NCBI GenBank assembly: GCA_965216325.1
Contig: OZ244160.1
Coordinates: forward strand, 448,001-512,000
Source: Coraliomargarita sp.
Lineage (GTDB): Bacteria; Verrucomicrobiota; Verrucomicrobiia; Opitutales; Coraliomargaritaceae
Length of the DNA: 64,000 nucleotides
Direction of reading: 5' to 3'
The position numbers and the translations under genes are program-made. This document shows positions 1 through 64,000 of the stretch, piece by piece (within the stretch, counting starts at the first letter, position 1; the number at the start of each line of letters is the position of its first letter). Below the pieces are notes generated by a model. It was not told where the DNA came from and did no database searches. It saw nothing but the letters and a program-made list of their open reading frames with translations.

Positions 1-3000
1 AATCAGAGCGAAGCTCTCCCTGGTTACAGTGTCAACACCGGCATCACAGGTGCTGGAGGCCTGGGAGTTGTCGTTACGGGCGACGGCAGCAATGCTCTGC
101 TCGTCATCCGCGTCAGCGGAGAAGGTACTCGAGACTATATTGTACCTCTGGATTTTACAGGACAACGCTATGTTGAGATTGCGTCACCGCAGGTGTCATG
201 GACTAATTCCCGTTGGGGTTTTGTCGATGCCCACAAACGCTGGAGAGGTAATTGGATACGGAATGTCAACATATGGCTGGACCAGGTTCCTGCCAATACG
301 ACCTCATCGATCGTAGTCGAGGATATACGCTTTCTACCGGAACAGGCATCGGCTCTAGTGAACCCCTCTATTGCGTTCGGTGACGGTTCTTTAGAGATAG
401 ATGGGACAATCCCCTCCGACCGTTATCTGTGGTATCAAGGCGGAAGTACGGTTGGTGTGTATGATTTGAACTGGAATAAGCTTGAAGATCTGAGAGTAAA
501 AGGAACGAATTCCCGAAGTTCGGTTGGGGATATAGATATATCGATCACCAATAATAATGGAGGTAATGATCCATGGCTTGAGGTTCAGTTCTTTGCCCAG
601 GACCGACCGATGTCTGTATTGGGAAATGGAACCTTGGCTGCAGCCGACATACAGGTTACGGGCAACGGTCTTCAGATTGATGCCGGGGACTTTCCGGAGA
701 TTGCCCTGGGAACAGATTTTGGACAAGTCACGTCTCCAGTCTCGCAGCTGTTCACGATTACAAACCAGTCCAGCTCAACGACCCTCAATCTCACAGGCTC
801 ACCATACGTAACCCTCACCAGTGGTAGCGGCTTCACCCTAACCCAGGATGCCTCGATCGGGGCGATCCCACCACTCGGGTCGACCACCTTTGAAATTACC
901 TATGATGCCGGTGTGGGCTTGCACACCGCGCAGGTATCGATTGCCAGCTCGGATCCTAACCTTCCGGCTTATACCTTTGATATCCAGGGATTCAGTTTTG
1001 GCGAGCCTGTCGTGGTCAACCAGGGAGCAACTGTCGGTGACGTCAGCGCAACCCTGGAAGGGCAACTGACTCAGGGAGCTCGAGCCGATGCCATTATTTA
1101 CTGGGGGACCAGCGATGGAGGTACGACTCCCGGGAACTGGGAGCATGCAGAAACGATCGGTTCGGTCAATGAAGGTGAAATCTTCTCCAGTGAGCTGACG
1201 GGGTTGGTATCTGGCCGCCAGTATTACTACCGATGCTATACGTCCAACGCCAAGGGCGAGGCCTGGGCAACATCAACGACTCCGTTCCAGACAGCGATTC
1301 CCACTGCACTGCCGGTAACCATGGTGCGTTGGGGCGCTCCCGGTGGGGAAGATATCCTGACTGCCGATGTAGGAGTTAACTCAACAAGCACGTATGATCC
1401 TGTCACTCCGCGAAGCCCCGCCTTGGGTAGCAATGGATATTATATAACCGACATGTCCAACCGTACGCCGGTTATTTACGGAGCACATCAGGCAAATCTT
1501 GAGTTCGTGAACTCCGGGACGACGGATTCGGCACGGCTGGCAAAGTATATGGCCATAGGTGAAACATTCAAAGCGATGCTCGTTTGGAAGAAGGAAGACT
1601 TCAAGGCGGACCTTCCCGTAACCGTGACCAATTTGAAGCTGAATATCTCGGGACCGACAGACTTGAGCTATGAGAACCGCTGGGTGGTTGAAAAGGCTGG
1701 CCAGTTCTATATCAGCGATCAAACCTTCGCGACCGGTGACTTGGATGTGGATGCTTCCACGCTGACGTGGAGCGAATATACGCCGTTAAACGGTGGAGTC
1801 GATAGTATTGGGGCTGCTGCTTCGATCACACTGTATGACCTTGATTCAATCGGCTTCTATATTACTGCAGAACGCACAGCGTTTACGGAAGGCAACTGGA
1901 TGCGTCCGTCTTTTAATTACTTTGCTGTTGATGGTGACGAAGATCCCGACTTGAGCGCGACCGTCTACTACGTCAACTACGTGGCTGGCCCGAACGGAAG
2001 CATCTCCGGCGAGGCGACACAGGAAGTGCTCTATAACGGCAGTACAACGGCAGTGACCGCCATACCGGATGCCAACTATGAATTTACGGGCTGGAGTGAC
2101 GGCAGTACAGCCACCCCACGGTCAGATGACAACGTAACAACCAGCCAGACCTATACGGCCCAATTTGCAGTGATACCTCCGGTTGTGGTAAATGTCGGGG
2201 CGACCGGTAGTCAAGGCGGTGCCACCTTGGAGGGACAACTGACTCAGGGGGGCAGTGCTGATGCCTGGATCTATTGGGGCGCCAGCGACGGCGGCACCAC
2301 TGCCGGAAACTGGGATAACGCAGAATCAATCGGTTCGGTCACCGCAGGTGAAACCTTCTCCAAGGTGCTGAGCGACCTGGTGGTTGGTCGCCAGTATTAC
2401 TACCGTTGCTACGTATCCGATTCCAACGGTAACTATGACTGGGCAGAATCAACGGGTCAGTTCACGACCGAAGCCCCTGTTGCGCAGTCCGTGACCATGG
2501 TGCGTTGGGGAGCACCCGGCGGAGAGGATATTGTAACCGCCAACACCAGTAAGAACTCAACGGGCACCTATGATCCAGCCACTCCACGAAGTCCAGAACT
2601 TGGCGGTGCCGAGGGGTATTATGTTACCGACATGACTAACCGCACGCCGGTTATTTATGGAGCGCACCAGGCGCTTCTTGAAATCCGGAACAACGGGACG
2701 GCGGATTATGCATGGCTGGCAAAATACATGAGTGTCGGAAACACCATGAAGAATATGATCATATGGAAGAAGGAAGACTTCAAGTCGACCCTTGCCGTAA
2801 CCGTTACCAATTTGAAGCTGAATCTTTCCGGTCCAACTGACTTGGTCTACCAGAACCGCTGGGTGGTGGAGAAGTCTGGCCAGTTCTATATCAGCGATCA
2901 AACCTTTACGACCGGCGACTTGGATGTGGATGTTTCCACGCTGACGTGGAGCGAGTATACGCCGCTGAACGGTGGGGTCGATAGTATTGGAGCTGCTGCT

Positions 3001-5835
3001 GCGATCACATTATACGACCTTGATTCAGTCGGGTTTTATATAAACGCAGAACGCACTGCGTTTACAGAAGGCAACTGGATGCGACCGTCATTCAACTACT
3101 TTGCGGTGGAAGGTCTTGAAGACCCCGACTTGAGCGCGACCGTCAACTACGTCAACTACGTAGCCGGCCCGAACGGAAGCATCTCCGGCGAGGCGACACA
3201 GGAAGTACTCTATGACGGCAGCACAACAGCGGTAAGCGCCATACCGGATGCCAACTATGAATTTACGGGCTGGAGTGACGGCAGCACAGCCAATCCCCGG
3301 TCGGATGCCAACGTAACAAGTACCCAGACCTATACGGCAAACTTTGCAGTGATACCTCCAGCTGTGACAAATATCGGGGCGACCGGAACCCAGGGTGGTG
3401 CTACCCTGGAAGGACAACTGACTCAGGGAGTCAGTGCTGATGCAATTATTTACTGGGGCGCCAGTGATGGAGGCACAACTCCCGCTGACTGGGATAACGC
3501 TGAATCACTCGGTTCGGTCACCGAGGGAGTCACCTTCACCAAGGGGCTTACTGGCCTGGTAAGTGGACGACAGTACTACTATCGCTGCTACGTGTCCAAT
3601 GCCAACGGCAGCGACTGGGCAGAAACAACTGGCCTATTCAAGGCCGCAAAACCCGAAGCGCAGCCGGTTACCATGGTGCGTTGGGGTGCTTCAGGAGGGG
3701 AAGATATTCTTAATGCGAACGTAGTAATAAACTCAACGGGCACTTATGACCCAGCCGTGCCGCGAAGCCCCGCCTTGGGTGCCGGTGGGTATTATATTAC
3801 AGACATGAGCAATCGAACACCGGTCATCTACGGTGCGCACCAGTGCAATCTGGAGTTCCGTAACAATGGAACTGCGGATTATACTTGGCTGGCAAAATAC
3901 ATGGCCCTTGGAGATACATTCAAGGCGATGCTTGTGTGGAAAAAACAGGACTTCCTGGCGGAGCGGAGCGTCACGGTCACCCGTTTAAAATTGAATTTCT
4001 CCGGTCCTGCTGACCTAGGTTATACAAACCGTTGGATCGTTGAAAAATCCGGGCAATTCTACATCAGCGATCAAACCTTCACGACCGGTGATTTGGATGT
4101 CGATGCTACCACGCTGACGTGGAGCGAGTATACGCCGCTGAACGGTGGGGTCGATAGTATTGGAGCTGCTGCTGCGATCACATTATACGACCTTGATTCA
4201 GTCGGGTTCTATGTAAACGTTGAACGTACTGCGTTCACGCAAGGCAACTGGATGCGACCGTCATTCAACCACTTTACGGTGGAAGGTCTTGAAGACCCCG
4301 ACTTGAGCGCGACCGTCAACTACGTCCACTATGCGGCTGGCCCGAACGGGAGTATTACGGGTACTACAACCCAGGAGGTGTCCTATGGAGGTAGCACTAC
4401 ATCTGTTGCAGCTACACCAAATGCCGGCTATGAGTTTGTTGACTGGAGTGATGGCAGTACGGCCAACCCGCGTTCCGATACCAATGTGACGAGCAGCCAG
4501 ACCTATACGGCTAACTTTGCACCGATAGCGCCCGTAGTGGTCTACGTGGCCGGCCCGAACGGGAGTATTATCGGCGCGCCGCCCATCACTGTCAGCTACA
4601 CGGACCAGGAGACCGACATTGTCAACACGGGTGTGGGCAACTTAGTACAGGCTCAGAATTTTGGTGGCACGGGCTCCGTGACCATCAATGGCATTCTTCA
4701 CGCCAATAATAATAGCGCGTTAACCCCGGCTTCTTTCCCTGGGCCTTGGGGTAATCCCGATTCCGGCACCTTTACCGGAGACATGTTCAAGCTCCTTGAT
4801 GGGATAGCGGGCAGCGATACAGCAGCAGCGTCCACGGTCACCATTTCCGGACTGACCCCCGGTGAGACCTATCTCTTCCAAGCCTACTGGCTGGTGAATG
4901 ACAATTTCGGCACTCGCACGATGAACGTTAACCTCGAGGGGGAGACGCTCACTAACATCAGTGCCAATACAGCAGCGAACGAGTTCGTGCTGATTTCCTA
5001 CACCTACACAGCCACTGATGACACCTTCGTAGGTACCTTTGAGGATTTTGGCGGCAACGAATGGTTGCAAGGATTTTCGCTGCAGGTCGCGCCTGAGCCA
5101 GCTTCGATAACAACCCAGGAGGTGCCCTATGGAGGTAGCACTACCCCGGTGACAGCCACGCCAGACGCCGGCTATGAGTTTGTTGACTGGAGTGATGGCA
5201 GCACCGCCAACCCACGTTCCGATACCAATGTGACGAGCAGCCAGACCTATACGGCCAATTTTGCGCTTGTTACTTTAAATCAGACGTCAATGGTTTCCAT
5301 AAGCTCAGAGAGCACAGTCGAAAGTACCGGTGATCCGCAATTGACACCTTCATTCAGCACAGTGGATGAGTTGATTAATTCCGGTTATATCTATACCATA
5401 ACCCGTTTGGATGCAACAGAGGAAGAGGTTCAGATTGAACCAGTGATGTCAGAGGTGTTCGAAGATGTTTACATATATCAAGAGAATGATGCTGGTTACA
5501 TGGTCGGTTATGTAATCTCCAACGACACAACCATCGGTATGATCATCGATCCAGATGACAACTACTGGTTCACTGCCACGTTGGGCGGTACAATCAGCAC
5601 AGCAGAATCAATAAACAATGACAACCTGATCGTCGGTTCAGCCACTGATGTAGACGAAAACAGCAGAGCTGTGATCTGGGATTTAAACAACACCGTAATC
5701 GATCTGAACAGTCTGCTCAGCGAAGAAGATGCACAGATATGGATGCTCGAGTACGCAGTTGATATCAGTGATGATGGGGTAATCATCGGTGTTGGTACCG
5801 TCTCAGGAGAAAGAGCGGTGTTTGAACTGAAATAA
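1..5835 (+). CDS. Giant modular secreted/surface protein, 5' end outside the window. Contains an Ig-like domain, three ~390-aa repeat units, InlB-B-like repeats, an inserted PEP-CTERM-type domain and a C-terminal HAF-like repeat region
   Basis: The frame of ORF 193..5835 is open from base 1. Three repeats read ATLEGQLTQG..YWG..DGGTT..W / VRWGA..FAV(D/E)G / AGPNGSI.G...GWSDGSTANPRSD. The C-terminus reads SINNDNLIVG..AVIW..IDLNSLL..AVDISDDGVIIG. Confidence 0.85.
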   Translation, partial: NQSEALPGYSVNTGITGAGGLGVVVTGDGSNALLVIRVSGEGTRDYIVPLDFTGQRYVEIASPQVSWTNSRWGFVDAHKRWRGNWIRNVNIWLDQVPANTTSSIVVEDIRFLPEQASALVNPSIAFGDGSLEIDGTIPSDRYLWYQGGSTVGVYDLNWNKLEDLRVKGTNSRSSVGDIDISITNNNGGNDPWLEVQFFAQDRPMSVLGNGTLAAADIQVTGNGLQIDAGDFPEIALGTDFGQVTSPVSQLFTITNQSSSTTLNLTGSPYVTLTSGSGFTLTQDASIGAIPPLGSTTFEITYDAGVGLHTAQVSIASSDPNLPAYTFDIQGFSFGEPVVVNQGATVGDVSATLEGQLTQGARADAIIYWGTSDGGTTPGNWEHAETIGSVNEGEIFSSELTGLVSGRQYYYRCYTSNAKGEAWATSTTPFQTAIPTALPVTMVRWGAPGGEDILTADVGVNSTSTYDPVTPRSPALGSNGYYITDMSNRTPVIYGAHQANLEFVNSGTTDSARLAKYMAIGETFKAMLVWKKEDFKADLPVTVTNLKLNISGPTDLSYENRWVVEKAGQFYISDQTFATGDLDVDASTLTWSEYTPLNGGVDSIGAAASITLYDLDSIGFYITAERTAFTEGNWMRPSFNYFAVDGDEDPDLSATVYYVNYVAGPNGSISGEATQEVLYNGSTTAVTAIPDANYEFTGWSDGSTATPRSDDNVTTSQTYTAQFAVIPPVVVNVGATGSQGGATLEGQLTQGGSADAWIYWGASDGGTTAGNWDNAESIGSVTAGETFSKVLSDLVVGRQYYYRCYVSDSNGNYDWAESTGQFTTEAPVAQSVTMVRWGAPGGEDIVTANTSKNSTGTYDPATPRSPELGGAEGYYVTDMTNRTPVIYGAHQALLEIRNNGTADYAWLAKYMSVGNTMKNMIIWKKEDFKSTLAVTVTNLKLNLSGPTDLVYQNRWVVEKSGQFYISDQTFTTGDLDVDVSTLTWSEYTPLNGGVDSIGAAAAITLYDLDSVGFYINAERTAFTEGNWMRPSFNYFAVEGLEDPDLSATVNYVNYVAGPNGSISGEATQEVLYDGSTTAVSAIPDANYEFTGWSDGSTANPRSDANVTSTQTYTANFAVIPPAVTNIGATGTQGGATLEGQLTQGVSADAIIYWGASDGGTTPADWDNAESLGSVTEGVTFTKGLTGLVSGRQYYYRCYVSNANGSDWAETTGLFKAAKPEAQPVTMVRWGASGGEDILNANVVINSTGTYDPAVPRSPALGAGGYYITDMSNRTPVIYGAHQCNLEFRNNGTADYTWLAKYMALGDTFKAMLVWKKQDFLAERSVTVTRLKLNFSGPADLGYTNRWIVEKSGQFYISDQTFTTGDLDVDATTLTWSEYTPLNGGVDSIGAAAAITLYDLDSVGFYVNVERTAFTQGNWMRPSFNHFTVEGLEDPDLSATVNYVHYAAGPNGSITGTTTQEVSYGGSTTSVAATPNAGYEFVDWSDGSTANPRSDTNVTSSQTYTANFAPIAPVVVYVAGPNGSIIGAPPITVSYTDQETDIVNTGVGNLVQAQNFGGTGSVTINGILHANNNSALTPASFPGPWGNPDSGTFTGDMFKLLDGIAGSDTAAASTVTISGLTPGETYLFQAYWLVNDNFGTRTMNVNLEGETLTNISANTAANEFVLISYTYTATDDTFVGTFEDFGGNEWLQGFSLQVAPEPASITTQEVPYGGSTTPVTATPDAGYEFVDWSDGSTANPRSDTNVTSSQTYTANFALVTLNQTSMVSISSESTVESTGDPQLTPSFSTVDELINSGYIYTITRLDATEEEVQIEPVMSEVFEDVYIYQENDAGYMVGYVISNDTTIGMIIDPDDNYWFTATLGGTISTAESINNDNLIVGSATDVDENSRAVIWDLNNTVIDLNSLLSEEDAQIWMLEYAVDISDDGVIIGVGTVSGERAVFELK

Positions 5836-6073
5836 TACCACTTTACAAAAATTCTGAGCCTATAGCGAGAGTTGAGAGTTGTTCTGGCAAGGCGGGTGCC
5901 TCCAGTTGGGGCAAGACCCCGAGCTTGCTGAGGGGCTGGAGGCGACCAACGCAGCCAACGCTAGTTGCTCTCCTGTCGCTTTGCGATGCGCCGCTTTGAG
6001 CCTTCCGCTGCGTTAGCCCAGCAGGCTCAAAGCCGCTGCACCATAGGCTCAAGAATTTTTCAAAGTGGTATTA
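5833..6073. mobile_element. MITE-like element with ~31-bp terminal inverted repeats
   Basis: Left end taataccactttacaaaaattctgagcctat; reverse complement of right end taataccactttgaaaaattcttgagcctat. Internal hairpins, no coding capacity. Confidence 0.7.
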
Positions 6074-6215
6074 TGTCTTATGAAAAAGGGTCGCGCTGCA
6101 CCCTCTGGGGGCGCATCCGGACACTACCAATGGATTGTTGCGAAGGTACGCTCGGCCTGAGGACAGGCCTGCGCTACCCTACAATAACGGAATTTCGCAT
6201 TAATTAGACACCCTC

Positions 6216-6863
6216 TTAGATCATACCCTTGCGAATGCCGGCCGCGACAGCCGCTGCGACGTTGGGGACTTGTAGCTTTTTATAGATGCTTTCGGTGTAT
6301 TGCGATATCGTTCGATAACTGACATCCATGCGTTCGGCGACTTCTTTTTTAACATAGCCCATCGCCAATAACTCGAGCACTTGTAGTTCTCGCTTGGTGA
6401 GGACATTTTCATCATCGACTTCAGTGTTGCCACTGAGTGCCTTCAACACAATTTTTGAAAGCTGCGGGTCAATGATGCAGTGACCTTGGTGAAGCTCGGC
6501 GATGGCCTCGCGGATCGATGCGATGGGCGAGTCCTTAAGTAGATAGCCAGCGACTCCCAGCCGGATGGCTTCAATGGTGGTGTGGTAGTTATTGTTCTGA
6601 GTGAGTATCAGGATATTCGCCTCCGGCAGCTCCTTGCGTATGATCGGGACTAACTGAAGGCCGCTTTTTTCCGGTAGGTTCAGGTCTAAAAGGACGATGT
6701 CGATGACTTGGTTACAATTATCATTGAGGGTCTCCAGGAAGTCTTCTGCGCTGTTATAGCTCGCAACAAATTCCATTTGCTCGGAGACTGAAATCATCGT
6801 TTGCAATGACTGGGTGTATTGAGGGTTATCCTCGATGATTAATATTTTGATGGTTTCTGACAT
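6216..6863 (-). CDS. NarL/FixJ (LuxR-HTH) family response regulator
   Basis: Receiver domain (ILIIED..LLDLNLP..GYLLK) and C-terminal LTKRELQVLELLAMG..KEVA HTH. Confidence 0.93.
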   Translation of the reverse strand: MSETIKILIIEDNPQYTQSLQTMISVSEQMEFVASYNSAEDFLETLNDNCNQVIDIVLLDLNLPEKSGLQLVPIIRKELPEANILILTQNNNYHTTIEAIRLGVAGYLLKDSPIASIREAIAELHQGHCIIDPQLSKIVLKALSGNTEVDDENVLTKRELQVLELLAMGYVKKEVAERMDVSYRTISQYTESIYKKLQVPNVAAAVAAGIRKGMI

Positions 6864-6866
6864 GAT

Positions 6867-8834
6867 TTATTTTTTGAGCTTTAGTCGGATGCGGGTGCCT
6901 TGCTCTGGTCGTGATTCGAAGTTGAGTTGGGCACCTAGGCGCTTTGCGCGGATATCTAAGTGGCGTGGGGGGATGTCGCTCCCCGAAATGCCTTTCCCGT
7001 CGTCACAAATACTGAGCTCGATGCATCCGGCGTTCCGTCGAGTCTGGATTTCAACATGGCTGGCCTGAGCATGCTTGCAGATGTTATTAAGTGCTTCCTT
7101 GATGAACATTAATAGATCCCATTGCTTGGCAGGACTTAGTCTTTTTGAAGGCCCTAAGACTTCAAGCTTACAGCTATAATCAATCCCAGACAACAGCTGT
7201 TGCGCCATTTTACGAATCTGGGAATTGACATCAAAATTAGCCTTCTTGGATTCGAGGAATTGCACGAAGTTTCGAGTCTCCCGCGACGTGAGGCGTGCGG
7301 TATGAATGGTATCTTCGAGCATTTTATGTTGAATGCTCGTCGGGTGCGGAATGGTTTCTTTAATGAGTTCCGTCATGTGCACCAAGCTACTGGTATTGGC
7401 TCCGATTTCATCATGCAGATCACAGGCGATGCGATCTCGGATGAGGAGCCAACGCCGGTTCGCGAGCAGCTTAATCAGCAACATTAAGATCACTAAGGTG
7501 ATGATGACTCCAAATGCGGTGACGCTGATAAATTGTGACCGCTGACGTGCTTGGCTTTCGGCAAACAGTAAGCGCTCCCGTTCCTGCCTTTGGGCGAGCA
7601 GTAAATCCTGTTCCAAACTCGTCAACGTTCGATCCAATTCGGCTCGGCGTGTGATGGTGATGATCCATTCGCGCAGGGGGATGATTACGCCTTCAGCTGT
7701 GAGCCCATTGGAGAGTTGGCTCACATCCGAGCTTTCATGCGCACGCGGAAGCGTGAATTTTGTTGTGACAAGTTCTCCCTTCTCAAGGACTTCGATCTCG
7801 CTTAGGTCTAATTTCCTAAATCTTTCACCTCGAAATTCGGGGACAGGCTTGCTGAGATGCAGACGAAAGTAGCGCCCTTCGTTTTGCTTAATCCGCAGCA
7901 TCAATGGGCTTGATCCCGGCCTTGGCATACGATCGCCACTTGCATAGATGAGTGTGCCGGCGGTGTCGTCTGCTGCGTTCAGCTTTTCCAGGCGAATCTG
8001 TGTCGGAAATCCGATGCCGCTGGAGACTGGAAAATGGTGCTGAGCTGAGTGCACTACGGGCCAGAGGCGCAATTCATCAAATTGGCGTATCTCGCCCAAA
8101 TCAAGTAGAAGTGTGAGTGTCTCATGCCAGGAATAAAAGTTAGCATACGGAGTCTTCAGATTTCTATGGATAGGCGACAACAGGCTAAAGCCATCGGTCA
8201 GACATTTCTGATGCCAAACATAACCGTAGTTACTCGTCTGAGGGGCACGGACCTTGGCACCCAAGGCGACATTCCAAGGACCTGAGAATGCGTAGATTTC
8301 GCTGAGAGCAGTGATGTAGTCGCCGTGCCACCAAGTCGGGTTGTCGGCTTGCTGCAATACCGTCAGTCGTAGCCCTGCAGCGTAAACAGGGGTCTCTAAT
8401 GGGAATAGTTGCGGCTCAATGCCGCTCACCAAGTAATCACGCTCGCTGTAATCGACGATGATCTCGCCGGATCCATCCGCGAGCAAACGCTCGATAATGA
8501 AACGCTCTGGAAACCCAAAGACTTCGACCTGATCGGCGTTTGTTCGGTAGTTACAGGGCATTAAGGCAATCAGATCGATTGTGGCCGGTGTCACAAAGTG
8601 CAGGTCGATGTCTATTCGGTGATCTTTGGGCTGACCCATACTTAAACGATACCCCAGTGTCCATGGAGTCGGGTTGGGCATGAGTTCGGGTAACGATTGC
8701 GCCTCAGCGTGTAATGCATCAATTTCCTGCTGAATTGAATTTATGCTGCGGAATTCCTGCGCCGTAATTTTTGCATAGGCCCCCATCATCACAAGGTAAA
8801 GGATGCTGCAGATTGGGGGAATTTTGAGGCTCAT
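6867..8834 (-). CDS. Sensor histidine kinase (HisKA_3/NarX-type) with a large extracellular discoidin-like sensor region
   Basis: Signal peptide, TM helix, RIACDLHDEIG H-box, KEALNNICKHA N-box, ICDDGKG G-box; adjacent to the response regulator. Confidence 0.9.
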   Translation of the reverse strand: MSLKIPPICSILYLVMMGAYAKITAQEFRSINSIQQEIDALHAEAQSLPELMPNPTPWTLGYRLSMGQPKDHRIDIDLHFVTPATIDLIALMPCNYRTNADQVEVFGFPERFIIERLLADGSGEIIVDYSERDYLVSGIEPQLFPLETPVYAAGLRLTVLQQADNPTWWHGDYITALSEIYAFSGPWNVALGAKVRAPQTSNYGYVWHQKCLTDGFSLLSPIHRNLKTPYANFYSWHETLTLLLDLGEIRQFDELRLWPVVHSAQHHFPVSSGIGFPTQIRLEKLNAADDTAGTLIYASGDRMPRPGSSPLMLRIKQNEGRYFRLHLSKPVPEFRGERFRKLDLSEIEVLEKGELVTTKFTLPRAHESSDVSQLSNGLTAEGVIIPLREWIITITRRAELDRTLTSLEQDLLLAQRQERERLLFAESQARQRSQFISVTAFGVIITLVILMLLIKLLANRRWLLIRDRIACDLHDEIGANTSSLVHMTELIKETIPHPTSIQHKMLEDTIHTARLTSRETRNFVQFLESKKANFDVNSQIRKMAQQLLSGIDYSCKLEVLGPSKRLSPAKQWDLLMFIKEALNNICKHAQASHVEIQTRRNAGCIELSICDDGKGISGSDIPPRHLDIRAKRLGAQLNFESRPEQGTRIRLKLKK

Positions 8835-9114
8835 TTGCTTCGGGTGTAATGAGATTAAAACGTATAATAGTCTGTTTATAAGATGCCTCGTTCACTGCAA
8901 GGGGGGAAGCATTAATTTACCCGGATCACCCGTGAGAGTGGGGGCCGGCGCTACAGGCCTGTTGTTAGTACTGTTCGTCCAGCGTACGTCTGATGGTAGT
9001 TTGATGTGCAGTGATTGGTGTATTTGGCTTGCACCAAGGAAACCTTGCGTTGGGAAGTCGAGACCGCTGGAGAGAGGAGGCAACTGAGTGAGGGCTCTGC
9101 AGTCATCCAACCAG

Positions 9115-9162
9115 ACACGGTTGATTGACCGTGTTTACAGGAAGGATGCTTTTCGGCATTAT
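9115..9162 (+). promoter_or_regulatory. Palindromic operator ACACGGTTGATTGACCGTGT with -35 TTTACA and -10 CATTAT, upstream of the sulfatase
   Basis: Member of the 12-copy palindrome family; 17-nt spacer. Confidence 0.7.
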
Positions 9163-9293
9163 CACATACGCCAGATTTGGAGCTAAATAATGAAGCTGAA
9201 ATCTTCTGGCACCGGCGCGACTCAGCTCATCCGCTCACTGAGCAATCGAACTCCAAGTCGGTTGATCTCCTATTGAATTTAAATGACAAAACC

Positions 9294-11525
9294 ATGATTA
9301 AGAAAAAAAGACTCGTGACACTACTGGCAACGGCAGCCCTGATGGGCGCAGGCTTTGTTATGGGGGCTCCGACACCTAATATAGTTCATATATTTACAGA
9401 TGACCTTGGGCAGCAGGATGTGGAGTGCTATCGCGGCGGTCGCGGATCGCTCTACGAAACCCCCAATATGAATAAGCTGGCGGCGAACGGCATGCGTTTT
9501 ACCCATGCTTATTCGCCCTCTCCGACTTGTGCGCCCTCAAGGTCTGCATTCATGACGGGGCAGTATGGCCCCCGCAATGGGATTTTACATGTCATGGGTG
9601 GCCTGTTGCCACGGCCCTTGGCTCCGCACTACAATCACATCGCCCCGTTTTACTCATGCCGTATCCCGGTCGATGCCAATACCATTGCGCGCACGCTGAG
9701 TCAGGCTGGCTACATCACAGGCCACATCAAGAAAATGCATGTTGGAGGCCGCGGAGGAGGCTATCCCTATCCGCTAACCTACGGTTTTGATTTCAGTTGG
9801 GGAGCGCACCGGGACTACAACGACCCGGAGTTGTGGGATCCAAAAATGAAGAACAAGTTAGAGTATGAAAATGGCTTGTGGCTTCCGATGCGCCCGAATC
9901 GCCTGCACGGCTTTGCGACTTCGGAGCCCGACGATCCCTTCCGTACGGATCCGAATGATGATGACCGTCCTTTCGACGGCACCGTCGACTTGTCCCTGCG
10001 TTGGATGGAAAAGGTGCGGCATGGGGATCAACCCTTTTTCCTGAACTACTGCACGTCTCTGGTGCATGGCCCAGTCAGTGCCCGCGACCGCAAACGCTTC
10101 GAACACTATTGCAAAAAACTGGGGATCCCGGTGCCCACCAAGCTGGGGTCGATGAACAAAACGAATTCCGGCCAGCTGAACCCGTACTACGCCACCATGG
10201 TCGATACAACCGACTGGATTGTGGGGAAACTGGTCGGCTATTTGGAAGAGACGGACGATCCACGTAACCCGGGACACAAACTCATTGAGAACACCTATGT
10301 CATCCTGAGCACGGATAACGGGGGCTGTACCGCGATACCTGCGAAGACGGAGTCCGGCGGGGTTGAACACGAACAAATTACAGATAATGCCCCCCTGCGC
10401 GAAGGGAAACAAACCCTGTACGAGGGGGGGGTGCGCATCCCGTTCATCGTCCGTGGTCCCAACATCAAGAACGGCTCCGTCTCCAGTGCCATCGTGTCGC
10501 TTATCGATCTCTATCCCACTTTTATGTCCATCGCTGGAATCGATCCGGATCCTGCGCTTGAGTTGGATGGCTGTGACATCCTGCCCGTGCTCCACGGTGC
10601 GGACAAAGCACCTCGTTTTACTGACGGTACGCCTAGAAAATCACTTTATTTCCACTACCCGGTCGAAACTCCCATGGCGAGTGCCATCCGTAAGGAAAAC
10701 TGGAAGCTTTATCTCAACATCGGCCCGGGGGTGAATCACAATCCGAAAATAGAGCTGTTCAAACTGACCAATGAAGATGGCTCCGACTGCGACGTGAGCG
10801 AAAAGAATAACCTGGCGGACACAGAATCCGCCAAAGCGGCAGAGCTCCTTGGCGATCTTGAAGCTTGGTTGACCGAACAGGATGCGGCCATGCCCTATAA
10901 AAATCCTGAATACAATGGCGCATTGGAAGGCAAAGATCAGGTCGCAACGGTCGCATCGCGTGGAAGTGATGGAGCAACAGTCTATGTGACGGTAGACACC
11001 GAAGGTGGCAAGGCGCCGATCGAAAGCGCAATCCTCCTGTATACAACGAATGGGAGTGATTTTCTTCGCTCGAACTCCGGATCCGAAGAGTGGTTTCAGG
11101 CACCTGCCGTAGTCAAGGGCAACCGCATCGAAGCCAAAGCCCCTCCGGGAATGACGCATGGAGTCTTTTACCTGCGTGATACCAACAGTTTCCTAATCAC
11201 TTCAGAGCCACTTCCACCAGTGAGTGAGGTGAATTACAGCCACAAGGACTCGACGTATCTTAAGCACGCCTATTTCTATCAACCTGGCTTGATCTCGATG
11301 ATCCAGTGCGGGGAGTCGGCTTTAGCCAATGCCACGAAGCAAGCATTGGAGGTCACTGCCCTAACAGCCGCGCTGCAACATGCTAAGCAGATCGCAGACA
11401 CTCCTGTGAGTGAAGAACCCTATGCCAAGGCGATACGGCAGGTGCGCAAAGAAATCCGAGCATTAAAGGGCATCCCCGAGGCTGAACTAGAAGTTCTGAA
11501 TTATTTCCCTGTCACCGATTGGTAG
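9294..11525 (+). CDS. Sulfatase (formylglycine-dependent S1 family) with C-terminal extension
   Basis: Signal peptide from ATG 9294, PNIVHIFTDDLG, CAPSR motif, STDNGG, GKQTLYEGGVRIPFIV. Confidence 0.93.
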   Translation: MIKKKRLVTLLATAALMGAGFVMGAPTPNIVHIFTDDLGQQDVECYRGGRGSLYETPNMNKLAANGMRFTHAYSPSPTCAPSRSAFMTGQYGPRNGILHVMGGLLPRPLAPHYNHIAPFYSCRIPVDANTIARTLSQAGYITGHIKKMHVGGRGGGYPYPLTYGFDFSWGAHRDYNDPELWDPKMKNKLEYENGLWLPMRPNRLHGFATSEPDDPFRTDPNDDDRPFDGTVDLSLRWMEKVRHGDQPFFLNYCTSLVHGPVSARDRKRFEHYCKKLGIPVPTKLGSMNKTNSGQLNPYYATMVDTTDWIVGKLVGYLEETDDPRNPGHKLIENTYVILSTDNGGCTAIPAKTESGGVEHEQITDNAPLREGKQTLYEGGVRIPFIVRGPNIKNGSVSSAIVSLIDLYPTFMSIAGIDPDPALELDGCDILPVLHGADKAPRFTDGTPRKSLYFHYPVETPMASAIRKENWKLYLNIGPGVNHNPKIELFKLTNEDGSDCDVSEKNNLADTESAKAAELLGDLEAWLTEQDAAMPYKNPEYNGALEGKDQVATVASRGSDGATVYVTVDTEGGKAPIESAILLYTTNGSDFLRSNSGSEEWFQAPAVVKGNRIEAKAPPGMTHGVFYLRDTNSFLITSEPLPPVSEVNYSHKDSTYLKHAYFYQPGLISMIQCGESALANATKQALEVTALTAALQHAKQIADTPVSEEPYAKAIRQVRKEIRALKGIPEAELEVLNYFPVTDW

Positions 11526-11577
11526 GTCACTATTTACTATTAAAAATATAATTAGCAAATTTATTAAAAAACACACA

Positions 11578-13803
11578 ATGAAGACGTACTTAAAAACTCT
11601 CTTATCGGCAGTGTGCATCGCTGCAGCTTCGCAATGCGCGAATGCCGATCAGAATTTCACCCAGTTTACAGGGCCAGGTCTGGACTACACTACTTGGAAC
11701 GGAGCCTTGCTCATCGGTCCAGGTCACTCGCTATGGGGCATGCGAGTCGGTTATTTGAAGGGCGATAAGCTCGTGACTGGTCAGGAAATTACAAACGAAG
11801 TCGCCAGAGCCGGAGCGTACGATTCGAATCGCTCCTATGCCGATCTCGATCTAACCAACTACACGATTCGCTGGGCGAAGCATGGTCCTAATACGATGCT
11901 AGCTGAAGTGACCGCAGAAAAAGACCTTGCGCTTGTCGCCGAAGTCTATCCCGCTCACCAGAATATGGCGAACGTGGAAGTGCCTTGGCCGATTCATAAC
12001 CCCGCTCAAATGCAAGTCAGCCCTGAGGGCATCATCACCGGCACTAGCCGGCATATTGATACCGTTGCAGGCCATACCCGTATTACGGGGGGCAATGCCG
12101 AGTTTGACAATCGTTCGGTTAGCATTGCTCCGGTAGAGAAAGGGCTCGATCACTTGCGCATGGAAACATTTCCCAAGCCTGCTGAATCCTTGGATTCCGA
12201 GGCGTGCAAGGCAAGGGGCTTTAGCCATGACGGGCGTAACCGTTCCTGCGCGATCATCCATGCCAAGAAAGGTCAGAAGGTCTATCTCGCGGTATCTGTC
12301 TCGGACGGCGTGGTCGAGCCCCTGAACCTCGATGAGGCTGCGATCAAGAAGGCGATCGACGCCGCACAAGCAAACTACCTGAGCAGCAGAATGCATGGCA
12401 CTGGTAATTTGGGGCTCTGCGCAGAGCCGATGATCAATGAAATCCTGTGGACCTCCACCTACAACCCCTTTGAAAAGAAAGTGTTCATTCCCGCAGGGCG
12501 CCCATGGATGGGGGACGGCCGTTATAACCTCTGGGGCTGGGACGAGAGCTTCTGTGCGGCAGTAGTATCACTGGCGTCGGATGAGATCGCCGAGATCAAT
12601 GTGGTGCTCGCCAATGCGGACGACCGGATCGGCCCCTACGCGGGTTGGTATGTTTATAGCAAACACGGCAACCTCGACGTGTTGAAGAATAATTACCCCG
12701 TCTACAAGGGCATGTACCCGCCCGACAATGCCGAGCTGGTGAAATGTGGCAATGACTGGAATGCCGAAGTCGGACGCGGCATGGATGACACACCCATGCG
12801 TGAGCACTGGCTGAAGCTCGGCGTGATGTATTCACTGGATATGTCCTCCATGAAAGCGTGGAACCTGGAACTACTCGCCAAGATGGCCAAAGAGCTTGGA
12901 AAGGACGAAGAGGCCAAGCAATATCAGGCCAGCTACCAAGCGCTCGCTCAAAAAATCAATGACACCTTTTGGAATGAAGAGGCCGGGATTTACCGGAACC
13001 GCTATGTGTCAGGCAAGTGGCCGGTCACCGAAAGCCCGACTTCATTCTACCCATGGCTGGCGGGCGTGGTCGATGCCGAGCGCTCAGAAAGGTTGCTGGC
13101 CACCCTGATGGATGAATCCAAATTCTGGGGCGAATATGTGATCCCCTCGCTCGCCAAGGATGACCCTCAATATGGGAAAGTGGCGGAGCATAAACATGAC
13201 AACAGAATATTTCCTGCCTTCTGTTACTGGCGCGGCAATATCTGGCCACCGTCCAATTACCTGGTCTACGAAGGCCTCAAGCGGGCAGGGCACGACATGG
13301 CGGCCGCTGCCTATGCCGAGAAATCCGTCAAAATGTGGCATGACAACTGGCTGGTCACCGGCGGCTTCCCTGAGAACTATCACCCGGAAACCGGCAAGCG
13401 CTCGGAAATGGCGCACAAACATCAGACCTGGACTACCTTGTTCACCATGGTGGGAGTCAAGGAGCTGATTGATGTTGAGATCTGGTCCGATCCAAATGCG
13501 CTGCGTTTTGGCACCATGTCCAAAGGCGATAATGCGATCTACAACTACCATCACCGCGGCCACCGCTACGACTTGGAAATCAGCGCCGACGGCTTGACCG
13601 TCAAAAAAGATGGCAAGCCATTGCTGACCACCTCCTCCGATCAGTGCGTGATTCGCGACTTCATCTGCGCCGACGGCCAAGTCTCCTGCGTGGTTGAAAG
13701 CGTGAAAGCGCAGGACATCAAATTCTACGGTGCACCAAACACCAAGCCACTGAATTTCAAAGCCGCTGCCGGAACCACTCAAGTATCGCTAAGCTGGGAC
13801 TGA
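11578..13803 (+). CDS. Secreted GH63/MGH1-like (alpha/alpha)6 glycoside hydrolase
   Basis: Signal peptide; motifs WGWD, GMDDTP, YWRGNIWPPSNY, FPENY. Confidence 0.8.
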   Translation: MKTYLKTLLSAVCIAAASQCANADQNFTQFTGPGLDYTTWNGALLIGPGHSLWGMRVGYLKGDKLVTGQEITNEVARAGAYDSNRSYADLDLTNYTIRWAKHGPNTMLAEVTAEKDLALVAEVYPAHQNMANVEVPWPIHNPAQMQVSPEGIITGTSRHIDTVAGHTRITGGNAEFDNRSVSIAPVEKGLDHLRMETFPKPAESLDSEACKARGFSHDGRNRSCAIIHAKKGQKVYLAVSVSDGVVEPLNLDEAAIKKAIDAAQANYLSSRMHGTGNLGLCAEPMINEILWTSTYNPFEKKVFIPAGRPWMGDGRYNLWGWDESFCAAVVSLASDEIAEINVVLANADDRIGPYAGWYVYSKHGNLDVLKNNYPVYKGMYPPDNAELVKCGNDWNAEVGRGMDDTPMREHWLKLGVMYSLDMSSMKAWNLELLAKMAKELGKDEEAKQYQASYQALAQKINDTFWNEEAGIYRNRYVSGKWPVTESPTSFYPWLAGVVDAERSERLLATLMDESKFWGEYVIPSLAKDDPQYGKVAEHKHDNRIFPAFCYWRGNIWPPSNYLVYEGLKRAGHDMAAAAYAEKSVKMWHDNWLVTGGFPENYHPETGKRSEMAHKHQTWTTLFTMVGVKELIDVEIWSDPNALRFGTMSKGDNAIYNYHHRGHRYDLEISADGLTVKKDGKPLLTTSSDQCVIRDFICADGQVSCVVESVKAQDIKFYGAPNTKPLNFKAAAGTTQVSLSWD

Positions 13804-13810
13804 CAATCTG

Positions 13811-13863
13811 GTCAACACGGTCAATTGACCGTGTTGACGGCATTGTTTTTTTTTTGCTAGACT
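13811..13863 (+). promoter_or_regulatory. Perfect 28-bp palindrome GTCAACACGGTCAATTGACCGTGTTGAC overlapping -35 TTGACG, with T10 spacer tract and extended -10 TGcTAGACT
   Basis: Read directly; upstream of PEP-CTERM gene 13940. Confidence 0.75.
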
Positions 13864-13939
13864 GTTATCTACTGTTATCTACAGTTGCGAAGATGAATTG
13901 AATCTTCGGCCTTGTAAATCAAACCCCTGAAAACAAAAT

Positions 13940-14689
13940 ATGCCTACTAAACATCTAATTACACTCTCTCTCGCAACTATCGGCCTCGCCACGGTTTCGA
14001 ATGCGGCAAGTATCGGGTTGAATTTCGTCGACGGACGTAGCGGACTAGATCCCCAGTCGATCGGTGCAGCCGAAAGCGCCGGTGTCGTTTCGCAAGTGAA
14101 CTGGAACAATACCAACGCGGAGGGTGCTGACGTATCCGCAGGATTTACCAGAACCACGTTGGATATCGCCAGCCCGATCGCCGACACACTTGTCGATAAT
14201 ACAGGCGTCGATAGCGGAGCGACGGTATCGTGGTTTGCATCGAGCACATGGTCGCCAGTCTCCGCAGGGACAGACGGCGACGGTGCTTTGATGTCGGATT
14301 TCCTGCAACCCGCTAACGGAACAGCGTCAGTGACCTTTAGCGACCTTACTTACGATACCTACGACGTGTATCTGTATTTTGGTCGTGGACAATATGCTAA
14401 TATTAATGGCGACACAACAGCCGACATCTCGATCGGCGCGACCACCAAGACCGTTACGATGTCCGGCGAGGGCACTGGTTTTGCGGGATTCGTCGAAGAT
14501 GTAAACTACGTCCGCTTTTCCGGCGTGACCGGTTCCAGCTTTACTGCATCGTTTGATCATATCAGTGGTAGCTTCACAGCGGGCATCAAGGGCATTCAGG
14601 TCGTCGCCGTCCCCGAGCCCTCTACTGCAGCGCTCCTTGCTGGTTGCCTCGGGCTAGGCCACGTAATGATGCGTCGTCGCCGCCGATAA
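13940..14689 (+). CDS. PEP-CTERM protein
   Basis: Signal peptide; C-terminal VPEPSTAALLAGCLGLGHVMMRRRRR. Confidence 0.92.
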   Translation: MPTKHLITLSLATIGLATVSNAASIGLNFVDGRSGLDPQSIGAAESAGVVSQVNWNNTNAEGADVSAGFTRTTLDIASPIADTLVDNTGVDSGATVSWFASSTWSPVSAGTDGDGALMSDFLQPANGTASVTFSDLTYDTYDVYLYFGRGQYANINGDTTADISIGATTKTVTMSGEGTGFAGFVEDVNYVRFSGVTGSSFTASFDHISGSFTAGIKGIQVVAVPEPSTAALLAGCLGLGHVMMRRRRR

Positions 14690-14733
14690 TTTTTCATATT
14701 AAGGGATAATATATAATAGGGATATATAGGGTA

Positions 14734-14768
14734 AAGCCCCTCGCAGTTCAGCTGTGAGGGGCTTTTTT
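14734..14768 (+). terminator. Intrinsic terminator (identical copy at ~16188-16222)
   Basis: aaagcccctcgcag-ttcag-ctgtgaggggc followed by a T run. Confidence 0.8.
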
Positions 14769-14982
14769 TGTGGTATGCGATTAAGCGCAAAGCGTCTTGA
14801 GCCCGATTTATGCAATAGGATGAGCAAGTTGCGCGGCAAGTGCAGCCGAGGGAACGTATAAACCTGGTGTGAATGGCACTCGTTTAAGGCCATGTATCGT
14901 ATGGGGCAGGCGATCTCCGTGCCTTGTAAGTTCTGCACGGGTAACCGGAATCGATAAGAGGGGCGCTGAAAAGGAGGAGTTG

Positions 14983-15136
14983 AACCGTTAATGGACGTTA
15001 ATGAACGTTAATTTTTCATGTGGATGGGCTTGATTTGAATGAGTGCAATAAATCAACAGCATTGATACGTCATTCGGAATCTCTCACCAGAATGACGAGT
15101 CCTCTGATTAACGTTCATTCACGTTCATTGACGGTT
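14983..15136. repeat. Inverted repeat built from 9-bp-period units (copy at 16437-16590; related elements at 20054-20155 and 20463-20556)
   Basis: aaccgttaatggacgttaatgaacgttaat ... attaacgttcattcacgttcattgacggtt. Confidence 0.7.
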
Positions 15137-15148
15137 AAAAAAAGCAGA

Positions 15149-15212
15149 GTGTTTTTAGTGTTTTTAGGGACAGGCTATAAAAGTGTTTTTAGGGACAGGC
15201 TATAAAAAGAGC
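15149..15212 (+). repeat. Junction repeat GTGTTTTTAGGGACAGGCTATAA, copies at 15158 and 15183
   Basis: Direct repeats; the second copy is joined directly to a duplicated piece of the GH63 gene 3' end. Confidence 0.85.
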
Positions 15213-15213
15213 C

Positions 15214-15348
15214 CCGACGGCCAGGTCTCCTGCGTGGTTGAAAGCGTGAAAGCGCAGGACATCAAATTCTACGGTGCACCAAACACCAAGCCACTGAATT
15301 TTAAAGCCGCTGCCGGAACCACTCAAGTATCGCTAAGCTGGGACTGAC
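15214..15348 (+). pseudogene. Duplicated 3' fragment of the GH63-like gene (copy of 13670-13804)
   Basis: Near-identical sequence ccgacggcca...gctaagctgggactgac. Confidence 0.85.
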
Positions 15349-15358
15349 CCTCGGGGCA

Positions 15359-15408
15359 ACACGGTCAATTGACCGTGTTGACGGCATTGTTTTTTTTTTT
15401 GCTAGACT
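15359..15408 (+). promoter_or_regulatory. Palindrome ACACGGTCAATTGACCGTGT with -35 TTGACG, T11 tract and -10 TAGACT
   Basis: Copy of the 13815 promoter with one extra T. Confidence 0.75.
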
Positions 15409-15474
15409 GTTATCTACAGTTGCGAAGATGAATCGAATCTTCGGCCTTATAAATCAAACCCCTGAAAACAAAAT

Positions 15475-16143
15475 ATGCCTACTAAGCATCTAATTACACT
15501 CTCTCTCGCAACTATCGGCCTCGCTGCCGGTGAGGCTAACGCTGCGACCATCACCTGGCAAACGCCCGTGAGCGTATCCGGTGACGGGACCGCCGACATC
15601 GACAACACAGGGACACTCGAGTACGCCTATCAGTACGGGGCGTTCAGCGGTGCGCTGACCATTGACGGCGTAACCTTCGCCGATGTCAGCGATACAACTG
15701 CATCTGGAGGAACAAACTTTACGACCGCAGTTGACGCGGGGCAGCAAGGCGACATCGGCGAGGTCGCCGGCACCACAGGCGACTACCAAACACTACTCAG
15801 GCAAAACACATATGAAGCAAACAATCAAACCCCCTGGACATTGCAGGGGCTGACAAATGGCCAGGACTACCTTGTACAGTTCTGGGTCGCCGATATTCGC
15901 TACGACGATACTCAGGTTCAAACCATTGCCGGTGGCGCGAATACAACCGAGGACATCTCCATTAAGACCGGCCAATATGTGATCGGCACGTTCACTGCCG
16001 ATGCCACGACGCAGCAGGTCTCTTTCAGCGGCGACATCCTCAACGCTATGCAGCTGCGGTCGGTCCCCGAGCCCTCTACTGCAGCGCTCCTTGCTGGTTG
16101 CCTCGGGCTAGGCCACGTAATGATGCGTCGTCGCCGCCGATAA
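15475..16143 (+). CDS. PEP-CTERM protein
   Basis: Same signal-peptide start and same VPEP tail as gene 13940, different middle. Confidence 0.92.
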   Translation: MPTKHLITLSLATIGLAAGEANAATITWQTPVSVSGDGTADIDNTGTLEYAYQYGAFSGALTIDGVTFADVSDTTASGGTNFTTAVDAGQQGDIGEVAGTTGDYQTLLRQNTYEANNQTPWTLQGLTNGQDYLVQFWVADIRYDDTQVQTIAGGANTTEDISIKTGQYVIGTFTADATTQQVSFSGDILNAMQLRSVPEPSTAALLAGCLGLGHVMMRRRRR

Positions 16144-16602
16144 TTTTTCATATTAAGGGATAATATATAATAGGGATATATAGGGTAAAGCCCCTCGCAG
16201 TTCAGCTGTGAGGGGCTTTTTTTGTGGTATGCGATTAAGCGCAAAGCGTCTTGAGCCCGATTTATGCAATAGGATGAGCAAGTTGCGCGGCAAGTGCAGC
16301 CGAGGGAACGTATAAACCTGGTGTGAATGGCACTCGTTTAAGGCCATGTATCGTATGGGGCAGGCGATCTCCGTGCCTTGTAAGTTCTGCACGGGTAACC
16401 GGAATCGATAAGAGGGGCGCTGAAAAGGAGGAGTTGAACCGTTAATGGACGTTAATGAACGTTAATTTTTCATGTGGATGGGCTTGATTTGAATGAGTGC
16501 AATAAATCAACAGCATTGATACGTCATTCGGAATCTCTCACCAGAATGACGAGTCCTCTGATTAACGTTCATTCACGTTCATTGACGGTTAAAAAAAGCA
16601 GA

Positions 16603-17110
16603 GTGTTTTTAGTGTTTTTAGGGACAGGCTATAATAATACCGATAATAATACCGATTCGCAAAGGTTTGACCTGATAGGCACCACCCCGTCTCGCTTTGC
16701 GATCCACCCCTCCTCGTCAAGGAGGGGAGCTAAAGAAGCTCCTCCCCTGCGAAGGGGAGGTCATCCCGCTAGCGGGATGGGAGGGGTATTTTAGCCCAGG
16801 AGTGTTTTTAGGGACAGGAGTGTTTTTAGGGACAAAGTGTTTTTAGGGACAGGCTATAATAATACCGATAATAATACCGATTCGCAAAGGTTTGACCTGA
16901 TAGGCACCACCCCGTCTCGCTTTGCGATCCACCCCTCCTCGTCAAGGAGGGGAGCTAAAGAAGCTCCTCCCCTGCGAAGGGGAGGTCATCCCGCTAGCGG
17001 GATGGGAGGGGTATTTTAGCCCAGGAGTGTTTTTAGGGACAGGAGTGTTTTTAGGGACAGGAGTGTTTTTAGGGACAGAGTGTTTTTAGGGACAGGCTAT
17101 AAAAAGAGTC
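16603..17110 (+). repeat. Cluster of 8 junction repeats (16612, 16802, 16820, 16837, 17027, 17045, 17063, 17080) enclosing two truncated MITE copies; 225-bp tandem duplication
   Basis: Tandem agtgtttttagggacagg units; 16612-16836 is repeated at 16837-17061. Confidence 0.85.
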
Positions 17111-17296
17111 CGGCCTTTTTTGGTTCTTCGTCAATTCATCGAGCATCTTCAACATTTCACCGTGCGGATAATTGCCGACCGAGGTGTAAGCTCCATGGCC
17201 CTTTAAGGATGGCAAAGACGTCAAACGGTCCAACACTTCATATCCGAACTTAGATTCCACCATCTCAAGGAATTCTGTGAACACCAAACCTTTCAT
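17111..17296 (-). pseudogene. Truncated heme NO-binding (H-NOX/HNOB) domain gene
   Basis: MKGLVFTEFLEMVESKFG..GAYTSVGNYPHGEM is a typical H-NOX N-terminus; it breaks off after ~57 aa just before the junction repeat. Confidence 0.8.
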
Positions 17297-17674
17297 GAGG
17301 ACTGAGGCTATTGTAGTTTTTACAGGTTGAAGCGCGTCGGATGCTGTAATTTTTACACAAACACGATGGAGAACCGCTAGATAGAATTAGATAAAAAAAC
17401 CTCATATGCCTGCATATCAGCTACTTGGGTGATAATAAAACAAAATTGGCATGGCGCATGATATAAGTCTAGCATGGCCAAAACTACTCCTACCCCGATC
17501 TCTGCGATTCCGCATATTGTCCAAGCGTCGGCATCATTGATGGTGACTCCACAGCAGCCGCATTAATGCGATTCGTTCCTCCTTGTTGCTAATATATTGT
17601 AAATTGCAACGTAATTGTCAGGTCTACGACCTGAAAATACAAAACACGACACTACACCCCCAATGCCCAAAAAA

Positions 17675-18457
17675 ATGAAATCAAACTATAAAATCAACCT
17701 GACCGCCGCCACTCTGATCGCGCTAGGTTCCTTCGCATCCGTTCGTGCTGCTGTTGTCACTTGGGACGGCGATGCAGCGGACGGACAATGGGGCACCGCC
17801 ACGAACTGGGACAGTGATGCTGCACCCGCGGCTGGCGACGACGTGAACATTGCGAACGGGGATGCCGTCAATATTACCGGAAACATTCTGGCAAGTGGTC
17901 TCAACATCACCCTCAGCGGTGGCTCGAATTTATCGTATACAGGTATTAGTGGTGCTTTTCAGTTTAACTTGAATGGTGCCACGATTGCAGTCGGCTCAGG
18001 CTCTACCCTTAACGGCGGGACTACTAGAATGTGGGGCACTTCCAAACTGGTCTTCGATGACGGGGCAGATTTTAACGGCACTATGGAGTTCAGGGACTTT
18101 AGTGATGATGGCCCTGACTTACAGTTTAATCTCGGAGCAACCGGCTTCACGACCGTTGAAGCTGGTGGCTTGGGGTTCTGGTCTGGCGATAACTTATCAA
18201 TTGTGGACTTCACCGTCGACCTTACGAACTACTCCGGCGGAGCGGATACGATCACCCTGATCGACTGGAATGGTAGCGGTAGCGCGAGTCAAGCCTTGCT
18301 CGATGCTGCCACTCAAACCTTCATCGGGGGATCTGCTAATCTTTTATGGGATGATGCTAACAATGCCATCCAGCTGAGTATCGTCCCCGAGCCCGGCACC
18401 TATGCGCTGCTGGCTGGCCTGACAGGCCTCGTCTTCGTAATGATACGTCGCCGCTAG
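17675..18457 (+). CDS. PEP-CTERM protein (VTWDG..WGTATNW family)
   Basis: MKSNYKINLTAATL signal peptide matching gene 41441; tail VPEPGTYALLAGLTGLVFVMIRRR. Confidence 0.9.
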   Translation: MKSNYKINLTAATLIALGSFASVRAAVVTWDGDAADGQWGTATNWDSDAAPAAGDDVNIANGDAVNITGNILASGLNITLSGGSNLSYTGISGAFQFNLNGATIAVGSGSTLNGGTTRMWGTSKLVFDDGADFNGTMEFRDFSDDGPDLQFNLGATGFTTVEAGGLGFWSGDNLSIVDFTVDLTNYSGGADTITLIDWNGSGSASQALLDAATQTFIGGSANLLWDDANNAIQLSIVPEPGTYALLAGLTGLVFVMIRRR

Positions 18458-18544
18458 GTTCTGAGCTTATTTTCGAATGCTAGTCGATTCGAAGGGCTGC
18501 AAGGTGACGGAATGATTTTTTCATATAGGGTTACCTATTAGGGT

Positions 18545-18577
18545 AAAGGCCGCGCTTGGGGAGCGCGGCCTTTTTTT
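18545..18577 (+). terminator. Intrinsic terminator (copy at ~19889-19921)
   Basis: aaaggccgcgct-tgggg-agcgcggcc followed by a T run. Confidence 0.8.
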
Positions 18578-18704
18578 GGTTCTTCGTCAATTATCGTGAA
18601 AGGGATAGCAAGGAAGCGGGATTGAAGTTCATAGAGCTTCTTCGAGATTTTCAGTGGATGCGTGCACTGTTAGGCGTTGAAGGCCTTCTGAGGGCACAGA
18701 GCAC

Positions 18705-18975
18705 CCAAGGGGGTGGGTGGTTTAAATAACTCCTTCCCGGCAGGGAAGGTGGATCGTGACTTGTCCGCCGTAGCTCGACACGTCCGCCGTAGCTTCTGAG
18801 CGAAGGAGGAAGAGCGAAGGAGGAAGCGAGACGGCATGCGCGCCGTAGCCTTGGCGTAGGAGTGAAGGGTTCTCTGACCGAGCCTAGGCAGATTTTTGCT
18901 CCGGCTGGCTCAAATAACAGTAAAAACCCCTCCGTCCCCGCAGACGGGGCCACCTCCCCTTCGCAGGGGAGGAGC
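18705..18975. repeat. REP-like palindromic cluster (gtccgccgtagc..gcgaaggagga units and cctcccc hairpins); related inverted unit near 20690-20722
   Basis: Repeated GC-rich hairpin units in intergenic DNA. Confidence 0.5.
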
Positions 18976-19020
18976 TATTAATTGCCCAATAATCACGTAA
19001 AATGGAAGATTCAAAGATGT

Positions 19021-19051
19021 GTGTTTTTAGGGGCAGGCTATAAAAAGAGTC
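19021..19051 (+). repeat. Junction repeat copy GTGTTTTTAGGGGCAGGCTATAAAAAGAGTC
   Basis: Joined to a ~19-bp copy of the GH63 3' end (tcgctaagctgggactgac). Confidence 0.8.
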
Positions 19052-19079
19052 GCTAAGCTGGGACTGACCCCTCGGGGCG

Positions 19080-19126
19080 ACACGGTCAATTGACCGTGTT
19101 GACGGAATTCCTTTTTCTGCTACTAT
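19080..19126 (+). promoter_or_regulatory. Palindrome ACACGGTCAATTGACCGTGT with -35 TTGACG and TGcTACTAT
   Basis: Upstream of PEP-CTERM gene 19195. Confidence 0.75.
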
Positions 19127-19194
19127 GAATGAGATTTTAGATTAATAAGGTTGTTATCGCCCTAAAATACAAAACCCGATAAATATATTAAAAT

Positions 19195-19800
19195 ATGAAA
19201 AAATTACACACCCTTACAGTAATCGCAGCCTTCGGCCTCAGCGCCCTCTCGGCCCAAGCGTCCATCGTCCTGCCTGACGCTGGAAACTCAGTTACTTTTG
19301 AGGCAGAAGCCTATGATGCGGAATCGGGCACTGTAATTGTAGCCGATGCTACTAATGCATCAGGTGGCTTTTATGTCGACAGCCTTGCTGCCTCGGCGGC
19401 TGGTGGTGGTAATGGTGACTTTATCAGCTTTAACATCAGTAACCTAGACACCGCGCTGACTTATGAAATTACTTTTAATTACCGTAATAACTCCAACGTC
19501 GGAGATAAGTCTACGGAGTGGGAATTTTATGGAGTGACGGGTGGCTCCACTTACACATTGCTAACGTCGATCGTTGCTCCATCTACCGGTGCTTGGAGTG
19601 GTCCTTTTTTCGAAGCGCCCACATCTACTGGCTTCAATATCGCTGCAGGCACGACCGCCATTCAGGTGGAAAACCTTACTGCTGGTAACTTTTCTCACCT
19701 TGACTCTTTCACGATTTCGGCGATCCCCGAGCCCGGCACCTATGCGCTGCTGGCTGGCCTGACAGGCCTCGTCTTCGTAATGATACGTCGCCGCCGCTAG
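19195..19800 (+). CDS. PEP-CTERM protein with a CBM6/CBM35-like domain
   Basis: VTFEAEAY..NASGGFYV..GDFISFNI..SHLDSFTI; tail IPEPGTYALLAGLTGLVFVMIRRRR shared with gene 17675. Confidence 0.88.
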   Translation: MKKLHTLTVIAAFGLSALSAQASIVLPDAGNSVTFEAEAYDAESGTVIVADATNASGGFYVDSLAASAAGGGNGDFISFNISNLDTALTYEITFNYRNNSNVGDKSTEWEFYGVTGGSTYTLLTSIVAPSTGAWSGPFFEAPTSTGFNIAAGTTAIQVENLTAGNFSHLDSFTISAIPEPGTYALLAGLTGLVFVMIRRRR

Positions 19801-20246
19801 GTTCTGAGCTTATTTTCGAATGCTTGTCGATTCGACGGGCTGCAAGGTGACGGAATGATTTTTTTCATATAGGGTCACCTATTAGGGTAAAGGCCGCGCT
19901 TGGGGAGCGCGGCCTTTTTTTGGTTCTTCGTCAATTATCGTGAAAGGGATAGCAAGGAAGCGGGATTGAAGTTCATAGAGGTTCTTCGAGATTTTCAGTG
20001 GATGCTTGCACTGTTAGGCGTTCAAGGCACTTCAGCTTTGGTTACGTGGCTTTTAACCACCGATGACTCCGATGACCACCGATTGCTTTGCTTCAGTCGC
20101 ACTCGTCTCTGTGCGCATCGGTGTGATCGGTGGTTCGTCAATGCACTTCTGCGTCGGTGGCTTCCTTTAGGCCGCCACCCCGTAGGTCAGGGGGGGGGGG
20201 GGGTAGACAGTGGGAGTCTGGTACCCAGGTGCCCAAGCTGTTTTTA

Positions 20247-20269
20247 GTGTTTTCAGGGACAGGCTATAA
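20247..20269 (+). repeat. Junction repeat copy (another at 20596-20626)
   Basis: gtgttttcagggacaggctataa; gtgtttttagggacaggctataataagagtc. Confidence 0.8.
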
Positions 20270-20442
20270 TAATACCGATTCGCAAAGGTTTGACCTGATA
20301 GGCACCACCCCGTCTCGCTTCGCGATCCACCCCTCCTCGTCAAGGAGGGGAGCTAAAGAAGCTCCTCCCCTGCGAAGGGGAGGTCATCCCGCTAGCGGGA
20401 TGGGAGGGGTATTTTAGCCCAGACCTTTATTGAACTGGTATA
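20270..20442. mobile_element. MITE-like element, complete copy; right-truncated copies at 16647-16799 and 16872-17024
   Basis: Imperfect terminal inverted repeats ataccgattcgcaaaggtttg / cagacctttattgaactggtat around cccctcc..ggagggg hairpins. Confidence 0.6.
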
Positions 20443-20943
20443 AGAATCCAGCGGAGCTGGAGACCGCTTATTCCCGCTTATGGACGCTTATTTTTAAGAT
20501 TTAAATTCTGAGGCACGTCGTGCTGGATAAGCGTAAATTAGCGTTCATAAGCGGTTAAAAAAATCTGGGTTCATTTCTTCTGCAGGCTGTTTTTAGTGTT
20601 TTTAGGGACAGGCTATAATAAGAGTCTTCTTAATTCCGTTTTTTGTTCACAACCGCTACGCTAGCACCCAAGGGCATAATAAAGGGCCCTTCCTCCTTCG
20701 CTATGCAAGCTACGGCGGACATGCCGGGCGAGGATGGGGAGTATACATTGCTGTGGCATTCTTTTCCTAAACTCCTTCCCTTGCGCAAGCGGTTGTAAAA
20801 AATTACGTAGCCTCAGTCAAAGAAGCTTAGTGCGAAGCCCGCTAAATCAGTGGTTCTATGCACCCACTCCCCAGTAAATGACGATGAACCTAAAAAGAGC
20901 CCGGAACATCTCGAAGAACCACGTGGGACTGATACGACAAGGG

Positions 20944-20990
20944 GCACGGTCGATTGACCGTGTTTACAGTATTTTGTTTTCTGCTAATGT
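20944..20990 (+). promoter_or_regulatory. Palindrome GCACGGTCGATTGACCGTGT with -35 TTTACA and TGcTAATGT
   Basis: Upstream of PEP-CTERM gene 21065. Confidence 0.72.
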
Positions 20991-21064
20991 GAGGTGCGCT
21001 GGTATGAAGAGGCGGTCTTCGACCTGAGGATACAAAACACGACGCTCCCCCTGAAAGCTAAAAG

Positions 21065-21907
21065 ATGAGATCTAAATTAGAAATATACATGCAAGCCGCC
21101 GCCACTCTGATCGTGGCAGGAGCATTCGCATCCGTTCATGCTGTTACAGTCACTTGGGATGGCAGTGAAGGCGACCGCGAATGGGGCACCGCCGCGAACT
21201 GGGATCCTGCAGCGCCCGGGAATGGCGACGACGTGATCATTGGGAATGGGGACACCGTCAACATTACCGGAAAAATTCTGACGAGTAATCTCAACATCAT
21301 CCTCAGCGGTGGCTCAGATTTAACCTATACGGGCGCAAAGGGTGCTGCTCAGTTTGACATGGAAAGCGCCTCAATTGCTTTCGGCGCAGGCTCAGACCTA
21401 TCATTGGCTGGAACCATCAGGATCTCGAACAGTGCCAGTCTGGCGTTTGACGATGGGGCTACGCTCGGTGGGGCTGTGGATATGGAGTTCCGAGAGAGCA
21501 GTGCTGGCCTACAGTTTAATCTCGGAGCCACTGGCTTCACGACCATTACACCTGGTGGTTTGAACTTCTGGAATGACTCTGATGAATTCTGGAATTTATC
21601 AAACATAAACTTCACCGTCGACTTTGCGAATTATACCGGCGAATCGGGGACGATCACCTTGATCGACTGGGACACTGACATGAAAGACGCCAATACCACA
21701 CAAGCCCTGCTGGATGCGGCCACCCAAAATTTTATTAATGCCGCCGGCTACGAAAACATTGTTCTCACCTGGGATGAGGACGCGACTGCCATCAACCTGA
21801 GCTTCGACACCGACGACACCGTCGACATTCCCGAGCCATCCTATCTCGCTGCGCTCCTTGGACTGCTTGGGGCTTTTGCTGTGATCCTGCGCAGGCAGCG
21901 TAGCTAG
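21065..21907 (+). CDS. PEP-CTERM protein, paralog of gene 17675
   Basis: VTWDG..WGTAANW, LQFNLGATGFTT; tail IPEPSYLAALLGLLGAFAVILRRQRS. Confidence 0.9.
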   Translation: MRSKLEIYMQAAATLIVAGAFASVHAVTVTWDGSEGDREWGTAANWDPAAPGNGDDVIIGNGDTVNITGKILTSNLNIILSGGSDLTYTGAKGAAQFDMESASIAFGAGSDLSLAGTIRISNSASLAFDDGATLGGAVDMEFRESSAGLQFNLGATGFTTITPGGLNFWNDSDEFWNLSNINFTVDFANYTGESGTITLIDWDTDMKDANTTQALLDAATQNFINAAGYENIVLTWDEDATAINLSFDTDDTVDIPEPSYLAALLGLLGAFAVILRRQRS

Positions 21908-22224
21908 AACAGCTGGAAGGGCCGCCTTGCGGCTATTCCTGGCTCTACCGAATATATATTACGGCCTAGCAGCCCGTCGGACTGGAGTGTCCTTCCTGCA
22001 ATCGTCGTTTTTTACCTCTTCTCCAGAATCTGAGGGTATGACTCAGTAGAATCGCCATCTATGCCAGTGCGCTAGAGCGGGGGAGATTGGGAGGGAGGCT
22101 TTGTTCATCCTAAAAAGATGAGTCATGGAACCTATTAATGGCTTCGCCATTTTGGTGGATAAGTGTGCTCTTTGCTTTCACTGAACTACCTTAACTCATT
22201 TTTTAGGTTGAATGGGCTGCCACC

Positions 22225-22440
22225 TCATCCAGCTTGAACGCCAAACGTGAGGCTGAGATCAATGGTTCCTGCTGCACCCGTGTTGTCGATGAAGTTGCTG
22301 ATGGAGTTGCCTCCTGCGCTGGTCATGTTGTTCCAGTTGCCAGAAGTTGTGCCCGCGACGTCAGAGAAGTCGATCAACGACGTGGCTGCACTTGCAAAGC
22401 CGGCCGTCGCGATGAAGGTGGCGATTGTAATCGTTTTGTA
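22225..22440 (-). pseudogene. Start-less N-terminal remnant of a PEP-CTERM-type secreted protein
   Basis: Hand translation of the minus strand gives YKTITIATFIATAGFASAATSLIDFSDVAGTTSGNWNNMTSAGGNSISNFIDNTGAAGTIDLSLTFGVQAG*, resembling the N-terminus of gene 13940 (SIGLNF..NWNN..LVDNTG). Confidence 0.65.
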
Positions 22441-22457
22441 TAATACCCCCCCAGAAA

Positions 22458-22487
22458 CCTCAACACGGTCATTTGACCGTGTTGAGG
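22458..22487. promoter_or_regulatory. Extended palindrome CCTCAACACGGTCATTTGACCGTGTTGAGG
   Basis: Member of the palindrome family; immediately upstream of the minus-strand remnant. Confidence 0.7.
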
Positions 22488-22507
22488 GGTGTTTTTCTGC
22501 GAGCGTG

Positions 22508-23383
22508 TTACTTTTGAATTTGCCACTCCGGCTGGGCTAACGCATCGGTCTCTCCTTGGAGATCGCCGGCGGCAAATTGGATCCCATTCAGCCATAATTG
22601 AAGCATGTCTGGATCCCAGCACAGGTGATCATTATGGCCAAAGGCCGAGATGAACACATGACCTTGGCCGAACTTTTTCACCCAGGTCAGGGCGTGGTCA
22701 TTGTCCCGGCGTTGGTTGTTTGCTGGCGAGACCCGCGTATCCACAGTCATCAAGACTCTTTGCTTCTGACGATCGTATTCTTTGTATTTATACAATTCGT
22801 CTGAAATCTTAAAGGTGGTTTGCGGGTAGTGATCGACACAGCAGTGCTGCGGGTCGTCGATACTGATTCCATAGGTTCCTTTTTGATTCCATGGGTGACC
22901 ATCAAAGACGCCACCCACGAGTTCGACATATTCCGGCCATTCTGGATGCCCCGCATCGGTGGCACCATGGATGGCGACAAAGCCTCCACCATTTTTAATG
23001 AAATCAAGAATGGCATTACGGGATTCCGGTGTTTGAAAGGCCTTCTGAAGCTTTGTGGTATTATTAAAAATCAGCAGGTCATAGTTTTTCAGCTTCTCTG
23101 CGGTGAAGTCTTCGGCCTGATCGGAAAAGTCTGCGGTAAATGCCCCTGTTTCCTTGCCCATGATGTCTAAGCATACATTTATGGTTGGAATAGACCCGTG
23201 GCGATAACCTGAAGCTTTGTAATAGACCAGCGCCTTGCGGGGCGTCTCTAACTGGACCTTGGCTTGGATGTCCATGGCCTGCGTGATTTGTTCACGATGC
23301 TTGTCGTTGAAGGGTCCTTGAGCTGCATATCCAGTCGTGATCGACAGGGAAATTAGTAGTGCGATGATTTTAATTTTCTTCAT
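22508..23383 (-). CDS. ThuA-like (trehalose utilisation / GATase-like) domain secreted protein
   Basis: GYRHGSI, YDLLIFNNT, GGGFVAIHGA, GGVFDGHPW, DELY, GHVFISAFGH. Confidence 0.88.
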   Translation of the reverse strand: MKKIKIIALLISLSITTGYAAQGPFNDKHREQITQAMDIQAKVQLETPRKALVYYKASGYRHGSIPTINVCLDIMGKETGAFTADFSDQAEDFTAEKLKNYDLLIFNNTTKLQKAFQTPESRNAILDFIKNGGGFVAIHGATDAGHPEWPEYVELVGGVFDGHPWNQKGTYGISIDDPQHCCVDHYPQTTFKISDELYKYKEYDRQKQRVLMTVDTRVSPANNQRRDNDHALTWVKKFGQGHVFISAFGHNDHLCWDPDMLQLWLNGIQFAAGDLQGETDALAQPEWQIQK

Positions 23384-23414
23384 ATTGGTTCTTTTGTTAT
23401 ATTTCTGAGTGATC

Positions 23415-25406
23415 TTAAAAGTCGCCCTTTGGGAATAGCGTGGTCCGCAGTAAGGTGGCGCCTGAGGGTTCGAGTGTGAGTTCTACTTGCGCACTCTCCA
23501 CTTCGAGTGTGGTGGGGAAATCCGTGGCAATCGCACCTGGATTCAGTCCCCATGCTTGATCGCCTTGACCGAGCGCCCAGTTGGTCACTTTTCGGGCGGG
23601 CACGTTGATCTGAATGGGGGATTGCCCGGCATCCCATGGATACCCCTGTGTCGGTGATTGGATGACTGTTATGTCGTCTGGGGTGAGCGTTGAGGAAAGC
23701 GCATAGGCCCAACCCACAGGATTCACCGGTAGGTATTGATAGGCCGGAAACTGAGGGCTTGCTTTACCCGCTGGAGAGTCCGTGGTGACGATCTGCTTGG
23801 CAGGTACGGGATAGGAGAAAACCAGAGGGCCATAATTGATCGCCTGACCACGGCCAATGCGGTCGATGACGGGTGCTGCCTCAAACGCGATTGCCACTTG
23901 ATCGCCGGCTTTGAAGACTCGCTTCAGTTCCGCAAAAAAGCTGCTTTCTTTGCCGCTAAGGATCGTTTTGCCGTTTAGGTTGATACTGTAGGATTCTGCC
24001 CAGCCGGGAACTCTGAGTGCCAGGGTGATCTCATTGGCTGGCGCATGATCGATTGCGATATTCACCGTGTGCTCAAAAGGATAATTGGTTTTCTGAGTGA
24101 GGGTCAGTTTGCCTTGTGGCATCGGTAGCTCGACCGTGCTTGGCAGGTAGAGTGCGACACTGGCACGATCGCCTTCGACCAGGCACATACGGTTGAGGAA
24201 GGTGGGGAACATACGGTGCACATTCCCGGTGCAGCACTCGGTATCATGGCCGGGGCGGTAACACATGCGACCTTGCCCCAGCTTGCCCCAACCGGAGTCA
24301 TTATTATAGAAACTGGAGTCGTTTCTGCTGATGGGGACATTGGGGGTGCCGTAGTATTGGTGCGCCTTAAAATCGCTGGTGATGGAGCCAAATCCGGCGT
24401 TGTAGAGCACCTTCTCCATTTTATCCGCATACTTGGCATCTCCAGTCGCGAGCAAGGCATAGCCGGCACTCCAGTTGAAGTCGATGGCATTGCAGAGTTC
24501 GTGTGCTTGAATGGGGCTTTTGCCGCTTAATTCCTCAGTTGCGCTCGATAAGCCACATGCCAATTCATGTTGTTCGCTGAGCATCTCGAACGCGCGCTCG
24601 AATCCTTTGCGGTAGATCTCTTTGCCTGTAGCAGTGTAGAGAATCGCGGGAAGCTTTAGGAATTCGTGGTAGGTAACCGCGTGTCCTTCCGGATCGACAC
24701 CCTCCGCCATGCCCTGAGCCATCACCGTCGCGAGAGCGGGGCCTGCTGTTTGGTAAAGACGTTCTGCTGCGTCGGTGTAAAACCTGTCCTTGGTGATTTC
24801 AGCCAAGGCACACAGGTGCTCAACATGGAGCAAAGAACGGGCCTTGAAACTGAGTCGATCGATCTGGGGAAAACTGGCGTCACGACTGTAAACGGCGCGA
24901 TAGTGTTTTTGGATGGCAGCAAGCAGTTCCGCATCTTGGGTGTTTGCATACTCCTCAAATAAGATGCGCATAAAGACCACCATCGGCCACCAGTCATTCT
25001 CGATTTTATCGGCTCTGAGGGTTCCGTCCGCATCGGCATGATCCAGCACATAACGGATATTTTTTCGGACTCTTTCGAGCATCTCTGGCGACTGATTGAT
25101 ATAGCCGCAGCGCAGTGCGCCATCGAGATAATAACCGGTCTGCTCATAGGGCCACCATCCTGATCCATATTGGCCGAACTCGCGGTCTGCGACGTCCATG
25201 GGGCCGGTCCACATGCCGGTGTTGAACGGATAGCCACTCTGCTCCGGGTGACCGGTGAGGCCGTCCTCCTGACGCTTTATAAATTCCTTGGCCCAACCGT
25301 GAAGTCGAATGGAGCTGCTGGCTAGGTCATGCCGTTTGATCACCATCGGTTTATTCGCGGTATCGGAGTCATTGGCCACAGCATTGTCACCTATAATGAG
25401 GCACAT
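23415..25406 (-). CDS. GH127/GH146-like glycoside hydrolase (beta-L-arabinofuranosidase-like)
   Basis: WPYEQTGYYLDG, HAVT..E, HELCNA, ECCTGNVHRMFP, T.YPF, LRVPGWA, YGPLVFS. Start uncertain. Confidence 0.85.
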   Translation of the reverse strand: MCLIIGDNAVANDSDTANKPMVIKRHDLASSSIRLHGWAKEFIKRQEDGLTGHPEQSGYPFNTGMWTGPMDVADREFGQYGSGWWPYEQTGYYLDGALRCGYINQSPEMLERVRKNIRYVLDHADADGTLRADKIENDWWPMVVFMRILFEEYANTQDAELLAAIQKHYRAVYSRDASFPQIDRLSFKARSLLHVEHLCALAEITKDRFYTDAAERLYQTAGPALATVMAQGMAEGVDPEGHAVTYHEFLKLPAILYTATGKEIYRKGFERAFEMLSEQHELACGLSSATEELSGKSPIQAHELCNAIDFNWSAGYALLATGDAKYADKMEKVLYNAGFGSITSDFKAHQYYGTPNVPISRNDSSFYNNDSGWGKLGQGRMCYRPGHDTECCTGNVHRMFPTFLNRMCLVEGDRASVALYLPSTVELPMPQGKLTLTQKTNYPFEHTVNIAIDHAPANEITLALRVPGWAESYSINLNGKTILSGKESSFFAELKRVFKAGDQVAIAFEAAPVIDRIGRGQAINYGPLVFSYPVPAKQIVTTDSPAGKASPQFPAYQYLPVNPVGWAYALSSTLTPDDITVIQSPTQGYPWDAGQSPIQINVPARKVTNWALGQGDQAWGLNPGAIATDFPTTLEVESAQVELTLEPSGATLLRTTLFPKGDF

Positions 25407-25624
25407 GTGGTGGGCAGGATGGAGGCGAGTGTCGCACTTGGCCTGAGGAAGCGACGGTGGGGGGATTGGCGTGATGAATGCATGGGGCAGTGGATGAGTG
25501 GTGATGTCAATAGAAGAGAGTAATAATTGGGAGGGGAGGGGGGCTTAGGTAGCTGAGCTGAAGATGGGAGCGTATGGAGGTCTATCTCGAGATCGAAATT
25601 CAGCTCACAGGCGGACACACAGTA

Positions 25625-25665
25625 ATGAACATTTCAATTCTGTAAACACGGCCAATCGACCGTGT
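25625..25665 (-). promoter_or_regulatory. Palindrome (minus strand ACACGGTCGATTGGCCGTGT) with -35 TTTACA, facing the GH127-ThuA operon
   Basis: Core at 25646-25665; the -35 lies on the minus strand, matching gene orientation. Confidence 0.7.
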
Positions 25666-25891
25666 ATCGTCATTTTCAGCCCCAAATTGGGGGGGGATTA
25701 TACCACTTGGTGAAACAAACGAGACGAATGACTTGGTAGAACATTTTTTGATACCGCTCATCCCGAACACTCGATGTAGACCGTCTTGGCCAGCGGTGGC
25801 TTCTGGTCGCTGTCAGTCATTAGGGGCAAAAAAAATGGATGGGGCGGTAAGCGGGAAAAGGGGCAAGGATAAGATAACATGGGGCAAAGAG

Positions 25892-25939
25892 ACACGGTCA
25901 TTTGACCGTGTTGTCAGATTTTTTTTTTTATGGTAGTGT
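25892..25939 (+). promoter_or_regulatory. Palindrome ACACGGTCATTTGACCGTGT with -35 TTGTCA, T11 tract and TGgTAGTGT
   Basis: Upstream of PEP-CTERM gene 26028; 17-nt spacer. Confidence 0.72.
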
Positions 25940-26027
25940 GTATAGACGTTGCACTTTCAATCGTGAATGAACCCTCGTGTGGACCCTGCAGGGTGCTCCT
26001 AAAGTTAAACCAAACACTCGCTAAGGC

Positions 26028-26714
26028 ATGAATAAACTCAATCCAACATCGACAGTCCTTCTGCGCTCGGTCGCGGCGATGGCCGGCATCGTCCTGACCG
26101 CGACCTCGGCCCAAGCGGCGACTATTACATCAGTCGCATTCAACGGCGGCAACGACCAGTCCCAGATCGTCAACACAGGAGGCACCCTCGTGTCAGCCGC
26201 GAACTTTGGCGAAGCGGCGGTCACCATTAATGGGATCGCCCACGCTGCGGGGTCCCTCAATGGAGCCAATCTGACCCTTAACGAAGACTATGAGGGCGCC
26301 TACCGAAACCTTGATTCCGAAGCAGGTGCCACTGGAGCGGGGGCTACTGATGAAATGTTCACTTTGCTCAGCAGCATGGCGGGGTTTAACACCTCGCCCC
26401 TAACTCTGGACATTAGCGGCCTCACTATAGGGCAAGACTACCTTTTCCAGGCGTATTGGGAGGCTAACGCCGGAGAGACACTTTCGGTGAACTTCGAGGG
26501 CGTTACTGCAGACATCGACGATGATATAAAGGGCGTTCTGATCTCGTACACGTTCACCGCAGGCGACGACACGTTTAACGCGACATTTGAAAATGACACT
26601 TCTGGGAATTGGGTACAAGGCTACTCGCTACAAGCCATCCCCGAGCCATCCTCCGCCGCGGCTCTCTTTGGAGTTGTTGGACTTTGTGCTGTGGCCCTGC
26701 GCCGTAGGAAGTAA
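26028..26714 (+). CDS. PEP-CTERM protein
   Basis: Signal peptide; tail IPEPSSAAALFGVVGLCAVALRRRK. Confidence 0.92.
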   Translation: MNKLNPTSTVLLRSVAAMAGIVLTATSAQAATITSVAFNGGNDQSQIVNTGGTLVSAANFGEAAVTINGIAHAAGSLNGANLTLNEDYEGAYRNLDSEAGATGAGATDEMFTLLSSMAGFNTSPLTLDISGLTIGQDYLFQAYWEANAGETLSVNFEGVTADIDDDIKGVLISYTFTAGDDTFNATFENDTSGNWVQGYSLQAIPEPSSAAALFGVVGLCAVALRRRK

Positions 26715-26761
26715 GTATCGATCTTAACCAGGGCTCCGGGCAATGATTGTTCGGGCTCACT

Positions 26762-26797
26762 AAAAGACTTGTAGGCAATCGCACTACAAGTCTTTTT
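26762..26797 (+). terminator. Intrinsic terminator
   Basis: aaaagacttgtag..ctacaagtctttttt. Confidence 0.75.
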
Positions 26798-26939
26798 TAT
26801 TGGTGGCATCCTGACCCCATGTCTTGACCGAAGAGAACCACTGATTCAATTCCATGGCACAAGCGAATTCCATGGTGAACGTGCTTGTTATATGATATCC
26901 TTGGGTGCGGATGTCGTTGATGTTTGTGCGCGCACCGGC

Positions 26940-27190
26940 CTGGGAATTCTCCTTGGCGATTCGAAGCACGAGATTCTCTATTTCTTCAGGCTTTTTCTGG
27001 CGTCCGGGGTATTTCCGTTTCTTCGAGCCATCGAATTTACGGGCAATCAGCCTGCGGTGCCACCTGTAGAGCGTGTCGGGTGTCACAATCGTGGCATACC
27101 GCTCAATCGCTTTGCCCAGTTTCTTCGCTTTTTCGGCCAGCTTTATGCGTTGAGCGTCAGTGAAGCGGATGCGCTTTTTGATTTTGGATT
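26940..27190 (-). pseudogene. Fragment of an integrase-core (rve-type) IS transposase
   Basis: KRIRFTDAQRIKLAEKAK..IVTPDTLYRWHRRLIARKFDGS..PGR..IENLVLRIAKEN; the catalytic domain is missing. Confidence 0.7.
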
Positions 27191-27284
27191 AATTTTTGGC
27201 CATTATGGGGAAGGTGCGGGGATTGGTTGTTAGTGTTTATTAAAATTGACAATATGGCCATTTTTGTAGTTTTTTATAGGCATT

Positions 27285-27608
27285 ATGAAGCGGTCAGTGA
27301 ATTTACTCCCGCGTCAACGCCGTCAATTCACTCAACTCGGTGAACGGTTGAAGTTGGCACGTTTACGTCGCCGCCTCTCGGCTACGCTGGTGGCGGAGCG
27401 AGCTGGTATCAGTAGGGCGACGTTGCACAAGATCGAATTGGGGGATCCCCATGTGGCAATGGGGAGTTACTTTCAAGTTCTCCGAGTTTTAGGTTTGGAG
27501 GCTGATTTTGGACTGTTGGCTTTGGATGATCAAATGGGGCGTAAGCTTCAGGATTTGGATTTGGTTACAAAGAAACGGGCTCCCAGACGAAAGGCTATAA
27601 ATGGCTGA
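27285..27608 (+). CDS. XRE-family HTH antitoxin (HipB-like)
   Basis: LGERLKLARLRR..VAERAGISRATLHKIELG; overlaps the start of the HipA gene. Confidence 0.88.
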   Translation: MKRSVNLLPRQRRQFTQLGERLKLARLRRRLSATLVAERAGISRATLHKIELGDPHVAMGSYFQVLRVLGLEADFGLLALDDQMGRKLQDLDLVTKKRAPRRKAING

Positions 27609-28842
27609 GCGATCTCCGATCTATGTCTATGCGGATTGGCAGGGTCTTGCGGAGCCTGCTTTGATGGGGGTGGTGCATCGTTCCGTAGTACGCGGGGAGG
27701 AAGTGCTTGCGTTTGAGTATGAGCAAGAATGGTTGAAACAGGCAGAAGCCTTGCTGCTTGATCCCCGTCTGCAGCTGGTTCAGGGGCGTCAATACCCCGA
27801 TGCGTCCGGTGTATTGGGTCTTCTGACTGACTCTGCTCCGGATCGCTGGGGGCGGTTGTTGATTCAGCGTCGAGCGGCCTTAGAGAGAGAGCCAACGAGC
27901 TTGCATGAGTCCGACTATGTACTCGCAGTTGCGGATACTTGCCGAATGGGCGGTTTGCGCTTCAAGTTGGATTCGGATGGTGCTTTTCTCGCCGAAGATG
28001 AAGCACTTTCAGTGCCTCCAATGCATATGCTTCGAGAGTTGGAACAGGCGTCTCTTCACTTTGAAGCGGCAGATTCGGAAGACCCGCATTATGTGCAATG
28101 GCTGCAAATGTTGCTCGCTCCGGGTACTTCTCTCGGAGGCGCGCGACCTAAAGCCAGTGTGCTGGATCCCGATGGCAATCTGTGGGTGGCAAAGTTCCCT
28201 AGCCGCAACGACGAATACGATGTCGGAGCATGGGAGGGTGTGGTCACGCAGCTTGCACAGCAGGCTGGACTCAATATCGTGTCTGCCAGAGTGGAAAAAT
28301 TCTCAGGTGCCGGTCGCACTTTTCTGAGTCAGCGCTTTGATCGGCGGGGGCAAAGACGAGTGCATTTCGCTTCGGCAATGTGCCTGTTGGGCTATCAGGA
28401 TGGGGACGGCGCGAAAACCGGAGCCAGCTATCTGGATTTGGTTGATTTAATCGAGCGCTACGGTGCCGATGTGGAAACAGATCTTGCAGAATTGTGGAAG
28501 AGAATCGTGTTCAACATTTGGATACACAACACGGATGATCATTTGCGAAACCATGGTTTTCTGCTCGGGGAATCTGGCTGGAGGCTATCGCCTGCCTATG
28601 ACTTAAACCCTCATCCTTGGGCAGGGGGACTTGCTTTAAATGTGGATGATGTCAGTAATGCATGTGATCTGGATTTAGCCCGGTCGGTCGGGCGCTATTT
28701 TCGACTCTCAGATCGGCAGCAGGCGGCTTATATCAATGAAGTCCGAGAGGCGGTTGCCGGCTGGAATTCTATCGCAGAGAGCATGGGAATCAGTCGTGGA
28801 GAGATCGAGCGAATGCGTGTGGCGTTTGAAACCGGAGGCTGA
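27601..28842 (+). CDS. hipA: HipA-family toxin kinase
   Basis: DSAPDRWGR, SLGGARPKA, WVAKFP, RFDR, NTDDHLRNHGFL, LSPAYDLNP. Confidence 0.92.
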   Translation: MAERSPIYVYADWQGLAEPALMGVVHRSVVRGEEVLAFEYEQEWLKQAEALLLDPRLQLVQGRQYPDASGVLGLLTDSAPDRWGRLLIQRRAALEREPTSLHESDYVLAVADTCRMGGLRFKLDSDGAFLAEDEALSVPPMHMLRELEQASLHFEAADSEDPHYVQWLQMLLAPGTSLGGARPKASVLDPDGNLWVAKFPSRNDEYDVGAWEGVVTQLAQQAGLNIVSARVEKFSGAGRTFLSQRFDRRGQRRVHFASAMCLLGYQDGDGAKTGASYLDLVDLIERYGADVETDLAELWKRIVFNIWIHNTDDHLRNHGFLLGESGWRLSPAYDLNPHPWAGGLALNVDDVSNACDLDLARSVGRYFRLSDRQQAAYINEVREAVAGWNSIAESMGISRGEIERMRVAFETGG

Positions 28843-29139
28843 ATGCTTTGATGTTCACGGATCCAGGCATGTTTCGCACAGGCCAATCATAGCACGGCGA
28901 ATACTTGCGGTGCCCGTTATCTGAAAATTTAACGCGATGAGTAACTGTTATTGCTACGCCATCTCCGGCAAGCCTACGTCTGCGCTTTGCTGGCAGATGT
29001 GTCGTCGCTATCACTCCTCGGTACTGGGCTATGAACCCAAAAAAAAGGGGGGGCAACCATAAGTCAGGGGCCGCAACACCTGCGATCTCTCTCAAGGAGT
29101 GTTGATTTTAGTCTGTCAAAGGATGGTAGGGGCAGGCGG

Positions 29140-29187
29140 ATACGGTCGATTGACCGTGTTTTCAAGCTGCCCTTTTTCTGCTATCGT
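29140..29187 (+). promoter_or_regulatory. Palindrome ATACGGTCGATTGACCGTGT with -35 TTTTCA and TGcTATCGT
   Basis: Upstream of the giant gene starting at ATG 29264. Confidence 0.68.
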
Positions 29188-29263
29188 GCAGGATGTATCG
29201 GAGCGTCGCCGCTGCTTAAATAAACCCCCATACGGCTACCATTTACAAAAAAAAGACACCCCT

Positions 29264-32200
29264 ATGAAAAGATTTTTGCTCACACTCTTGTTCGCCCTCG
29301 CAACGCTAGGGCTCAGCCACGCGGACACCACCAAGGTACTCATTATTGGCTCGGATTACGACCTCGGCGATAAGTATGGATCCGACTCTGCTGCGTTTTC
29401 ACCCACTGCCATTGCAAGCGAACTCGATGAAATACTTACCAAAAACGGCCCCGGCAATGCCACGGTCACGGTGGAGGAACGCTATAATCATTATAATCCA
29501 ACTGGGTTTGTATATAATGGCCATACATTTGGGTCGAGATCTTACAACTTGACTGGATGGTTCCACTATCCGCTCCCAGCCGGTGCGGAAGAAGCTCGCT
29601 GGGCGAACCTGCGTGGAGAAGGCGGCACTGTCTGGGATTATGTCGTGATTATTGGCGACCCCTATACCATTGAAAAGACTCCCGGTATGTACGCCCAGGG
29701 GGTGGCAAAAGTAGCCGAAGAAGTTGCCAAGGGAGCCGATCCTGCGGAAGTCATCCTATTGATGAACTGGCCGGCATCCGCATCTTCATCCAGCGTGGCT
29801 CACTACAAGGAGGTTGTTTACCGCACCGGTCGCTCTGGCGGCTACAAGGTGGCACCTGCTGCCCTGGCATGGGAGGCAGCCGGTTCTCCAAGCGGTGGCA
29901 GTCACCCGAATGCGGACGGCGCCTATATCGCCGCAGCTTCCATCTACAGCCGTATCTACAATCAAAGCGCCTCGAATTCGGGTTACACCTATGACGACAC
30001 TTTGGCTGATACCGTGCAAACGACGGTTGCAGCCAACGTTGGTCAGCCTCAATACTCCGGTGATTTTAACTTTATCAATCCCTATCTTATGCTTGGCGAC
30101 AAGCGTCGGGATGTGCATTTCAGTGAAAATGGCACTAGTACAGAAGAGGATTTCAAGAACGCTGCCAAATCCGCAATGGACCGAATTGGGGTTACCTATA
30201 ACACAATCGATTACTGCCCAAACGGCAGTTCTTCATCGGCCACTTACAACAGCAATACCCCGGAGGACGACGGCCTGGGCTGGCCTGTCGGCAATGAGAT
30301 GCCTATTGCTTGGAATCATGGACGATCCTACCCAGACGGCAGAATCAAGCTGAATCCAGATTACTGGCAGCTGGGTCTTGGCTTTGAATATCAATGGAAT
30401 ACCACCGCCTATTCCACTGAAATCGCCAACGATCACTACATCGCCATGATGGATTATTACGATACCAACCGGGCAAATGACAGGCTCGCAGATGCCGCGA
30501 TAGGGGCACGTTGGATGCCTACCCGCATGCTCTGGGCTCAATTTCATAAAGAATATCCGGACAGTAACCCAATGCGGGATAGCAACCACCTCAACTGGGA
30601 CCAGACCCATGCGATCGGCACCTACATGTACACGCTCTACTCCGGACGTTGCCCGCTGGATCCGGAGCCCTCACCCATGACCTCGGGCTGGATGGCACAA
30701 AAGATCGGTTATGAGACAGCCTGGCGTATGGGGCGTTGCCAGACCCGTGCTCCGGGATTCAAGGTGATGCCATCTGCAGCATCGGCAAAAACGGTCACGC
30801 CAACCAGCTCGGACACCATGTCCGTTCAGTTCATCATGGCGCCGACCCATGACGTCACCGTCAACATCGCCTCGAGCGACGTTCTAAAAGGCAAAGTCAG
30901 CCCAAGCCAGCTTACCTTCACACCAGAGAACTACAATGTACCACAGACGGTCACTGTCATTGGAGAAACCGGAGTTGCCGGCTCCTTCGAATTTGATGCT
31001 CAGTTCAGCACCACATCAACCGATCCGGTTTACGATGGCCTCTCCGACACCTGGACCTACACCAACAACCGTACCCAAGGTCTAAGTCAGGTTTTAGGCA
31101 ATGATGTCGTTATAGAAACCGGCGACACGACCCCGGATCTTACGGACGGCACCGACTTCGGTTATGTGGATGCCTCGCTCACCAAGGTGTTCACCATTTT
31201 TAACCAGTCCGCTACCGATACCGTTAATCTCACAGATTCACCTCGTGTCACCCTCTCCGACGCATCCGGTAACTTCACACTGACGCAAGATGCCGCTTCC
31301 GGGGCGATTGCGCCGCTTGGATCGACCACTTTTAGCATCACCTATGATGCCACTGCCGATTTAAGCGGAGGCCTGCACACAGCTACAGTCTCTATCTCCA
31401 GCTCAGACCCACTTCTCCCAACATACACCTTTACCGTTCAGGCCCTTAGTCCCGGACAACCTACGGTGATTAATGCAGGGAGCACCCCTGGCCAGCTCAG
31501 CGCCACACTTGAGGGACAGCTGAGTGTCGGTAGCATGGCCGATGTCATTATTTACTGGGGCACTACTGATGGTGGCACCACTCCCGAAAACTGGGAGAAT
31601 GCGCAATCATTCACTGCAGTAACTGAGGGGAATAACTTTTCAGCAGAGCTGACCGGCCTGGTTGCTGGACGACAATACTACTACCGTGTTTTTGCCAGCA
31701 ATTCCAAGGGCGAAGCATGGTCCGAATCCACTGAACTGTTCATGACTGAGGCGCCTGTAGCACTGCCGAGCACCCCGGTTCGCTGGGGAGCTCCAATAAT
31801 GTATTGGAGTATTGAGGAACTTAGTCCAGCTCTCTGGCTTGACGCTTCAGACGCCTCGACGATCACCCAAAGCGGTGGTGCGGTTTCTCAGTGGGCAGAC
31901 AAGAGTGCAAATAATAATCACGCATACCAGGGCACAGCAGAACGCCAGCCCACCTTGAATGGTGATCAGATAGACTTTGATGGTGGTGATATATTGTCTG
32001 TTACGAATGACGCCTTCAAAGACCTGCAGAATCCCTGTGTCATCGTTTTAGGTAAATGGGACAGCTCATCTTCATGGGGCAATGCCTTTGCCGCCTACCA
32101 CGGAGAAAGCGGTGTCGGATGGCAGTTACGGCAGCAGTCTGGAGCTGTTGATAAGCTTACACTCACTGTGCGGGGTACTGCAGGAGCTGATGACCCTGAC

Positions 32201-35200
32201 CCTTCCGTCACGGCTAACACCAGCTTCTTTATTGGAAGCGCCTATCGGAGTAATGCCAACACCCGAACCATAAGACACAACGGAACGCAAACGTTTACTG
32301 ACACTGGTGACACTGGAACAATTACTTATAGCGGGTCAGAACGCTCTTCTATTGGAGGTCGGTATCATGGAGATGCTTTTTCGAATCCTGCGGGATTCCT
32401 AAATGGCAGCATAAAAGAGATTATAGTGCTGGATAATGCGACAGACCAGGAGGTCCAACAAATCGAAGGCTACCTGGCATGGAAATGGGGGCTTGAAAGT
32501 AACCTTCCCGTGGATCATCCCTACAAGAATGTTGAACTTCGAACCGGAACCGTCAACGCTGGTAACTCAGCAGACATAGATGATTTGCCGAAAGCTCTCT
32601 GGCTAGACGCTTCTGACCTTGATGGCGACGGTGTTGCCGAAGGCTCTGCAGAGGATGGTCAGGCTGGCGGATCAGTTACGACCTGGGCAGACAAGAGTGG
32701 CAACAATAGAGATGCCACTCAAACAGATGGTTCGTTGAAACCGACCTATACGCTCGGTAGTATGAACGGGCAAGACGTTCTTACTTTTGACGGTACAGAC
32801 GACCATTTGGATGTTGATCTCGACTTCCTCGCCGGTGTATCGCATTCGGCTTTCATTGTAACCAAGGTTACTGACTACGACAATATCTATGGTGCAGCAA
32901 ACGGGAATTCCGGAAGCAACAGTCTTCACGTAGGCTTCACCGGTGCAAGTACTTATAGAATGAATTACTGGGCTAATGACTACTATCAAGCGACGTCTGC
33001 AAACTTCCATGCCGGACAGGCAAATCTTGTAAACTATGTCTGGACCTCCGGAAGTGATAAGCAAGTCTTTGCCAACGGCTACTCCGAAGGAAACAGCGGT
33101 AGTGCTGGTGTCGTCGGCACTATGGCTGGTGGCGGAATGATCGGTGGAGCTGTTGGAAACTATTTCGGTGGCGATATTGCCGAGATGATCATTGTCACTG
33201 GAGATGTTGATGCCGATACCCGTGAAAACATCGAAGGCTACCTGGCATGGAAATGGGGACTTGAAAGTTCTCTTCCAGTGGATCATCCCTACGCCAGTGA
33301 ACCACCAGCCAGTGCAGAGCACATGGTAACAGCTGATGTTAGCATGAGTGCAGCTGATAGCTACAATGCTTCCACACCGATCAGCCCCGCTCTTGGCGTC
33401 AACGATTATTACCTTACCGATAGCGCAAACCGTACGCCGGTTATTTACGGTGCGCACCAGGCCGATCTCACCATCAAAAGCGATGCGACACAAGGCTATG
33501 CCGAGCTGGCAGAAGAGATGATTGTGGGGGATCGTACTAAAGCCATGATGGTCTGGAAAAAGACGGACTTCCTGGCTGACCGCAGTGTCACACTTACCCG
33601 TTTCAAGCTGGACCTATTCGGGCCGGCCGATCTGAGCTATGAAAACCGCTGGGTGGTGGAGAAGGACGGACAGTTCTACATCAGCGATCAAACCTTTAGC
33701 GCCGGCAATCAGGATGTGGATGCATCCACCCTGACTTGGAGCGAGTACACCCCGCTGAGCGGTGGTTCCGACGCCATAGGAGCATCTGCCACGATCTCTC
33801 TCCATGACCTGGATTCAATTGGCTTCTATGTTAACGCTGAGCGAACGGCGAACAGCGGGGACAGCTGGATGCGGACATCCGTGTACTATTTCGCCGTGGA
33901 TGGCGATGAAGATCCGGATCTGAGCGCGACCGTCAACTACGTCACCTATGAGGCTGGTCCTAACGGTAGTATTACCGGCCCGCCGTCCATCAGTGTTAGC
34001 TATACGGATCAAGAGATCGACATCGTCAACACTGGCGCTAGCAACTTAGTGCAGGCTCAGAATTTTGGTGGCACAGGGAACGTGACCATCAATGGCATTA
34101 CTCACACCAATTCTAACAGCGCGTTAACCCCGGCTTCTTTCCCCGGGCCTTGGGGCGATCCCGATGCCGGCACCTTTACCGGGGACATGTTCACGCTTCT
34201 TGATGGGATAGCGGGCAGCGATACAGCAGCAGCGTCCACGGTCACCATTTCCGGACTGACCCCCGGTGAGACCTATCTCTTCCAAGCCTACTGGCTGGTG
34301 AATGACAATTTCGGCACTCGCACGATGAACGTTAACCTCGAGGGCGAGACGCTCACTAACATCAATGCCAATACAGCAGCGAACGAGTTCGTGCTCATTT
34401 CCTACACTTACACAGCCACTGATGACACCTTTGTAGGCACCTTTGACGATCCTAGCGGCAACGAATGGCTACAAGGATTTTCGCTCCAGGTAGCAGTACC
34501 TGAGTCATCTTCTTCAATAACCCAAGAGGTGCTTTATGATGGTAGCACAATCGCGGTAACAGCTACGCCAGATACCGGCTATGTTTTTGTCAACTGGGAT
34601 GACGGCAGCACCGCCAACCCCCGTTCGGATACCAACGTAACGAGTAGCCAGACCTATACGGCCAATTTTGCTCCGGTAGCGTCCCCCGAAGTGGTCTACC
34701 AGGCCGGAGCGAACGGGAGTATTACTGGAACCGCAACCCAGGTTGTGCCCTATAACGGCAGCACCACCGAAGTGACGGCCGTAGCGGCAGCCTATTACAG
34801 TTTCACCGGTTGGGATGATGGCAGCACCGCCAACCCCCGCTCGGATGACAATGTAACGAGCGACCAGACTTATACGGCCAACTTTGCGGCTGATGTGACG
34901 GGCACAAATTCAGTGCCACACGCATGGCTGGCGGCGCAAGACCCCAGCTGGACCACTGGATTTGAAGCCCTGCAGGCGACCGATCACGATGGTGATGGCG
35001 TCACCACCGGAGACGAGTACTGGGCCGGCACCGATCCCAACGACAAAGACTCTAAGTTAGGGCTCGTCATTTCGGTTGAGAATGGTGTGCTGACACTCGA
35101 ATGGAATCAGCACAACCCAGCCGCCGAGCTACCGGACCTGCGACTGGAAAGTAGTGTGGATCTTGGCATTGAGTCATGGGGCTTGGTGGAAGCAATACAG

Positions 35201-35293
35201 CGTACTGACGGAGTGATGACGTGGACAAAACCAGATCCCCTGTCTGGAGCTGGACCCCGCACCTTCTACCGCCTTGTTGTCCCTCAAAATTAA
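29264..35293 (+). CDS. Giant modular secreted protein A: SGNH-like N-terminus, Ig-like domains, two LamG/ConA-like modules, inserted PEP-CTERM-type domain, InlB-B-like repeats, C-terminal DHDGDG..EY..GTDP..FYRL motif
   Basis: Start set at MKRFLLTLL by identity with paralog 35642; VLIIGS..HPNADGAYIAA; ALWLDASD..EGYLAWKWGL modules. Confidence 0.88.
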   Translation: MKRFLLTLLFALATLGLSHADTTKVLIIGSDYDLGDKYGSDSAAFSPTAIASELDEILTKNGPGNATVTVEERYNHYNPTGFVYNGHTFGSRSYNLTGWFHYPLPAGAEEARWANLRGEGGTVWDYVVIIGDPYTIEKTPGMYAQGVAKVAEEVAKGADPAEVILLMNWPASASSSSVAHYKEVVYRTGRSGGYKVAPAALAWEAAGSPSGGSHPNADGAYIAAASIYSRIYNQSASNSGYTYDDTLADTVQTTVAANVGQPQYSGDFNFINPYLMLGDKRRDVHFSENGTSTEEDFKNAAKSAMDRIGVTYNTIDYCPNGSSSSATYNSNTPEDDGLGWPVGNEMPIAWNHGRSYPDGRIKLNPDYWQLGLGFEYQWNTTAYSTEIANDHYIAMMDYYDTNRANDRLADAAIGARWMPTRMLWAQFHKEYPDSNPMRDSNHLNWDQTHAIGTYMYTLYSGRCPLDPEPSPMTSGWMAQKIGYETAWRMGRCQTRAPGFKVMPSAASAKTVTPTSSDTMSVQFIMAPTHDVTVNIASSDVLKGKVSPSQLTFTPENYNVPQTVTVIGETGVAGSFEFDAQFSTTSTDPVYDGLSDTWTYTNNRTQGLSQVLGNDVVIETGDTTPDLTDGTDFGYVDASLTKVFTIFNQSATDTVNLTDSPRVTLSDASGNFTLTQDAASGAIAPLGSTTFSITYDATADLSGGLHTATVSISSSDPLLPTYTFTVQALSPGQPTVINAGSTPGQLSATLEGQLSVGSMADVIIYWGTTDGGTTPENWENAQSFTAVTEGNNFSAELTGLVAGRQYYYRVFASNSKGEAWSESTELFMTEAPVALPSTPVRWGAPIMYWSIEELSPALWLDASDASTITQSGGAVSQWADKSANNNHAYQGTAERQPTLNGDQIDFDGGDILSVTNDAFKDLQNPCVIVLGKWDSSSSWGNAFAAYHGESGVGWQLRQQSGAVDKLTLTVRGTAGADDPDPSVTANTSFFIGSAYRSNANTRTIRHNGTQTFTDTGDTGTITYSGSERSSIGGRYHGDAFSNPAGFLNGSIKEIIVLDNATDQEVQQIEGYLAWKWGLESNLPVDHPYKNVELRTGTVNAGNSADIDDLPKALWLDASDLDGDGVAEGSAEDGQAGGSVTTWADKSGNNRDATQTDGSLKPTYTLGSMNGQDVLTFDGTDDHLDVDLDFLAGVSHSAFIVTKVTDYDNIYGAANGNSGSNSLHVGFTGASTYRMNYWANDYYQATSANFHAGQANLVNYVWTSGSDKQVFANGYSEGNSGSAGVVGTMAGGGMIGGAVGNYFGGDIAEMIIVTGDVDADTRENIEGYLAWKWGLESSLPVDHPYASEPPASAEHMVTADVSMSAADSYNASTPISPALGVNDYYLTDSANRTPVIYGAHQADLTIKSDATQGYAELAEEMIVGDRTKAMMVWKKTDFLADRSVTLTRFKLDLFGPADLSYENRWVVEKDGQFYISDQTFSAGNQDVDASTLTWSEYTPLSGGSDAIGASATISLHDLDSIGFYVNAERTANSGDSWMRTSVYYFAVDGDEDPDLSATVNYVTYEAGPNGSITGPPSISVSYTDQEIDIVNTGASNLVQAQNFGGTGNVTINGITHTNSNSALTPASFPGPWGDPDAGTFTGDMFTLLDGIAGSDTAAASTVTISGLTPGETYLFQAYWLVNDNFGTRTMNVNLEGETLTNINANTAANEFVLISYTYTATDDTFVGTFDDPSGNEWLQGFSLQVAVPESSSSITQEVLYDGSTIAVTATPDTGYVFVNWDDGSTANPRSDTNVTSSQTYTANFAPVASPEVVYQAGANGSITGTATQVVPYNGSTTEVTAVAAAYYSFTGWDDGSTANPRSDDNVTSDQTYTANFAADVTGTNSVPHAWLAAQDPSWTTGFEALQATDHDGDGVTTGDEYWAGTDPNDKDSKLGLVISVENGVLTLEWNQHNPAAELPDLRLESSVDLGIESWGLVEAIQRTDGVMTWTKPDPLSGAGPRTFYRLVVPQN

Positions 35294-35516
35294 CCGAGTT
35301 ATCGAATTTGTCTCGTGCTGCGATTCTTAGGGGGCTTCCCCTCGAACCGTTGAAGATCTTGTTTTTTGTGCATACTGTTGCGTCCTGCGCTGGTCGACTG
35401 TTCGCTGGATCCTAAATTGCTTCGTCCTCATCGCAGACTGTCATTCAGAACACCGCATGCCAAATCGATGAAAACAAGAGTCTTGATTTTAGTCTGGCAA
35501 AGGTCGGATGGGGGGG

Positions 35517-35564
35517 GGGCGGTCGATTGACCGTGTTTTCAAGCTGCCCTTTTTCTGCTATCGT
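35517..35564 (+). promoter_or_regulatory. Palindrome copy with a degenerate left arm (gggCGGTCGATTGACCGTGT) and duplicated promoter
   Basis: Copy of the 29140 region; left arm replaced by a G run. Confidence 0.55.
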
Positions 35565-35641
35565 GCAGGCTGTATCGGAGCGTCGCCGCTGCTTAAATAA
35601 TCCCCCCATACGGCTACCATTTACAAAAAAAAGACACCCCT

Positions 35642-38600
35642 ATGAAAAGATTTTTGCTCACACTCTTGTTCGCCCTCGCAACGCTAGGGCTCAGCCACGC
35701 GGACACCACCAAGGTACTCATTATTGGCTCGGATTACGACCTCGGCGATAAGTATGGATCCGACTCTGCTGCGTTTTCACCCACTGCCATTGCAAGCGAA
35801 CTCGATGAAATACTTACCAAAAACGGCCCCGGCAATGCCACGGTCACGGTGGAGGAACGCTATAATCATTATAATCCAACTGGGTTTGTATATAATGGCC
35901 ATACATTTGGGTCGAGATCTTACAACTTGACTGGATGGTTCCACTATCCGCTCCCAGCCGGTGCGGAAGAAGCTCGCTGGGCGAACCTGCGTGGAGAAGG
36001 CGGCACTGTCTGGGATTATGTCGTGATTATTGGCGACCCCTATACCATTGAAAAGACTCCCGGTATGTACGCCCAGGGGGTGGCAAAAGTAGCCGAAGAA
36101 GTTGCCAAGGGAGCCGATCCTGCGGAAGTCATCCTATTGATGAACTGGCCGGCATCCGCATCTTCATCCAGCGTGGCTCACTACAAGGAGGTTGTTTACC
36201 GCACCGGTCGCTCTGGCGGCTACAAGGTGGCACCTGCTGCCCTGGCGTGGGAGGCAGCCGGTTCTCCAAGCGGTGTCAGTCACCCGAATGCGGACGGCGC
36301 CTATATCGCCGCAGCTTCCATCTACAGCCGTATCTACAATCAAAGCGCCTCGAATTCGGGTTACACCTATAACGACACTTTGGCTGACACCGTGCAAACG
36401 ACGGTTGCAGCCAACGTTGGTCAGCCTCAATACTCCGGTGATTTTAACTTTATCAATCCCTACCTGATGCTGGGCGACAAGCGTCGGGATGTGCATTTCA
36501 GTGAAAATGGCACTAGTACAGAAGAGGATTTCAAGAACGCTGCCAAATCCGCAATGGACCGAATTGGGGTTACCTATAACACAATCGATTACTGCCCAAA
36601 CGGCAGTTCTTCATCGGCCACTTACAACAGCAATACCCCGGAGGACGACGGCCTGGGCTGGCCTGTCGGCAATGAGATGCCTATTGCTTGGAATCATGGA
36701 CGATCCTACCCAGACGGCAGAATCAAGCTGAATCCAGATTACTGGCAGCTGGGTCTTGGCTTTGAATATCAATGGAATACCACCGCCTATTCCACTGAAA
36801 TCGCCAACGATCACTACATCGCCATGATGGATTATTACGATACCAACCGGGCAAATGACAGGCTCGCAGATGCCGCGATAGGGGCACGTTGGATGCCTAC
36901 CCGCATGCTCTGGGCTCAATTTCATAAAGAATATCCGGACAGTAACCCAATGCGGGATAGCAACCACCTCAACTGGGACCAGACCCATGCGATCGGCACC
37001 TACATGTACACGCTCTACTCCGGACGTTGCCCGCTGGATCCCGAGCCGTCACCCATGACCTCGGTCTGGATGGCCCAAAAGATCGGTTATGAGACAGCCT
37101 GGCGTATGGGGCGTTGCCAGACCCGTGCTCCGGGATTCAAGGTGATGCCATCTGCAGCATCGGCAAAAACGGTCACGCCAACCAGCTCGGACACCATGTC
37201 CGTTCAGTTCATCATGGCGCCGACCCATGACGTCACCGTCAACATCGCCTCGAGCGACGTTCTAAAAGGCAAAGTCAGCCCAAGCCAGCTTACCTTCACA
37301 CCAGAGAACTACAACGTGCCCCAGACGGTCACTGTCATTGGAGAAACCGGAGCTGCCGGCTCCTTCGAATTTGATGCTCAGTTCAGCACCACATCAACCG
37401 ATCCGGTATACGATGGCCTCTCCGACACCTGGACCTACACCAACAACCGTACCCAAGGTCTAAGTCAGGTTTTAGGCAATGATGTCGTTATAGAAACCGG
37501 CGACACGACCCCGGATCTTACGGACGGCACCGACTTCGGTTATGTCGATGCCTCACTCACCAAGGTGTTCACCATTTTTAACCAGTCCGCTACCGATACC
37601 GTTAATCTCACAGATTCACCTCGTGTCACCCTCTCCGACGCATCCGGTAACTTCACACTGACGCAAGATGCCGCTTCCGGGGCGATTGCGCCGCTTGGAT
37701 CGACCACTTTTAGCATCACCTATGATGCCACTGCCGATTTAAGCGGAGGCCTGCACACAGCTACAGTCTCTATCTCCAGCTCAGACCCACTTCTCCCAAC
37801 ATACACCTTTACCGTTCAGGCCCTTAGTCCCGGACAACCTACGGTGATTAATGCAGGAAGCACCGGTGGCCAGCTCAGCGCCACACTTGAGGGACAGCTG
37901 AGTGTCGGTAGCATGGCCGATGTCATTATTTACTGGGGCACTACTGATGGTGGCACCACTCCCGAAAACTGGGAGAATGCGCAATCATTCACTGCAGTAA
38001 CTGAGGGGAATAATTTCTCTGTAGAGCTGACTGATCTGGTTGCCGGACGGCAATACTACTACCGTGTTTTTGCCAGCAATTCCAAGGGCGAGGCATGGTC
38101 CGAATCCACTGAACTGTTCATGACTGAGGCGCCTGTAGCACTGCCGAGCACCCCGGTGCGTTGGGGAGCTCCAGCAAAGTATTGGAGTATTGAGGAACTT
38201 AGTCCAGCGCTCTGGCTTGACGCTTCAGACGCCTCGACGATCACCGAGAGCGGTGGTGCGGTTTCACAGTGGGCTGACAAGAGCGGGAATAACAGAGATG
38301 CCACTCAAACAGATGGTTCGCTGAAACCGACCTATACGCTCAGTAGCATGAATGGACAAGACGTCCTTACTTTTGATGGTTCAGATGACCACCTGAATGT
38401 TGACCTTGACTTCCTCGCCGGTGTATCGCATTCGGCTTTCATTGTAACCAACGTCACAGACTACGACAATATCTATGGCGCCGCAAACGGGAACTCCGGA
38501 AGCAACAGTCTTCACGTAGGCTTCAGCGGTGCAAGTAATTATAGAATGAATTACTGGTCTAATGACTACTATCCAGCGATGTCTGCAAACTTCCATGCTG

Positions 38601-41101
38601 GACAGGCAAATATTGTAAACTATGTCTGGACCTCCGGAAGTGATAAGCAAGTCTTTGCCAATGGTTACTCCGAAGGAAACAGTGGTAGTGCTGGTGTCGT
38701 CGGCACTATGGCTGGTGGCGGGATGATCGGTGGAGCTGTTGGAAACTATTTCGGTGGCGATATTGCCGAGATGATTATTTTCACCGGAGATGTTGATGCC
38801 GAAACACGCCAACAAATCGAAGGCTATCTTGCATGGAAATGGGGGCTTGAAAGTAACCTTCCAGTGGATCATCCCTACAAGAATGTTGAACTTCGAACCG
38901 AAACCGTCAACGCTGGTAACTCAGCAGACATCAATGCTTTGCCGAAAGCTCTTTGGCTTGACGCTTCTGACGCCTCTACAATTATCGAGAGCGAAGGCTC
39001 AGTTTCACAGTGGAACGATAAGAGTGGGAACGATTTGCATCTGACTCAAGCTACTGGAACCAATCAACCTCTGTCAGGTTCTGAAACGATAGGCGGTATG
39101 AATGGTATCCTGTTTGATGGAGTTGACGATGTCCTCATCTCTTCCAGTAACCCGTTTGGTACTCAAATCAGCGATGCATCTATATTCTTTGCAATGAAGC
39201 CAAAAAGTGTCAGTACAACCGGAGTGCTCTTTTCTCTAAGTGGTGATCCTAACAGCCGTTGGCAGGCTCATATGCCCTGGTCAGACGGAAAGGCGTACTT
39301 CGACTGCGGTGGTGCAAGCGGTACAAGCAGGATCTCCGGCCCTTCCGGACTTTCGGTAAATCAGGAGCTGATTGCCAGCTTTACCTGTGAGAATGCTACC
39401 GGGAAACAGGAGGTACGGACTAACGGTAATGTTTTGATAAGTGATACGACCGGACATATTGTCAGTACTGGCGGAAATATTATGTTGGGTGGGCCAGTCA
39501 ACTTCCAGAACGTTGTTATCGGAGAGTGTATTGTTATTAACGGAACAGTGTCTGATGCCGACCGAACTATAATCGAAGGCTATCTTGCATGGAAATGGGG
39601 GCTTGAAAGTTCTCTTCCAGTGGATCATCCCTACGCCAGTGAACCGCCAGCCAGTGCAGAGCACATGGTAACAGCTGATGTTAGCATGAGTGCAGCAGAT
39701 AGCTACAATGCTTCCACACCGGTCAGCCCCGACCTTGGCGTCAACGATTATTACCTTACCGATATCACCAACCGTACGCCGGTTATTTACGGTGCGCACC
39801 AGGCCGGTCTCACCATCAAAAGCGATGCGACACAAGGCTATGCCGAGCTGGCAGAAGAGATGATTGTGGGGGATCGTACTAAAGCCATGATGATCTGGAA
39901 AAAGGCGGACTTCCTGGCGGAGCGCAGTGTCACGCTTACCCGTTTCAAACTAGACCTATTCGGGCCGGCCGATCTGAGCTATGAAAACCGCTGGGTGGTG
40001 GAGAAGGACGGACAGTTCTACATCAGCGATCAAACCTTTACGACCGGCAATCAGGATGTGGATGCATCCACCCTGACTTGGAGCGAGTACACCCCGCTAA
40101 ACGGTGGCTCCGACACCATAGGGGCATCTGCCACGATATCTCTCCATGACCTGGATTCCATTGGTTTCTATGTCAACGCTGAGCGAACGGCGAACAGCGG
40201 TGACAGCTGGATGCGGACGTCTCTGTACTATTTCGCTGTGGATGGCGACGAAGACCCGGATCTGAGCGCGACCGTCAACTACGTCACCTATGAGGCTGGT
40301 CCGAACGGAACCATTACAGGAACGGCGACCCAAGAAGTCATCTACGATGGTAGTACTACAGCAGTAACAGCTACGCCAGATACCGGCTATGTTTTTGTCA
40401 ACTGGGATGACGGCAGCACCGCCAACCCCCGTTCAGATGCCAACGTAACGAGTAGCCAGACCTATACGGCCAATTTTGCTCCGGTAGCGTCGCCCGAAGT
40501 GGTCTACCAGGCCGGCCCGAACGGGAGTATTACTGGAACCACAACCCAGGTTGTGCCCTATAACGGCAGCACCACCGAAGTGACGGCCGTAGCGGCAGCC
40601 TATTATAGTTTCAGCGGTTGGGATGACGGCAGCACAGCCAACCCCCGTTCCGATACCAATGTGACCAGCGACCAAACCTACACGGCCATCTTTACAGCCG
40701 TTGCAACGGCCGATAATGCAGTGCCACATGCGTGGCTAGCGGCGCAAGACCCGAGCTGGACCAGTGGATTTGAGGTCCTGCAGGCGACCGATCACGATGG
40801 TGATGGCGTCACCACCGGCGACGAGTACTGGGCCGGCACCGATCCCAACGACAAAGACTCCGTGCTAGCGCTCGCCGTTTCGGTTGCGAATGGAGTGCTG
40901 ACACTCGAATGGAGTCAGCACAACCCGGCCGCCGAGCTACCGGACCTACGACTGGAAAGTAGTGTGGATCTTGGCATTGAGTCATGGGGCTTGGTGGAAG
41001 CAATACAGCGTACTGACGGAGTGATGACGTGGACAAAACCAGATCCCCTGTCTGGAGCTGGACCCCGCACCTTCTACCGCCTTGTTGTCCCTCAAAATTA
41101 A
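35642..41101 (+). CDS. Giant modular secreted protein B, tandem paralog of A
   Basis: First ~840 aa nearly identical to A; different LamG-like module set; lacks the PEP-CTERM-type insert; same C-terminus and ~180 bp of 3' flank. Confidence 0.9.
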   Translation: MKRFLLTLLFALATLGLSHADTTKVLIIGSDYDLGDKYGSDSAAFSPTAIASELDEILTKNGPGNATVTVEERYNHYNPTGFVYNGHTFGSRSYNLTGWFHYPLPAGAEEARWANLRGEGGTVWDYVVIIGDPYTIEKTPGMYAQGVAKVAEEVAKGADPAEVILLMNWPASASSSSVAHYKEVVYRTGRSGGYKVAPAALAWEAAGSPSGVSHPNADGAYIAAASIYSRIYNQSASNSGYTYNDTLADTVQTTVAANVGQPQYSGDFNFINPYLMLGDKRRDVHFSENGTSTEEDFKNAAKSAMDRIGVTYNTIDYCPNGSSSSATYNSNTPEDDGLGWPVGNEMPIAWNHGRSYPDGRIKLNPDYWQLGLGFEYQWNTTAYSTEIANDHYIAMMDYYDTNRANDRLADAAIGARWMPTRMLWAQFHKEYPDSNPMRDSNHLNWDQTHAIGTYMYTLYSGRCPLDPEPSPMTSVWMAQKIGYETAWRMGRCQTRAPGFKVMPSAASAKTVTPTSSDTMSVQFIMAPTHDVTVNIASSDVLKGKVSPSQLTFTPENYNVPQTVTVIGETGAAGSFEFDAQFSTTSTDPVYDGLSDTWTYTNNRTQGLSQVLGNDVVIETGDTTPDLTDGTDFGYVDASLTKVFTIFNQSATDTVNLTDSPRVTLSDASGNFTLTQDAASGAIAPLGSTTFSITYDATADLSGGLHTATVSISSSDPLLPTYTFTVQALSPGQPTVINAGSTGGQLSATLEGQLSVGSMADVIIYWGTTDGGTTPENWENAQSFTAVTEGNNFSVELTDLVAGRQYYYRVFASNSKGEAWSESTELFMTEAPVALPSTPVRWGAPAKYWSIEELSPALWLDASDASTITESGGAVSQWADKSGNNRDATQTDGSLKPTYTLSSMNGQDVLTFDGSDDHLNVDLDFLAGVSHSAFIVTNVTDYDNIYGAANGNSGSNSLHVGFSGASNYRMNYWSNDYYPAMSANFHAGQANIVNYVWTSGSDKQVFANGYSEGNSGSAGVVGTMAGGGMIGGAVGNYFGGDIAEMIIFTGDVDAETRQQIEGYLAWKWGLESNLPVDHPYKNVELRTETVNAGNSADINALPKALWLDASDASTIIESEGSVSQWNDKSGNDLHLTQATGTNQPLSGSETIGGMNGILFDGVDDVLISSSNPFGTQISDASIFFAMKPKSVSTTGVLFSLSGDPNSRWQAHMPWSDGKAYFDCGGASGTSRISGPSGLSVNQELIASFTCENATGKQEVRTNGNVLISDTTGHIVSTGGNIMLGGPVNFQNVVIGECIVINGTVSDADRTIIEGYLAWKWGLESSLPVDHPYASEPPASAEHMVTADVSMSAADSYNASTPVSPDLGVNDYYLTDITNRTPVIYGAHQAGLTIKSDATQGYAELAEEMIVGDRTKAMMIWKKADFLAERSVTLTRFKLDLFGPADLSYENRWVVEKDGQFYISDQTFTTGNQDVDASTLTWSEYTPLNGGSDTIGASATISLHDLDSIGFYVNAERTANSGDSWMRTSLYYFAVDGDEDPDLSATVNYVTYEAGPNGTITGTATQEVIYDGSTTAVTATPDTGYVFVNWDDGSTANPRSDANVTSSQTYTANFAPVASPEVVYQAGPNGSITGTTTQVVPYNGSTTEVTAVAAAYYSFSGWDDGSTANPRSDTNVTSDQTYTAIFTAVATADNAVPHAWLAAQDPSWTSGFEVLQATDHDGDGVTTGDEYWAGTDPNDKDSVLALAVSVANGVLTLEWSQHNPAAELPDLRLESSVDLGIESWGLVEAIQRTDGVMTWTKPDPLSGAGPRTFYRLVVPQN

Positions 41102-41320
41102 CCGAGTTATCGAATTTGTCTCGTGCTGCGATTCTTAGGGGGCTTCCCCTCGAACCGTTTAAGATCTTGTTTTTTGTGCATACTGTTGCGTCCTGCGCTG
41201 GTCGACTGTTCGCTGGATCCTAAATTGCTTCGTCCTCATCGCAGACTGTCATTCAGAACACCGCATGCCAAATCGATGAAAACCAAAGCACACATGCTGC
41301 TGATCCAGGATTCTCGTGGG

Positions 41321-41368
41321 ACATGGTCGATTGACCGTATTGACGGATTTGTCTCGGTCTGCTATTAG
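41321..41368 (+). promoter_or_regulatory. Palindrome ACATGGTCGATTGACCGTAT with -35 TTGACG
   Basis: Upstream of PEP-CTERM gene 41441. Confidence 0.65.
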
Positions 41369-41440
41369 AACAATGTTCTCGATCCGATGTAGGCATTTGA
41401 GTGATCGAAGCAGGACAGTATCTCTAACCCCTCAAAACAC

Positions 41441-42244
41441 ATGATGAAATCAAACTATGAAATCAGCCTAACCGCAGCCGCTCTAATGGCGGCTGGTTCT
41501 TTCGCATCTGTACATGCCGCGACTGTTACCTGGGACGGCAGTGAGGCGAATGGTACTTGGAGTGATGGCCTCAACTGGGACTCCGGCACTGTGCCGGCAG
41601 CCAGCGACACGGTTATCATCAATAATGGCGACACTGTAAACGTGGATGTCACCCTTGCAGGAGGGCAGAACATCACCGTCAGCAATGGCTCAACCTTGAA
41701 TAATAATAGCAGCAGCTTCGCGAATGGTGCGACCATCACGTTCGAAAGCGGCGCGACGATCGACTCGGCTGAAGACAAAAACTGGTATCTTGATGGCGGA
41801 GCCAACTTTGTCTTTGAGGATGGTGCGATTGGTGCTGGTGCCTGGCTTAGCATTTATACAAGAAGTGATTTTAATGGGGGCCTCACCTTTAACCTCTCAG
41901 AAACCGGTTTCACCAAGATGGATGCTCGACGTCTTATGGCTTGGACCGACTACACCACCGATATGCCAGGAACGACATTCACAGTCGATATGGCAAGCTA
42001 CACTGGGGGAGTGGGCACCATTGCCTTGATGGATTTTGGCGCGGACACGGGCCTGACAGATGCTCAATTCCAGCTCAGTAATCTTGTCGTGGCGAATGCG
42101 GGTGGCTACACGGCCAACCTCAGCTTTGATGAGGCAAATGATATTATCCAGCTGAACGTTACCGCCATCCCCGAGCCCTCCGTATTCGCACTGCTCTCCG
42201 GTGCGCTGGCATTCGGTTGTGTGATGCTTCGCCGTCGAGCTTAG
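41441..42244 (+). CDS. PEP-CTERM protein, same family as genes 17675 and 21065
   Basis: MKSNYEISLTAAAL, VTWDG..W..NW; tail IPEPSVFALLSGALAFGCVMLRRRA. Confidence 0.92.
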   Translation: MMKSNYEISLTAAALMAAGSFASVHAATVTWDGSEANGTWSDGLNWDSGTVPAASDTVIINNGDTVNVDVTLAGGQNITVSNGSTLNNNSSSFANGATITFESGATIDSAEDKNWYLDGGANFVFEDGAIGAGAWLSIYTRSDFNGGLTFNLSETGFTKMDARRLMAWTDYTTDMPGTTFTVDMASYTGGVGTIALMDFGADTGLTDAQFQLSNLVVANAGGYTANLSFDEANDIIQLNVTAIPEPSVFALLSGALAFGCVMLRRRA

Positions 42245-42389
42245 AGCTTCCAAGTAATTTCGAAAACCCTTCGGCCCTGGCCGGAGGTTTTTTTTGGTGC
42301 GCCCGGCAGGGCGCACCTGCTTGACAGTGATTATTATGAAAATTGATAAAAGTCTGTTACTCACCCGGCAAGGGGAAGAGTTAGCCGAA

Positions 42390-42757
42390 AGGCAACTGCG
42401 GCACGGCGTCCGAGGTGTAAGCACCTGCCACAAGAAGGCCCAAAAGGTCACCGATAAGCTGTAGTCGCGTTGGCGAGAGTTCTTGCCAACCTTCTTCCGC
42501 TCCAGCGCTCCTGAAGGAATCCATGCACCAAACACACTCATTAGCTCTGACAGACTTGACTCCCTATAATCGCGCAACTTTGCTTCCATCTGCGCAAGGG
42601 TCGTCTTTGGTGGACGTCCGCATATTATGTGATTCATCCCGGGGAGAAAACGTTCAAGGTTTCGCATCCAAGAACAATGCATGCCAACGGCCTTTGCGTA
42701 AGTCTTTTAAGCCGAAAATTCGACTCAATTTAAGGCCTTAACTTGGGACATTCGGGT
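42390..42757 (-). mobile_element. IS4-family remnant: left end and transposase N-terminus
   Basis: SRQRDYSLSVTFWAFLWQVLTPRTPCR motif; end sequence gaatgtcccaagttaag on the minus strand. Confidence 0.7.
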
Positions 42758-42953
42758 TAAATCTTAAAAGAGTAGTCAGAAGTTAGTCACAGACCATCAG
42801 CAGTTTACGGCACCAGAGGGGTTCGCCAAGTTGGCGAGTCCTTAACATTCCGTAAGTCTCTTACACAGTACTAACTAGCTGCGCCCTCTACGGCAGACCT
42901 CCGCCTAACTCGCGAATCTAGAATGAGCGAGCGTTTATGATCCCGTGTTCGCC

Positions 42954-43652
42954 TTATTTTGGTTGGGCCTCTGAGGCTATAGGCATGTTCAATTGTGTGA
43001 TTGCTTTGGAGTGTATTTTGGTGCTTCCCTTTTTCTGATAGAGGACGATGATTTCTCTATGTGAAGGAGTCAAACGCCACGACGAAGAAAAGAAAAGGTG
43101 CCACTTCTTCTTATCTATAGAGTGACTCATTTTAACGTTTGAGCTCTTTGCCGTGGGCTCTTCATTTTTGATGATTATTTTGGAGAGTGGGTTTATTTCC
43201 TTGTTCTTACCTCCTATCTCTATGGCTATATTAAATTTAGTGAGGTTTCTTATTAACACTGAGCCCCTTGGGAAGTGGATATCCTCAATATAGTGCCCTG
43301 TGTATTTTCCCTCCTCAGGGTAAAGTAGCACCATTCCACTCGTTGCTGCCACTGGAATTTTAACGCTTCCTATTGGAATGGATTCAGGAGTGATTATGGT
43401 GTCCTTTGGGTATAAATTTAGTGGAGATCCTTCGGTGTAATTTGCTAATACCTCAACGGATAGATGTCTTAAGCTTAATTGTAAGTTGCCTTGATTGCCA
43501 GGGATAACAATTTGTGAACGCTCTTGAATTAAGGAATCACAGGCAAATTTGAGTTTGATTGTTTTCTGTGGGTCTTGTGCATGAGCACAGCATTGGAGAA
43601 AAAGTAGAGACAGGATGATGGTGCTAAATTTTTTCATCGGGTGCTTGTTCAT
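42954..43652 (-). CDS. Secreted hypothetical protein, distant paralog of 43758..44537
   Basis: Signal peptide; shared W..(L/I)F(F)SS.WR..P..RE motif; AT-rich. Confidence 0.75.
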   Translation of the reverse strand: MNKHPMKKFSTIILSLLFLQCCAHAQDPQKTIKLKFACDSLIQERSQIVIPGNQGNLQLSLRHLSVEVLANYTEGSPLNLYPKDTIITPESIPIGSVKIPVAATSGMVLLYPEEGKYTGHYIEDIHFPRGSVLIRNLTKFNIAIEIGGKNKEINPLSKIIIKNEEPTAKSSNVKMSHSIDKKKWHLFFSSSWRLTPSHREIIVLYQKKGSTKIHSKAITQLNMPIASEAQPK

Positions 43653-43757
43653 TAACCTACGGCGTGCGTCTGTATTGCTATACTAAGGGCGTTGCTAATG
43701 ACTTTTGTTCTGTTTTTTAAGGATGAACAAGGTCTGATGCGCCTATGTTCGCATACT

Positions 43758-44537
43758 TTAGTTGGGGGATCTTGGCTGGGCATTGTCCAAAATGGTTCGC
43801 AACTTGAGGCCCTTATTGTGGCTGTTCGGGGAGATTATGCAGAACTCTCTGCGGTGAGGGTGAACGCGCCACTGGGAGGAGAAGATTTTTTCCCATTGAT
43901 TGGAGCTTTCATGTTTTGAGGGTTGGAAAATAGCGATGGCTTGGGAGCTTGGGGGATTCGTGCCTTTGAAGAGGTGAAACTTGCCAGGATTGAGTTTGAT
44001 AGTTTTATTTTCTTTCAAGCGAATCGCGATGATTTGAGGCGTAACATTGAAGACGATCATGCCTCCACGGGGGATTTTCTGTGAGGGAATGGCGATGGCT
44101 TTATAGGGTAGTTTGGAGGAAGATGGGTTGCCCTTGGGGGCATCGGGGTTGGGAATGAGGATGATATGATAGTGGGTAGAGTTTTTGTTAGGAAGAGAGA
44201 GTTTGGCAAGGGGGCGAGGGGGAAGGGCATTGGAATCTTCTTGATTGAGGTTGCTGGTAGTTTTGTCCGTGATTGTTGCATTCGCAGCGACAGTGGCACT
44301 GGTGAGGTAGATTGTATTGTTGGAATCGGGAGATATTTTGACGGGCTTGGAAAAGTAGCGCGTGCTTAGCTGAAGATTCGGCATGGGCTTTCCTTCAACA
44401 TGGAAGCCTACGAGGCCATCGTGGTTTTGAGCCAGTGCAAAGAGGGCAAAGGTGAGGTGGACGGGTGCTTGTTTTGCTTCCTGGCCGGAAAGGGTCGCCG
44501 TGAAAATAAGCAGGATCAAAGCTTGGATAAATTTCAT
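43758..44537 (-). CDS. Secreted hypothetical protein
   Basis: Signal peptide; co-oriented downstream of the PilX-like gene. Confidence 0.78.
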   Translation of the reverse strand: MKFIQALILLIFTATLSGQEAKQAPVHLTFALFALAQNHDGLVGFHVEGKPMPNLQLSTRYFSKPVKISPDSNNTIYLTSATVAANATITDKTTSNLNQEDSNALPPRPLAKLSLPNKNSTHYHIILIPNPDAPKGNPSSSKLPYKAIAIPSQKIPRGGMIVFNVTPQIIAIRLKENKTIKLNPGKFHLFKGTNPPSSQAIAIFQPSKHESSNQWEKIFSSQWRVHPHRREFCIISPNSHNKGLKLRTILDNAQPRSPN

Positions 44538-44577
44538 GGATAAATGGAACTTGGTTTAAGCGTAATGAGAGAGCCGT

Positions 44578-47500
44578 TTAAATTTCATCGGCACTTAACC
44601 AGCGGGAGGAAACAATCTTGAAGCGACGTCCAAAGGTGTTGTTGATATCTGTGAGGTCTGCATTCTCCGTCCCATCATCAAGTTTTCTAGGTATGAGAGG
44701 GCTGTTTTGGGGGTCGACATAGTCAGGGATACGCTGAACGATGGCCTCGCACCAAGCACGGGAAATGATGTTGTCGTTCACGTCCCGGGTATCTCCATAA
44801 GCGCGTATTGTGAAGGTGTCTCCCCGAACGGTGAGCTGGTTGCCGATGGCTTGGAGGAGGTCAGACTGCATCAGGTATCCGGGCATTCCAGCGAAGCGGG
44901 AGCCTTTGGCGGCACGGGAGTTGGGGTAGTCGGCGGGGAGGGATGTGACCATTGCTGCGGCGTCTTTGTAAGCTCCGTTAAGTGAACTGGATGAGCCTGT
45001 GCCATTGTAGTCATTGTCGAATTCATCTGAGTCAATGGCTGCTTGCAGGGTCCCAGAGACGCCCATGGCATCATCTGAGAGCCGATGGTTGATAAAGTCT
45101 GCCATGTTGAGGAAAGGGCCCCGTTTTTTAATTTGGGTGACAATGTCTTCGGCCAGGGTGTCGATGTCACTTTCAGTTAAGAGCCTGAGACCACTCCAGG
45201 TTGTGCTGTTGCCAGGGCTTCCGCTGTCTTGGCTGCTCCCACTGGCAAGACGGAAGCGACTGAGGGCGACATGCTCGCCTTTGGTGTCGATGATTCCCTT
45301 ATCGCCTGTTCTGGAGTCGAGGTAAGGGATTTTCCGGTGTCGCAGTCCCCAGAGAAATGATTTCCACACCTCAACAGAGGTGGTGTTGACATTAAAGGGG
45401 GCTTCCAGCATGAGGTAGCGGGCACTCTTAAGCCATGCGTCAGGGTCGTCAGCGGCGAGTTCATTGACAATTTGGTCACTGCTCTTGCTGATGAAAGGTT
45501 TGAGGTGGTGGTTGAGAAGAGGTTTGAATTTGGCTAAATCAGTGGTGAAGAAATCTTCGGCGACCGTTTTCAAATCACGGATTACTGTGGTTGTTGATGT
45601 TTGGGGGATGAGAGATGAAAAGTAGTAAGAGTCCCATAGTGCTTCGTTGGTAAGGAAAAGCTGGTCCCAATAATCGTCAAAGACATTGATATTGGTTGCG
45701 ACGGTATTGCCATCGGGGTGTCCTCGATCTTCTCCAAGGTTATTCCGGTGATAAACCGAGCTTGGCCCAATCATGGGGTGCGCGTGGCTATTTCCGATAC
45801 CAACACCAACAGATCCTCCTCTGTGCGAGATGTGTTTGTAGTCATAGGTGTTATGTTCGCCACCGTATGCTTCGAAATTTGGTTTGGGAATGTCATCTTG
45901 CAGATGTTGTCGGGTGCGAGCGCGGGCGGAGTCCATTCGCATTGTAGCGAAGGCGGCTAGGCTGGTGGGCGGAGAGGTTGGAAGTTCGAAGAGAGGCACC
46001 TGAGTTTGCCCGGTGGAGGCTCCCCAACCGCCACCAAAGTAGCCATTCCGACCATCCACTTGCACATACTGAGAGACTTCGGTGTCTCCGTTGACGGGGC
46101 GAAAGTGGATTTTGTAGGGAGAATTTGCCCGGCTGAGGGGGGCGGGGTTGAGAAGGACGTTGCAGAGGTTGGCGGGAGAGGCATGGAGGAAGGTTCGATT
46201 GCGGAAATCTTGGGCGTAATCGGGGGTGGTATTTGTATAGCTAAAGGTCTCGGCGCCTTTAGTCATGACGGATACAATGGCAACAGGCTGGGGGAGCTCG
46301 CTACTGAAGTCCCATGCCGCTCTCTCGGCCGCGGAGTTTTTGACCAGCCAGGCACCGCTATCAGCGTTGTCGGGGTCGTGTTCAACCTCAGCAGTCGAGA
46401 ACCAATTGATTGAGACGGAACCAAAGGGGACAGTTCCTAAGTTGGAATTGGTGGTAAGAAGCTCACCGTCGCGATCATAGATTCCTCTGTTTGCACCTGG
46501 ACCGTTCCAGAAGAAAGAGGAGATAGCCTGTGGTTGATTTCCCAGAATACGGTTTTCGGTAAATTGATTGTTGGGATTTGAAAATCTGAGTGAAAATGAA
46601 GGGTTTTCAGTGGGTTCTACTGAATCGAGCACATCAATACGAAGTTGCATTCCGCGGGTAGCCGGAGTGTCTTCAGGTGGTTTGTAGCCAAAGGTCGCAT
46701 TGTAGGCTTGCCCATCCACTTCGTCTTCGGTTGAAAAGGCAATGACCTCCCCGGGTTTAAAAATGATTTCATTGCCCTCGCCAAAAGCTGTTGTGACATA
46801 TCCTTTAAAGAAATCACCAAGATTAAGTCTACGGTTTGTGGCGACGGCGTCAGTTCCTTTATAGACATTGTAGTAAAGGTTGGTGACATTTCCTAGAGAG
46901 CAAGAAAGGCTGAACTTTCCAGGGTCCAGGCGAAGCTCTACATTGTAAGGATTCCAGAGGTGAAAAGTGGGGACCCCAACGATGTAGCAATCATAGCCGT
47001 CAGCCACTTCTTCTGTGCGAGTGCAGATGACCCAGGTTTGTCGTAAGAGTACGGGTTGGCGATAGTATCCATCTGTGTCTAGTGCTAATTTTTTCACATT
47101 ATCAAAGTCATTTGTGTGACCCATGAGGAAGCGCTTGGTGTATGGGGTTGCTGTTTCCCAGTTCAGCCTTTGACCGATGCCTTCGGGTTCATTGCCTGAT
47201 GTGAAATCTGTTCCAAAGGGTCGATAGAGGCGGTAATATTGATGCATTTGACGCCAAGAAACGGGAGCGATGAAAGGATTCTGTGGTTCAATGGAGGCGA
47301 GTTCCCCTATCATCGGGCGGATGGGAGTGTCAAATTCCACACTGTTAAAGACTGTGGAGCTTACCATATTCGTAGGAAGATTTTCTTGTTCAAAAAGAAG
47401 GCTGAGATCTTTTTTCAGACGCCCTGAGCGAACATCAACGAGGAGGCCACGGTTCAATGGCGCAATATGGTGATAGTGTTGCCCCAACTTATCAGGAGTG

Positions 47501-48342
47501 TTCAGTCCAAGTTCGTGGTTTCGAAAAGTGTGGTATTTATCTAGACTGGCTGGATCCAAGTTCATGGATTCTAATCCATCTAAGTGATCCATTCCAGAAT
47601 GATTCGGATAGGCCGCTTGGTTTTGGGCAACCTGGAAATTGTCGTTTGGGGTGGGGGCTTTGCCAATGGCGGCGGTAATGGACTGGGAGTTGTCTTTTAC
47701 CCACCAGGCGTAGCCCCCGGGGATTTTAGTATTGGTTTTGACCAGGGGGACCAGGACTTTGTCGGAGGCAGAGCCGCTTGTTCCAAGAGTTCTTTGAGAA
47801 ACAAGTTCAACAGCTTGACCTGGAAAATCGTTTAAAGCCGAATCTCTTTCATTGACCCACGGGGCATCTGCACTGGAACTTACCAGCCAACGGCGAAAGA
47901 GCTTTTTAGATCTGCCTTGTTCATTATAGGTGTCCTGGATGCTGAGAGTTGATCCATCGGGGAGGGTTTTTGGATCGGTTAGCCAAGTGTCCCAAGCTTC
48001 TGTGACTCCAAGGTAGTTCTTGTGGGTGACTCCATCAATTTCGGGTGTATCCGGGGCAGTGTCCAGTAAGGACGCCGAGAAGGAGATGCGCCCATCGGGG
48101 CCCATTTCTTTCTGCAAATTCCCGATGGCGATCATGAGAGCCATTTTTGCATTGGCTCGAGCAGCCTCGGAGACTGCTCTTTGATTTGCAGCACGAGTCT
48201 CAATGGTGGTGAGACTAACCAGGGTCAGAACAATCAGAATGAGTAGGCTCGACAAGGAGATCGTCACAACCAATGCAAAGCCATGATTTTGAGATAGACC
48301 AAGGTTCCTTCTGCTCGATGGTTTCTTTTTTGAGTGATCCAT
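44578..48342 (-). CDS. Large Verrucomicrobia-type PilX/pilin-like N-terminal protein
   Basis: Prepilin-like GFALVVTI.., ARANAKMALMIAIGNLQKEMGPD; C-terminal PGYLMQSDLL..VRGDTFTIRAYG..WCEAIVQR..GRRFKIVS.RWL...EI. Confidence 0.8.
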   Translation of the reverse strand: MDHSKKKPSSRRNLGLSQNHGFALVVTISLSSLLILIVLTLVSLTTIETRAANQRAVSEAARANAKMALMIAIGNLQKEMGPDGRISFSASLLDTAPDTPEIDGVTHKNYLGVTEAWDTWLTDPKTLPDGSTLSIQDTYNEQGRSKKLFRRWLVSSSADAPWVNERDSALNDFPGQAVELVSQRTLGTSGSASDKVLVPLVKTNTKIPGGYAWWVKDNSQSITAAIGKAPTPNDNFQVAQNQAAYPNHSGMDHLDGLESMNLDPASLDKYHTFRNHELGLNTPDKLGQHYHHIAPLNRGLLVDVRSGRLKKDLSLLFEQENLPTNMVSSTVFNSVEFDTPIRPMIGELASIEPQNPFIAPVSWRQMHQYYRLYRPFGTDFTSGNEPEGIGQRLNWETATPYTKRFLMGHTNDFDNVKKLALDTDGYYRQPVLLRQTWVICTRTEEVADGYDCYIVGVPTFHLWNPYNVELRLDPGKFSLSCSLGNVTNLYYNVYKGTDAVATNRRLNLGDFFKGYVTTAFGEGNEIIFKPGEVIAFSTEDEVDGQAYNATFGYKPPEDTPATRGMQLRIDVLDSVEPTENPSFSLRFSNPNNQFTENRILGNQPQAISSFFWNGPGANRGIYDRDGELLTTNSNLGTVPFGSVSINWFSTAEVEHDPDNADSGAWLVKNSAAERAAWDFSSELPQPVAIVSVMTKGAETFSYTNTTPDYAQDFRNRTFLHASPANLCNVLLNPAPLSRANSPYKIHFRPVNGDTEVSQYVQVDGRNGYFGGGWGASTGQTQVPLFELPTSPPTSLAAFATMRMDSARARTRQHLQDDIPKPNFEAYGGEHNTYDYKHISHRGGSVGVGIGNSHAHPMIGPSSVYHRNNLGEDRGHPDGNTVATNINVFDDYWDQLFLTNEALWDSYYFSSLIPQTSTTTVIRDLKTVAEDFFTTDLAKFKPLLNHHLKPFISKSSDQIVNELAADDPDAWLKSARYLMLEAPFNVNTTSVEVWKSFLWGLRHRKIPYLDSRTGDKGIIDTKGEHVALSRFRLASGSSQDSGSPGNSTTWSGLRLLTESDIDTLAEDIVTQIKKRGPFLNMADFINHRLSDDAMGVSGTLQAAIDSDEFDNDYNGTGSSSSLNGAYKDAAAMVTSLPADYPNSRAAKGSRFAGMPGYLMQSDLLQAIGNQLTVRGDTFTIRAYGDTRDVNDNIISRAWCEAIVQRIPDYVDPQNSPLIPRKLDDGTENADLTDINNTFGRRFKIVSSRWLSADEI

Positions 48343-48374
48343 GCTACCTAAATGAAAATAAATATTATTCTATT

Positions 48375-48445
48375 ATTATAAAAATAACCACTTTGACAAC
48401 ACGGCTGATCGGCCGTGTTTACACATTTAATTTTTATAGTAGTAT
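48375..48445. promoter_or_regulatory. Bidirectional palindrome ACACGGCTGATCGGCCGTGT (48399-48418) with -35-like TTTACA on the plus strand and TTGTCA on the minus strand
   Basis: Lies between the divergent PilX-like and epimerase genes. Confidence 0.65.
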
Positions 48446-48469
48446 GATGTCTTAACATTTCATACTCTT

Positions 48470-49345
48470 ATGCGTCTGGGTCTTAATACTTTTCTTGTTA
48501 GCTCGGGCTTCACCGATGCAGATATCCCTTTGATTTCGCAATTCAAGGCCTATGGAGCAGAGGTGATTGAGCTCGCGATCGTAGAGCCCGCATCCGTCAC
48601 TGTGTCCAAATTATTGACTGCGCTGGAGGCGGCCGAGCTGCCTTGCCCGATTATATGTGGTGCATTCCCCCCTGGGCGTGACCTACGTGGCAGTTCCGAA
48701 GAAGTGGCGGCGACGGTGAGGTATTTGAATGAGCTGATCGATTTGGCTGTGCAATTGCACTCAAAGGTGGTCTGTGGGCCGTTTTATTCGGCAACCGGTC
48801 GAGCCGGAAGTCATACCGCTGAAGCGCGTGAGGAACAGTTGGAGCAGATTGCGACGGCCTTGAAGCCAGTCTGCGCAAAAGCGGAGGCGGCGGGCATTGT
48901 GTTGGCCATGGAGCCGCTCAACCGTTTTGAGACAGATTGTGTGAATACACTACAGCAGGCAGTTGATTTAATCGATCGTGTGGGGAGTCCTGCCCTTAAA
49001 ATACACATGGATACATTCCATATGAATATAGAGGAGGAGGACTCCGCTGCGGCGATCCTCAACTATGCGCCCTATATCGGTCATGTGCATGCGAGTGCGA
49101 GTCACCGTGGGCTGTTGGGGCACGATCAGGTCGACTGGCAGGGAGTGCTCGGTGCGTTGCACGGTGTTGGCTACGACGGCGATATTGTGATCGAAAGCTT
49201 CTCTGCGGGCAATGAAGTGATTGCCCGGGCCGCTGCGATTTGGCGCCCCTTATATGAGTACCCTGAAACCTTGGCGGTGGAGGGCCTGAAATTTCTGCAA
49301 GATACTTGGCAACATGTGTGCTCAAAAAACTGTCAACCCGTATAG
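48470..49345 (+). CDS. Sugar phosphate isomerase/epimerase (D-tagatose/psicose 3-epimerase-like TIM barrel)
   Basis: EPLNRFE, DTFHMNIEE, HVHAS..HRG, IVIESF. Confidence 0.9.
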   Translation: MRLGLNTFLVSSGFTDADIPLISQFKAYGAEVIELAIVEPASVTVSKLLTALEAAELPCPIICGAFPPGRDLRGSSEEVAATVRYLNELIDLAVQLHSKVVCGPFYSATGRAGSHTAEAREEQLEQIATALKPVCAKAEAAGIVLAMEPLNRFETDCVNTLQQAVDLIDRVGSPALKIHMDTFHMNIEEEDSAAAILNYAPYIGHVHASASHRGLLGHDQVDWQGVLGALHGVGYDGDIVIESFSAGNEVIARAAAIWRPLYEYPETLAVEGLKFLQDTWQHVCSKNCQPV

Positions 49346-49381
49346 TTCTTATGAAAAAAGGAACGCTTGATTGAATTTTGT

Positions 49382-49522
49382 ATGATACGAAAAATCACTC
49401 AATCACTCAATCACTCAATCACTCAATCACTCAGTCTGCTACTCGCCGCGGTTGCGCTGTGCAGCACTGCATCTGCGAAACCGAATCAGTTTCGGAAAAT
49501 ATCCAATCTTCAAAATAAATAA
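49382..49522 (+). pseudogene. Signal-peptide remnant containing an (AATCACTC)5 microsatellite at 49393-49432
   Basis: Translates MIRKITQSLNHSITQSLSLLLAAVALCSTASAKPNQFRKISNLQNK*. Confidence 0.5.
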
Positions 49523-49565
49523 TATCCAACCATCTAAATAAAAAAACATCCAAAATCAGTTACTT

Positions 49566-50837
49566 ATGAATAATTGTACCCGTCGCGATTTCGTCAAAGC
49601 TGCCGCAGTGTCCGCTGCCGCAGTTTCCACTTTTAACATCCTAGGCGCTCAAACCGTCAATGGTATCAGCACCCAAAAGGCTAAGGTCGGTTTGATCGGC
49701 TGTGGTGGGCGTGGTAATGGCGCGCTGGACCAATTTTTGCAGGCCTGCAAAATCCTCGGCATTGAGGTCGAAGTCGTGGCTGTGGCCGATGCGTTCCAAG
49801 ACCGTGTGAATGGTGCGCTCTCAAAGTTTCAGGTTGATGCCTCTAGGGGGCATGCCGGCTATGAGGCCTATCGTAAAGTGGCGGAGTCGGATGCCGAATT
49901 CGTTATCATGGCGACGCCCCCGAATTTTCGTCCGCAACACTTGGAGGCCTGTGTCGAAGCTGGAAAGCATTGCTTTATCGAAAAGCCTGTCGCGGTGGAT
50001 CCGGTCGGTGCGCGTAAAGTGATTGAGCTGGGCGAGCTCGCGAAAGCCAAGGGCTTGACGATTGTTGCTGGCACGCAACGTCGCTACGATGCGAAGTATC
50101 AGACCGCGAAGGCAAAGATTGATGCGGGGGCGATTGGTCAAATTGTCGGTGGTGTGGTGTCCTGGAACCACGTATTGCCGTGGATCTCCTCGCGTCAGCC
50201 AGGGCAAAGTGATGCGCAATACATGATGCGTAATTGGCTCAACTTTACCGAGCTTTCGGGGGATCACATCGTTGAGCAGCATGTGCATCAACTCGATATC
50301 ATGAATTGGTTTATTGGCCGCACCCCAGTGTCGTTCAATGGTATGGGAGGGCGTGCGCGTCGTGAGACCGGCAATCAGTTTGATTTCTTTAGTGTCGATA
50401 TCGACTACGGCGATGGCGTGCATATTCATAGCCAATGTCGCCAGATTTCGGGTTGCTATGATCGTGTGGGGGAGACCTTTCGCGGCACGGAAGGGCACAC
50501 GATTGGCACGAAGGTGAAGGGCAACGATGTCTCCGTGCCTGAGATTAAATTGGAAGCTGCCAGCATGGTTCAAGAGCACGTCGAGTTGATCAAGAGTGCG
50601 CGTGGATCAGGCACACCGCTGAATTGTGCGCAAGCCGTCGCGGAGGCAACACTCTGTGCGATCGGTGGACGTATTTCCGCTTATACCGGACAGCTGGTGC
50701 GTTGGGTGGATTTGGTCTCGAATGAGAAGTCGCCTCATTATGCGATGCAGCTGAGCCCGAGCGCTCTTGATTTTGAACGCGATACAGTCGTCCTACCACC
50801 CGAAGTGCCGCCAGTGCCAGGGAAACCAAGAGATTAA
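49566..50837 (+). CDS. Tat-exported Gfo/Idh/MocA oxidoreductase
   Basis: TRRDFVK Tat motif, VGLIGCGGRG, EKP, GDHIVEQHVH. Confidence 0.93.
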   Translation: MNNCTRRDFVKAAAVSAAAVSTFNILGAQTVNGISTQKAKVGLIGCGGRGNGALDQFLQACKILGIEVEVVAVADAFQDRVNGALSKFQVDASRGHAGYEAYRKVAESDAEFVIMATPPNFRPQHLEACVEAGKHCFIEKPVAVDPVGARKVIELGELAKAKGLTIVAGTQRRYDAKYQTAKAKIDAGAIGQIVGGVVSWNHVLPWISSRQPGQSDAQYMMRNWLNFTELSGDHIVEQHVHQLDIMNWFIGRTPVSFNGMGGRARRETGNQFDFFSVDIDYGDGVHIHSQCRQISGCYDRVGETFRGTEGHTIGTKVKGNDVSVPEIKLEAASMVQEHVELIKSARGSGTPLNCAQAVAEATLCAIGGRISAYTGQLVRWVDLVSNEKSPHYAMQLSPSALDFERDTVVLPPEVPPVPGKPRD

Positions 50838-50909
50838 TTCTAAAACGAAACAAAAGTAACGCGATCATTAATTGCAGCGAAGAACCCACTTGCTGACTCA
50901 TGGCTCGCC

Positions 50910-51962
50910 ATGGTGACTTTCACCATGGCGGCGTTTGCCTCGGATAATCGAGCATATCGTTGCTTTATCTGTGGATTTTTCTTCGCCTTTGAGGTTGGGA
51001 GTGCTGCTTCAACTAAAGCTGCCCTACACTGTAATCTAAAGAAAGATGGGACATGGTTGATTGGGAAGCGTGATCCGGGTATCCAGGCCTGTTGCTACGC
51101 TTCATACTCAGAAAGGCCTGTGATTCTAGTCAGTTCAGCTTTGGTCGAGCGCTTGAATGATGCGGAGCTAACTTCTGTGATAGGCCATGAAATCGGCCAT
51201 TGGTTCTTCAAGCATAATGCATCAGGCCAGCGGTCTGTGGAACATCAGGGGGTTGAGCAGTTAAAAATACTGGCGGCTTCTAGGTGTGCGGAGATCAGTG
51301 CGGATCGTGCAGGGTTGTTGGCCTCGAAGAGTCTCAATGCGACCATTTCAGCCCTCATTAAGGTCTCCACTGGGTTGGATGATCAAAATATCCGGATGGA
51401 TGTTCAGAGCTTCCTCCAGCAATACAAAGAGATTGTCTCAAACGGTCCGAGTTCCAGTGAGGCGATGTCCACGCATCCATTTTTCCTCCTGCGCATTCGG
51501 GCACTGGTTATTTTTGCTCGGACGACAGCATACTACACCGAGATTGGGGCATCCTCAAAGAAGGGTTTAGATCATCAGGAAGTCGACGAATCCATCCATC
51601 GCGATCTGCGCAAAATCAGTGGTCTGTCAATTGATGAGGTCGACGATGATTTGGTGACTGAAATTCTGATTCTGGCCTCATTTTTTGTTTTTGCGGCGGA
51701 TGGCACTTTCTCGAAGGAAGAGCAGGCGTTTTTCCAGGAGACATTTGGCGAAATGGACCTTGGGCCGCACCTAAGGATGGTTCAGGAATTGGGGGTGAGG
51801 GGCTTGGGCCTTCGTTTGCGGCAGAAAATTGGAGCGCTGGGCGGAGTCAGTCAGGAAAACGAGGAGCGCATGAAGACCTTCTTTTCCGTGCTGACTCAGA
51901 CGTTTCCTCAAGATCATACCGAACCGCTCCGAGCGACCCTCAACAGTATAGGATTTGTTTAA
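50910..51962 (+). CDS. M48-family zinc metallopeptidase with a TerB-like C-terminus (N-terminus possibly truncated)
   Basis: ELTSVIGHEIGH, EISADRAG, STHP, AADGTFSKEE. Confidence 0.75.
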   Translation: MVTFTMAAFASDNRAYRCFICGFFFAFEVGSAASTKAALHCNLKKDGTWLIGKRDPGIQACCYASYSERPVILVSSALVERLNDAELTSVIGHEIGHWFFKHNASGQRSVEHQGVEQLKILAASRCAEISADRAGLLASKSLNATISALIKVSTGLDDQNIRMDVQSFLQQYKEIVSNGPSSSEAMSTHPFFLLRIRALVIFARTTAYYTEIGASSKKGLDHQEVDESIHRDLRKISGLSIDEVDDDLVTEILILASFFVFAADGTFSKEEQAFFQETFGEMDLGPHLRMVQELGVRGLGLRLRQKIGALGGVSQENEERMKTFFSVLTQTFPQDHTEPLRATLNSIGFV

Positions 51963-52114
51963 AATTCCTGCCACATTCCTGCCACACTGAGCACCGACTT
52001 ATGCCCTTTATGGGCTCTTGTTGCCACTCGTCGGAGATTTGTCGGATTTTGCAAAACCCTACAAGTCAGCATTTAATACGATTTCGGGCGATTCGTTAAA
52101 TTCCCCCATCCGAT

Positions 52115-52134
52115 TTCAAGTCCCGCCCTGAGTA
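52115..52134 (+). mobile_element. att-like duplicated tRNA 3' end (tRNA-Leu-like), right boundary of a genomic island
   Basis: TTCAAGTCCCGCCCTGAGTA is a T-loop plus 3' acceptor strand with no 5' tRNA half; followed by a terminator; gene content switches from accessory to core here. Confidence 0.65.
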
Positions 52135-52139
52135 GTGAG

Positions 52140-52165
52140 AAAGCCCGCATTGCTGCGGGCTTTTT
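52140..52165. terminator. Bidirectional intrinsic terminator
   Basis: aaagcccgca-ttgc-tgcgggcttttt. Confidence 0.8.
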
Positions 52166-52192
52166 GTGTCTTAATCTTGTCTCTTGTGGTGC

Positions 52193-53344
52193 TTAACCAA
52201 CCACGTTGGAAAGCTGGAAGATTGGCAGGAACATCGCCATTACGATACCACCGATTACAATACCTAGGAAACAAATGAGGAGTGGCTCCATGAGTGAGGT
52301 GAGTGCCGCAACGAGGGTTTCGACTTCGGCGTCGTAGAAGGCGGCCACTTTGAGGAGCATCCCGTCGACATTGCCTGTTTGCTCGCCAGCCTTACTCATG
52401 TGCTTAACCATTGGGGGAAAATAGGCGTTTCCAGCTACAATCTCGGATACTTGTCCGCCTTGGCTGATGTGTCGGGAGATGTCCTTGCAGGCTGCTTCGA
52501 TAAAAATGTTGTTGGACGCGTTTGCGACGATTTCCAGAGTGCGCAGAATCGGCACCCCTGAGCGCATGAGAATTGCATAGGTGCGGCAGAAGCGTGACAG
52601 GTTCACTTTACGTGAAAGTTCGCCCACAACCGGAATTTTAATGATGAACTTATCCTTGTGTGCGCGCCCCTTGGGGGTCGCGATGTATTTTTTCATCATC
52701 CATATGAAGCCAGCGATACCAATGATGATGAAGATGATGTATTTCTTTAGGAACTCACTGGTGTTGATCAGGATTTGGGTGGGTTTGGGTAGTTCGGAGC
52801 CAAACGAGGTGAACATTTCTGCAAAGACTGGAATGACCGCGACCAGAAGGACGTTGACCAGTAGGACGGCGAGGCCAATCACTGCGACCGGATACGTCAT
52901 GGCGCCCTTCACTTGGCGCATTAGTTTGACCATGTCTTCGAAATACATCGAGGTCTTGTCTAGGATTTCTGCTAAATTACCGGAGGCTTCACCCGCTTCG
53001 ACCATGGAGACAAACAAATTCGGGAAGGCGTTCGGGTAGTCGGTGCAGGCGTCCGAGAAGGAGCGCCCTGCTGAAACCTCTGTGCGCACATTGCGAATGA
53101 TGATGCGGAAGACCGGGTTTTCGGTCTGTTCTTCTTGGGCTTCCAGTGCGCTCACTAATGGGAGGCCGGCCTCAAGCATGGCTGAGAGCTGTTGGGTGAA
53201 CACGCAAAGTTGATCCAGTTTGATCTTTTTGCGCTTCGATTGCTTCTCATAGGCTTTTTGCTTCGCGAGCTTTTGGCCCTCCATGAAGCTGCCTTTTTTC
53301 TTTTGTTTGGGGGAATTGAGGGACGTCGGGTTCAGTTTTGCCAT
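52193..53344 (-). CDS. pilC: Type IV pilus / T2SS inner-membrane platform protein (PilC/GspF)
   Basis: FTQQLSAMLEAGLPL, AGEASGNL, AMTYP, GEQTGNVD, MFLPIF. Confidence 0.92.
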   Translation of the reverse strand: MAKLNPTSLNSPKQKKKGSFMEGQKLAKQKAYEKQSKRKKIKLDQLCVFTQQLSAMLEAGLPLVSALEAQEEQTENPVFRIIIRNVRTEVSAGRSFSDACTDYPNAFPNLFVSMVEAGEASGNLAEILDKTSMYFEDMVKLMRQVKGAMTYPVAVIGLAVLLVNVLLVAVIPVFAEMFTSFGSELPKPTQILINTSEFLKKYIIFIIIGIAGFIWMMKKYIATPKGRAHKDKFIIKIPVVGELSRKVNLSRFCRTYAILMRSGVPILRTLEIVANASNNIFIEAACKDISRHISQGGQVSEIVAGNAYFPPMVKHMSKAGEQTGNVDGMLLKVAAFYDAEVETLVAALTSLMEPLLICFLGIVIGGIVMAMFLPIFQLSNVVG

Positions 53345-53622
53345 AGTCAGTTGCTGGTATTTTGCTAATCATATGGGGAAAATCGACGAACTGTCTACAC
53401 AATGATTGCCATTATGCGTGGTGGTGCACTACTATTTACGAGAAATTAAATACCAATGGGGTATATCACTGGCTGTGGCCTGAGGGGGCCTAAATACTCG
53501 ATTTGGGGCGTTAAAAAATGCCTAAACTTAGAGTTGCTTTTCGATTGCCCTATTTTATTGTGCGCCGTTTCCCAATATCTGGGAGTCTACTTATTCCTAC
53601 CCAAACCCAAACTATTTTAGTC

Positions 53623-54282
53623 ATGAATCAATATAAGCTCAAAGTCGTAAATCGTGAAGAAGTCAGCCGTGGAGCGGTTCGTCGTCTGCGTGCTGCTGGC
53701 CAAATTCCTGCCAATGTCTATGGCAAGGGAGAGGCTCGCGCGATCCAGGTTTCTGCCGTTGAGTTTCGTGATCTCAGCCGTGAGATCGCTGGTGAAGCCG
53801 CTCTTGTTGAACTTAATGACGACAAGGGCGAAACAACGCTCACCCAAGTTAAAAGTGTTCAGCGCAATGCCATCAAGGGCGGCATTGATCACATCGATTT
53901 TCAACTGGTCACTCGTGGCGAGGCCATGACGACGAACATCCCTGTTAGCCTCGTCAATGAGTCTGACTGTGTTGGTGTTCGAGTTGATGGCGGTATGGTC
54001 GAAGTTCAACTCCACGAAGTGGAAGTGCGCTGTCGTCCATCCAAGATGCCTGACAATGTTCCTGTTGATGTTGCCGAACTGAAGGCTGGTGAGTCGATCC
54101 ACGTTCGTAACCTTCCCGCAATTGACGGCGTTGAGTATCTTGGTAACGAAGATACCGTAGTCGTTGCTTGCGCGGCTGCCAAGATCGTTGCGGAATCAGC
54201 ACCCGCTGCTGAAGCAGCGGCACCAACCGAGGAGGCTGCACCTGAGGCCGAAGCTGCCGAAGAAGCTCCAGCTGAATCTTAA
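53623..54282 (+). CDS. rplY: 50S ribosomal protein L25/Ctc
   Basis: RRLRAAGQIPANVYG, HIDF; start at ATG 53623. Confidence 0.95.
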   Translation: MNQYKLKVVNREEVSRGAVRRLRAAGQIPANVYGKGEARAIQVSAVEFRDLSREIAGEAALVELNDDKGETTLTQVKSVQRNAIKGGIDHIDFQLVTRGEAMTTNIPVSLVNESDCVGVRVDGGMVEVQLHEVEVRCRPSKMPDNVPVDVAELKAGESIHVRNLPAIDGVEYLGNEDTVVVACAAAKIVAESAPAAEAAAPTEEAAPEAEAAEEAPAES

Positions 54283-54339
54283 ACACCTTTAATCCTGCGG
54301 CGCGTAGCTTGCTACGCGCCGCTTTTTGTTCTTTTACAT

Positions 54340-54927
54340 ATGTCCATCGCGGTAATTGCCGGTCTAGGAAATCCCGGACTGAAATACCGCAACACCCGAC
54401 ACAATATCGGATTCGATGTTGTGGACCGACTGGCTGCCCGAGAAGGGGCTAGTTGGAAGGCTGACGCCCGGCTAGAAGCCGAAGTGGCAGCTGTTGTCCA
54501 TGGCGATCGCAAGCTGATGTTGGTGAAGCCGCAGACTTTTATGAATGCTAGCGGGCGCTCTTTGGGAGCCGTGCTGCGCTATCGAAAGTTGCCGGCAGAG
54601 TCGATGCTCGTCATTTATGATGATATTACGCTCGACCTTGCCCGTCCGAAGCTCAGTCACAGTGGCAGCGCCGGAGGTCATAACGGAATTTCTGATCTTC
54701 TGGATCAAGTCGGGAAAGGCTTTCTTCGCTATCGTATCGGAATCGGAGCCAAGCCGCACAAAACAATGGACCTCGCCGATTATGTTCTCAGTAAATTCAC
54801 TGCGGACGAACAACAACTTTTGGCCGATCGCATGCCGACTTATCTCGATCACCTCGCACTGGTGATTGACAAGGGCGTCGAGACCGCCATGAACACCATC
54901 AATCAACGAAACGCCTCTCAACTATGA
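54340..54927 (+). CDS. pth: Peptidyl-tRNA hydrolase
   Basis: GLGNPG..TRHNIGF, KPQTFMNASG, GGHNG. Confidence 0.97.
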   Translation: MSIAVIAGLGNPGLKYRNTRHNIGFDVVDRLAAREGASWKADARLEAEVAAVVHGDRKLMLVKPQTFMNASGRSLGAVLRYRKLPAESMLVIYDDITLDLARPKLSHSGSAGGHNGISDLLDQVGKGFLRYRIGIGAKPHKTMDLADYVLSKFTADEQQLLADRMPTYLDHLALVIDKGVETAMNTINQRNASQL

Positions 54928-55220
54928 GCGCCACAACCAATAACTATAAATTCTCTTTCATCCTCGACCTTCGTAACACCGAAGACGATGCCGCTAAGGT
55001 CGTGGAAGATATCAAGCAGACACTGACTGTCGTCGGTGGTGAAGCCACTTCGACTGAAGACCTCGGTGTGCGCGAGTTCTCTCGTGCAGCAGACCGCCGC
55101 TTCGCGCAAGGTCACTACATCCAGATGGAAGTCGCTGGCCCAGGTTCCGTTCCTGCAGCACTTAAGGATAAGCTGATTCACGACAAGCGCGTGAACCGCA
55201 TCTTCGTCGAGAACGCCTAA
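54924..55220 (+). CDS. rpsF: 30S ribosomal protein S6
   Basis: Size, Y..SFIL..G.R.F..GHY pattern and pth-rpsF-ssb synteny. Confidence 0.88.
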   Translation: MSATTNNYKFSFILDLRNTEDDAAKVVEDIKQTLTVVGGEATSTEDLGVREFSRAADRRFAQGHYIQMEVAGPGSVPAALKDKLIHDKRVNRIFVENA

Positions 55221-55265
55221 TCGCAGTCTTAGCCGGCTACCACCAGAACCCAGAACGCAAACGCC

Positions 55266-55730
55266 ATGGCTTCCTTCAATAAAGTCATCCTCATGGGAAA
55301 CCTAACCCGCGACCCTGAGACACGTGTCACGCCGTCCGGCTTGACCATTTGCAAAATGGGTTTGGCGGTGTCCCGCCGCTATAGCACTAAGGACGGTGAC
55401 AGCCGCGAAGAAACCACCTTCGTGGATGTCGATGCATTCGGGCGTCAAGCCGAGGTGATCACCAAATACCTGCGCAAGGGTAGCCCAATCTTCATGGAAG
55501 GCCGCCTACGTTTTGACCAATGGGAAACAAACGACGGTCAAAAACGCAGCAAGCTCGGCGTTGTGCTGGAAAATTTCCAGTTCGTCGGTGGTAATCGCGA
55601 CGAAAACGGTGGCTCCGGATCTTCCGGTGGCTACGAAAACAGCTCGCCTCCAGCACGTTCCAGCAACTCCGGTAGCAGCGAAAACTTCGCAAGTGCCGAC
55701 GATACACTGGACGAAGACGTCCCGTTCTAA
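55266..55730 (+). CDS. ssb: Single-stranded DNA-binding protein
   Basis: NKVILMGNLTRDPE; C-terminal DEDVPF. Confidence 0.97.
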   Translation: MASFNKVILMGNLTRDPETRVTPSGLTICKMGLAVSRRYSTKDGDSREETTFVDVDAFGRQAEVITKYLRKGSPIFMEGRLRFDQWETNDGQKRSKLGVVLENFQFVGGNRDENGGSGSSGGYENSSPPARSSNSGSSENFASADDTLDEDVPF

Positions 55731-55791
55731 ACCAACCTTCTATACGAATCCGCGATCCGTTCGCACACTCATTTAAATAAAGGATAATACA

Positions 55792-56295
<504 letters not shown>

Positions 56296-56335
56296 GTTTT
56301 TCAGTGCGGTTCAAGTGTTTAAAGCTTAACGACTG

Positions 56336-57790
56336 ATGCCGCCTGAATCAACGCCACAAGGAACCCGAGGGCGCGGCCGTGGAGGCCGCGACCTTCGGGA
56401 CCGGCGTCAAAATCCGGATATTGATCCGGAGTCGCTGCGTGTGCAGCCACATAATGTTGAGGCCGAAGAGGGCCTGTTGGCCGCCTGTTTGATTGATGGC
56501 GGCCGTGAGGTGCTGACCGACTGTATCGAAGCGAAGATCCTGCCGGAGTATTTTTACAAGGCCTCACACCAAGAGATTTATCGAGCCCTGCTCGAACTCT
56601 ACGCGACCGGTGACCCCGTGGATGAAATTTTGCTCATCGAGCACCTGCGTAAGAATGGGCAGGAGGATGACGTTGGTGGCATCAGTGCCATCTACACGAT
56701 TCAAGACCGCATCGAAACGCCGGCTCACGCGCGTTACTTCGCTAAGATCGTTCACGAGAAGTATTTGCTGCGTCGTCTGATTCGCACTTCTCGCGAGGCG
56801 ATTGAGGCCTGTTACGAGCAGCAGGAGGATATCAGCTCCTTCATTGAGAAGATCGAGCAAGATATTCACATGATTAGCACCGGTCGTGTGACCGAAGGTG
56901 CGATTCCGATTAAAGATTCGGTCAACGAGGCGGTCAGTAACATCAAGGCGCTGCTGGATGGCAGCGCGGAAGACATCGACGGTGTCTTGTCGGGCTTCCG
57001 TGACTTGGATGGCATGACCTATGGCTTTCATCCTGGTCAGATGATTGTGTTGGCGGCTCGTCCGTCGGTGGGCAAGACCTCCTTGGCGATGAATTTCGCT
57101 GAGCATGCATTGCTTCCAGATGGAGGGCGCAAATCGTCGGGTGTGCTGGTCTTCAGTTTGGAAATGACTGCGTCCGACCTTGCGATGCGTTTGATTTGCA
57201 GCCGTGCCCGTGTCGACATGAAGCGTATCCGTGACCGAATCGCGTCGGGGCAAGACCAACGCGACCTCGCACAGGCTGCGAAGGAAATCGGTGATGTGCC
57301 GCTCTGGATTGACGAAAATTCCAGCTCCACGATTCTCGACATCCGTGCCAAGGCGCGCCGCGTCGACACCAAGCACCGCCTCGGTTTGGTCGTGATTGAC
57401 TACTTGCAGCTGATTCGTGGTGCGGATCCACGCATCCCTCGCGAACAACAGATTGCCGATATTTCCCGTGGTGTGAAAGGCATGGCAAAGGAACTGGGCG
57501 TTCCGGTGGTTGTGCTCTCTCAGTTGAACCGTGATTCGGAAAAAGAAAATCGTGACCCGCGTCTGTCCGACCTGCGTGAATCCGGTTCGATTGAGCAGGA
57601 TGCCGACGTGGTCCTGATCCTGCACCGCCCGAAGAAGACCGACGATGATGACGGCATTCAGGACGGTGGGATGCCCGGTGATGTGGAGCACATCAAATTA
57701 ATCATTGCAAAGCAACGTAACGGACCAATAGGTGATATCGATCTCACCTTTAGGCGTAACTTTACACGCTACGAGAATTACCAACGTTAA
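56336..57790 (+). CDS. dnaB: Replicative DNA helicase
   Basis: [42 protein letters not shown]. Confidence 0.97.
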
Positions 57791-57817
57791 GACCTTCCCG
57801 GCCTACACATTTAGTAT

Positions 57818-60178
57818 ATGCGATTGTCCAAATCCCTGATCCGCCCTTTGTTCTGTCTCTGCTGCTTGTTCAGCGGAGCTTTTTTGTATGCGCAGCAAGA
57901 GGCGTCGCAATCTTACCCGCTGATCGAAGAGATCACGCTGGAGTTCGATGGCTTCCAGTCTGTCAGTGACGAGTATGTGTTCAATCACATCCAGTTGCGT
58001 GAGGGGATGAACTACAATCCGGCGCTGGTGGATCAGTCGATTCGTAGCCTCTACAATACCAATTACTTCGAGTATGTTGAGTTGGTCGTAAACGATGCCG
58101 AGGGCGGGGCGATCGATGTGGTGATCAAGCTGATCCCGAAATACACCATCGGAAAGATCGTCTACAACGGTAATGAGGCCTATAAGAACAGTCGCCTTGC
58201 AAACAAGGGAGAGCTCGAAGTGGGCACTTCCCTTGACGAGTATGAGGTTAACGAAGCCGCCGAACGTATTGAAGCCTATTACGTTGAGAAGGGGTATTCC
58301 GATGCTGCGGTTGATTACCGAATCTCACGCGATCGCGATACCGGCTATGCGACTGTATTCTTCGATATTGAAGAGAGCACTAAGGTGAAAATCACCAAGA
58401 TTTTCTTCGATGGCAACGAGTCCTTCAAAGACAGCAAGCTGCGTAAGGTGCTTCAGACCAAAAAGAGCAATTGGCTGTCATGGATCACGGGTGACGGTAA
58501 ATTCGATGAGATTAAGTTTAAGGAGGACCTTGAACTACTGAGACAGTTCTATCGCAACGAAGGTTACTTGGATGTTAAAGTCGATGAGTCTGAAATCGAT
58601 ATGGTATTCAAGACCGAGAAGAAGATGCATCTGACAATTGCGGTGCACGAAGGTAAGCAATACTCGCTCGGCGAGATGAGTGTCGAAGGTGCAACCATCT
58701 TTACTGAAGGTGAGCTCCTCAATGCAGTTAAAATTCAGCCTGGAGAAGCCTTCTCTCCGGCTGGTATCGACGATGCGGCCACTGCAGTGCGTGAGTATTT
58801 TACTTCTCGCGGTTATCTGGAAACCCGTGTGCGTGCGGAACGTGTTTCCAATATGGAGACCCGTGAGATCGACGTGGTTTTCCGTGTGCGTGAGAGTGAG
58901 AAGTTCTATGTCGAATCGATCAAGATCGAGGGTAACACCAAGACGAAGTCGAAGGTCATCATCCGTGAGCTGGCCCTACGTCCAGGCGATGTGTTCGACA
59001 TGACACGCATGGACACTAGCCAGCGTCGTTTGCAGAATACCCGTTTCTTTGAAGATGTTCGTCTCAACCCCGAAGATACCAACATTCCGGGCCGTAAAGA
59101 CCTGAGTGTTGCCGTTCGCGAAGGGCGCACCGGTAGTTTCTCATTCGGTGCCGGTTTTGGTTCGGTCGAAAGTGCAGTGGTCTTCTTCGAGATGCGTCAG
59201 GGTAACTTTGACCTCTTCAACTGGCGCTCCGGTTTCCAAGGCGATGGCCAGAAGTTCCGTGTCCGTGCTTCGATCGGCACGGATAGTAATCAGATCCTGA
59301 TCGCCTTCGAAGAGCCGTGGTTGTTCGAACAGCGTTTGGCTTTCGGTGTTGAGCTCTTCCGCACAGAGTCTGACTTCCAAAGTAGTGAGTATAACGAACT
59401 GCGCACTGGTTTTGAGCTTTATCTGCGCCGTCGTCTGTTCGAATTGGTCGAAGCACGTTTGTCGTATCGTCTGGAGTCGGTTGAGATTAAGGATGTGGAT
59501 AAGGGAACTTATCCAGATGCTGATGATGGCATTGCGGATGTTTTTCAGGAGGCTGTAGGTAAGGATGTTGTATCCAAGGTAGGATTAACACTGCTCCGGG
59601 ATACGCGTGATTCTTTGCTGTTCACACGTAAAGGTAATCGCACCACAGTTCTTAACGAGTGGGCCGGCCTTGGTGGTGATGTGGATTACTACAAGTTTGA
59701 GACCCGCACCGCCCACTATATTCCTACGTTTGACTACCTCGATCAGACGTTCTCGATTATTGGTCGCTTAGGCACAGCTATCCCATATGGCAGTAGCGAT
59801 GATGTTCCATTCTACGACCGTTTCTACCTCGGTGGTCCGGACACGCTTCGTGGTTATGACTATCGTGATGTTAGTCCGCGTGATGCTGACGACGAGGACG
59901 AAGCAATTGGTGGTAACACTTACGGTCTGCTCTCCTTTGAATATACTTTCCGTGTGGCGGAACCTTTGGGCTTCGCGCTTTTCTATGATGCTGGTTTCGT
60001 GAACGAAGATGATACAGATTTCAGCACGTCTGATTACGCGGACAACTGGGGGGTCGGTGTGCGTTTGATGATGTTGGGCTCTCCGTTGAAGCTTGATTTG
60101 GGCTTCCCGATCTCAAATCCGGACTACGTCGATGCCAGCGGTTCGCAATTTCACTTTTCGTTTGGCACGCGCTTCTAA
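57818..60178 (+). CDS. bamA: Outer membrane protein assembly factor BamA
   Basis: POTRA repeats, FYLGG..LRGY, C-terminal FSFGTRF. Confidence 0.96.
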
Positions 60179-60236
60179 CGCTGTTTAATACGCAGCCACT
60201 TTCATCACTACAACTAATACGATTATCTCACACATA

Positions 60237-60830
60237 ATGAAAAAGATCTCTCTCACATTCTTGGCTTCCATTTTCGCGATTTCTTCGCTGGTAGGCCAAT
60301 CGACTCTCGGCTCCGTTGATATGCCTAAGCTGTTGAACGGCTATGAAGCGTATCAATCCGCAAAGGAAAAGTATCAGGGTGCAATCGCTCCAGCTGAAGA
60401 GGAACTGAAGAACGCGCAAGTGCTCTTGGGCGAAATGCGTGATAAGGGCCAAGAGTTGGAAGCTAAGGTGGCGAACCCTGCACTCAGTGAAGACGCGATT
60501 GCCGCGGCCAAGGAGGAGCTTGCTCAATTGACTGTTGAATTCCGTCAAAAGGGTGCTCAGTTCCAGCAATTCCAACAGCAGGCTCAGGCTCTACGCAACC
60601 AAAGCCGCCAGAAGATTCTGCTGCCACTCGAGCTCAAGGCGCGTCAGGCATGCATGACGGTTGCTAAGGATAAGGGCATCGATTTGCTCGTTGAATCCTC
60701 TGAGGTAACTGTAAAGGAAAGTGAAGAAAGCTCCTTCACCGTCTTCCGTGGCACTGTGATCTTTGCTTCTGAAGATATTGATGTTACCGATGCGGTCATT
60801 GCTTTGCTCAATGCTGAAGCCGCTGAGTAA
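60237..60830 (+). CDS. skp: OmpH/Skp periplasmic chaperone
   Basis: Signal peptide, GSVDM, coiled coil, DVTDAVI; bamA-skp-lpxD synteny. Confidence 0.88.
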   Translation: MKKISLTFLASIFAISSLVGQSTLGSVDMPKLLNGYEAYQSAKEKYQGAIAPAEEELKNAQVLLGEMRDKGQELEAKVANPALSEDAIAAAKEELAQLTVEFRQKGAQFQQFQQQAQALRNQSRQKILLPLELKARQACMTVAKDKGIDLLVESSEVTVKESEESSFTVFRGTVIFASEDIDVTDAVIALLNAEAAE

Positions 60831-60854
60831 ATCGGCAGCACCGTGAATTTATCG

Positions 60855-60890
<36 letters not shown>

Positions 60891-60900
60891 CATCACAGCC

Positions 60901-61980
60901 ATGAATTTTGATTATTCAATCGAGCGTCTGTTGCAAATCGTAGGTGAGGGGGCCGAATGTGTGGGAGACTATGTGGGCACGATTCGTGGAATCGCCTCAC
61001 TCTCCGAGGCTGAGGCTGGAGATCTATCCTTCCTTGGAAATCCGAAATACCGCAAAGAGGTTGAAAGCAGTGACGCGTCAGTGCTGCTATTGCCCAAAGA
61101 TTATTCGGAGGAGCCTAAAGCTGGCCAACTTCAGATACGCCTCGACAATCCATCGTTTGCGCTGGCACTCATCTGCCGCGATATGGAATTGAGTCTTGAG
61201 CCGATGCCCGAGCCAGGTGTGCATCCGACTGCTGTGATCGAGGAGGGCGCGGAAGTTTCGCCGCAAGCGAGCATTGGTGCATTTTGCTATATTGGTCCAG
61301 ATGCGAAGATAGGTGCTGCGGTGTTAATGAGCCATGTCTCTGTCGGGCGTTCCGCGAGTGTGGGAGATGCGTCTATCTTATTTTCGCGAGTGGTGGTTGG
61401 TAATTACAGTCAGATCGGGCCGCGGAATCGCATTCAAGCGGGAGCGGTAATTGGCTCCGACGGCTATGGTTACGAGTTTCATGAAGGAGCACATCAGCGC
61501 GTTCCGCAAATTGGTCGTGTGGTGACTGAGGCCGACGTGGATATTGGTGCCAATACGACTTTGGATCGTGCGCGTTTCGGTTCGACGATTATCGGAGCTG
61601 GCACCAAAATCGATAATCAGGTGCAAATCGCCCATAATGTTCGTATTGGCAAACATTGCCTGATTGTGGCTCAGGTAGGCATTAGTGGTAGCACAACCTT
61701 GGGCAATGGGGTGGTTGTTGCCGGTCAAGCAGGCATTGCAGGGCATTTGGAAATCGGAGATGGCGTCATGATTGCCGGTGGGGCTGCGGTGACTCGCTCC
61801 TTGAAGCCAAAGGAAGCTGTGCGTGGTTCTCCATGCGAACCGATGATGCTCGCCAACCGTATTGCGGTGCTGCAGCGAAAGTTACCGGATCTTTTCAAAA
61901 GGTTTGATCAAGTAGAGAAAACTGTGAAAGCTCTCGACCCTTCCAGTCCCATCCCGAACACAGCAAATGAGTCAAAATAA
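60901..61980 (+). CDS. lpxD: UDP-3-O-acyl-glucosamine N-acyltransferase
   Basis: Hexapeptide repeats, GSDGYG, PQIG, IGANTTLDR, KIDNQVQIAHN. Confidence 0.96.
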   Translation: MNFDYSIERLLQIVGEGAECVGDYVGTIRGIASLSEAEAGDLSFLGNPKYRKEVESSDASVLLLPKDYSEEPKAGQLQIRLDNPSFALALICRDMELSLEPMPEPGVHPTAVIEEGAEVSPQASIGAFCYIGPDAKIGAAVLMSHVSVGRSASVGDASILFSRVVVGNYSQIGPRNRIQAGAVIGSDGYGYEFHEGAHQRVPQIGRVVTEADVDIGANTTLDRARFGSTIIGAGTKIDNQVQIAHNVRIGKHCLIVAQVGISGSTTLGNGVVVAGQAGIAGHLEIGDGVMIAGGAAVTRSLKPKEAVRGSPCEPMMLANRIAVLQRKLPDLFKRFDQVEKTVKALDPSSPIPNTANESK

Positions 61981-62917
61981 ACTGAAGATTTTCACCGGTA
62001 ATTCGAATCCGGATCTCGCCAAGGAGATCTGTGGCATTCTTAACGAGCCGCTTGGTAAGGCCACAGTGATTCGCTTCCCTGATGGTGAGAGCTTTGTTCG
62101 CTACGATGAGAATATTCGCGGCGCTGACGTGTTTATTATTCAATCTAGCAACAACCCCGCCAATGAGAATTTGATGGAGTTGTTTATTATGATTGATGCG
62201 GCTCGTCGTGCGTCGGCGAAACGTATCACTGCAGTGATTCCATTCTTCGGTTATGCGCGTCAGGACCGTAAAGATCAGCCTCGTGTGCCAATTACTTCGA
62301 AGCTCGTTGCGAATTTACTGGTTTCTGCGGGCGCGAACCGCGTGCTGACCGTTGATTTGCACGCGCAGCAAATTCAGGGCTTCTTTGATATTCCGGTCGA
62401 CCACCTCTATGCGTCCCCCGTGCTCTTCCAGTATCTGAAGAATATTGATACCTCGAACCTGACTCTGTTTGCGCCTGATGTAGGTGGTATGAAAATGGCG
62501 TCTGCCTATGCGGAGCTCCTCAAGGTGCCGATTGGCTTTATTGCCAAGCGCCGAACTTCTGCCGAAACGGTTGAAGCGACATCGCTGGTGGGAGAGACTG
62601 AAGGGCGCGATATCCTCTTGATCGATGATATGACTGAAACGGCAGGCACGCTTTGTGCCGCTGCTGAGCTGCTTAAGAAGCATGGTGCAAAGAGCGTCAT
62701 GGCGGCAGTGAGCCACGGAGTGCTCAATGATCGTGGCTACGAGCGTTTGTCCAGCGGATTGCTGGATCGTTTGATCACGACCAACACGACTCCGGTTCAG
62801 CAGCGAGATGGCATTCCGATTACCGTGTTGAGTGTGGCGGAACTTTTGAGTGAAGGTATTCGCCGTATTCACGATAATGAGAGTGTCACCGGCCTCTTCG
62901 ACGTGAAGGGCTACTAG
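61967..62917 (+). CDS. prs: Ribose-phosphate pyrophosphokinase
   Basis: FPDGE, GYARQDRK, DLHAQQIQGFF, IDDMTETAGT. Confidence 0.97.
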   Translation: MSQNKLKIFTGNSNPDLAKEICGILNEPLGKATVIRFPDGESFVRYDENIRGADVFIIQSSNNPANENLMELFIMIDAARRASAKRITAVIPFFGYARQDRKDQPRVPITSKLVANLLVSAGANRVLTVDLHAQQIQGFFDIPVDHLYASPVLFQYLKNIDTSNLTLFAPDVGGMKMASAYAELLKVPIGFIAKRRTSAETVEATSLVGETEGRDILLIDDMTETAGTLCAAAELLKKHGAKSVMAAVSHGVLNDRGYERLSSGLLDRLITTNTTPVQQRDGIPITVLSVAELLSEGIRRIHDNESVTGLFDVKGY

Positions 62918-63053
62918 CTCTCGCTAACCGGCTCTAAAATTCTTTTTCAACGAGACGACCGTTTAGTGTCGTCTCGTTTTGTAATTACCCCTGTGGCGCG
63001 CGTAGAAAAAGATCGAAATCTACGTTTCGCCAACAAAACTAGACGACTCGCAC

Positions 63054-64000
63054 ATGTCTCGCATTTATCTATCGCCCCCGGATATTAGTTCTGCCGATCA
63101 CGATTCGGTGGACGCTGTGTTGACTTCAAATTGGGTGGCACCGGTCGGCCCCCATCTTGCTGAGTTTGAACAGCAAGTGTCCAATCGAGTGGGGCGTCAG
63201 CGTGCGGTCGCGTTGAATTCTGGGACGGCGGCCCTACATCTGGCTTTGCGCGTGCTTGGAATTGGTCCGGGGGACGCAGTTATCTGTCCGAGCTTAACCT
63301 TTGCCGCGAGCGCGAACCCGATTTGTTATTGTGGCGCGGATCCCATTTTTGTGGATAGCGAGCAGCAGACTTGGAACCTCGATCCGAAACTTCTGGAGCA
63401 GGCCTTGAAGGAATGCCCGAATGTCAAAGCGGTGATTGTAGTGCACCTGTATGGACAGTGTGCTCAAATGGATCATATTCTTGAGCTGTGTAAACGTTAT
63501 GAGGTTGCTTTGATTGAAGATGCTGCTGAGGCACTTGGTGCGAGCTATCAAGGCCAAGCGGCAGGATCGTTTGGTGAGTTCTCGTTCTTTTCATTTAACG
63601 GCAATAAGATCATTACCACTTCCGGGGGGGGGATGTTGCTCGCAGATAAAAAGGAATGGATCGATGAAGCCTTGTATCTGGCGACACAGGCTCGCGAGCC
63701 GGTTGCGCACTATGAGCATAAGGAGATCGGCTTTAACTATCGTTTGAGCAATGTGCTGGCCGGTTTGGGAATCAGCCAGTTGGCAGACCTTGAACGCCGA
63801 GTGGCAGTGCGTAAGCAGCATTTCGACGCATATGCTGGAGCGTTTGCGGATATCGATCCGATTGAAATGATGCCGGTCTCGGAGCAGGGCTGCGCGAATT
63901 ACTGGCTCAGTTGCCTCACATTGGAATCGAGTGAGAGTGGCCCGACACGTGATCAAGTGATACAGGCATTGGCGGATGCGGATATTGAGGCTCGGCCGCT
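63054..64000 (+). CDS. DegT/DnrJ/EryC1/StrS aminotransferase, runs off the window
   Basis: Hand translation from ATG 63054: MSRIYLSPP..WVAPVGP..NSGTAALHLAL..EDAAEALG..SFNGNKIITTSGGG. Confidence 0.92.
   Translation, partial: MSRIYLSPPDISSADHDSVDAVLTSNWVAPVGPHLAEFEQQVSNRVGRQRAVALNSGTAALHLALRVLGIGPGDAVICPSLTFAASANPICYCGADPIFVDSEQQTWNLDPKLLEQALKECPNVKAVIVVHLYGQCAQMDHILELCKRYEVALIEDAAEALGASYQGQAAGSFGEFSFFSFNGNKIITTSGGGMLLADKKEWIDEALYLATQAREPVAHYEHKEIGFNYRLSNVLAGLGISQLADLERRVAVRKQHFDAYAGAFADIDPIEMMPVSEQGCANYWLSCLTLESSESGPTRDQVIQALADADIEARP

Follow-up and report, generated by a model that had tools for sequence, protein, structure and literature searches.

A PEP-CTERM gene array and its directional repeat

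In the window analyzed here (64,000 nucleotides, positions 448,001 to 512,000 of contig OZ244160.1, Coraliomargarita sp.), a GH63 gene is followed by four PEP-CTERM genes (P1 to P4) and one PEP-CTERM-like gene (P5), among which lie clusters of a short repeat, hereafter M, together with MITE copies, long hairpins, and gene fragments (table 1). P1–P4 have unrelated bodies and common ends, as seen for P2, whose first 17 and last 26 amino acids are identical to those of P1 with an unrelated body in between; the body of P3 is 51% identical to that of P5, and P3 shares the P4 type of C-terminus and terminator. Each gene has promoter-like and terminator-like signals of its own, a terminator scan placing a terminator-like hairpin after each of P1–P4. 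M lies upstream of four of the five genes (P2–P5), at about 145 to about 550 bp from the next start codon, and P1 has no M.

Table 1. Features of the array, in window coordinates
Feature	Position	Strand	Basis or remark
GH63 gene	11578-13803	+	Pfam MGH1-like_GH, Glyco_hydro_63
GH63 3' end, source of two tail copies fused to M	13667..13803	+	self-BLAST
PEP-CTERM gene P1	13940..14689	+	Pfam PEP-CTERM 20.7 bits, at cut-off
Terminator-like hairpin after P1	14733-14765		terminator scan
Long hairpin, each arm three ~10-bp CGTTAAT sub-repeats	14983..15137	+	
M cluster: 9-nt partial, 25-nt unit, full unit ending ..AAAGAGCC	15148..15213	+	
GH63 3'-end copy, start equivalent to 13667, non-coding	15211..15349	+	self-BLAST
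PEP-CTERM gene P2	15475..16143	+	Pfam
M copy, MITE-interrupted after CTATAATAA	16603..16634	+	
MITE without right end	16635..16799	+	tandem pair with 16860-17024, 99% identity
M cluster: 18- and 17-nt partials, then full 5' part, MITE-interrupted	16800..16859	+	
M cluster: 18-, 18-, and 17-nt partials, full unit ending ..AAAGAGTC	17026..17110	+	
Fragment of terminator region following P3/P4 (cf. 18565-18590)	17111..17135	+	sequence reading
Inverted HNOB (H-NOX) copy: upstream region and first ~55 codons	17136..17570	-	
PEP-CTERM gene P3	17663..18457	+	Pfam
Full M unit, one mismatch	19021..19051	+	read contigs span
Detached copy of last 16 nt of GH63 (GCTAAGCTGGGACTGA), upstream of P4	19052..19067	+	
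PEP-CTERM gene P4	19195..19800	+	Pfam
M1, MITE-split; last 5 nt (GAATC) at 20444-20448	20237..20272	+	
Intact MITE	20273..20440	+	TAA duplication at 20270-20272 and 20441-20443
Second long hairpin, arms 3 x CGCTTAT, between M1 and M2	20463..20555	+	
M2: GGCTGTTTTTA, then full unit ending TAAGAGTC	20585..20626	+	also in relative
PEP-CTERM-like gene P5	21065..21907	+	no Pfam match; visible C-terminal sorting signal

M takes the form (A/G)(G/C)TGTTTTTA-GGGACAGG-CTATAAWAAGAGTC. The earlier note on this DNA had counted 13 copies in one orientation and none elsewhere in the window, and both statements hold: a pattern scan with GTGTTTTTAGGGACA, allowing up to two mismatches, returned these 13 matches and no others, all on the + strand (11 exact, 2 with one mismatch), against a mean of 0.07 in shuffled sequence. 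The full 23-mer is found in 8 of the 13 copies (6 exact, 2 with one mismatch; expected 0), the remaining five (16802, 16820, 17027, 17045, and 17063) being partial tandem units of 17–18 nt. A scan of the 3.06-Mb genome with the 17-mer at up to two mismatches, covering all but 24,000 masked bases, gave 16 forward and no reverse matches; far from being scattered in both orientations, all 16 copies lie on the + strand within 28 kb, the three additional ones (genome 440,583-440,690, 7.4 kb left of the window) adjoining a truncated sulfatase 5' fragment. M is a discrete directional unit with sharp edges, located at rearrangement junctions, as had been proposed. It forms no hairpin (z -1.3, -1.15, and +0.06) and has neither palindromic nor attC-like structure, and we rejected it as an attC-, CRISPR-, or REP-like repeat, the first two exclusions agreeing with those made earlier. 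A small CCAGC-GGA-GCTGG hairpin lies directly 3' of M1.

The surroundings of M are extensively duplicated. Self-BLAST aligned 14609-15180 with 16063-16634 at 572 of 572 nt, an identity that would point to recent events, and further flanks are homogenised to 96% over 310 nt. The long hairpin at 14983..15137, with a single-strand DNA folding energy of -37.7 kcal/mol (z -6.2), precedes TTAAAAAAAGCAG, after which comes M; this hairpin has an identical copy at 16437-16591. The second long hairpin folds at -26.3 kcal/mol (z -3.7). M was also correctly described as fused to copies of the GH63 3' end with different starts, placed here at 13667 and 13786: the cluster at 15148..15213 runs into tail copy a' (13667-13989 against 15211-15524, 93.5% over 324 nt), and the right edge of the unit at 19021..19051 is fused to a tail copy that starts at the counterpart of 13786, the two overlapping by 2 nt, TC (13786-13851 against 19050-19116, 86.6% over 67 nt; both by self-BLAST). 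The MITE, of which 21 further loci exist genome-wide on both strands, is cut off at ..TTTTAGCCCAG|G twice in the window when set against its intact copy, again as first read, and M and MITE together form a tandem of a 225-bp unit (16611-16852 against 16836-17078, self-BLAST); the empty site of the intact MITE copy, CTATAATGAGAATCC, is present in L061 and L062. As for the broken H-NOX gene that M was said to abut, the fragment, identified by translation, is indeed present, at 92% identity to its source (genome 548,409-548,864; gene at 548,656, Pfam HNOB), but the 25-nt terminator fragment separates it from M.

The array is not constant among relatives. One relative, at 89–93% identity, has GH63 leading straight into a single PEP-CTERM gene, and its locus reads GH63, P4, an uninterrupted M1, hairpin, M2, with two M copies only, versus four genes and 13 copies here. 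P4, whose protein is 90.5% identical, is the only one of P1–P4 at that locus, and P5 is absent from the corresponding place. Gain here and loss there are both compatible with this difference, and the relative could have undergone a deletion of the array via recombination between the 67-nt GH63-tail repeats.

A box shared with Y1/HUH genes

The core of M, TTAGGGACAGGCTA, is the conserved box found 45–70 nt upstream of genes for Y1/HUH proteins of ~326 amino acids. Across seven genomes, this box lies at most 150 nt upstream of the ATG in 11 of the 14 Y1 homologs with a known 5' end, and its conservation exceeds that of the proteins encoded downstream, which share just 64–80% identity with the query. 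The present genome encodes four such paralogs elsewhere (28,193, 177,542, 588,815, and 605,941); the one at 177,542 matches Pfam Y1_Tnp (1e-15), and the other three, 83–86% identical to it, gave a family match in a six-frame search. The link between motif and Y1 gene that the earlier note had proposed looking for does exist, as GGGACAGGCTA occurs at nine sites outside the 28-kb M region and eight of these are upstream of the four paralogs. It was also right that no enzyme is encoded locally: none was seen among the larger open reading frames of genome 434-448 kb and window 1-35,293, and six-frame family searches found no Y1_Tnp in the region, the nearest Phage_integrase matches being at 287,956 and 615,776. 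A decayed fifth Y1 gene lies 3 kb from the M cluster at 440 kb. The homology of the Y1 paralogs starts at the box, a boundary that could stem from promoter or operator selection and not from a mobile unit's edge.

The GGGACAGG box of M is identical to the Y1 box, and M as a whole is, to judge from sequence comparison, an orphan of the left end of this family, from about -11 to about +22. The closest match to M is found in a genome of the same genus (G003), whose Y1 gene has exactly TTTTTAGGGACAGGCTATAAAAA with three partial copies before it, in the same layout as window 17026-17110. None of the four Y1 genes of the present genome carries the TTTTTA..CTATAA variant of M, the flanks of their boxes being different, and on this basis M may be a fossil. 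In a genome of another genus (G005), a unit of ~24 nt (31 copies found, 26 aligned) is dispersed in intergenic regions on both strands between unrelated flanks, its copies lying between convergent genes or pointing at gene 3' ends and sometimes forming facing pairs.

Fixed junction edges and the possible origin of the array

At five independent loci (Y28, Y177, Y605, G002, and the 440-kb cluster), with five different 11-mers, tandem partial copies start exactly 11 nt 5' of GGGACAGG, in units of 28, 66, 104, 130, 433, and 1052 bp and with little or no microhomology at the junctions. Such a constant start, at -11, implies a defined DNA end; the corresponding offset is 10–11 nt in the window and 10–12 nt in L054. 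On the other side, ..GAG(T/C/G)C| forms the right edge, beyond which at least five unrelated sequences occur, two of these partners being GH63 positions 13667 and 13786, which have no repeat in the intact gene, and the joining of M to repeat-less sites is the signature of an anchored tandem duplication. Of the ~10 left junctions within the window, six have AG or AGG as their last letters, and slippage could explain the short stutters. A 130-bp duplication in L043 includes the box but has its junction elsewhere.

We give a probability of roughly 45% to the reading in which both edges of this orphan end are cut and joined by trans-acting Y1 enzymes, with anchored duplications as the product. M would then correspond to the left end segment of a Y1 unit of ~1.05 kb (HUH, IS200/RAYT superfamily) of Verrucomicrobiota, with about 11 nt on the 5' side of the GGGACAGG box and about 14 nt on its 3' side, and position -11 relative to the box would be a recurrent site of DNA breakage and joining. 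Although the gene of this unit would have been lost, both edges would still act as fixed junction points: the left edge, joined to many upstream 3' ends, would have given the stuttered partials of 9–28 nt and the 225-bp M+MITE tandem, and the right edge, joined to GH63 3'-end sites and elsewhere, the tandem duplication of a whole stretch comprising the GH63 tail, a PEP-CTERM gene, and M. The enzymes, for which the four box-bearing paralogs are candidate sources, would act at the replication fork, where they would cut single-stranded DNA and carry out one-ended strand transfers, both the reaction and its place being suggested by sequence patterns. Homologous recombination between repeated flanks, one MITE insertion, and a deletion may have shaped the array later. 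Between the two kinds of trans-acting enzyme that had been put forward, the HUH/Y1 type fits (a box at the Y1 left end, four paralogs, a recurrent breakpoint) and the tyrosine recombinase is unsupported. Several observations run against the involvement of Y1 enzymes: the hairpin required by characterised Y1 enzymes is not formed by M, nor are there exceptional hairpins beside the Y1 genes; the inverted orientation of the H-NOX piece is not expected from a strand-specific reaction; M-type flanks are missing from this genome's Y1 genes; and the junctions are not preceded by any conserved target tetranucleotide, CTCG being shared by the two Y177 junctions only.

Rather unlikely, in our view, is that M is a dead remnant of a Y1 5' flank and that the array was made without a transposase, through replication slippage, template switching at hairpins (the long ones and the small one after M1), and homologous recombination or gene conversion between flanks. 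The strong hairpins abutting M copies, the AG or CAG(G) microhomology at many short-stutter junctions, the 2-nt overlap at 19051, the homogenised flanks, the lack of M-type flanks at any Y1 gene of this genome, and the common ends of P1–P4 around unrelated bodies, which indicate active homologous exchange, would all suit such a history. It leaves unexplained, however, the exact -11 start at five other loci, in five sequences, with units of up to 1052 bp and almost no microhomology; moreover, a fold scan found nothing exceptional among the hairpins around the four Y1 loci, and from a stalled fork one would expect the copied unit to have a constant end instead of a constant start.

The integron-like capture and stacking envisaged in the earlier note, in which a trans recombinase would insert and excise circular cassettes by M x M exchange and stack foreign genes, found no support, and we consider it improbable. 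A directional site does separate gene-sized modules with different PEP-CTERM genes, cassette number differs from the relative, and the G005 unit has unrelated flanks on both sides; but the M|GH63-tail junctions join M to M-less sites, as in duplication and not in site x site exchange, promoter-like and terminator-like signals belong to each gene individually, M is devoid of palindromic arms, the six-frame family search found no integrase within 147 kb, and M-bounded modules were not found elsewhere in this genome. Improbable as well is the view of the box as an operator or upstream promoter element kept for PEP-CTERM regulation, its place at junctions being incidental. At the Y1 genes, the box is directly upstream of a TTGAC -35-like hexamer, and its conservation beyond that of the proteins and the position of M before P2–P5 would accord with such a role; M, however, is without this -35 and stands at variable distances from start codons, the G005 copies lie between convergent genes or face gene 3' ends, and the sharp edges at the broken sulfatase, the truncated MITE, and the H-NOX fragment are not accounted for. 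Finally, mis-assembly of a repeat-rich region is hardly credible as the source of the repeats, tandem ones included: the short-read unitigs are continuous across 19021 and break at all other M copies, so that tandem number rests on the assembly, but in four of four runs (two samples of one study) unitig-like contigs span 18919-19753 with copy 19021 without differences and the unique segments flanking every copy are 100% identical, the M1-hairpin-M2 arrangement occurs in two independent metagenome contigs, and the genome assembly is one closed contig.

Likeness to known systems

With integron arrays, the locus shares a directional short site between gene-sized modules whose number varies among relatives, and it differs from them by the lack of a nearby IntI and of an attC-like imperfect palindrome, by promoter-like signals for each gene, and by duplication-type junctions. 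Rolling-circle HUH transposons (IS91/ISCR, Helitrons) take up flanking DNA by means of Y2 or Rep-helicase proteins and have ori/ter ends; one fixed and one variable end, tandem or partial copies, and gene fragments at the end are common to them and to M, whereas the Y2 or Rep-helicase proteins and ori/ter ends are theirs.

The likeness to REP/RAYT systems (TnpA_REP, REPINs) lies in the association of a Y1 HUH gene with a short, lineage-specific repeat of which gene-less copies exist too, in the dispersed, intergenic G005 unit with its two strands and occasional facing pairs, and in REP_Tyr_transpos being the best NCBIfam match of the Y1 protein (65.8, below the cut-off of 80). M, in contrast, is not palindromic and has no GTAG or CGTC foot, the box stands only 5' of the Y1 gene in direct orientation, the gene is multi-copy (four paralogs), and M is confined here to 28 kb, one strand, and rearrangement junctions. 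IS200/IS605 elements and PATEs likewise have a Y1 catalytic domain (Pfam Y1_Tnp), a defined end at a fixed distance from the recognition element, copies in a single orientation, and persistent gene-less end fragments; IS200/IS605 differ in their protein of ~150 aa versus 326 aa here, and the present family scores 32 against the IS200 NCBIfam cut-off of 55, has paralogs only 83–86% identical, and shows neither subterminal hairpins nor a conserved target tetranucleotide.

Judged by length, motifs, and the published description, the Y1 protein resembles TnpAY1 subclass 2.3 (PMC6006769), with 326 aa versus 325, 113 aa from HuH to Y versus a median of 110, NHFH and YIDLNS versus NHYH and YVDLNP, an insertion between the core halves, and about four copies per genome of moderate identity. 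Quentin et al. 2018 (PMC6006769) report subclass 2.3 mainly from Chromatiales and Alteromonadales and found no REP-like sequence for it or for subclass 2.1, whereas the family described here has a conserved flanking box and its nearest protein clusters are mostly from Verrucomicrobiota.

The directional repeat and the array it divides

Searching the window with the 15-mer GTGTTTTTAGGGACA of the directional junction repeat of the PEP-CTERM array (hereafter M) at up to 2 mismatches, we recovered 13 matches, all on the + strand, when shuffled sequences averaged 0.07; these are exactly the 13 same-orientation copies claimed by the earlier note on this DNA, with none elsewhere in the window. Eight of the 13 carry the full 23-mer (6 exactly, 2 with one mismatch), and the other five are partial units of 17–18 nt placed head to tail ahead of a full copy. 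The genome-wide search that the note had called for, run with a 17-mer at up to 2 mismatches over the 3,064,510-bp single-contig genome except for its 24,000 masked bases, returned 16 forward and 0 reverse copies, all within 28 kb. The three copies beyond the window lie at genome 440,583–440,690, 7.4 kb to its left (the 440-kb cluster), directly behind a frameshifted and truncated 5' fragment of a sulfatase gene.

As a discrete unit M spans about 33 nt, and more where its first 9–11 nt occur twice; its right edge is sharp (..GAG(T/C/G)C|), being followed by at least five unrelated sequences: the GH63 gene from position 13667, the same gene from position 13786, a terminator fragment, TTCTTAATT.. 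and CAGCGGAGC... Classical MITEs have terminal inverted repeats and a target-site duplication, whereas M has neither and its neighbour at 20273–20440 has both. Folded as single-stranded DNA, three copies of M gave z values of -1.31, -1.15 and +0.06, with no significant hairpin, in line with the earlier remark that the repeat is not attC-like. It is not CRISPR-like either, as had also been stated: CRISPR arrays have regular spacing and spacers of similar size, whereas M copies are irregularly spaced at 17 bp to 1.9 kb, and no Rfam RNA family matched window 13000–22000 at E up to 0.1. A sigma-70-type promoter inside M was considered and set aside, as only a weak GGGACA-18-AATAAT match reaching into the MITE was seen, and the spacing from box to -10 at the Y1 genes described below does not fit when judged by eye.

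Features of the array and of related loci (window coordinates unless marked as genome)
Feature	Position	Description
GH63 gene	11578-13803	GH63-type domains (Pfam)
P1, P2, P3, P4	13940, 15475, 17663, 19195	PEP-CTERM signal (Pfam)
P5 (PEP-CTERM gene)	21065	
Inverted HNOB copy	17136-17570	upstream region and first ~55 codons; 92% identical; source gene 83 kb away
MITE, 168 bp	20273-20440	terminal inverted repeats and TAA target-site duplication
Long hairpin family	14983-15137, 16437-16591, 20463-20555	each arm of three ~10-bp sub-repeats
Lone left arm of long hairpin	genome 2,017,845-2,017,913	beside a (TCCTCTG)n run
18-bp near-perfect palindrome	13811-13838, 15365-15385, 19085-19105, 20942-20965; genome ~440,790-440,810	CACGGTC(A/G)ATTG(A/G)CCGTG
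G tract	20188-20203	~14 G, slippage-prone, between P4 and the M copy at 20237; in the relative, 6 G and an additional GGGGAGTGGGGAGTGAGAA stretch
Sulfatase 5' fragment	genome 440,290-440,582 (L059 6290-6582)	signal peptide, CTPSR motif, frameshift; ends ..QYNV at first M of the 440-kb cluster; directly after an intact 790-aa sulfatase gene
Y177 locus	genome 176,908-178,519 (L060)	left end + 366 nt of gene, left end + 66 nt, left end + full gene; a second, different Y1-like ORF (..PDHIHLF..) starts ~0.9 kb downstream
Sixth PEP-CTERM gene	26028-26714	
HipA-like toxin kinase gene	27601-28842	Pfam HipA_C, 1.7e-47; downstream of the sixth PEP-CTERM gene
Giant proteins	193-5835 (1880 aa), 29099-35293 (2064 aa)	flank the region; InlB B-repeat/Flg_new domains

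The intervals between M copies hold what the note had described, that is PEP-CTERM genes with their terminators, the MITE, the H-NOX piece and GH63 tails. A terminator-like hairpin follows each PEP-CTERM gene, and promoter-like sites lie upstream of P1 and P4. The structured element of ~170 bp is a MITE with 21 further genomic loci on both strands; it inserted once into M, with duplication of TAA, and the empty site is kept in the relative described below and at genome 440,614. A deletion can be read whose ends lie within the MITE (..CCCAG) and at the next M, with CAG microhomology available, and M together with its truncated MITE is duplicated in tandem (225 bp, 99% identity). The two copies of the GH63 3' end, both fused to the right edge of an M copy, start at the equivalents of 13667 (93.5% identical over 324 nt) and 13786 (86.6% over 67 nt). 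There is no M in the intact GH63 gene, so exchange between M copies cannot have produced M|13786 or M|13667; as read from the alignments, these junctions are of the kind that results from tandem duplication of a stretch running from the GH63 tail to M. Within the PEP-CTERM genes, the bodies of P1–P4 are unrelated to one another, when P1 and P2 have in common their first 17 and last 26 residues and a 572-nt 3' flank that is 100% identical, and P3 is 51% identical to P5 yet has the C-terminus and terminator of P4. On this evidence, homologous exchange between the conserved ends of the genes also shaped the array.

The array differs between close relatives and is not the invariant structure that the note had allowed for. 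On two metagenome contigs that cover the locus at 89–93% identity to this genome (L061 and L062), GH63 runs straight into a P4-type gene (protein 90.5% identical), followed by M, the long hairpin that stands at 20463–20555 here and a second M; the first M lacks the MITE and displays the empty site CTATAATGAGAATCC, the ThuA region comes soon after the second M, and P5 is absent. About 5.3 kb of modules (window 13786–19051) is missing there, comprising P1, P2, two truncated MITEs, the H-NOX piece, P3 and 11 M copies. The identities of the internal repeats (86.6–100%) bracket the divergence between strains, and either this lineage may have gained the stretch or the relative may have lost it, as recombination between the 67-nt GH63-tail repeats would remove it. 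GH63 and GH127 were not found in three genomes of the same genus at E up to 1e-50.

A box shared with a family of Y1/HUH genes

A related motif at genome 176,913, 177,346 and 177,476 gave the lead: it lies just upstream of the gene for a 326-aa protein that matches Pfam Y1_Tnp at 1e-15 and has the motifs NHFH (residue 60) and YIDLN (residue 173). Four full paralogs, 83–86% identical and all on the + strand, are present in the genome (at 28,193, 177,542 and 605,941, hereafter Y28, Y177 and Y605, and at 588,815). Outside the 28-kb region the 11-mer GGGACAGGCTA occurs 9 times, 8 of them upstream of these four genes, which supports the association of the motif with a Y1 gene that the note had proposed to look for. 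More widely, GGGACAGG(C/T)TA, hereafter the box, is found at most 150 nt upstream of the start codon in 11 of the 14 homologs with a readable 5' end (four in this genome, two in G002, one each in G003, G020 and an Opitutia MAG (L056), and two of three in G021), the exceptions being the remaining G021 copy, one homolog with the box 560 bp upstream (L042) and a G005 homolog ~50% identical. The box-bearing proteins are just 64–80% identical to the query, so the box is conserved better than the proteins, and it stands on the 5' side only, as the DNA after the stop codon was unrelated in 15 of 15 copies examined. In G003, of the same genus, the window's exact version TTTTTAGGGACAGGCTATAAAAA lies behind three partial copies in the layout of window 17026–17110. 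Taken together, these comparisons show M to be, at the level of sequence, the segment with the box at the left end of a Y1 gene unit.

As for its distribution, the motif is present in 7 of 61 genomes (the window's own and 60 relatives). In a sample of 301 genomes of the order, the only matches beyond the family were single ones with one mismatch, about as many as the reversed pattern gave as a control, and 15 of 18 exact matches in a species-wide collection were titled Puniceicoccaceae, Coraliomargarita, Opitutales, Opitutia or Verrucomicrobiota; across these collections, the motif does not extend beyond this family of Verrucomicrobiota. The ESM Atlas clusters nearest to the protein are Y1_Tnp "transposase family proteins" of 312–364 aa, commonest in Verrucomicrobiota, and a sequence search of solved structures gave no match at E up to 0.01.

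That no enzyme is encoded at the array itself, as previously stated, holds for the larger ORFs of genome 434–448 kb and window 1–35,293, among which no recombinase or transposase family was found, and for a six-frame search, which gave no Y1_Tnp match inside the region. The nearest Phage_integrase matches, at 287,956 and 615,776, are separated from the array by more than 147 kb, and the tyrosine recombinase that the note had named as one candidate enzyme gains no support. The only Y1 trace near the array is a 3'-end remnant of 45 codons at genome 443,702–443,836; we rejected it as the cognate gene of M, as it is 49–60% identical to all compared copies and has no special affinity. Hairpins flanking the four Y1 genes have z values from +0.25 to -2.7, none notable, and the long hairpins of the array were discarded as a Y1 recognition structure, being absent beside these genes.

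In a different genus (G005), a ~24-nt unit, gTTTTTAGGGACAGGCTAaRAAAAa, is scattered over many contigs; it occurs on either strand, and its flanks are unrelated (31 copies found, 26 with enough flank aligned). Ordinary housekeeping genes lie on either side of it, its orientation to them varies freely, and no transposase or recombinase family was found in 120 neighbouring ORFs scanned (114 at G005 loci). This dispersal is REP-like behaviour for a non-palindromic sequence. At five contig ends of the same genome (C10, C71, C28, C36, C41; L014–L018) the motif is paired, 70 bp apart, and followed by GCGTTTGACAAA; the contigs stop ~80 nt later, where a multi-copy element begins, and no continuing contig was found.

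A recurrent junction 11 nt upstream of the box

Every Y1 locus in the genome has partial tandem duplications of its 5' region, the copies having the same start and differing lengths. The identity to the left of GGGACAGG between neighbouring boxes extends over exactly 11 nt at Y28, Y177, Y605, the G002 pair and the 440-kb cluster, five loci with five different 11-mers and unit lengths of 28, 66, 104, 130, 433 and 1052 bp; it is 10–11 nt in the window, where M starts at the same point, and 10–12 nt in L054. Microhomology at these junctions is at most 1–2 nt. Since the left endpoint is fixed to the box when the flanks and the other endpoint vary, the pattern is not that of random duplication or slippage and argues for DNA being broken or joined at a specific site, 11 nt 5' of the box. 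Across the aligned loci, this point is shown to be a recurrent junction, and both edges of M are seen joined to diverse DNA, broken genes included. CTCG precedes both Y177 junctions, and the search for a common target word before the junctions gave none beyond it.

On this basis, the reading that we favour, at a probability of roughly 0.45, is that a Y1 enzyme supplied in trans cuts and joins at the edges of M. Like other HUH enzymes, it would remain bound to the 5' end, and the attached end would be joined to a nearby 3'-OH on single-stranded DNA at a fork. Joining of a downstream 3' end to the left edge of M would give nested tandem copies all starting 11 nt before the box, and if the right edge were joined to a site further upstream on the sister strand, the DNA in between would be duplicated and M left at the seam, so that the two halves of a Y1 integration reaction would be running uncoupled. 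The trans-acting HUH/Y1 enzyme put forward in the note has gained specific comparative support, when the integron-like analogy attached to it has not survived. Several observations speak against the Y1 reading: M forms no significant hairpin and the Y1 genes lack notable flanking hairpins, the junctions have no common target word, AG or CAG microhomology is frequent at the short stutters of the window, the H-NOX piece has inverted orientation, and a duplication in L043 contains the box and is not anchored on it. To our knowledge, hairpins are recognised by all characterised Y1 transposases (IS608, ISDra2, TnpA_REP). The exact flanks of M are moreover found at none of the four resident Y1 genes, so M could be a fossil.

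An enzyme-independent route, in which the long hairpins (z -6.2 and -3.7 for two of them) and slippage or template switching produced the array, could explain some of the window junctions; it leaves the 11-nt rule at the five other loci unexplained, and we regard it as possible though rather unlikely. Integron-like capture and stacking of cassettes, as the note had imagined, is very improbable, because the junctions are of duplication type, integrase and attC fold are lacking, and the genes carry their own signals. A purely regulatory role would suit the Y1 genes, where the box adjoins a TTGAC hexamer, but is very improbable given the variable distances of M in the window and the orientation-independent intergenic copies of G005. 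That the array is an assembly artefact hardly deserves credit, with independent metagenome contigs and matching contigs in 4 of 4 runs, although the latter are unitigs and tandem copy numbers lie outside their reach. The 440-kb cluster and further MITE copies account for the extra joints in these unitig-like contigs, and the seawater metagenome runs contain about 0.12 of the sampled words.

Known systems and neighbouring elements

In their working, REP/RAYT and IS200/PATE come closest to the Y1 reading, as there, too, a Y1 protein is paired with a short cognate DNA that is also kept where the gene is missing, but their defining traits (palindrome and foot, flanking inverted copies, or subterminal hairpins) are missing here. 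According to the abstracts of two papers, the REP repeat is a 20–40-nt palindrome with a GTAG or CGTC foot (PMC3733652; PMC6006769), whereas M has neither a significant hairpin nor such a foot. The RAYT gene is flanked on both sides by inverted repeats, in contrast to a box on the 5' side only, and as to dispersal, 16 copies lie in 28 kb here and 31 on many contigs in G005; the protein scores 65.8 bits with NCBIfam REP_Tyr_transpos, under the cut-off of 80. With IS200/IS605, it shares a Y1 domain with HUH and Tyr motifs, but it scores 32 bits with transpos_IS200 (cut-off 55), and subterminal hairpins were found at neither end; as to the fixed tetra- or pentanucleotide 3' of which these elements insert, CTCG precedes the two Y177 junctions and no common word was seen at the others. 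By description, the protein resembles subclass 2.3 of TnpAY1, given by Quentin et al. 2018 (PMC6006769) as ~325 aa with ~110 aa from HuH to Y, NHYH/YVDLNP and several copies per genome, here 326 aa, 113 aa, NHFH/YIDLNS and 4 copies. Integrons differ in the IntI beside the array and the imperfect palindrome of attC, neither of which was found, and in cassettes that are mostly promoterless behind a common promoter, where here each gene has its terminator and P1 and P4 their promoter-like sites.

We found no description of the box or of such an array in the open-access literature, in which the only relevant papers on TnpAY1, HuH and tandem duplication were PMC6006769 and PMC3597680. The feature is real and unusual. 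A broader proposal, which we hold to be unlikely as a whole, is that the box and its cut point 11 nt away would be the missing non-hairpin cis partner of a large Y1/HUH subclass, and that orphan ends would serve as landing or launch sites for a one-ended, fork-coupled strand transfer that duplicates and reshuffles neighbouring genes, here the PEP-CTERM array. If true, this would be a transposase-driven device for gene amplification, distinct from integrons, REPINs and IS-mediated composite transposition. We know of no DNA substrate for Y1/HUH proteins with long C-terminal extensions, common as they are. The 2018 survey reports that no REP-like partner was found for subclasses 2.1 and 2.3 (PMC6006769). 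A conserved non-palindromic box with a fixed 11-nt offset is a concrete candidate substrate, testable with short oligonucleotides. If the enzyme link holds, it would account for the expansion of arrays of PEP-CTERM surface proteins and their variation between close relatives in marine Verrucomicrobiota, and would add a new way in which transposase activity amplifies genes locally; if it fails, the locus is still a well-resolved case of repeat-anchored duplication with mosaic gene flanks.

Several other elements of this DNA may be mentioned. Of the long hairpins, two have CGTTAAT sub-repeats and the third has CGCTTAT, the change being concerted over all six sub-repeats so that pairing is kept, and each hairpin is followed by TTAAAAAAA..GCAG and then by M. 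On the scale of the contig, the cumulative GC skew climbs over the first 1.05 Mb, declines until 1.8 Mb and then climbs again to the end, with dnaA at 866 kb and not at the skew minimum; either the replichores would be very unequal or the skew would not be replication-driven. The internal repeats of the giant proteins are 63–90% identical to each other. Finally, the 18-bp palindrome, which stands upstream of P1, P2, P4, P5 and a GFO/IDH/MocA oxidoreductase gene, overlaps with a -35-like hexamer, TTGACG; for the preceding gene it looks like a terminator, and it may be an operator.
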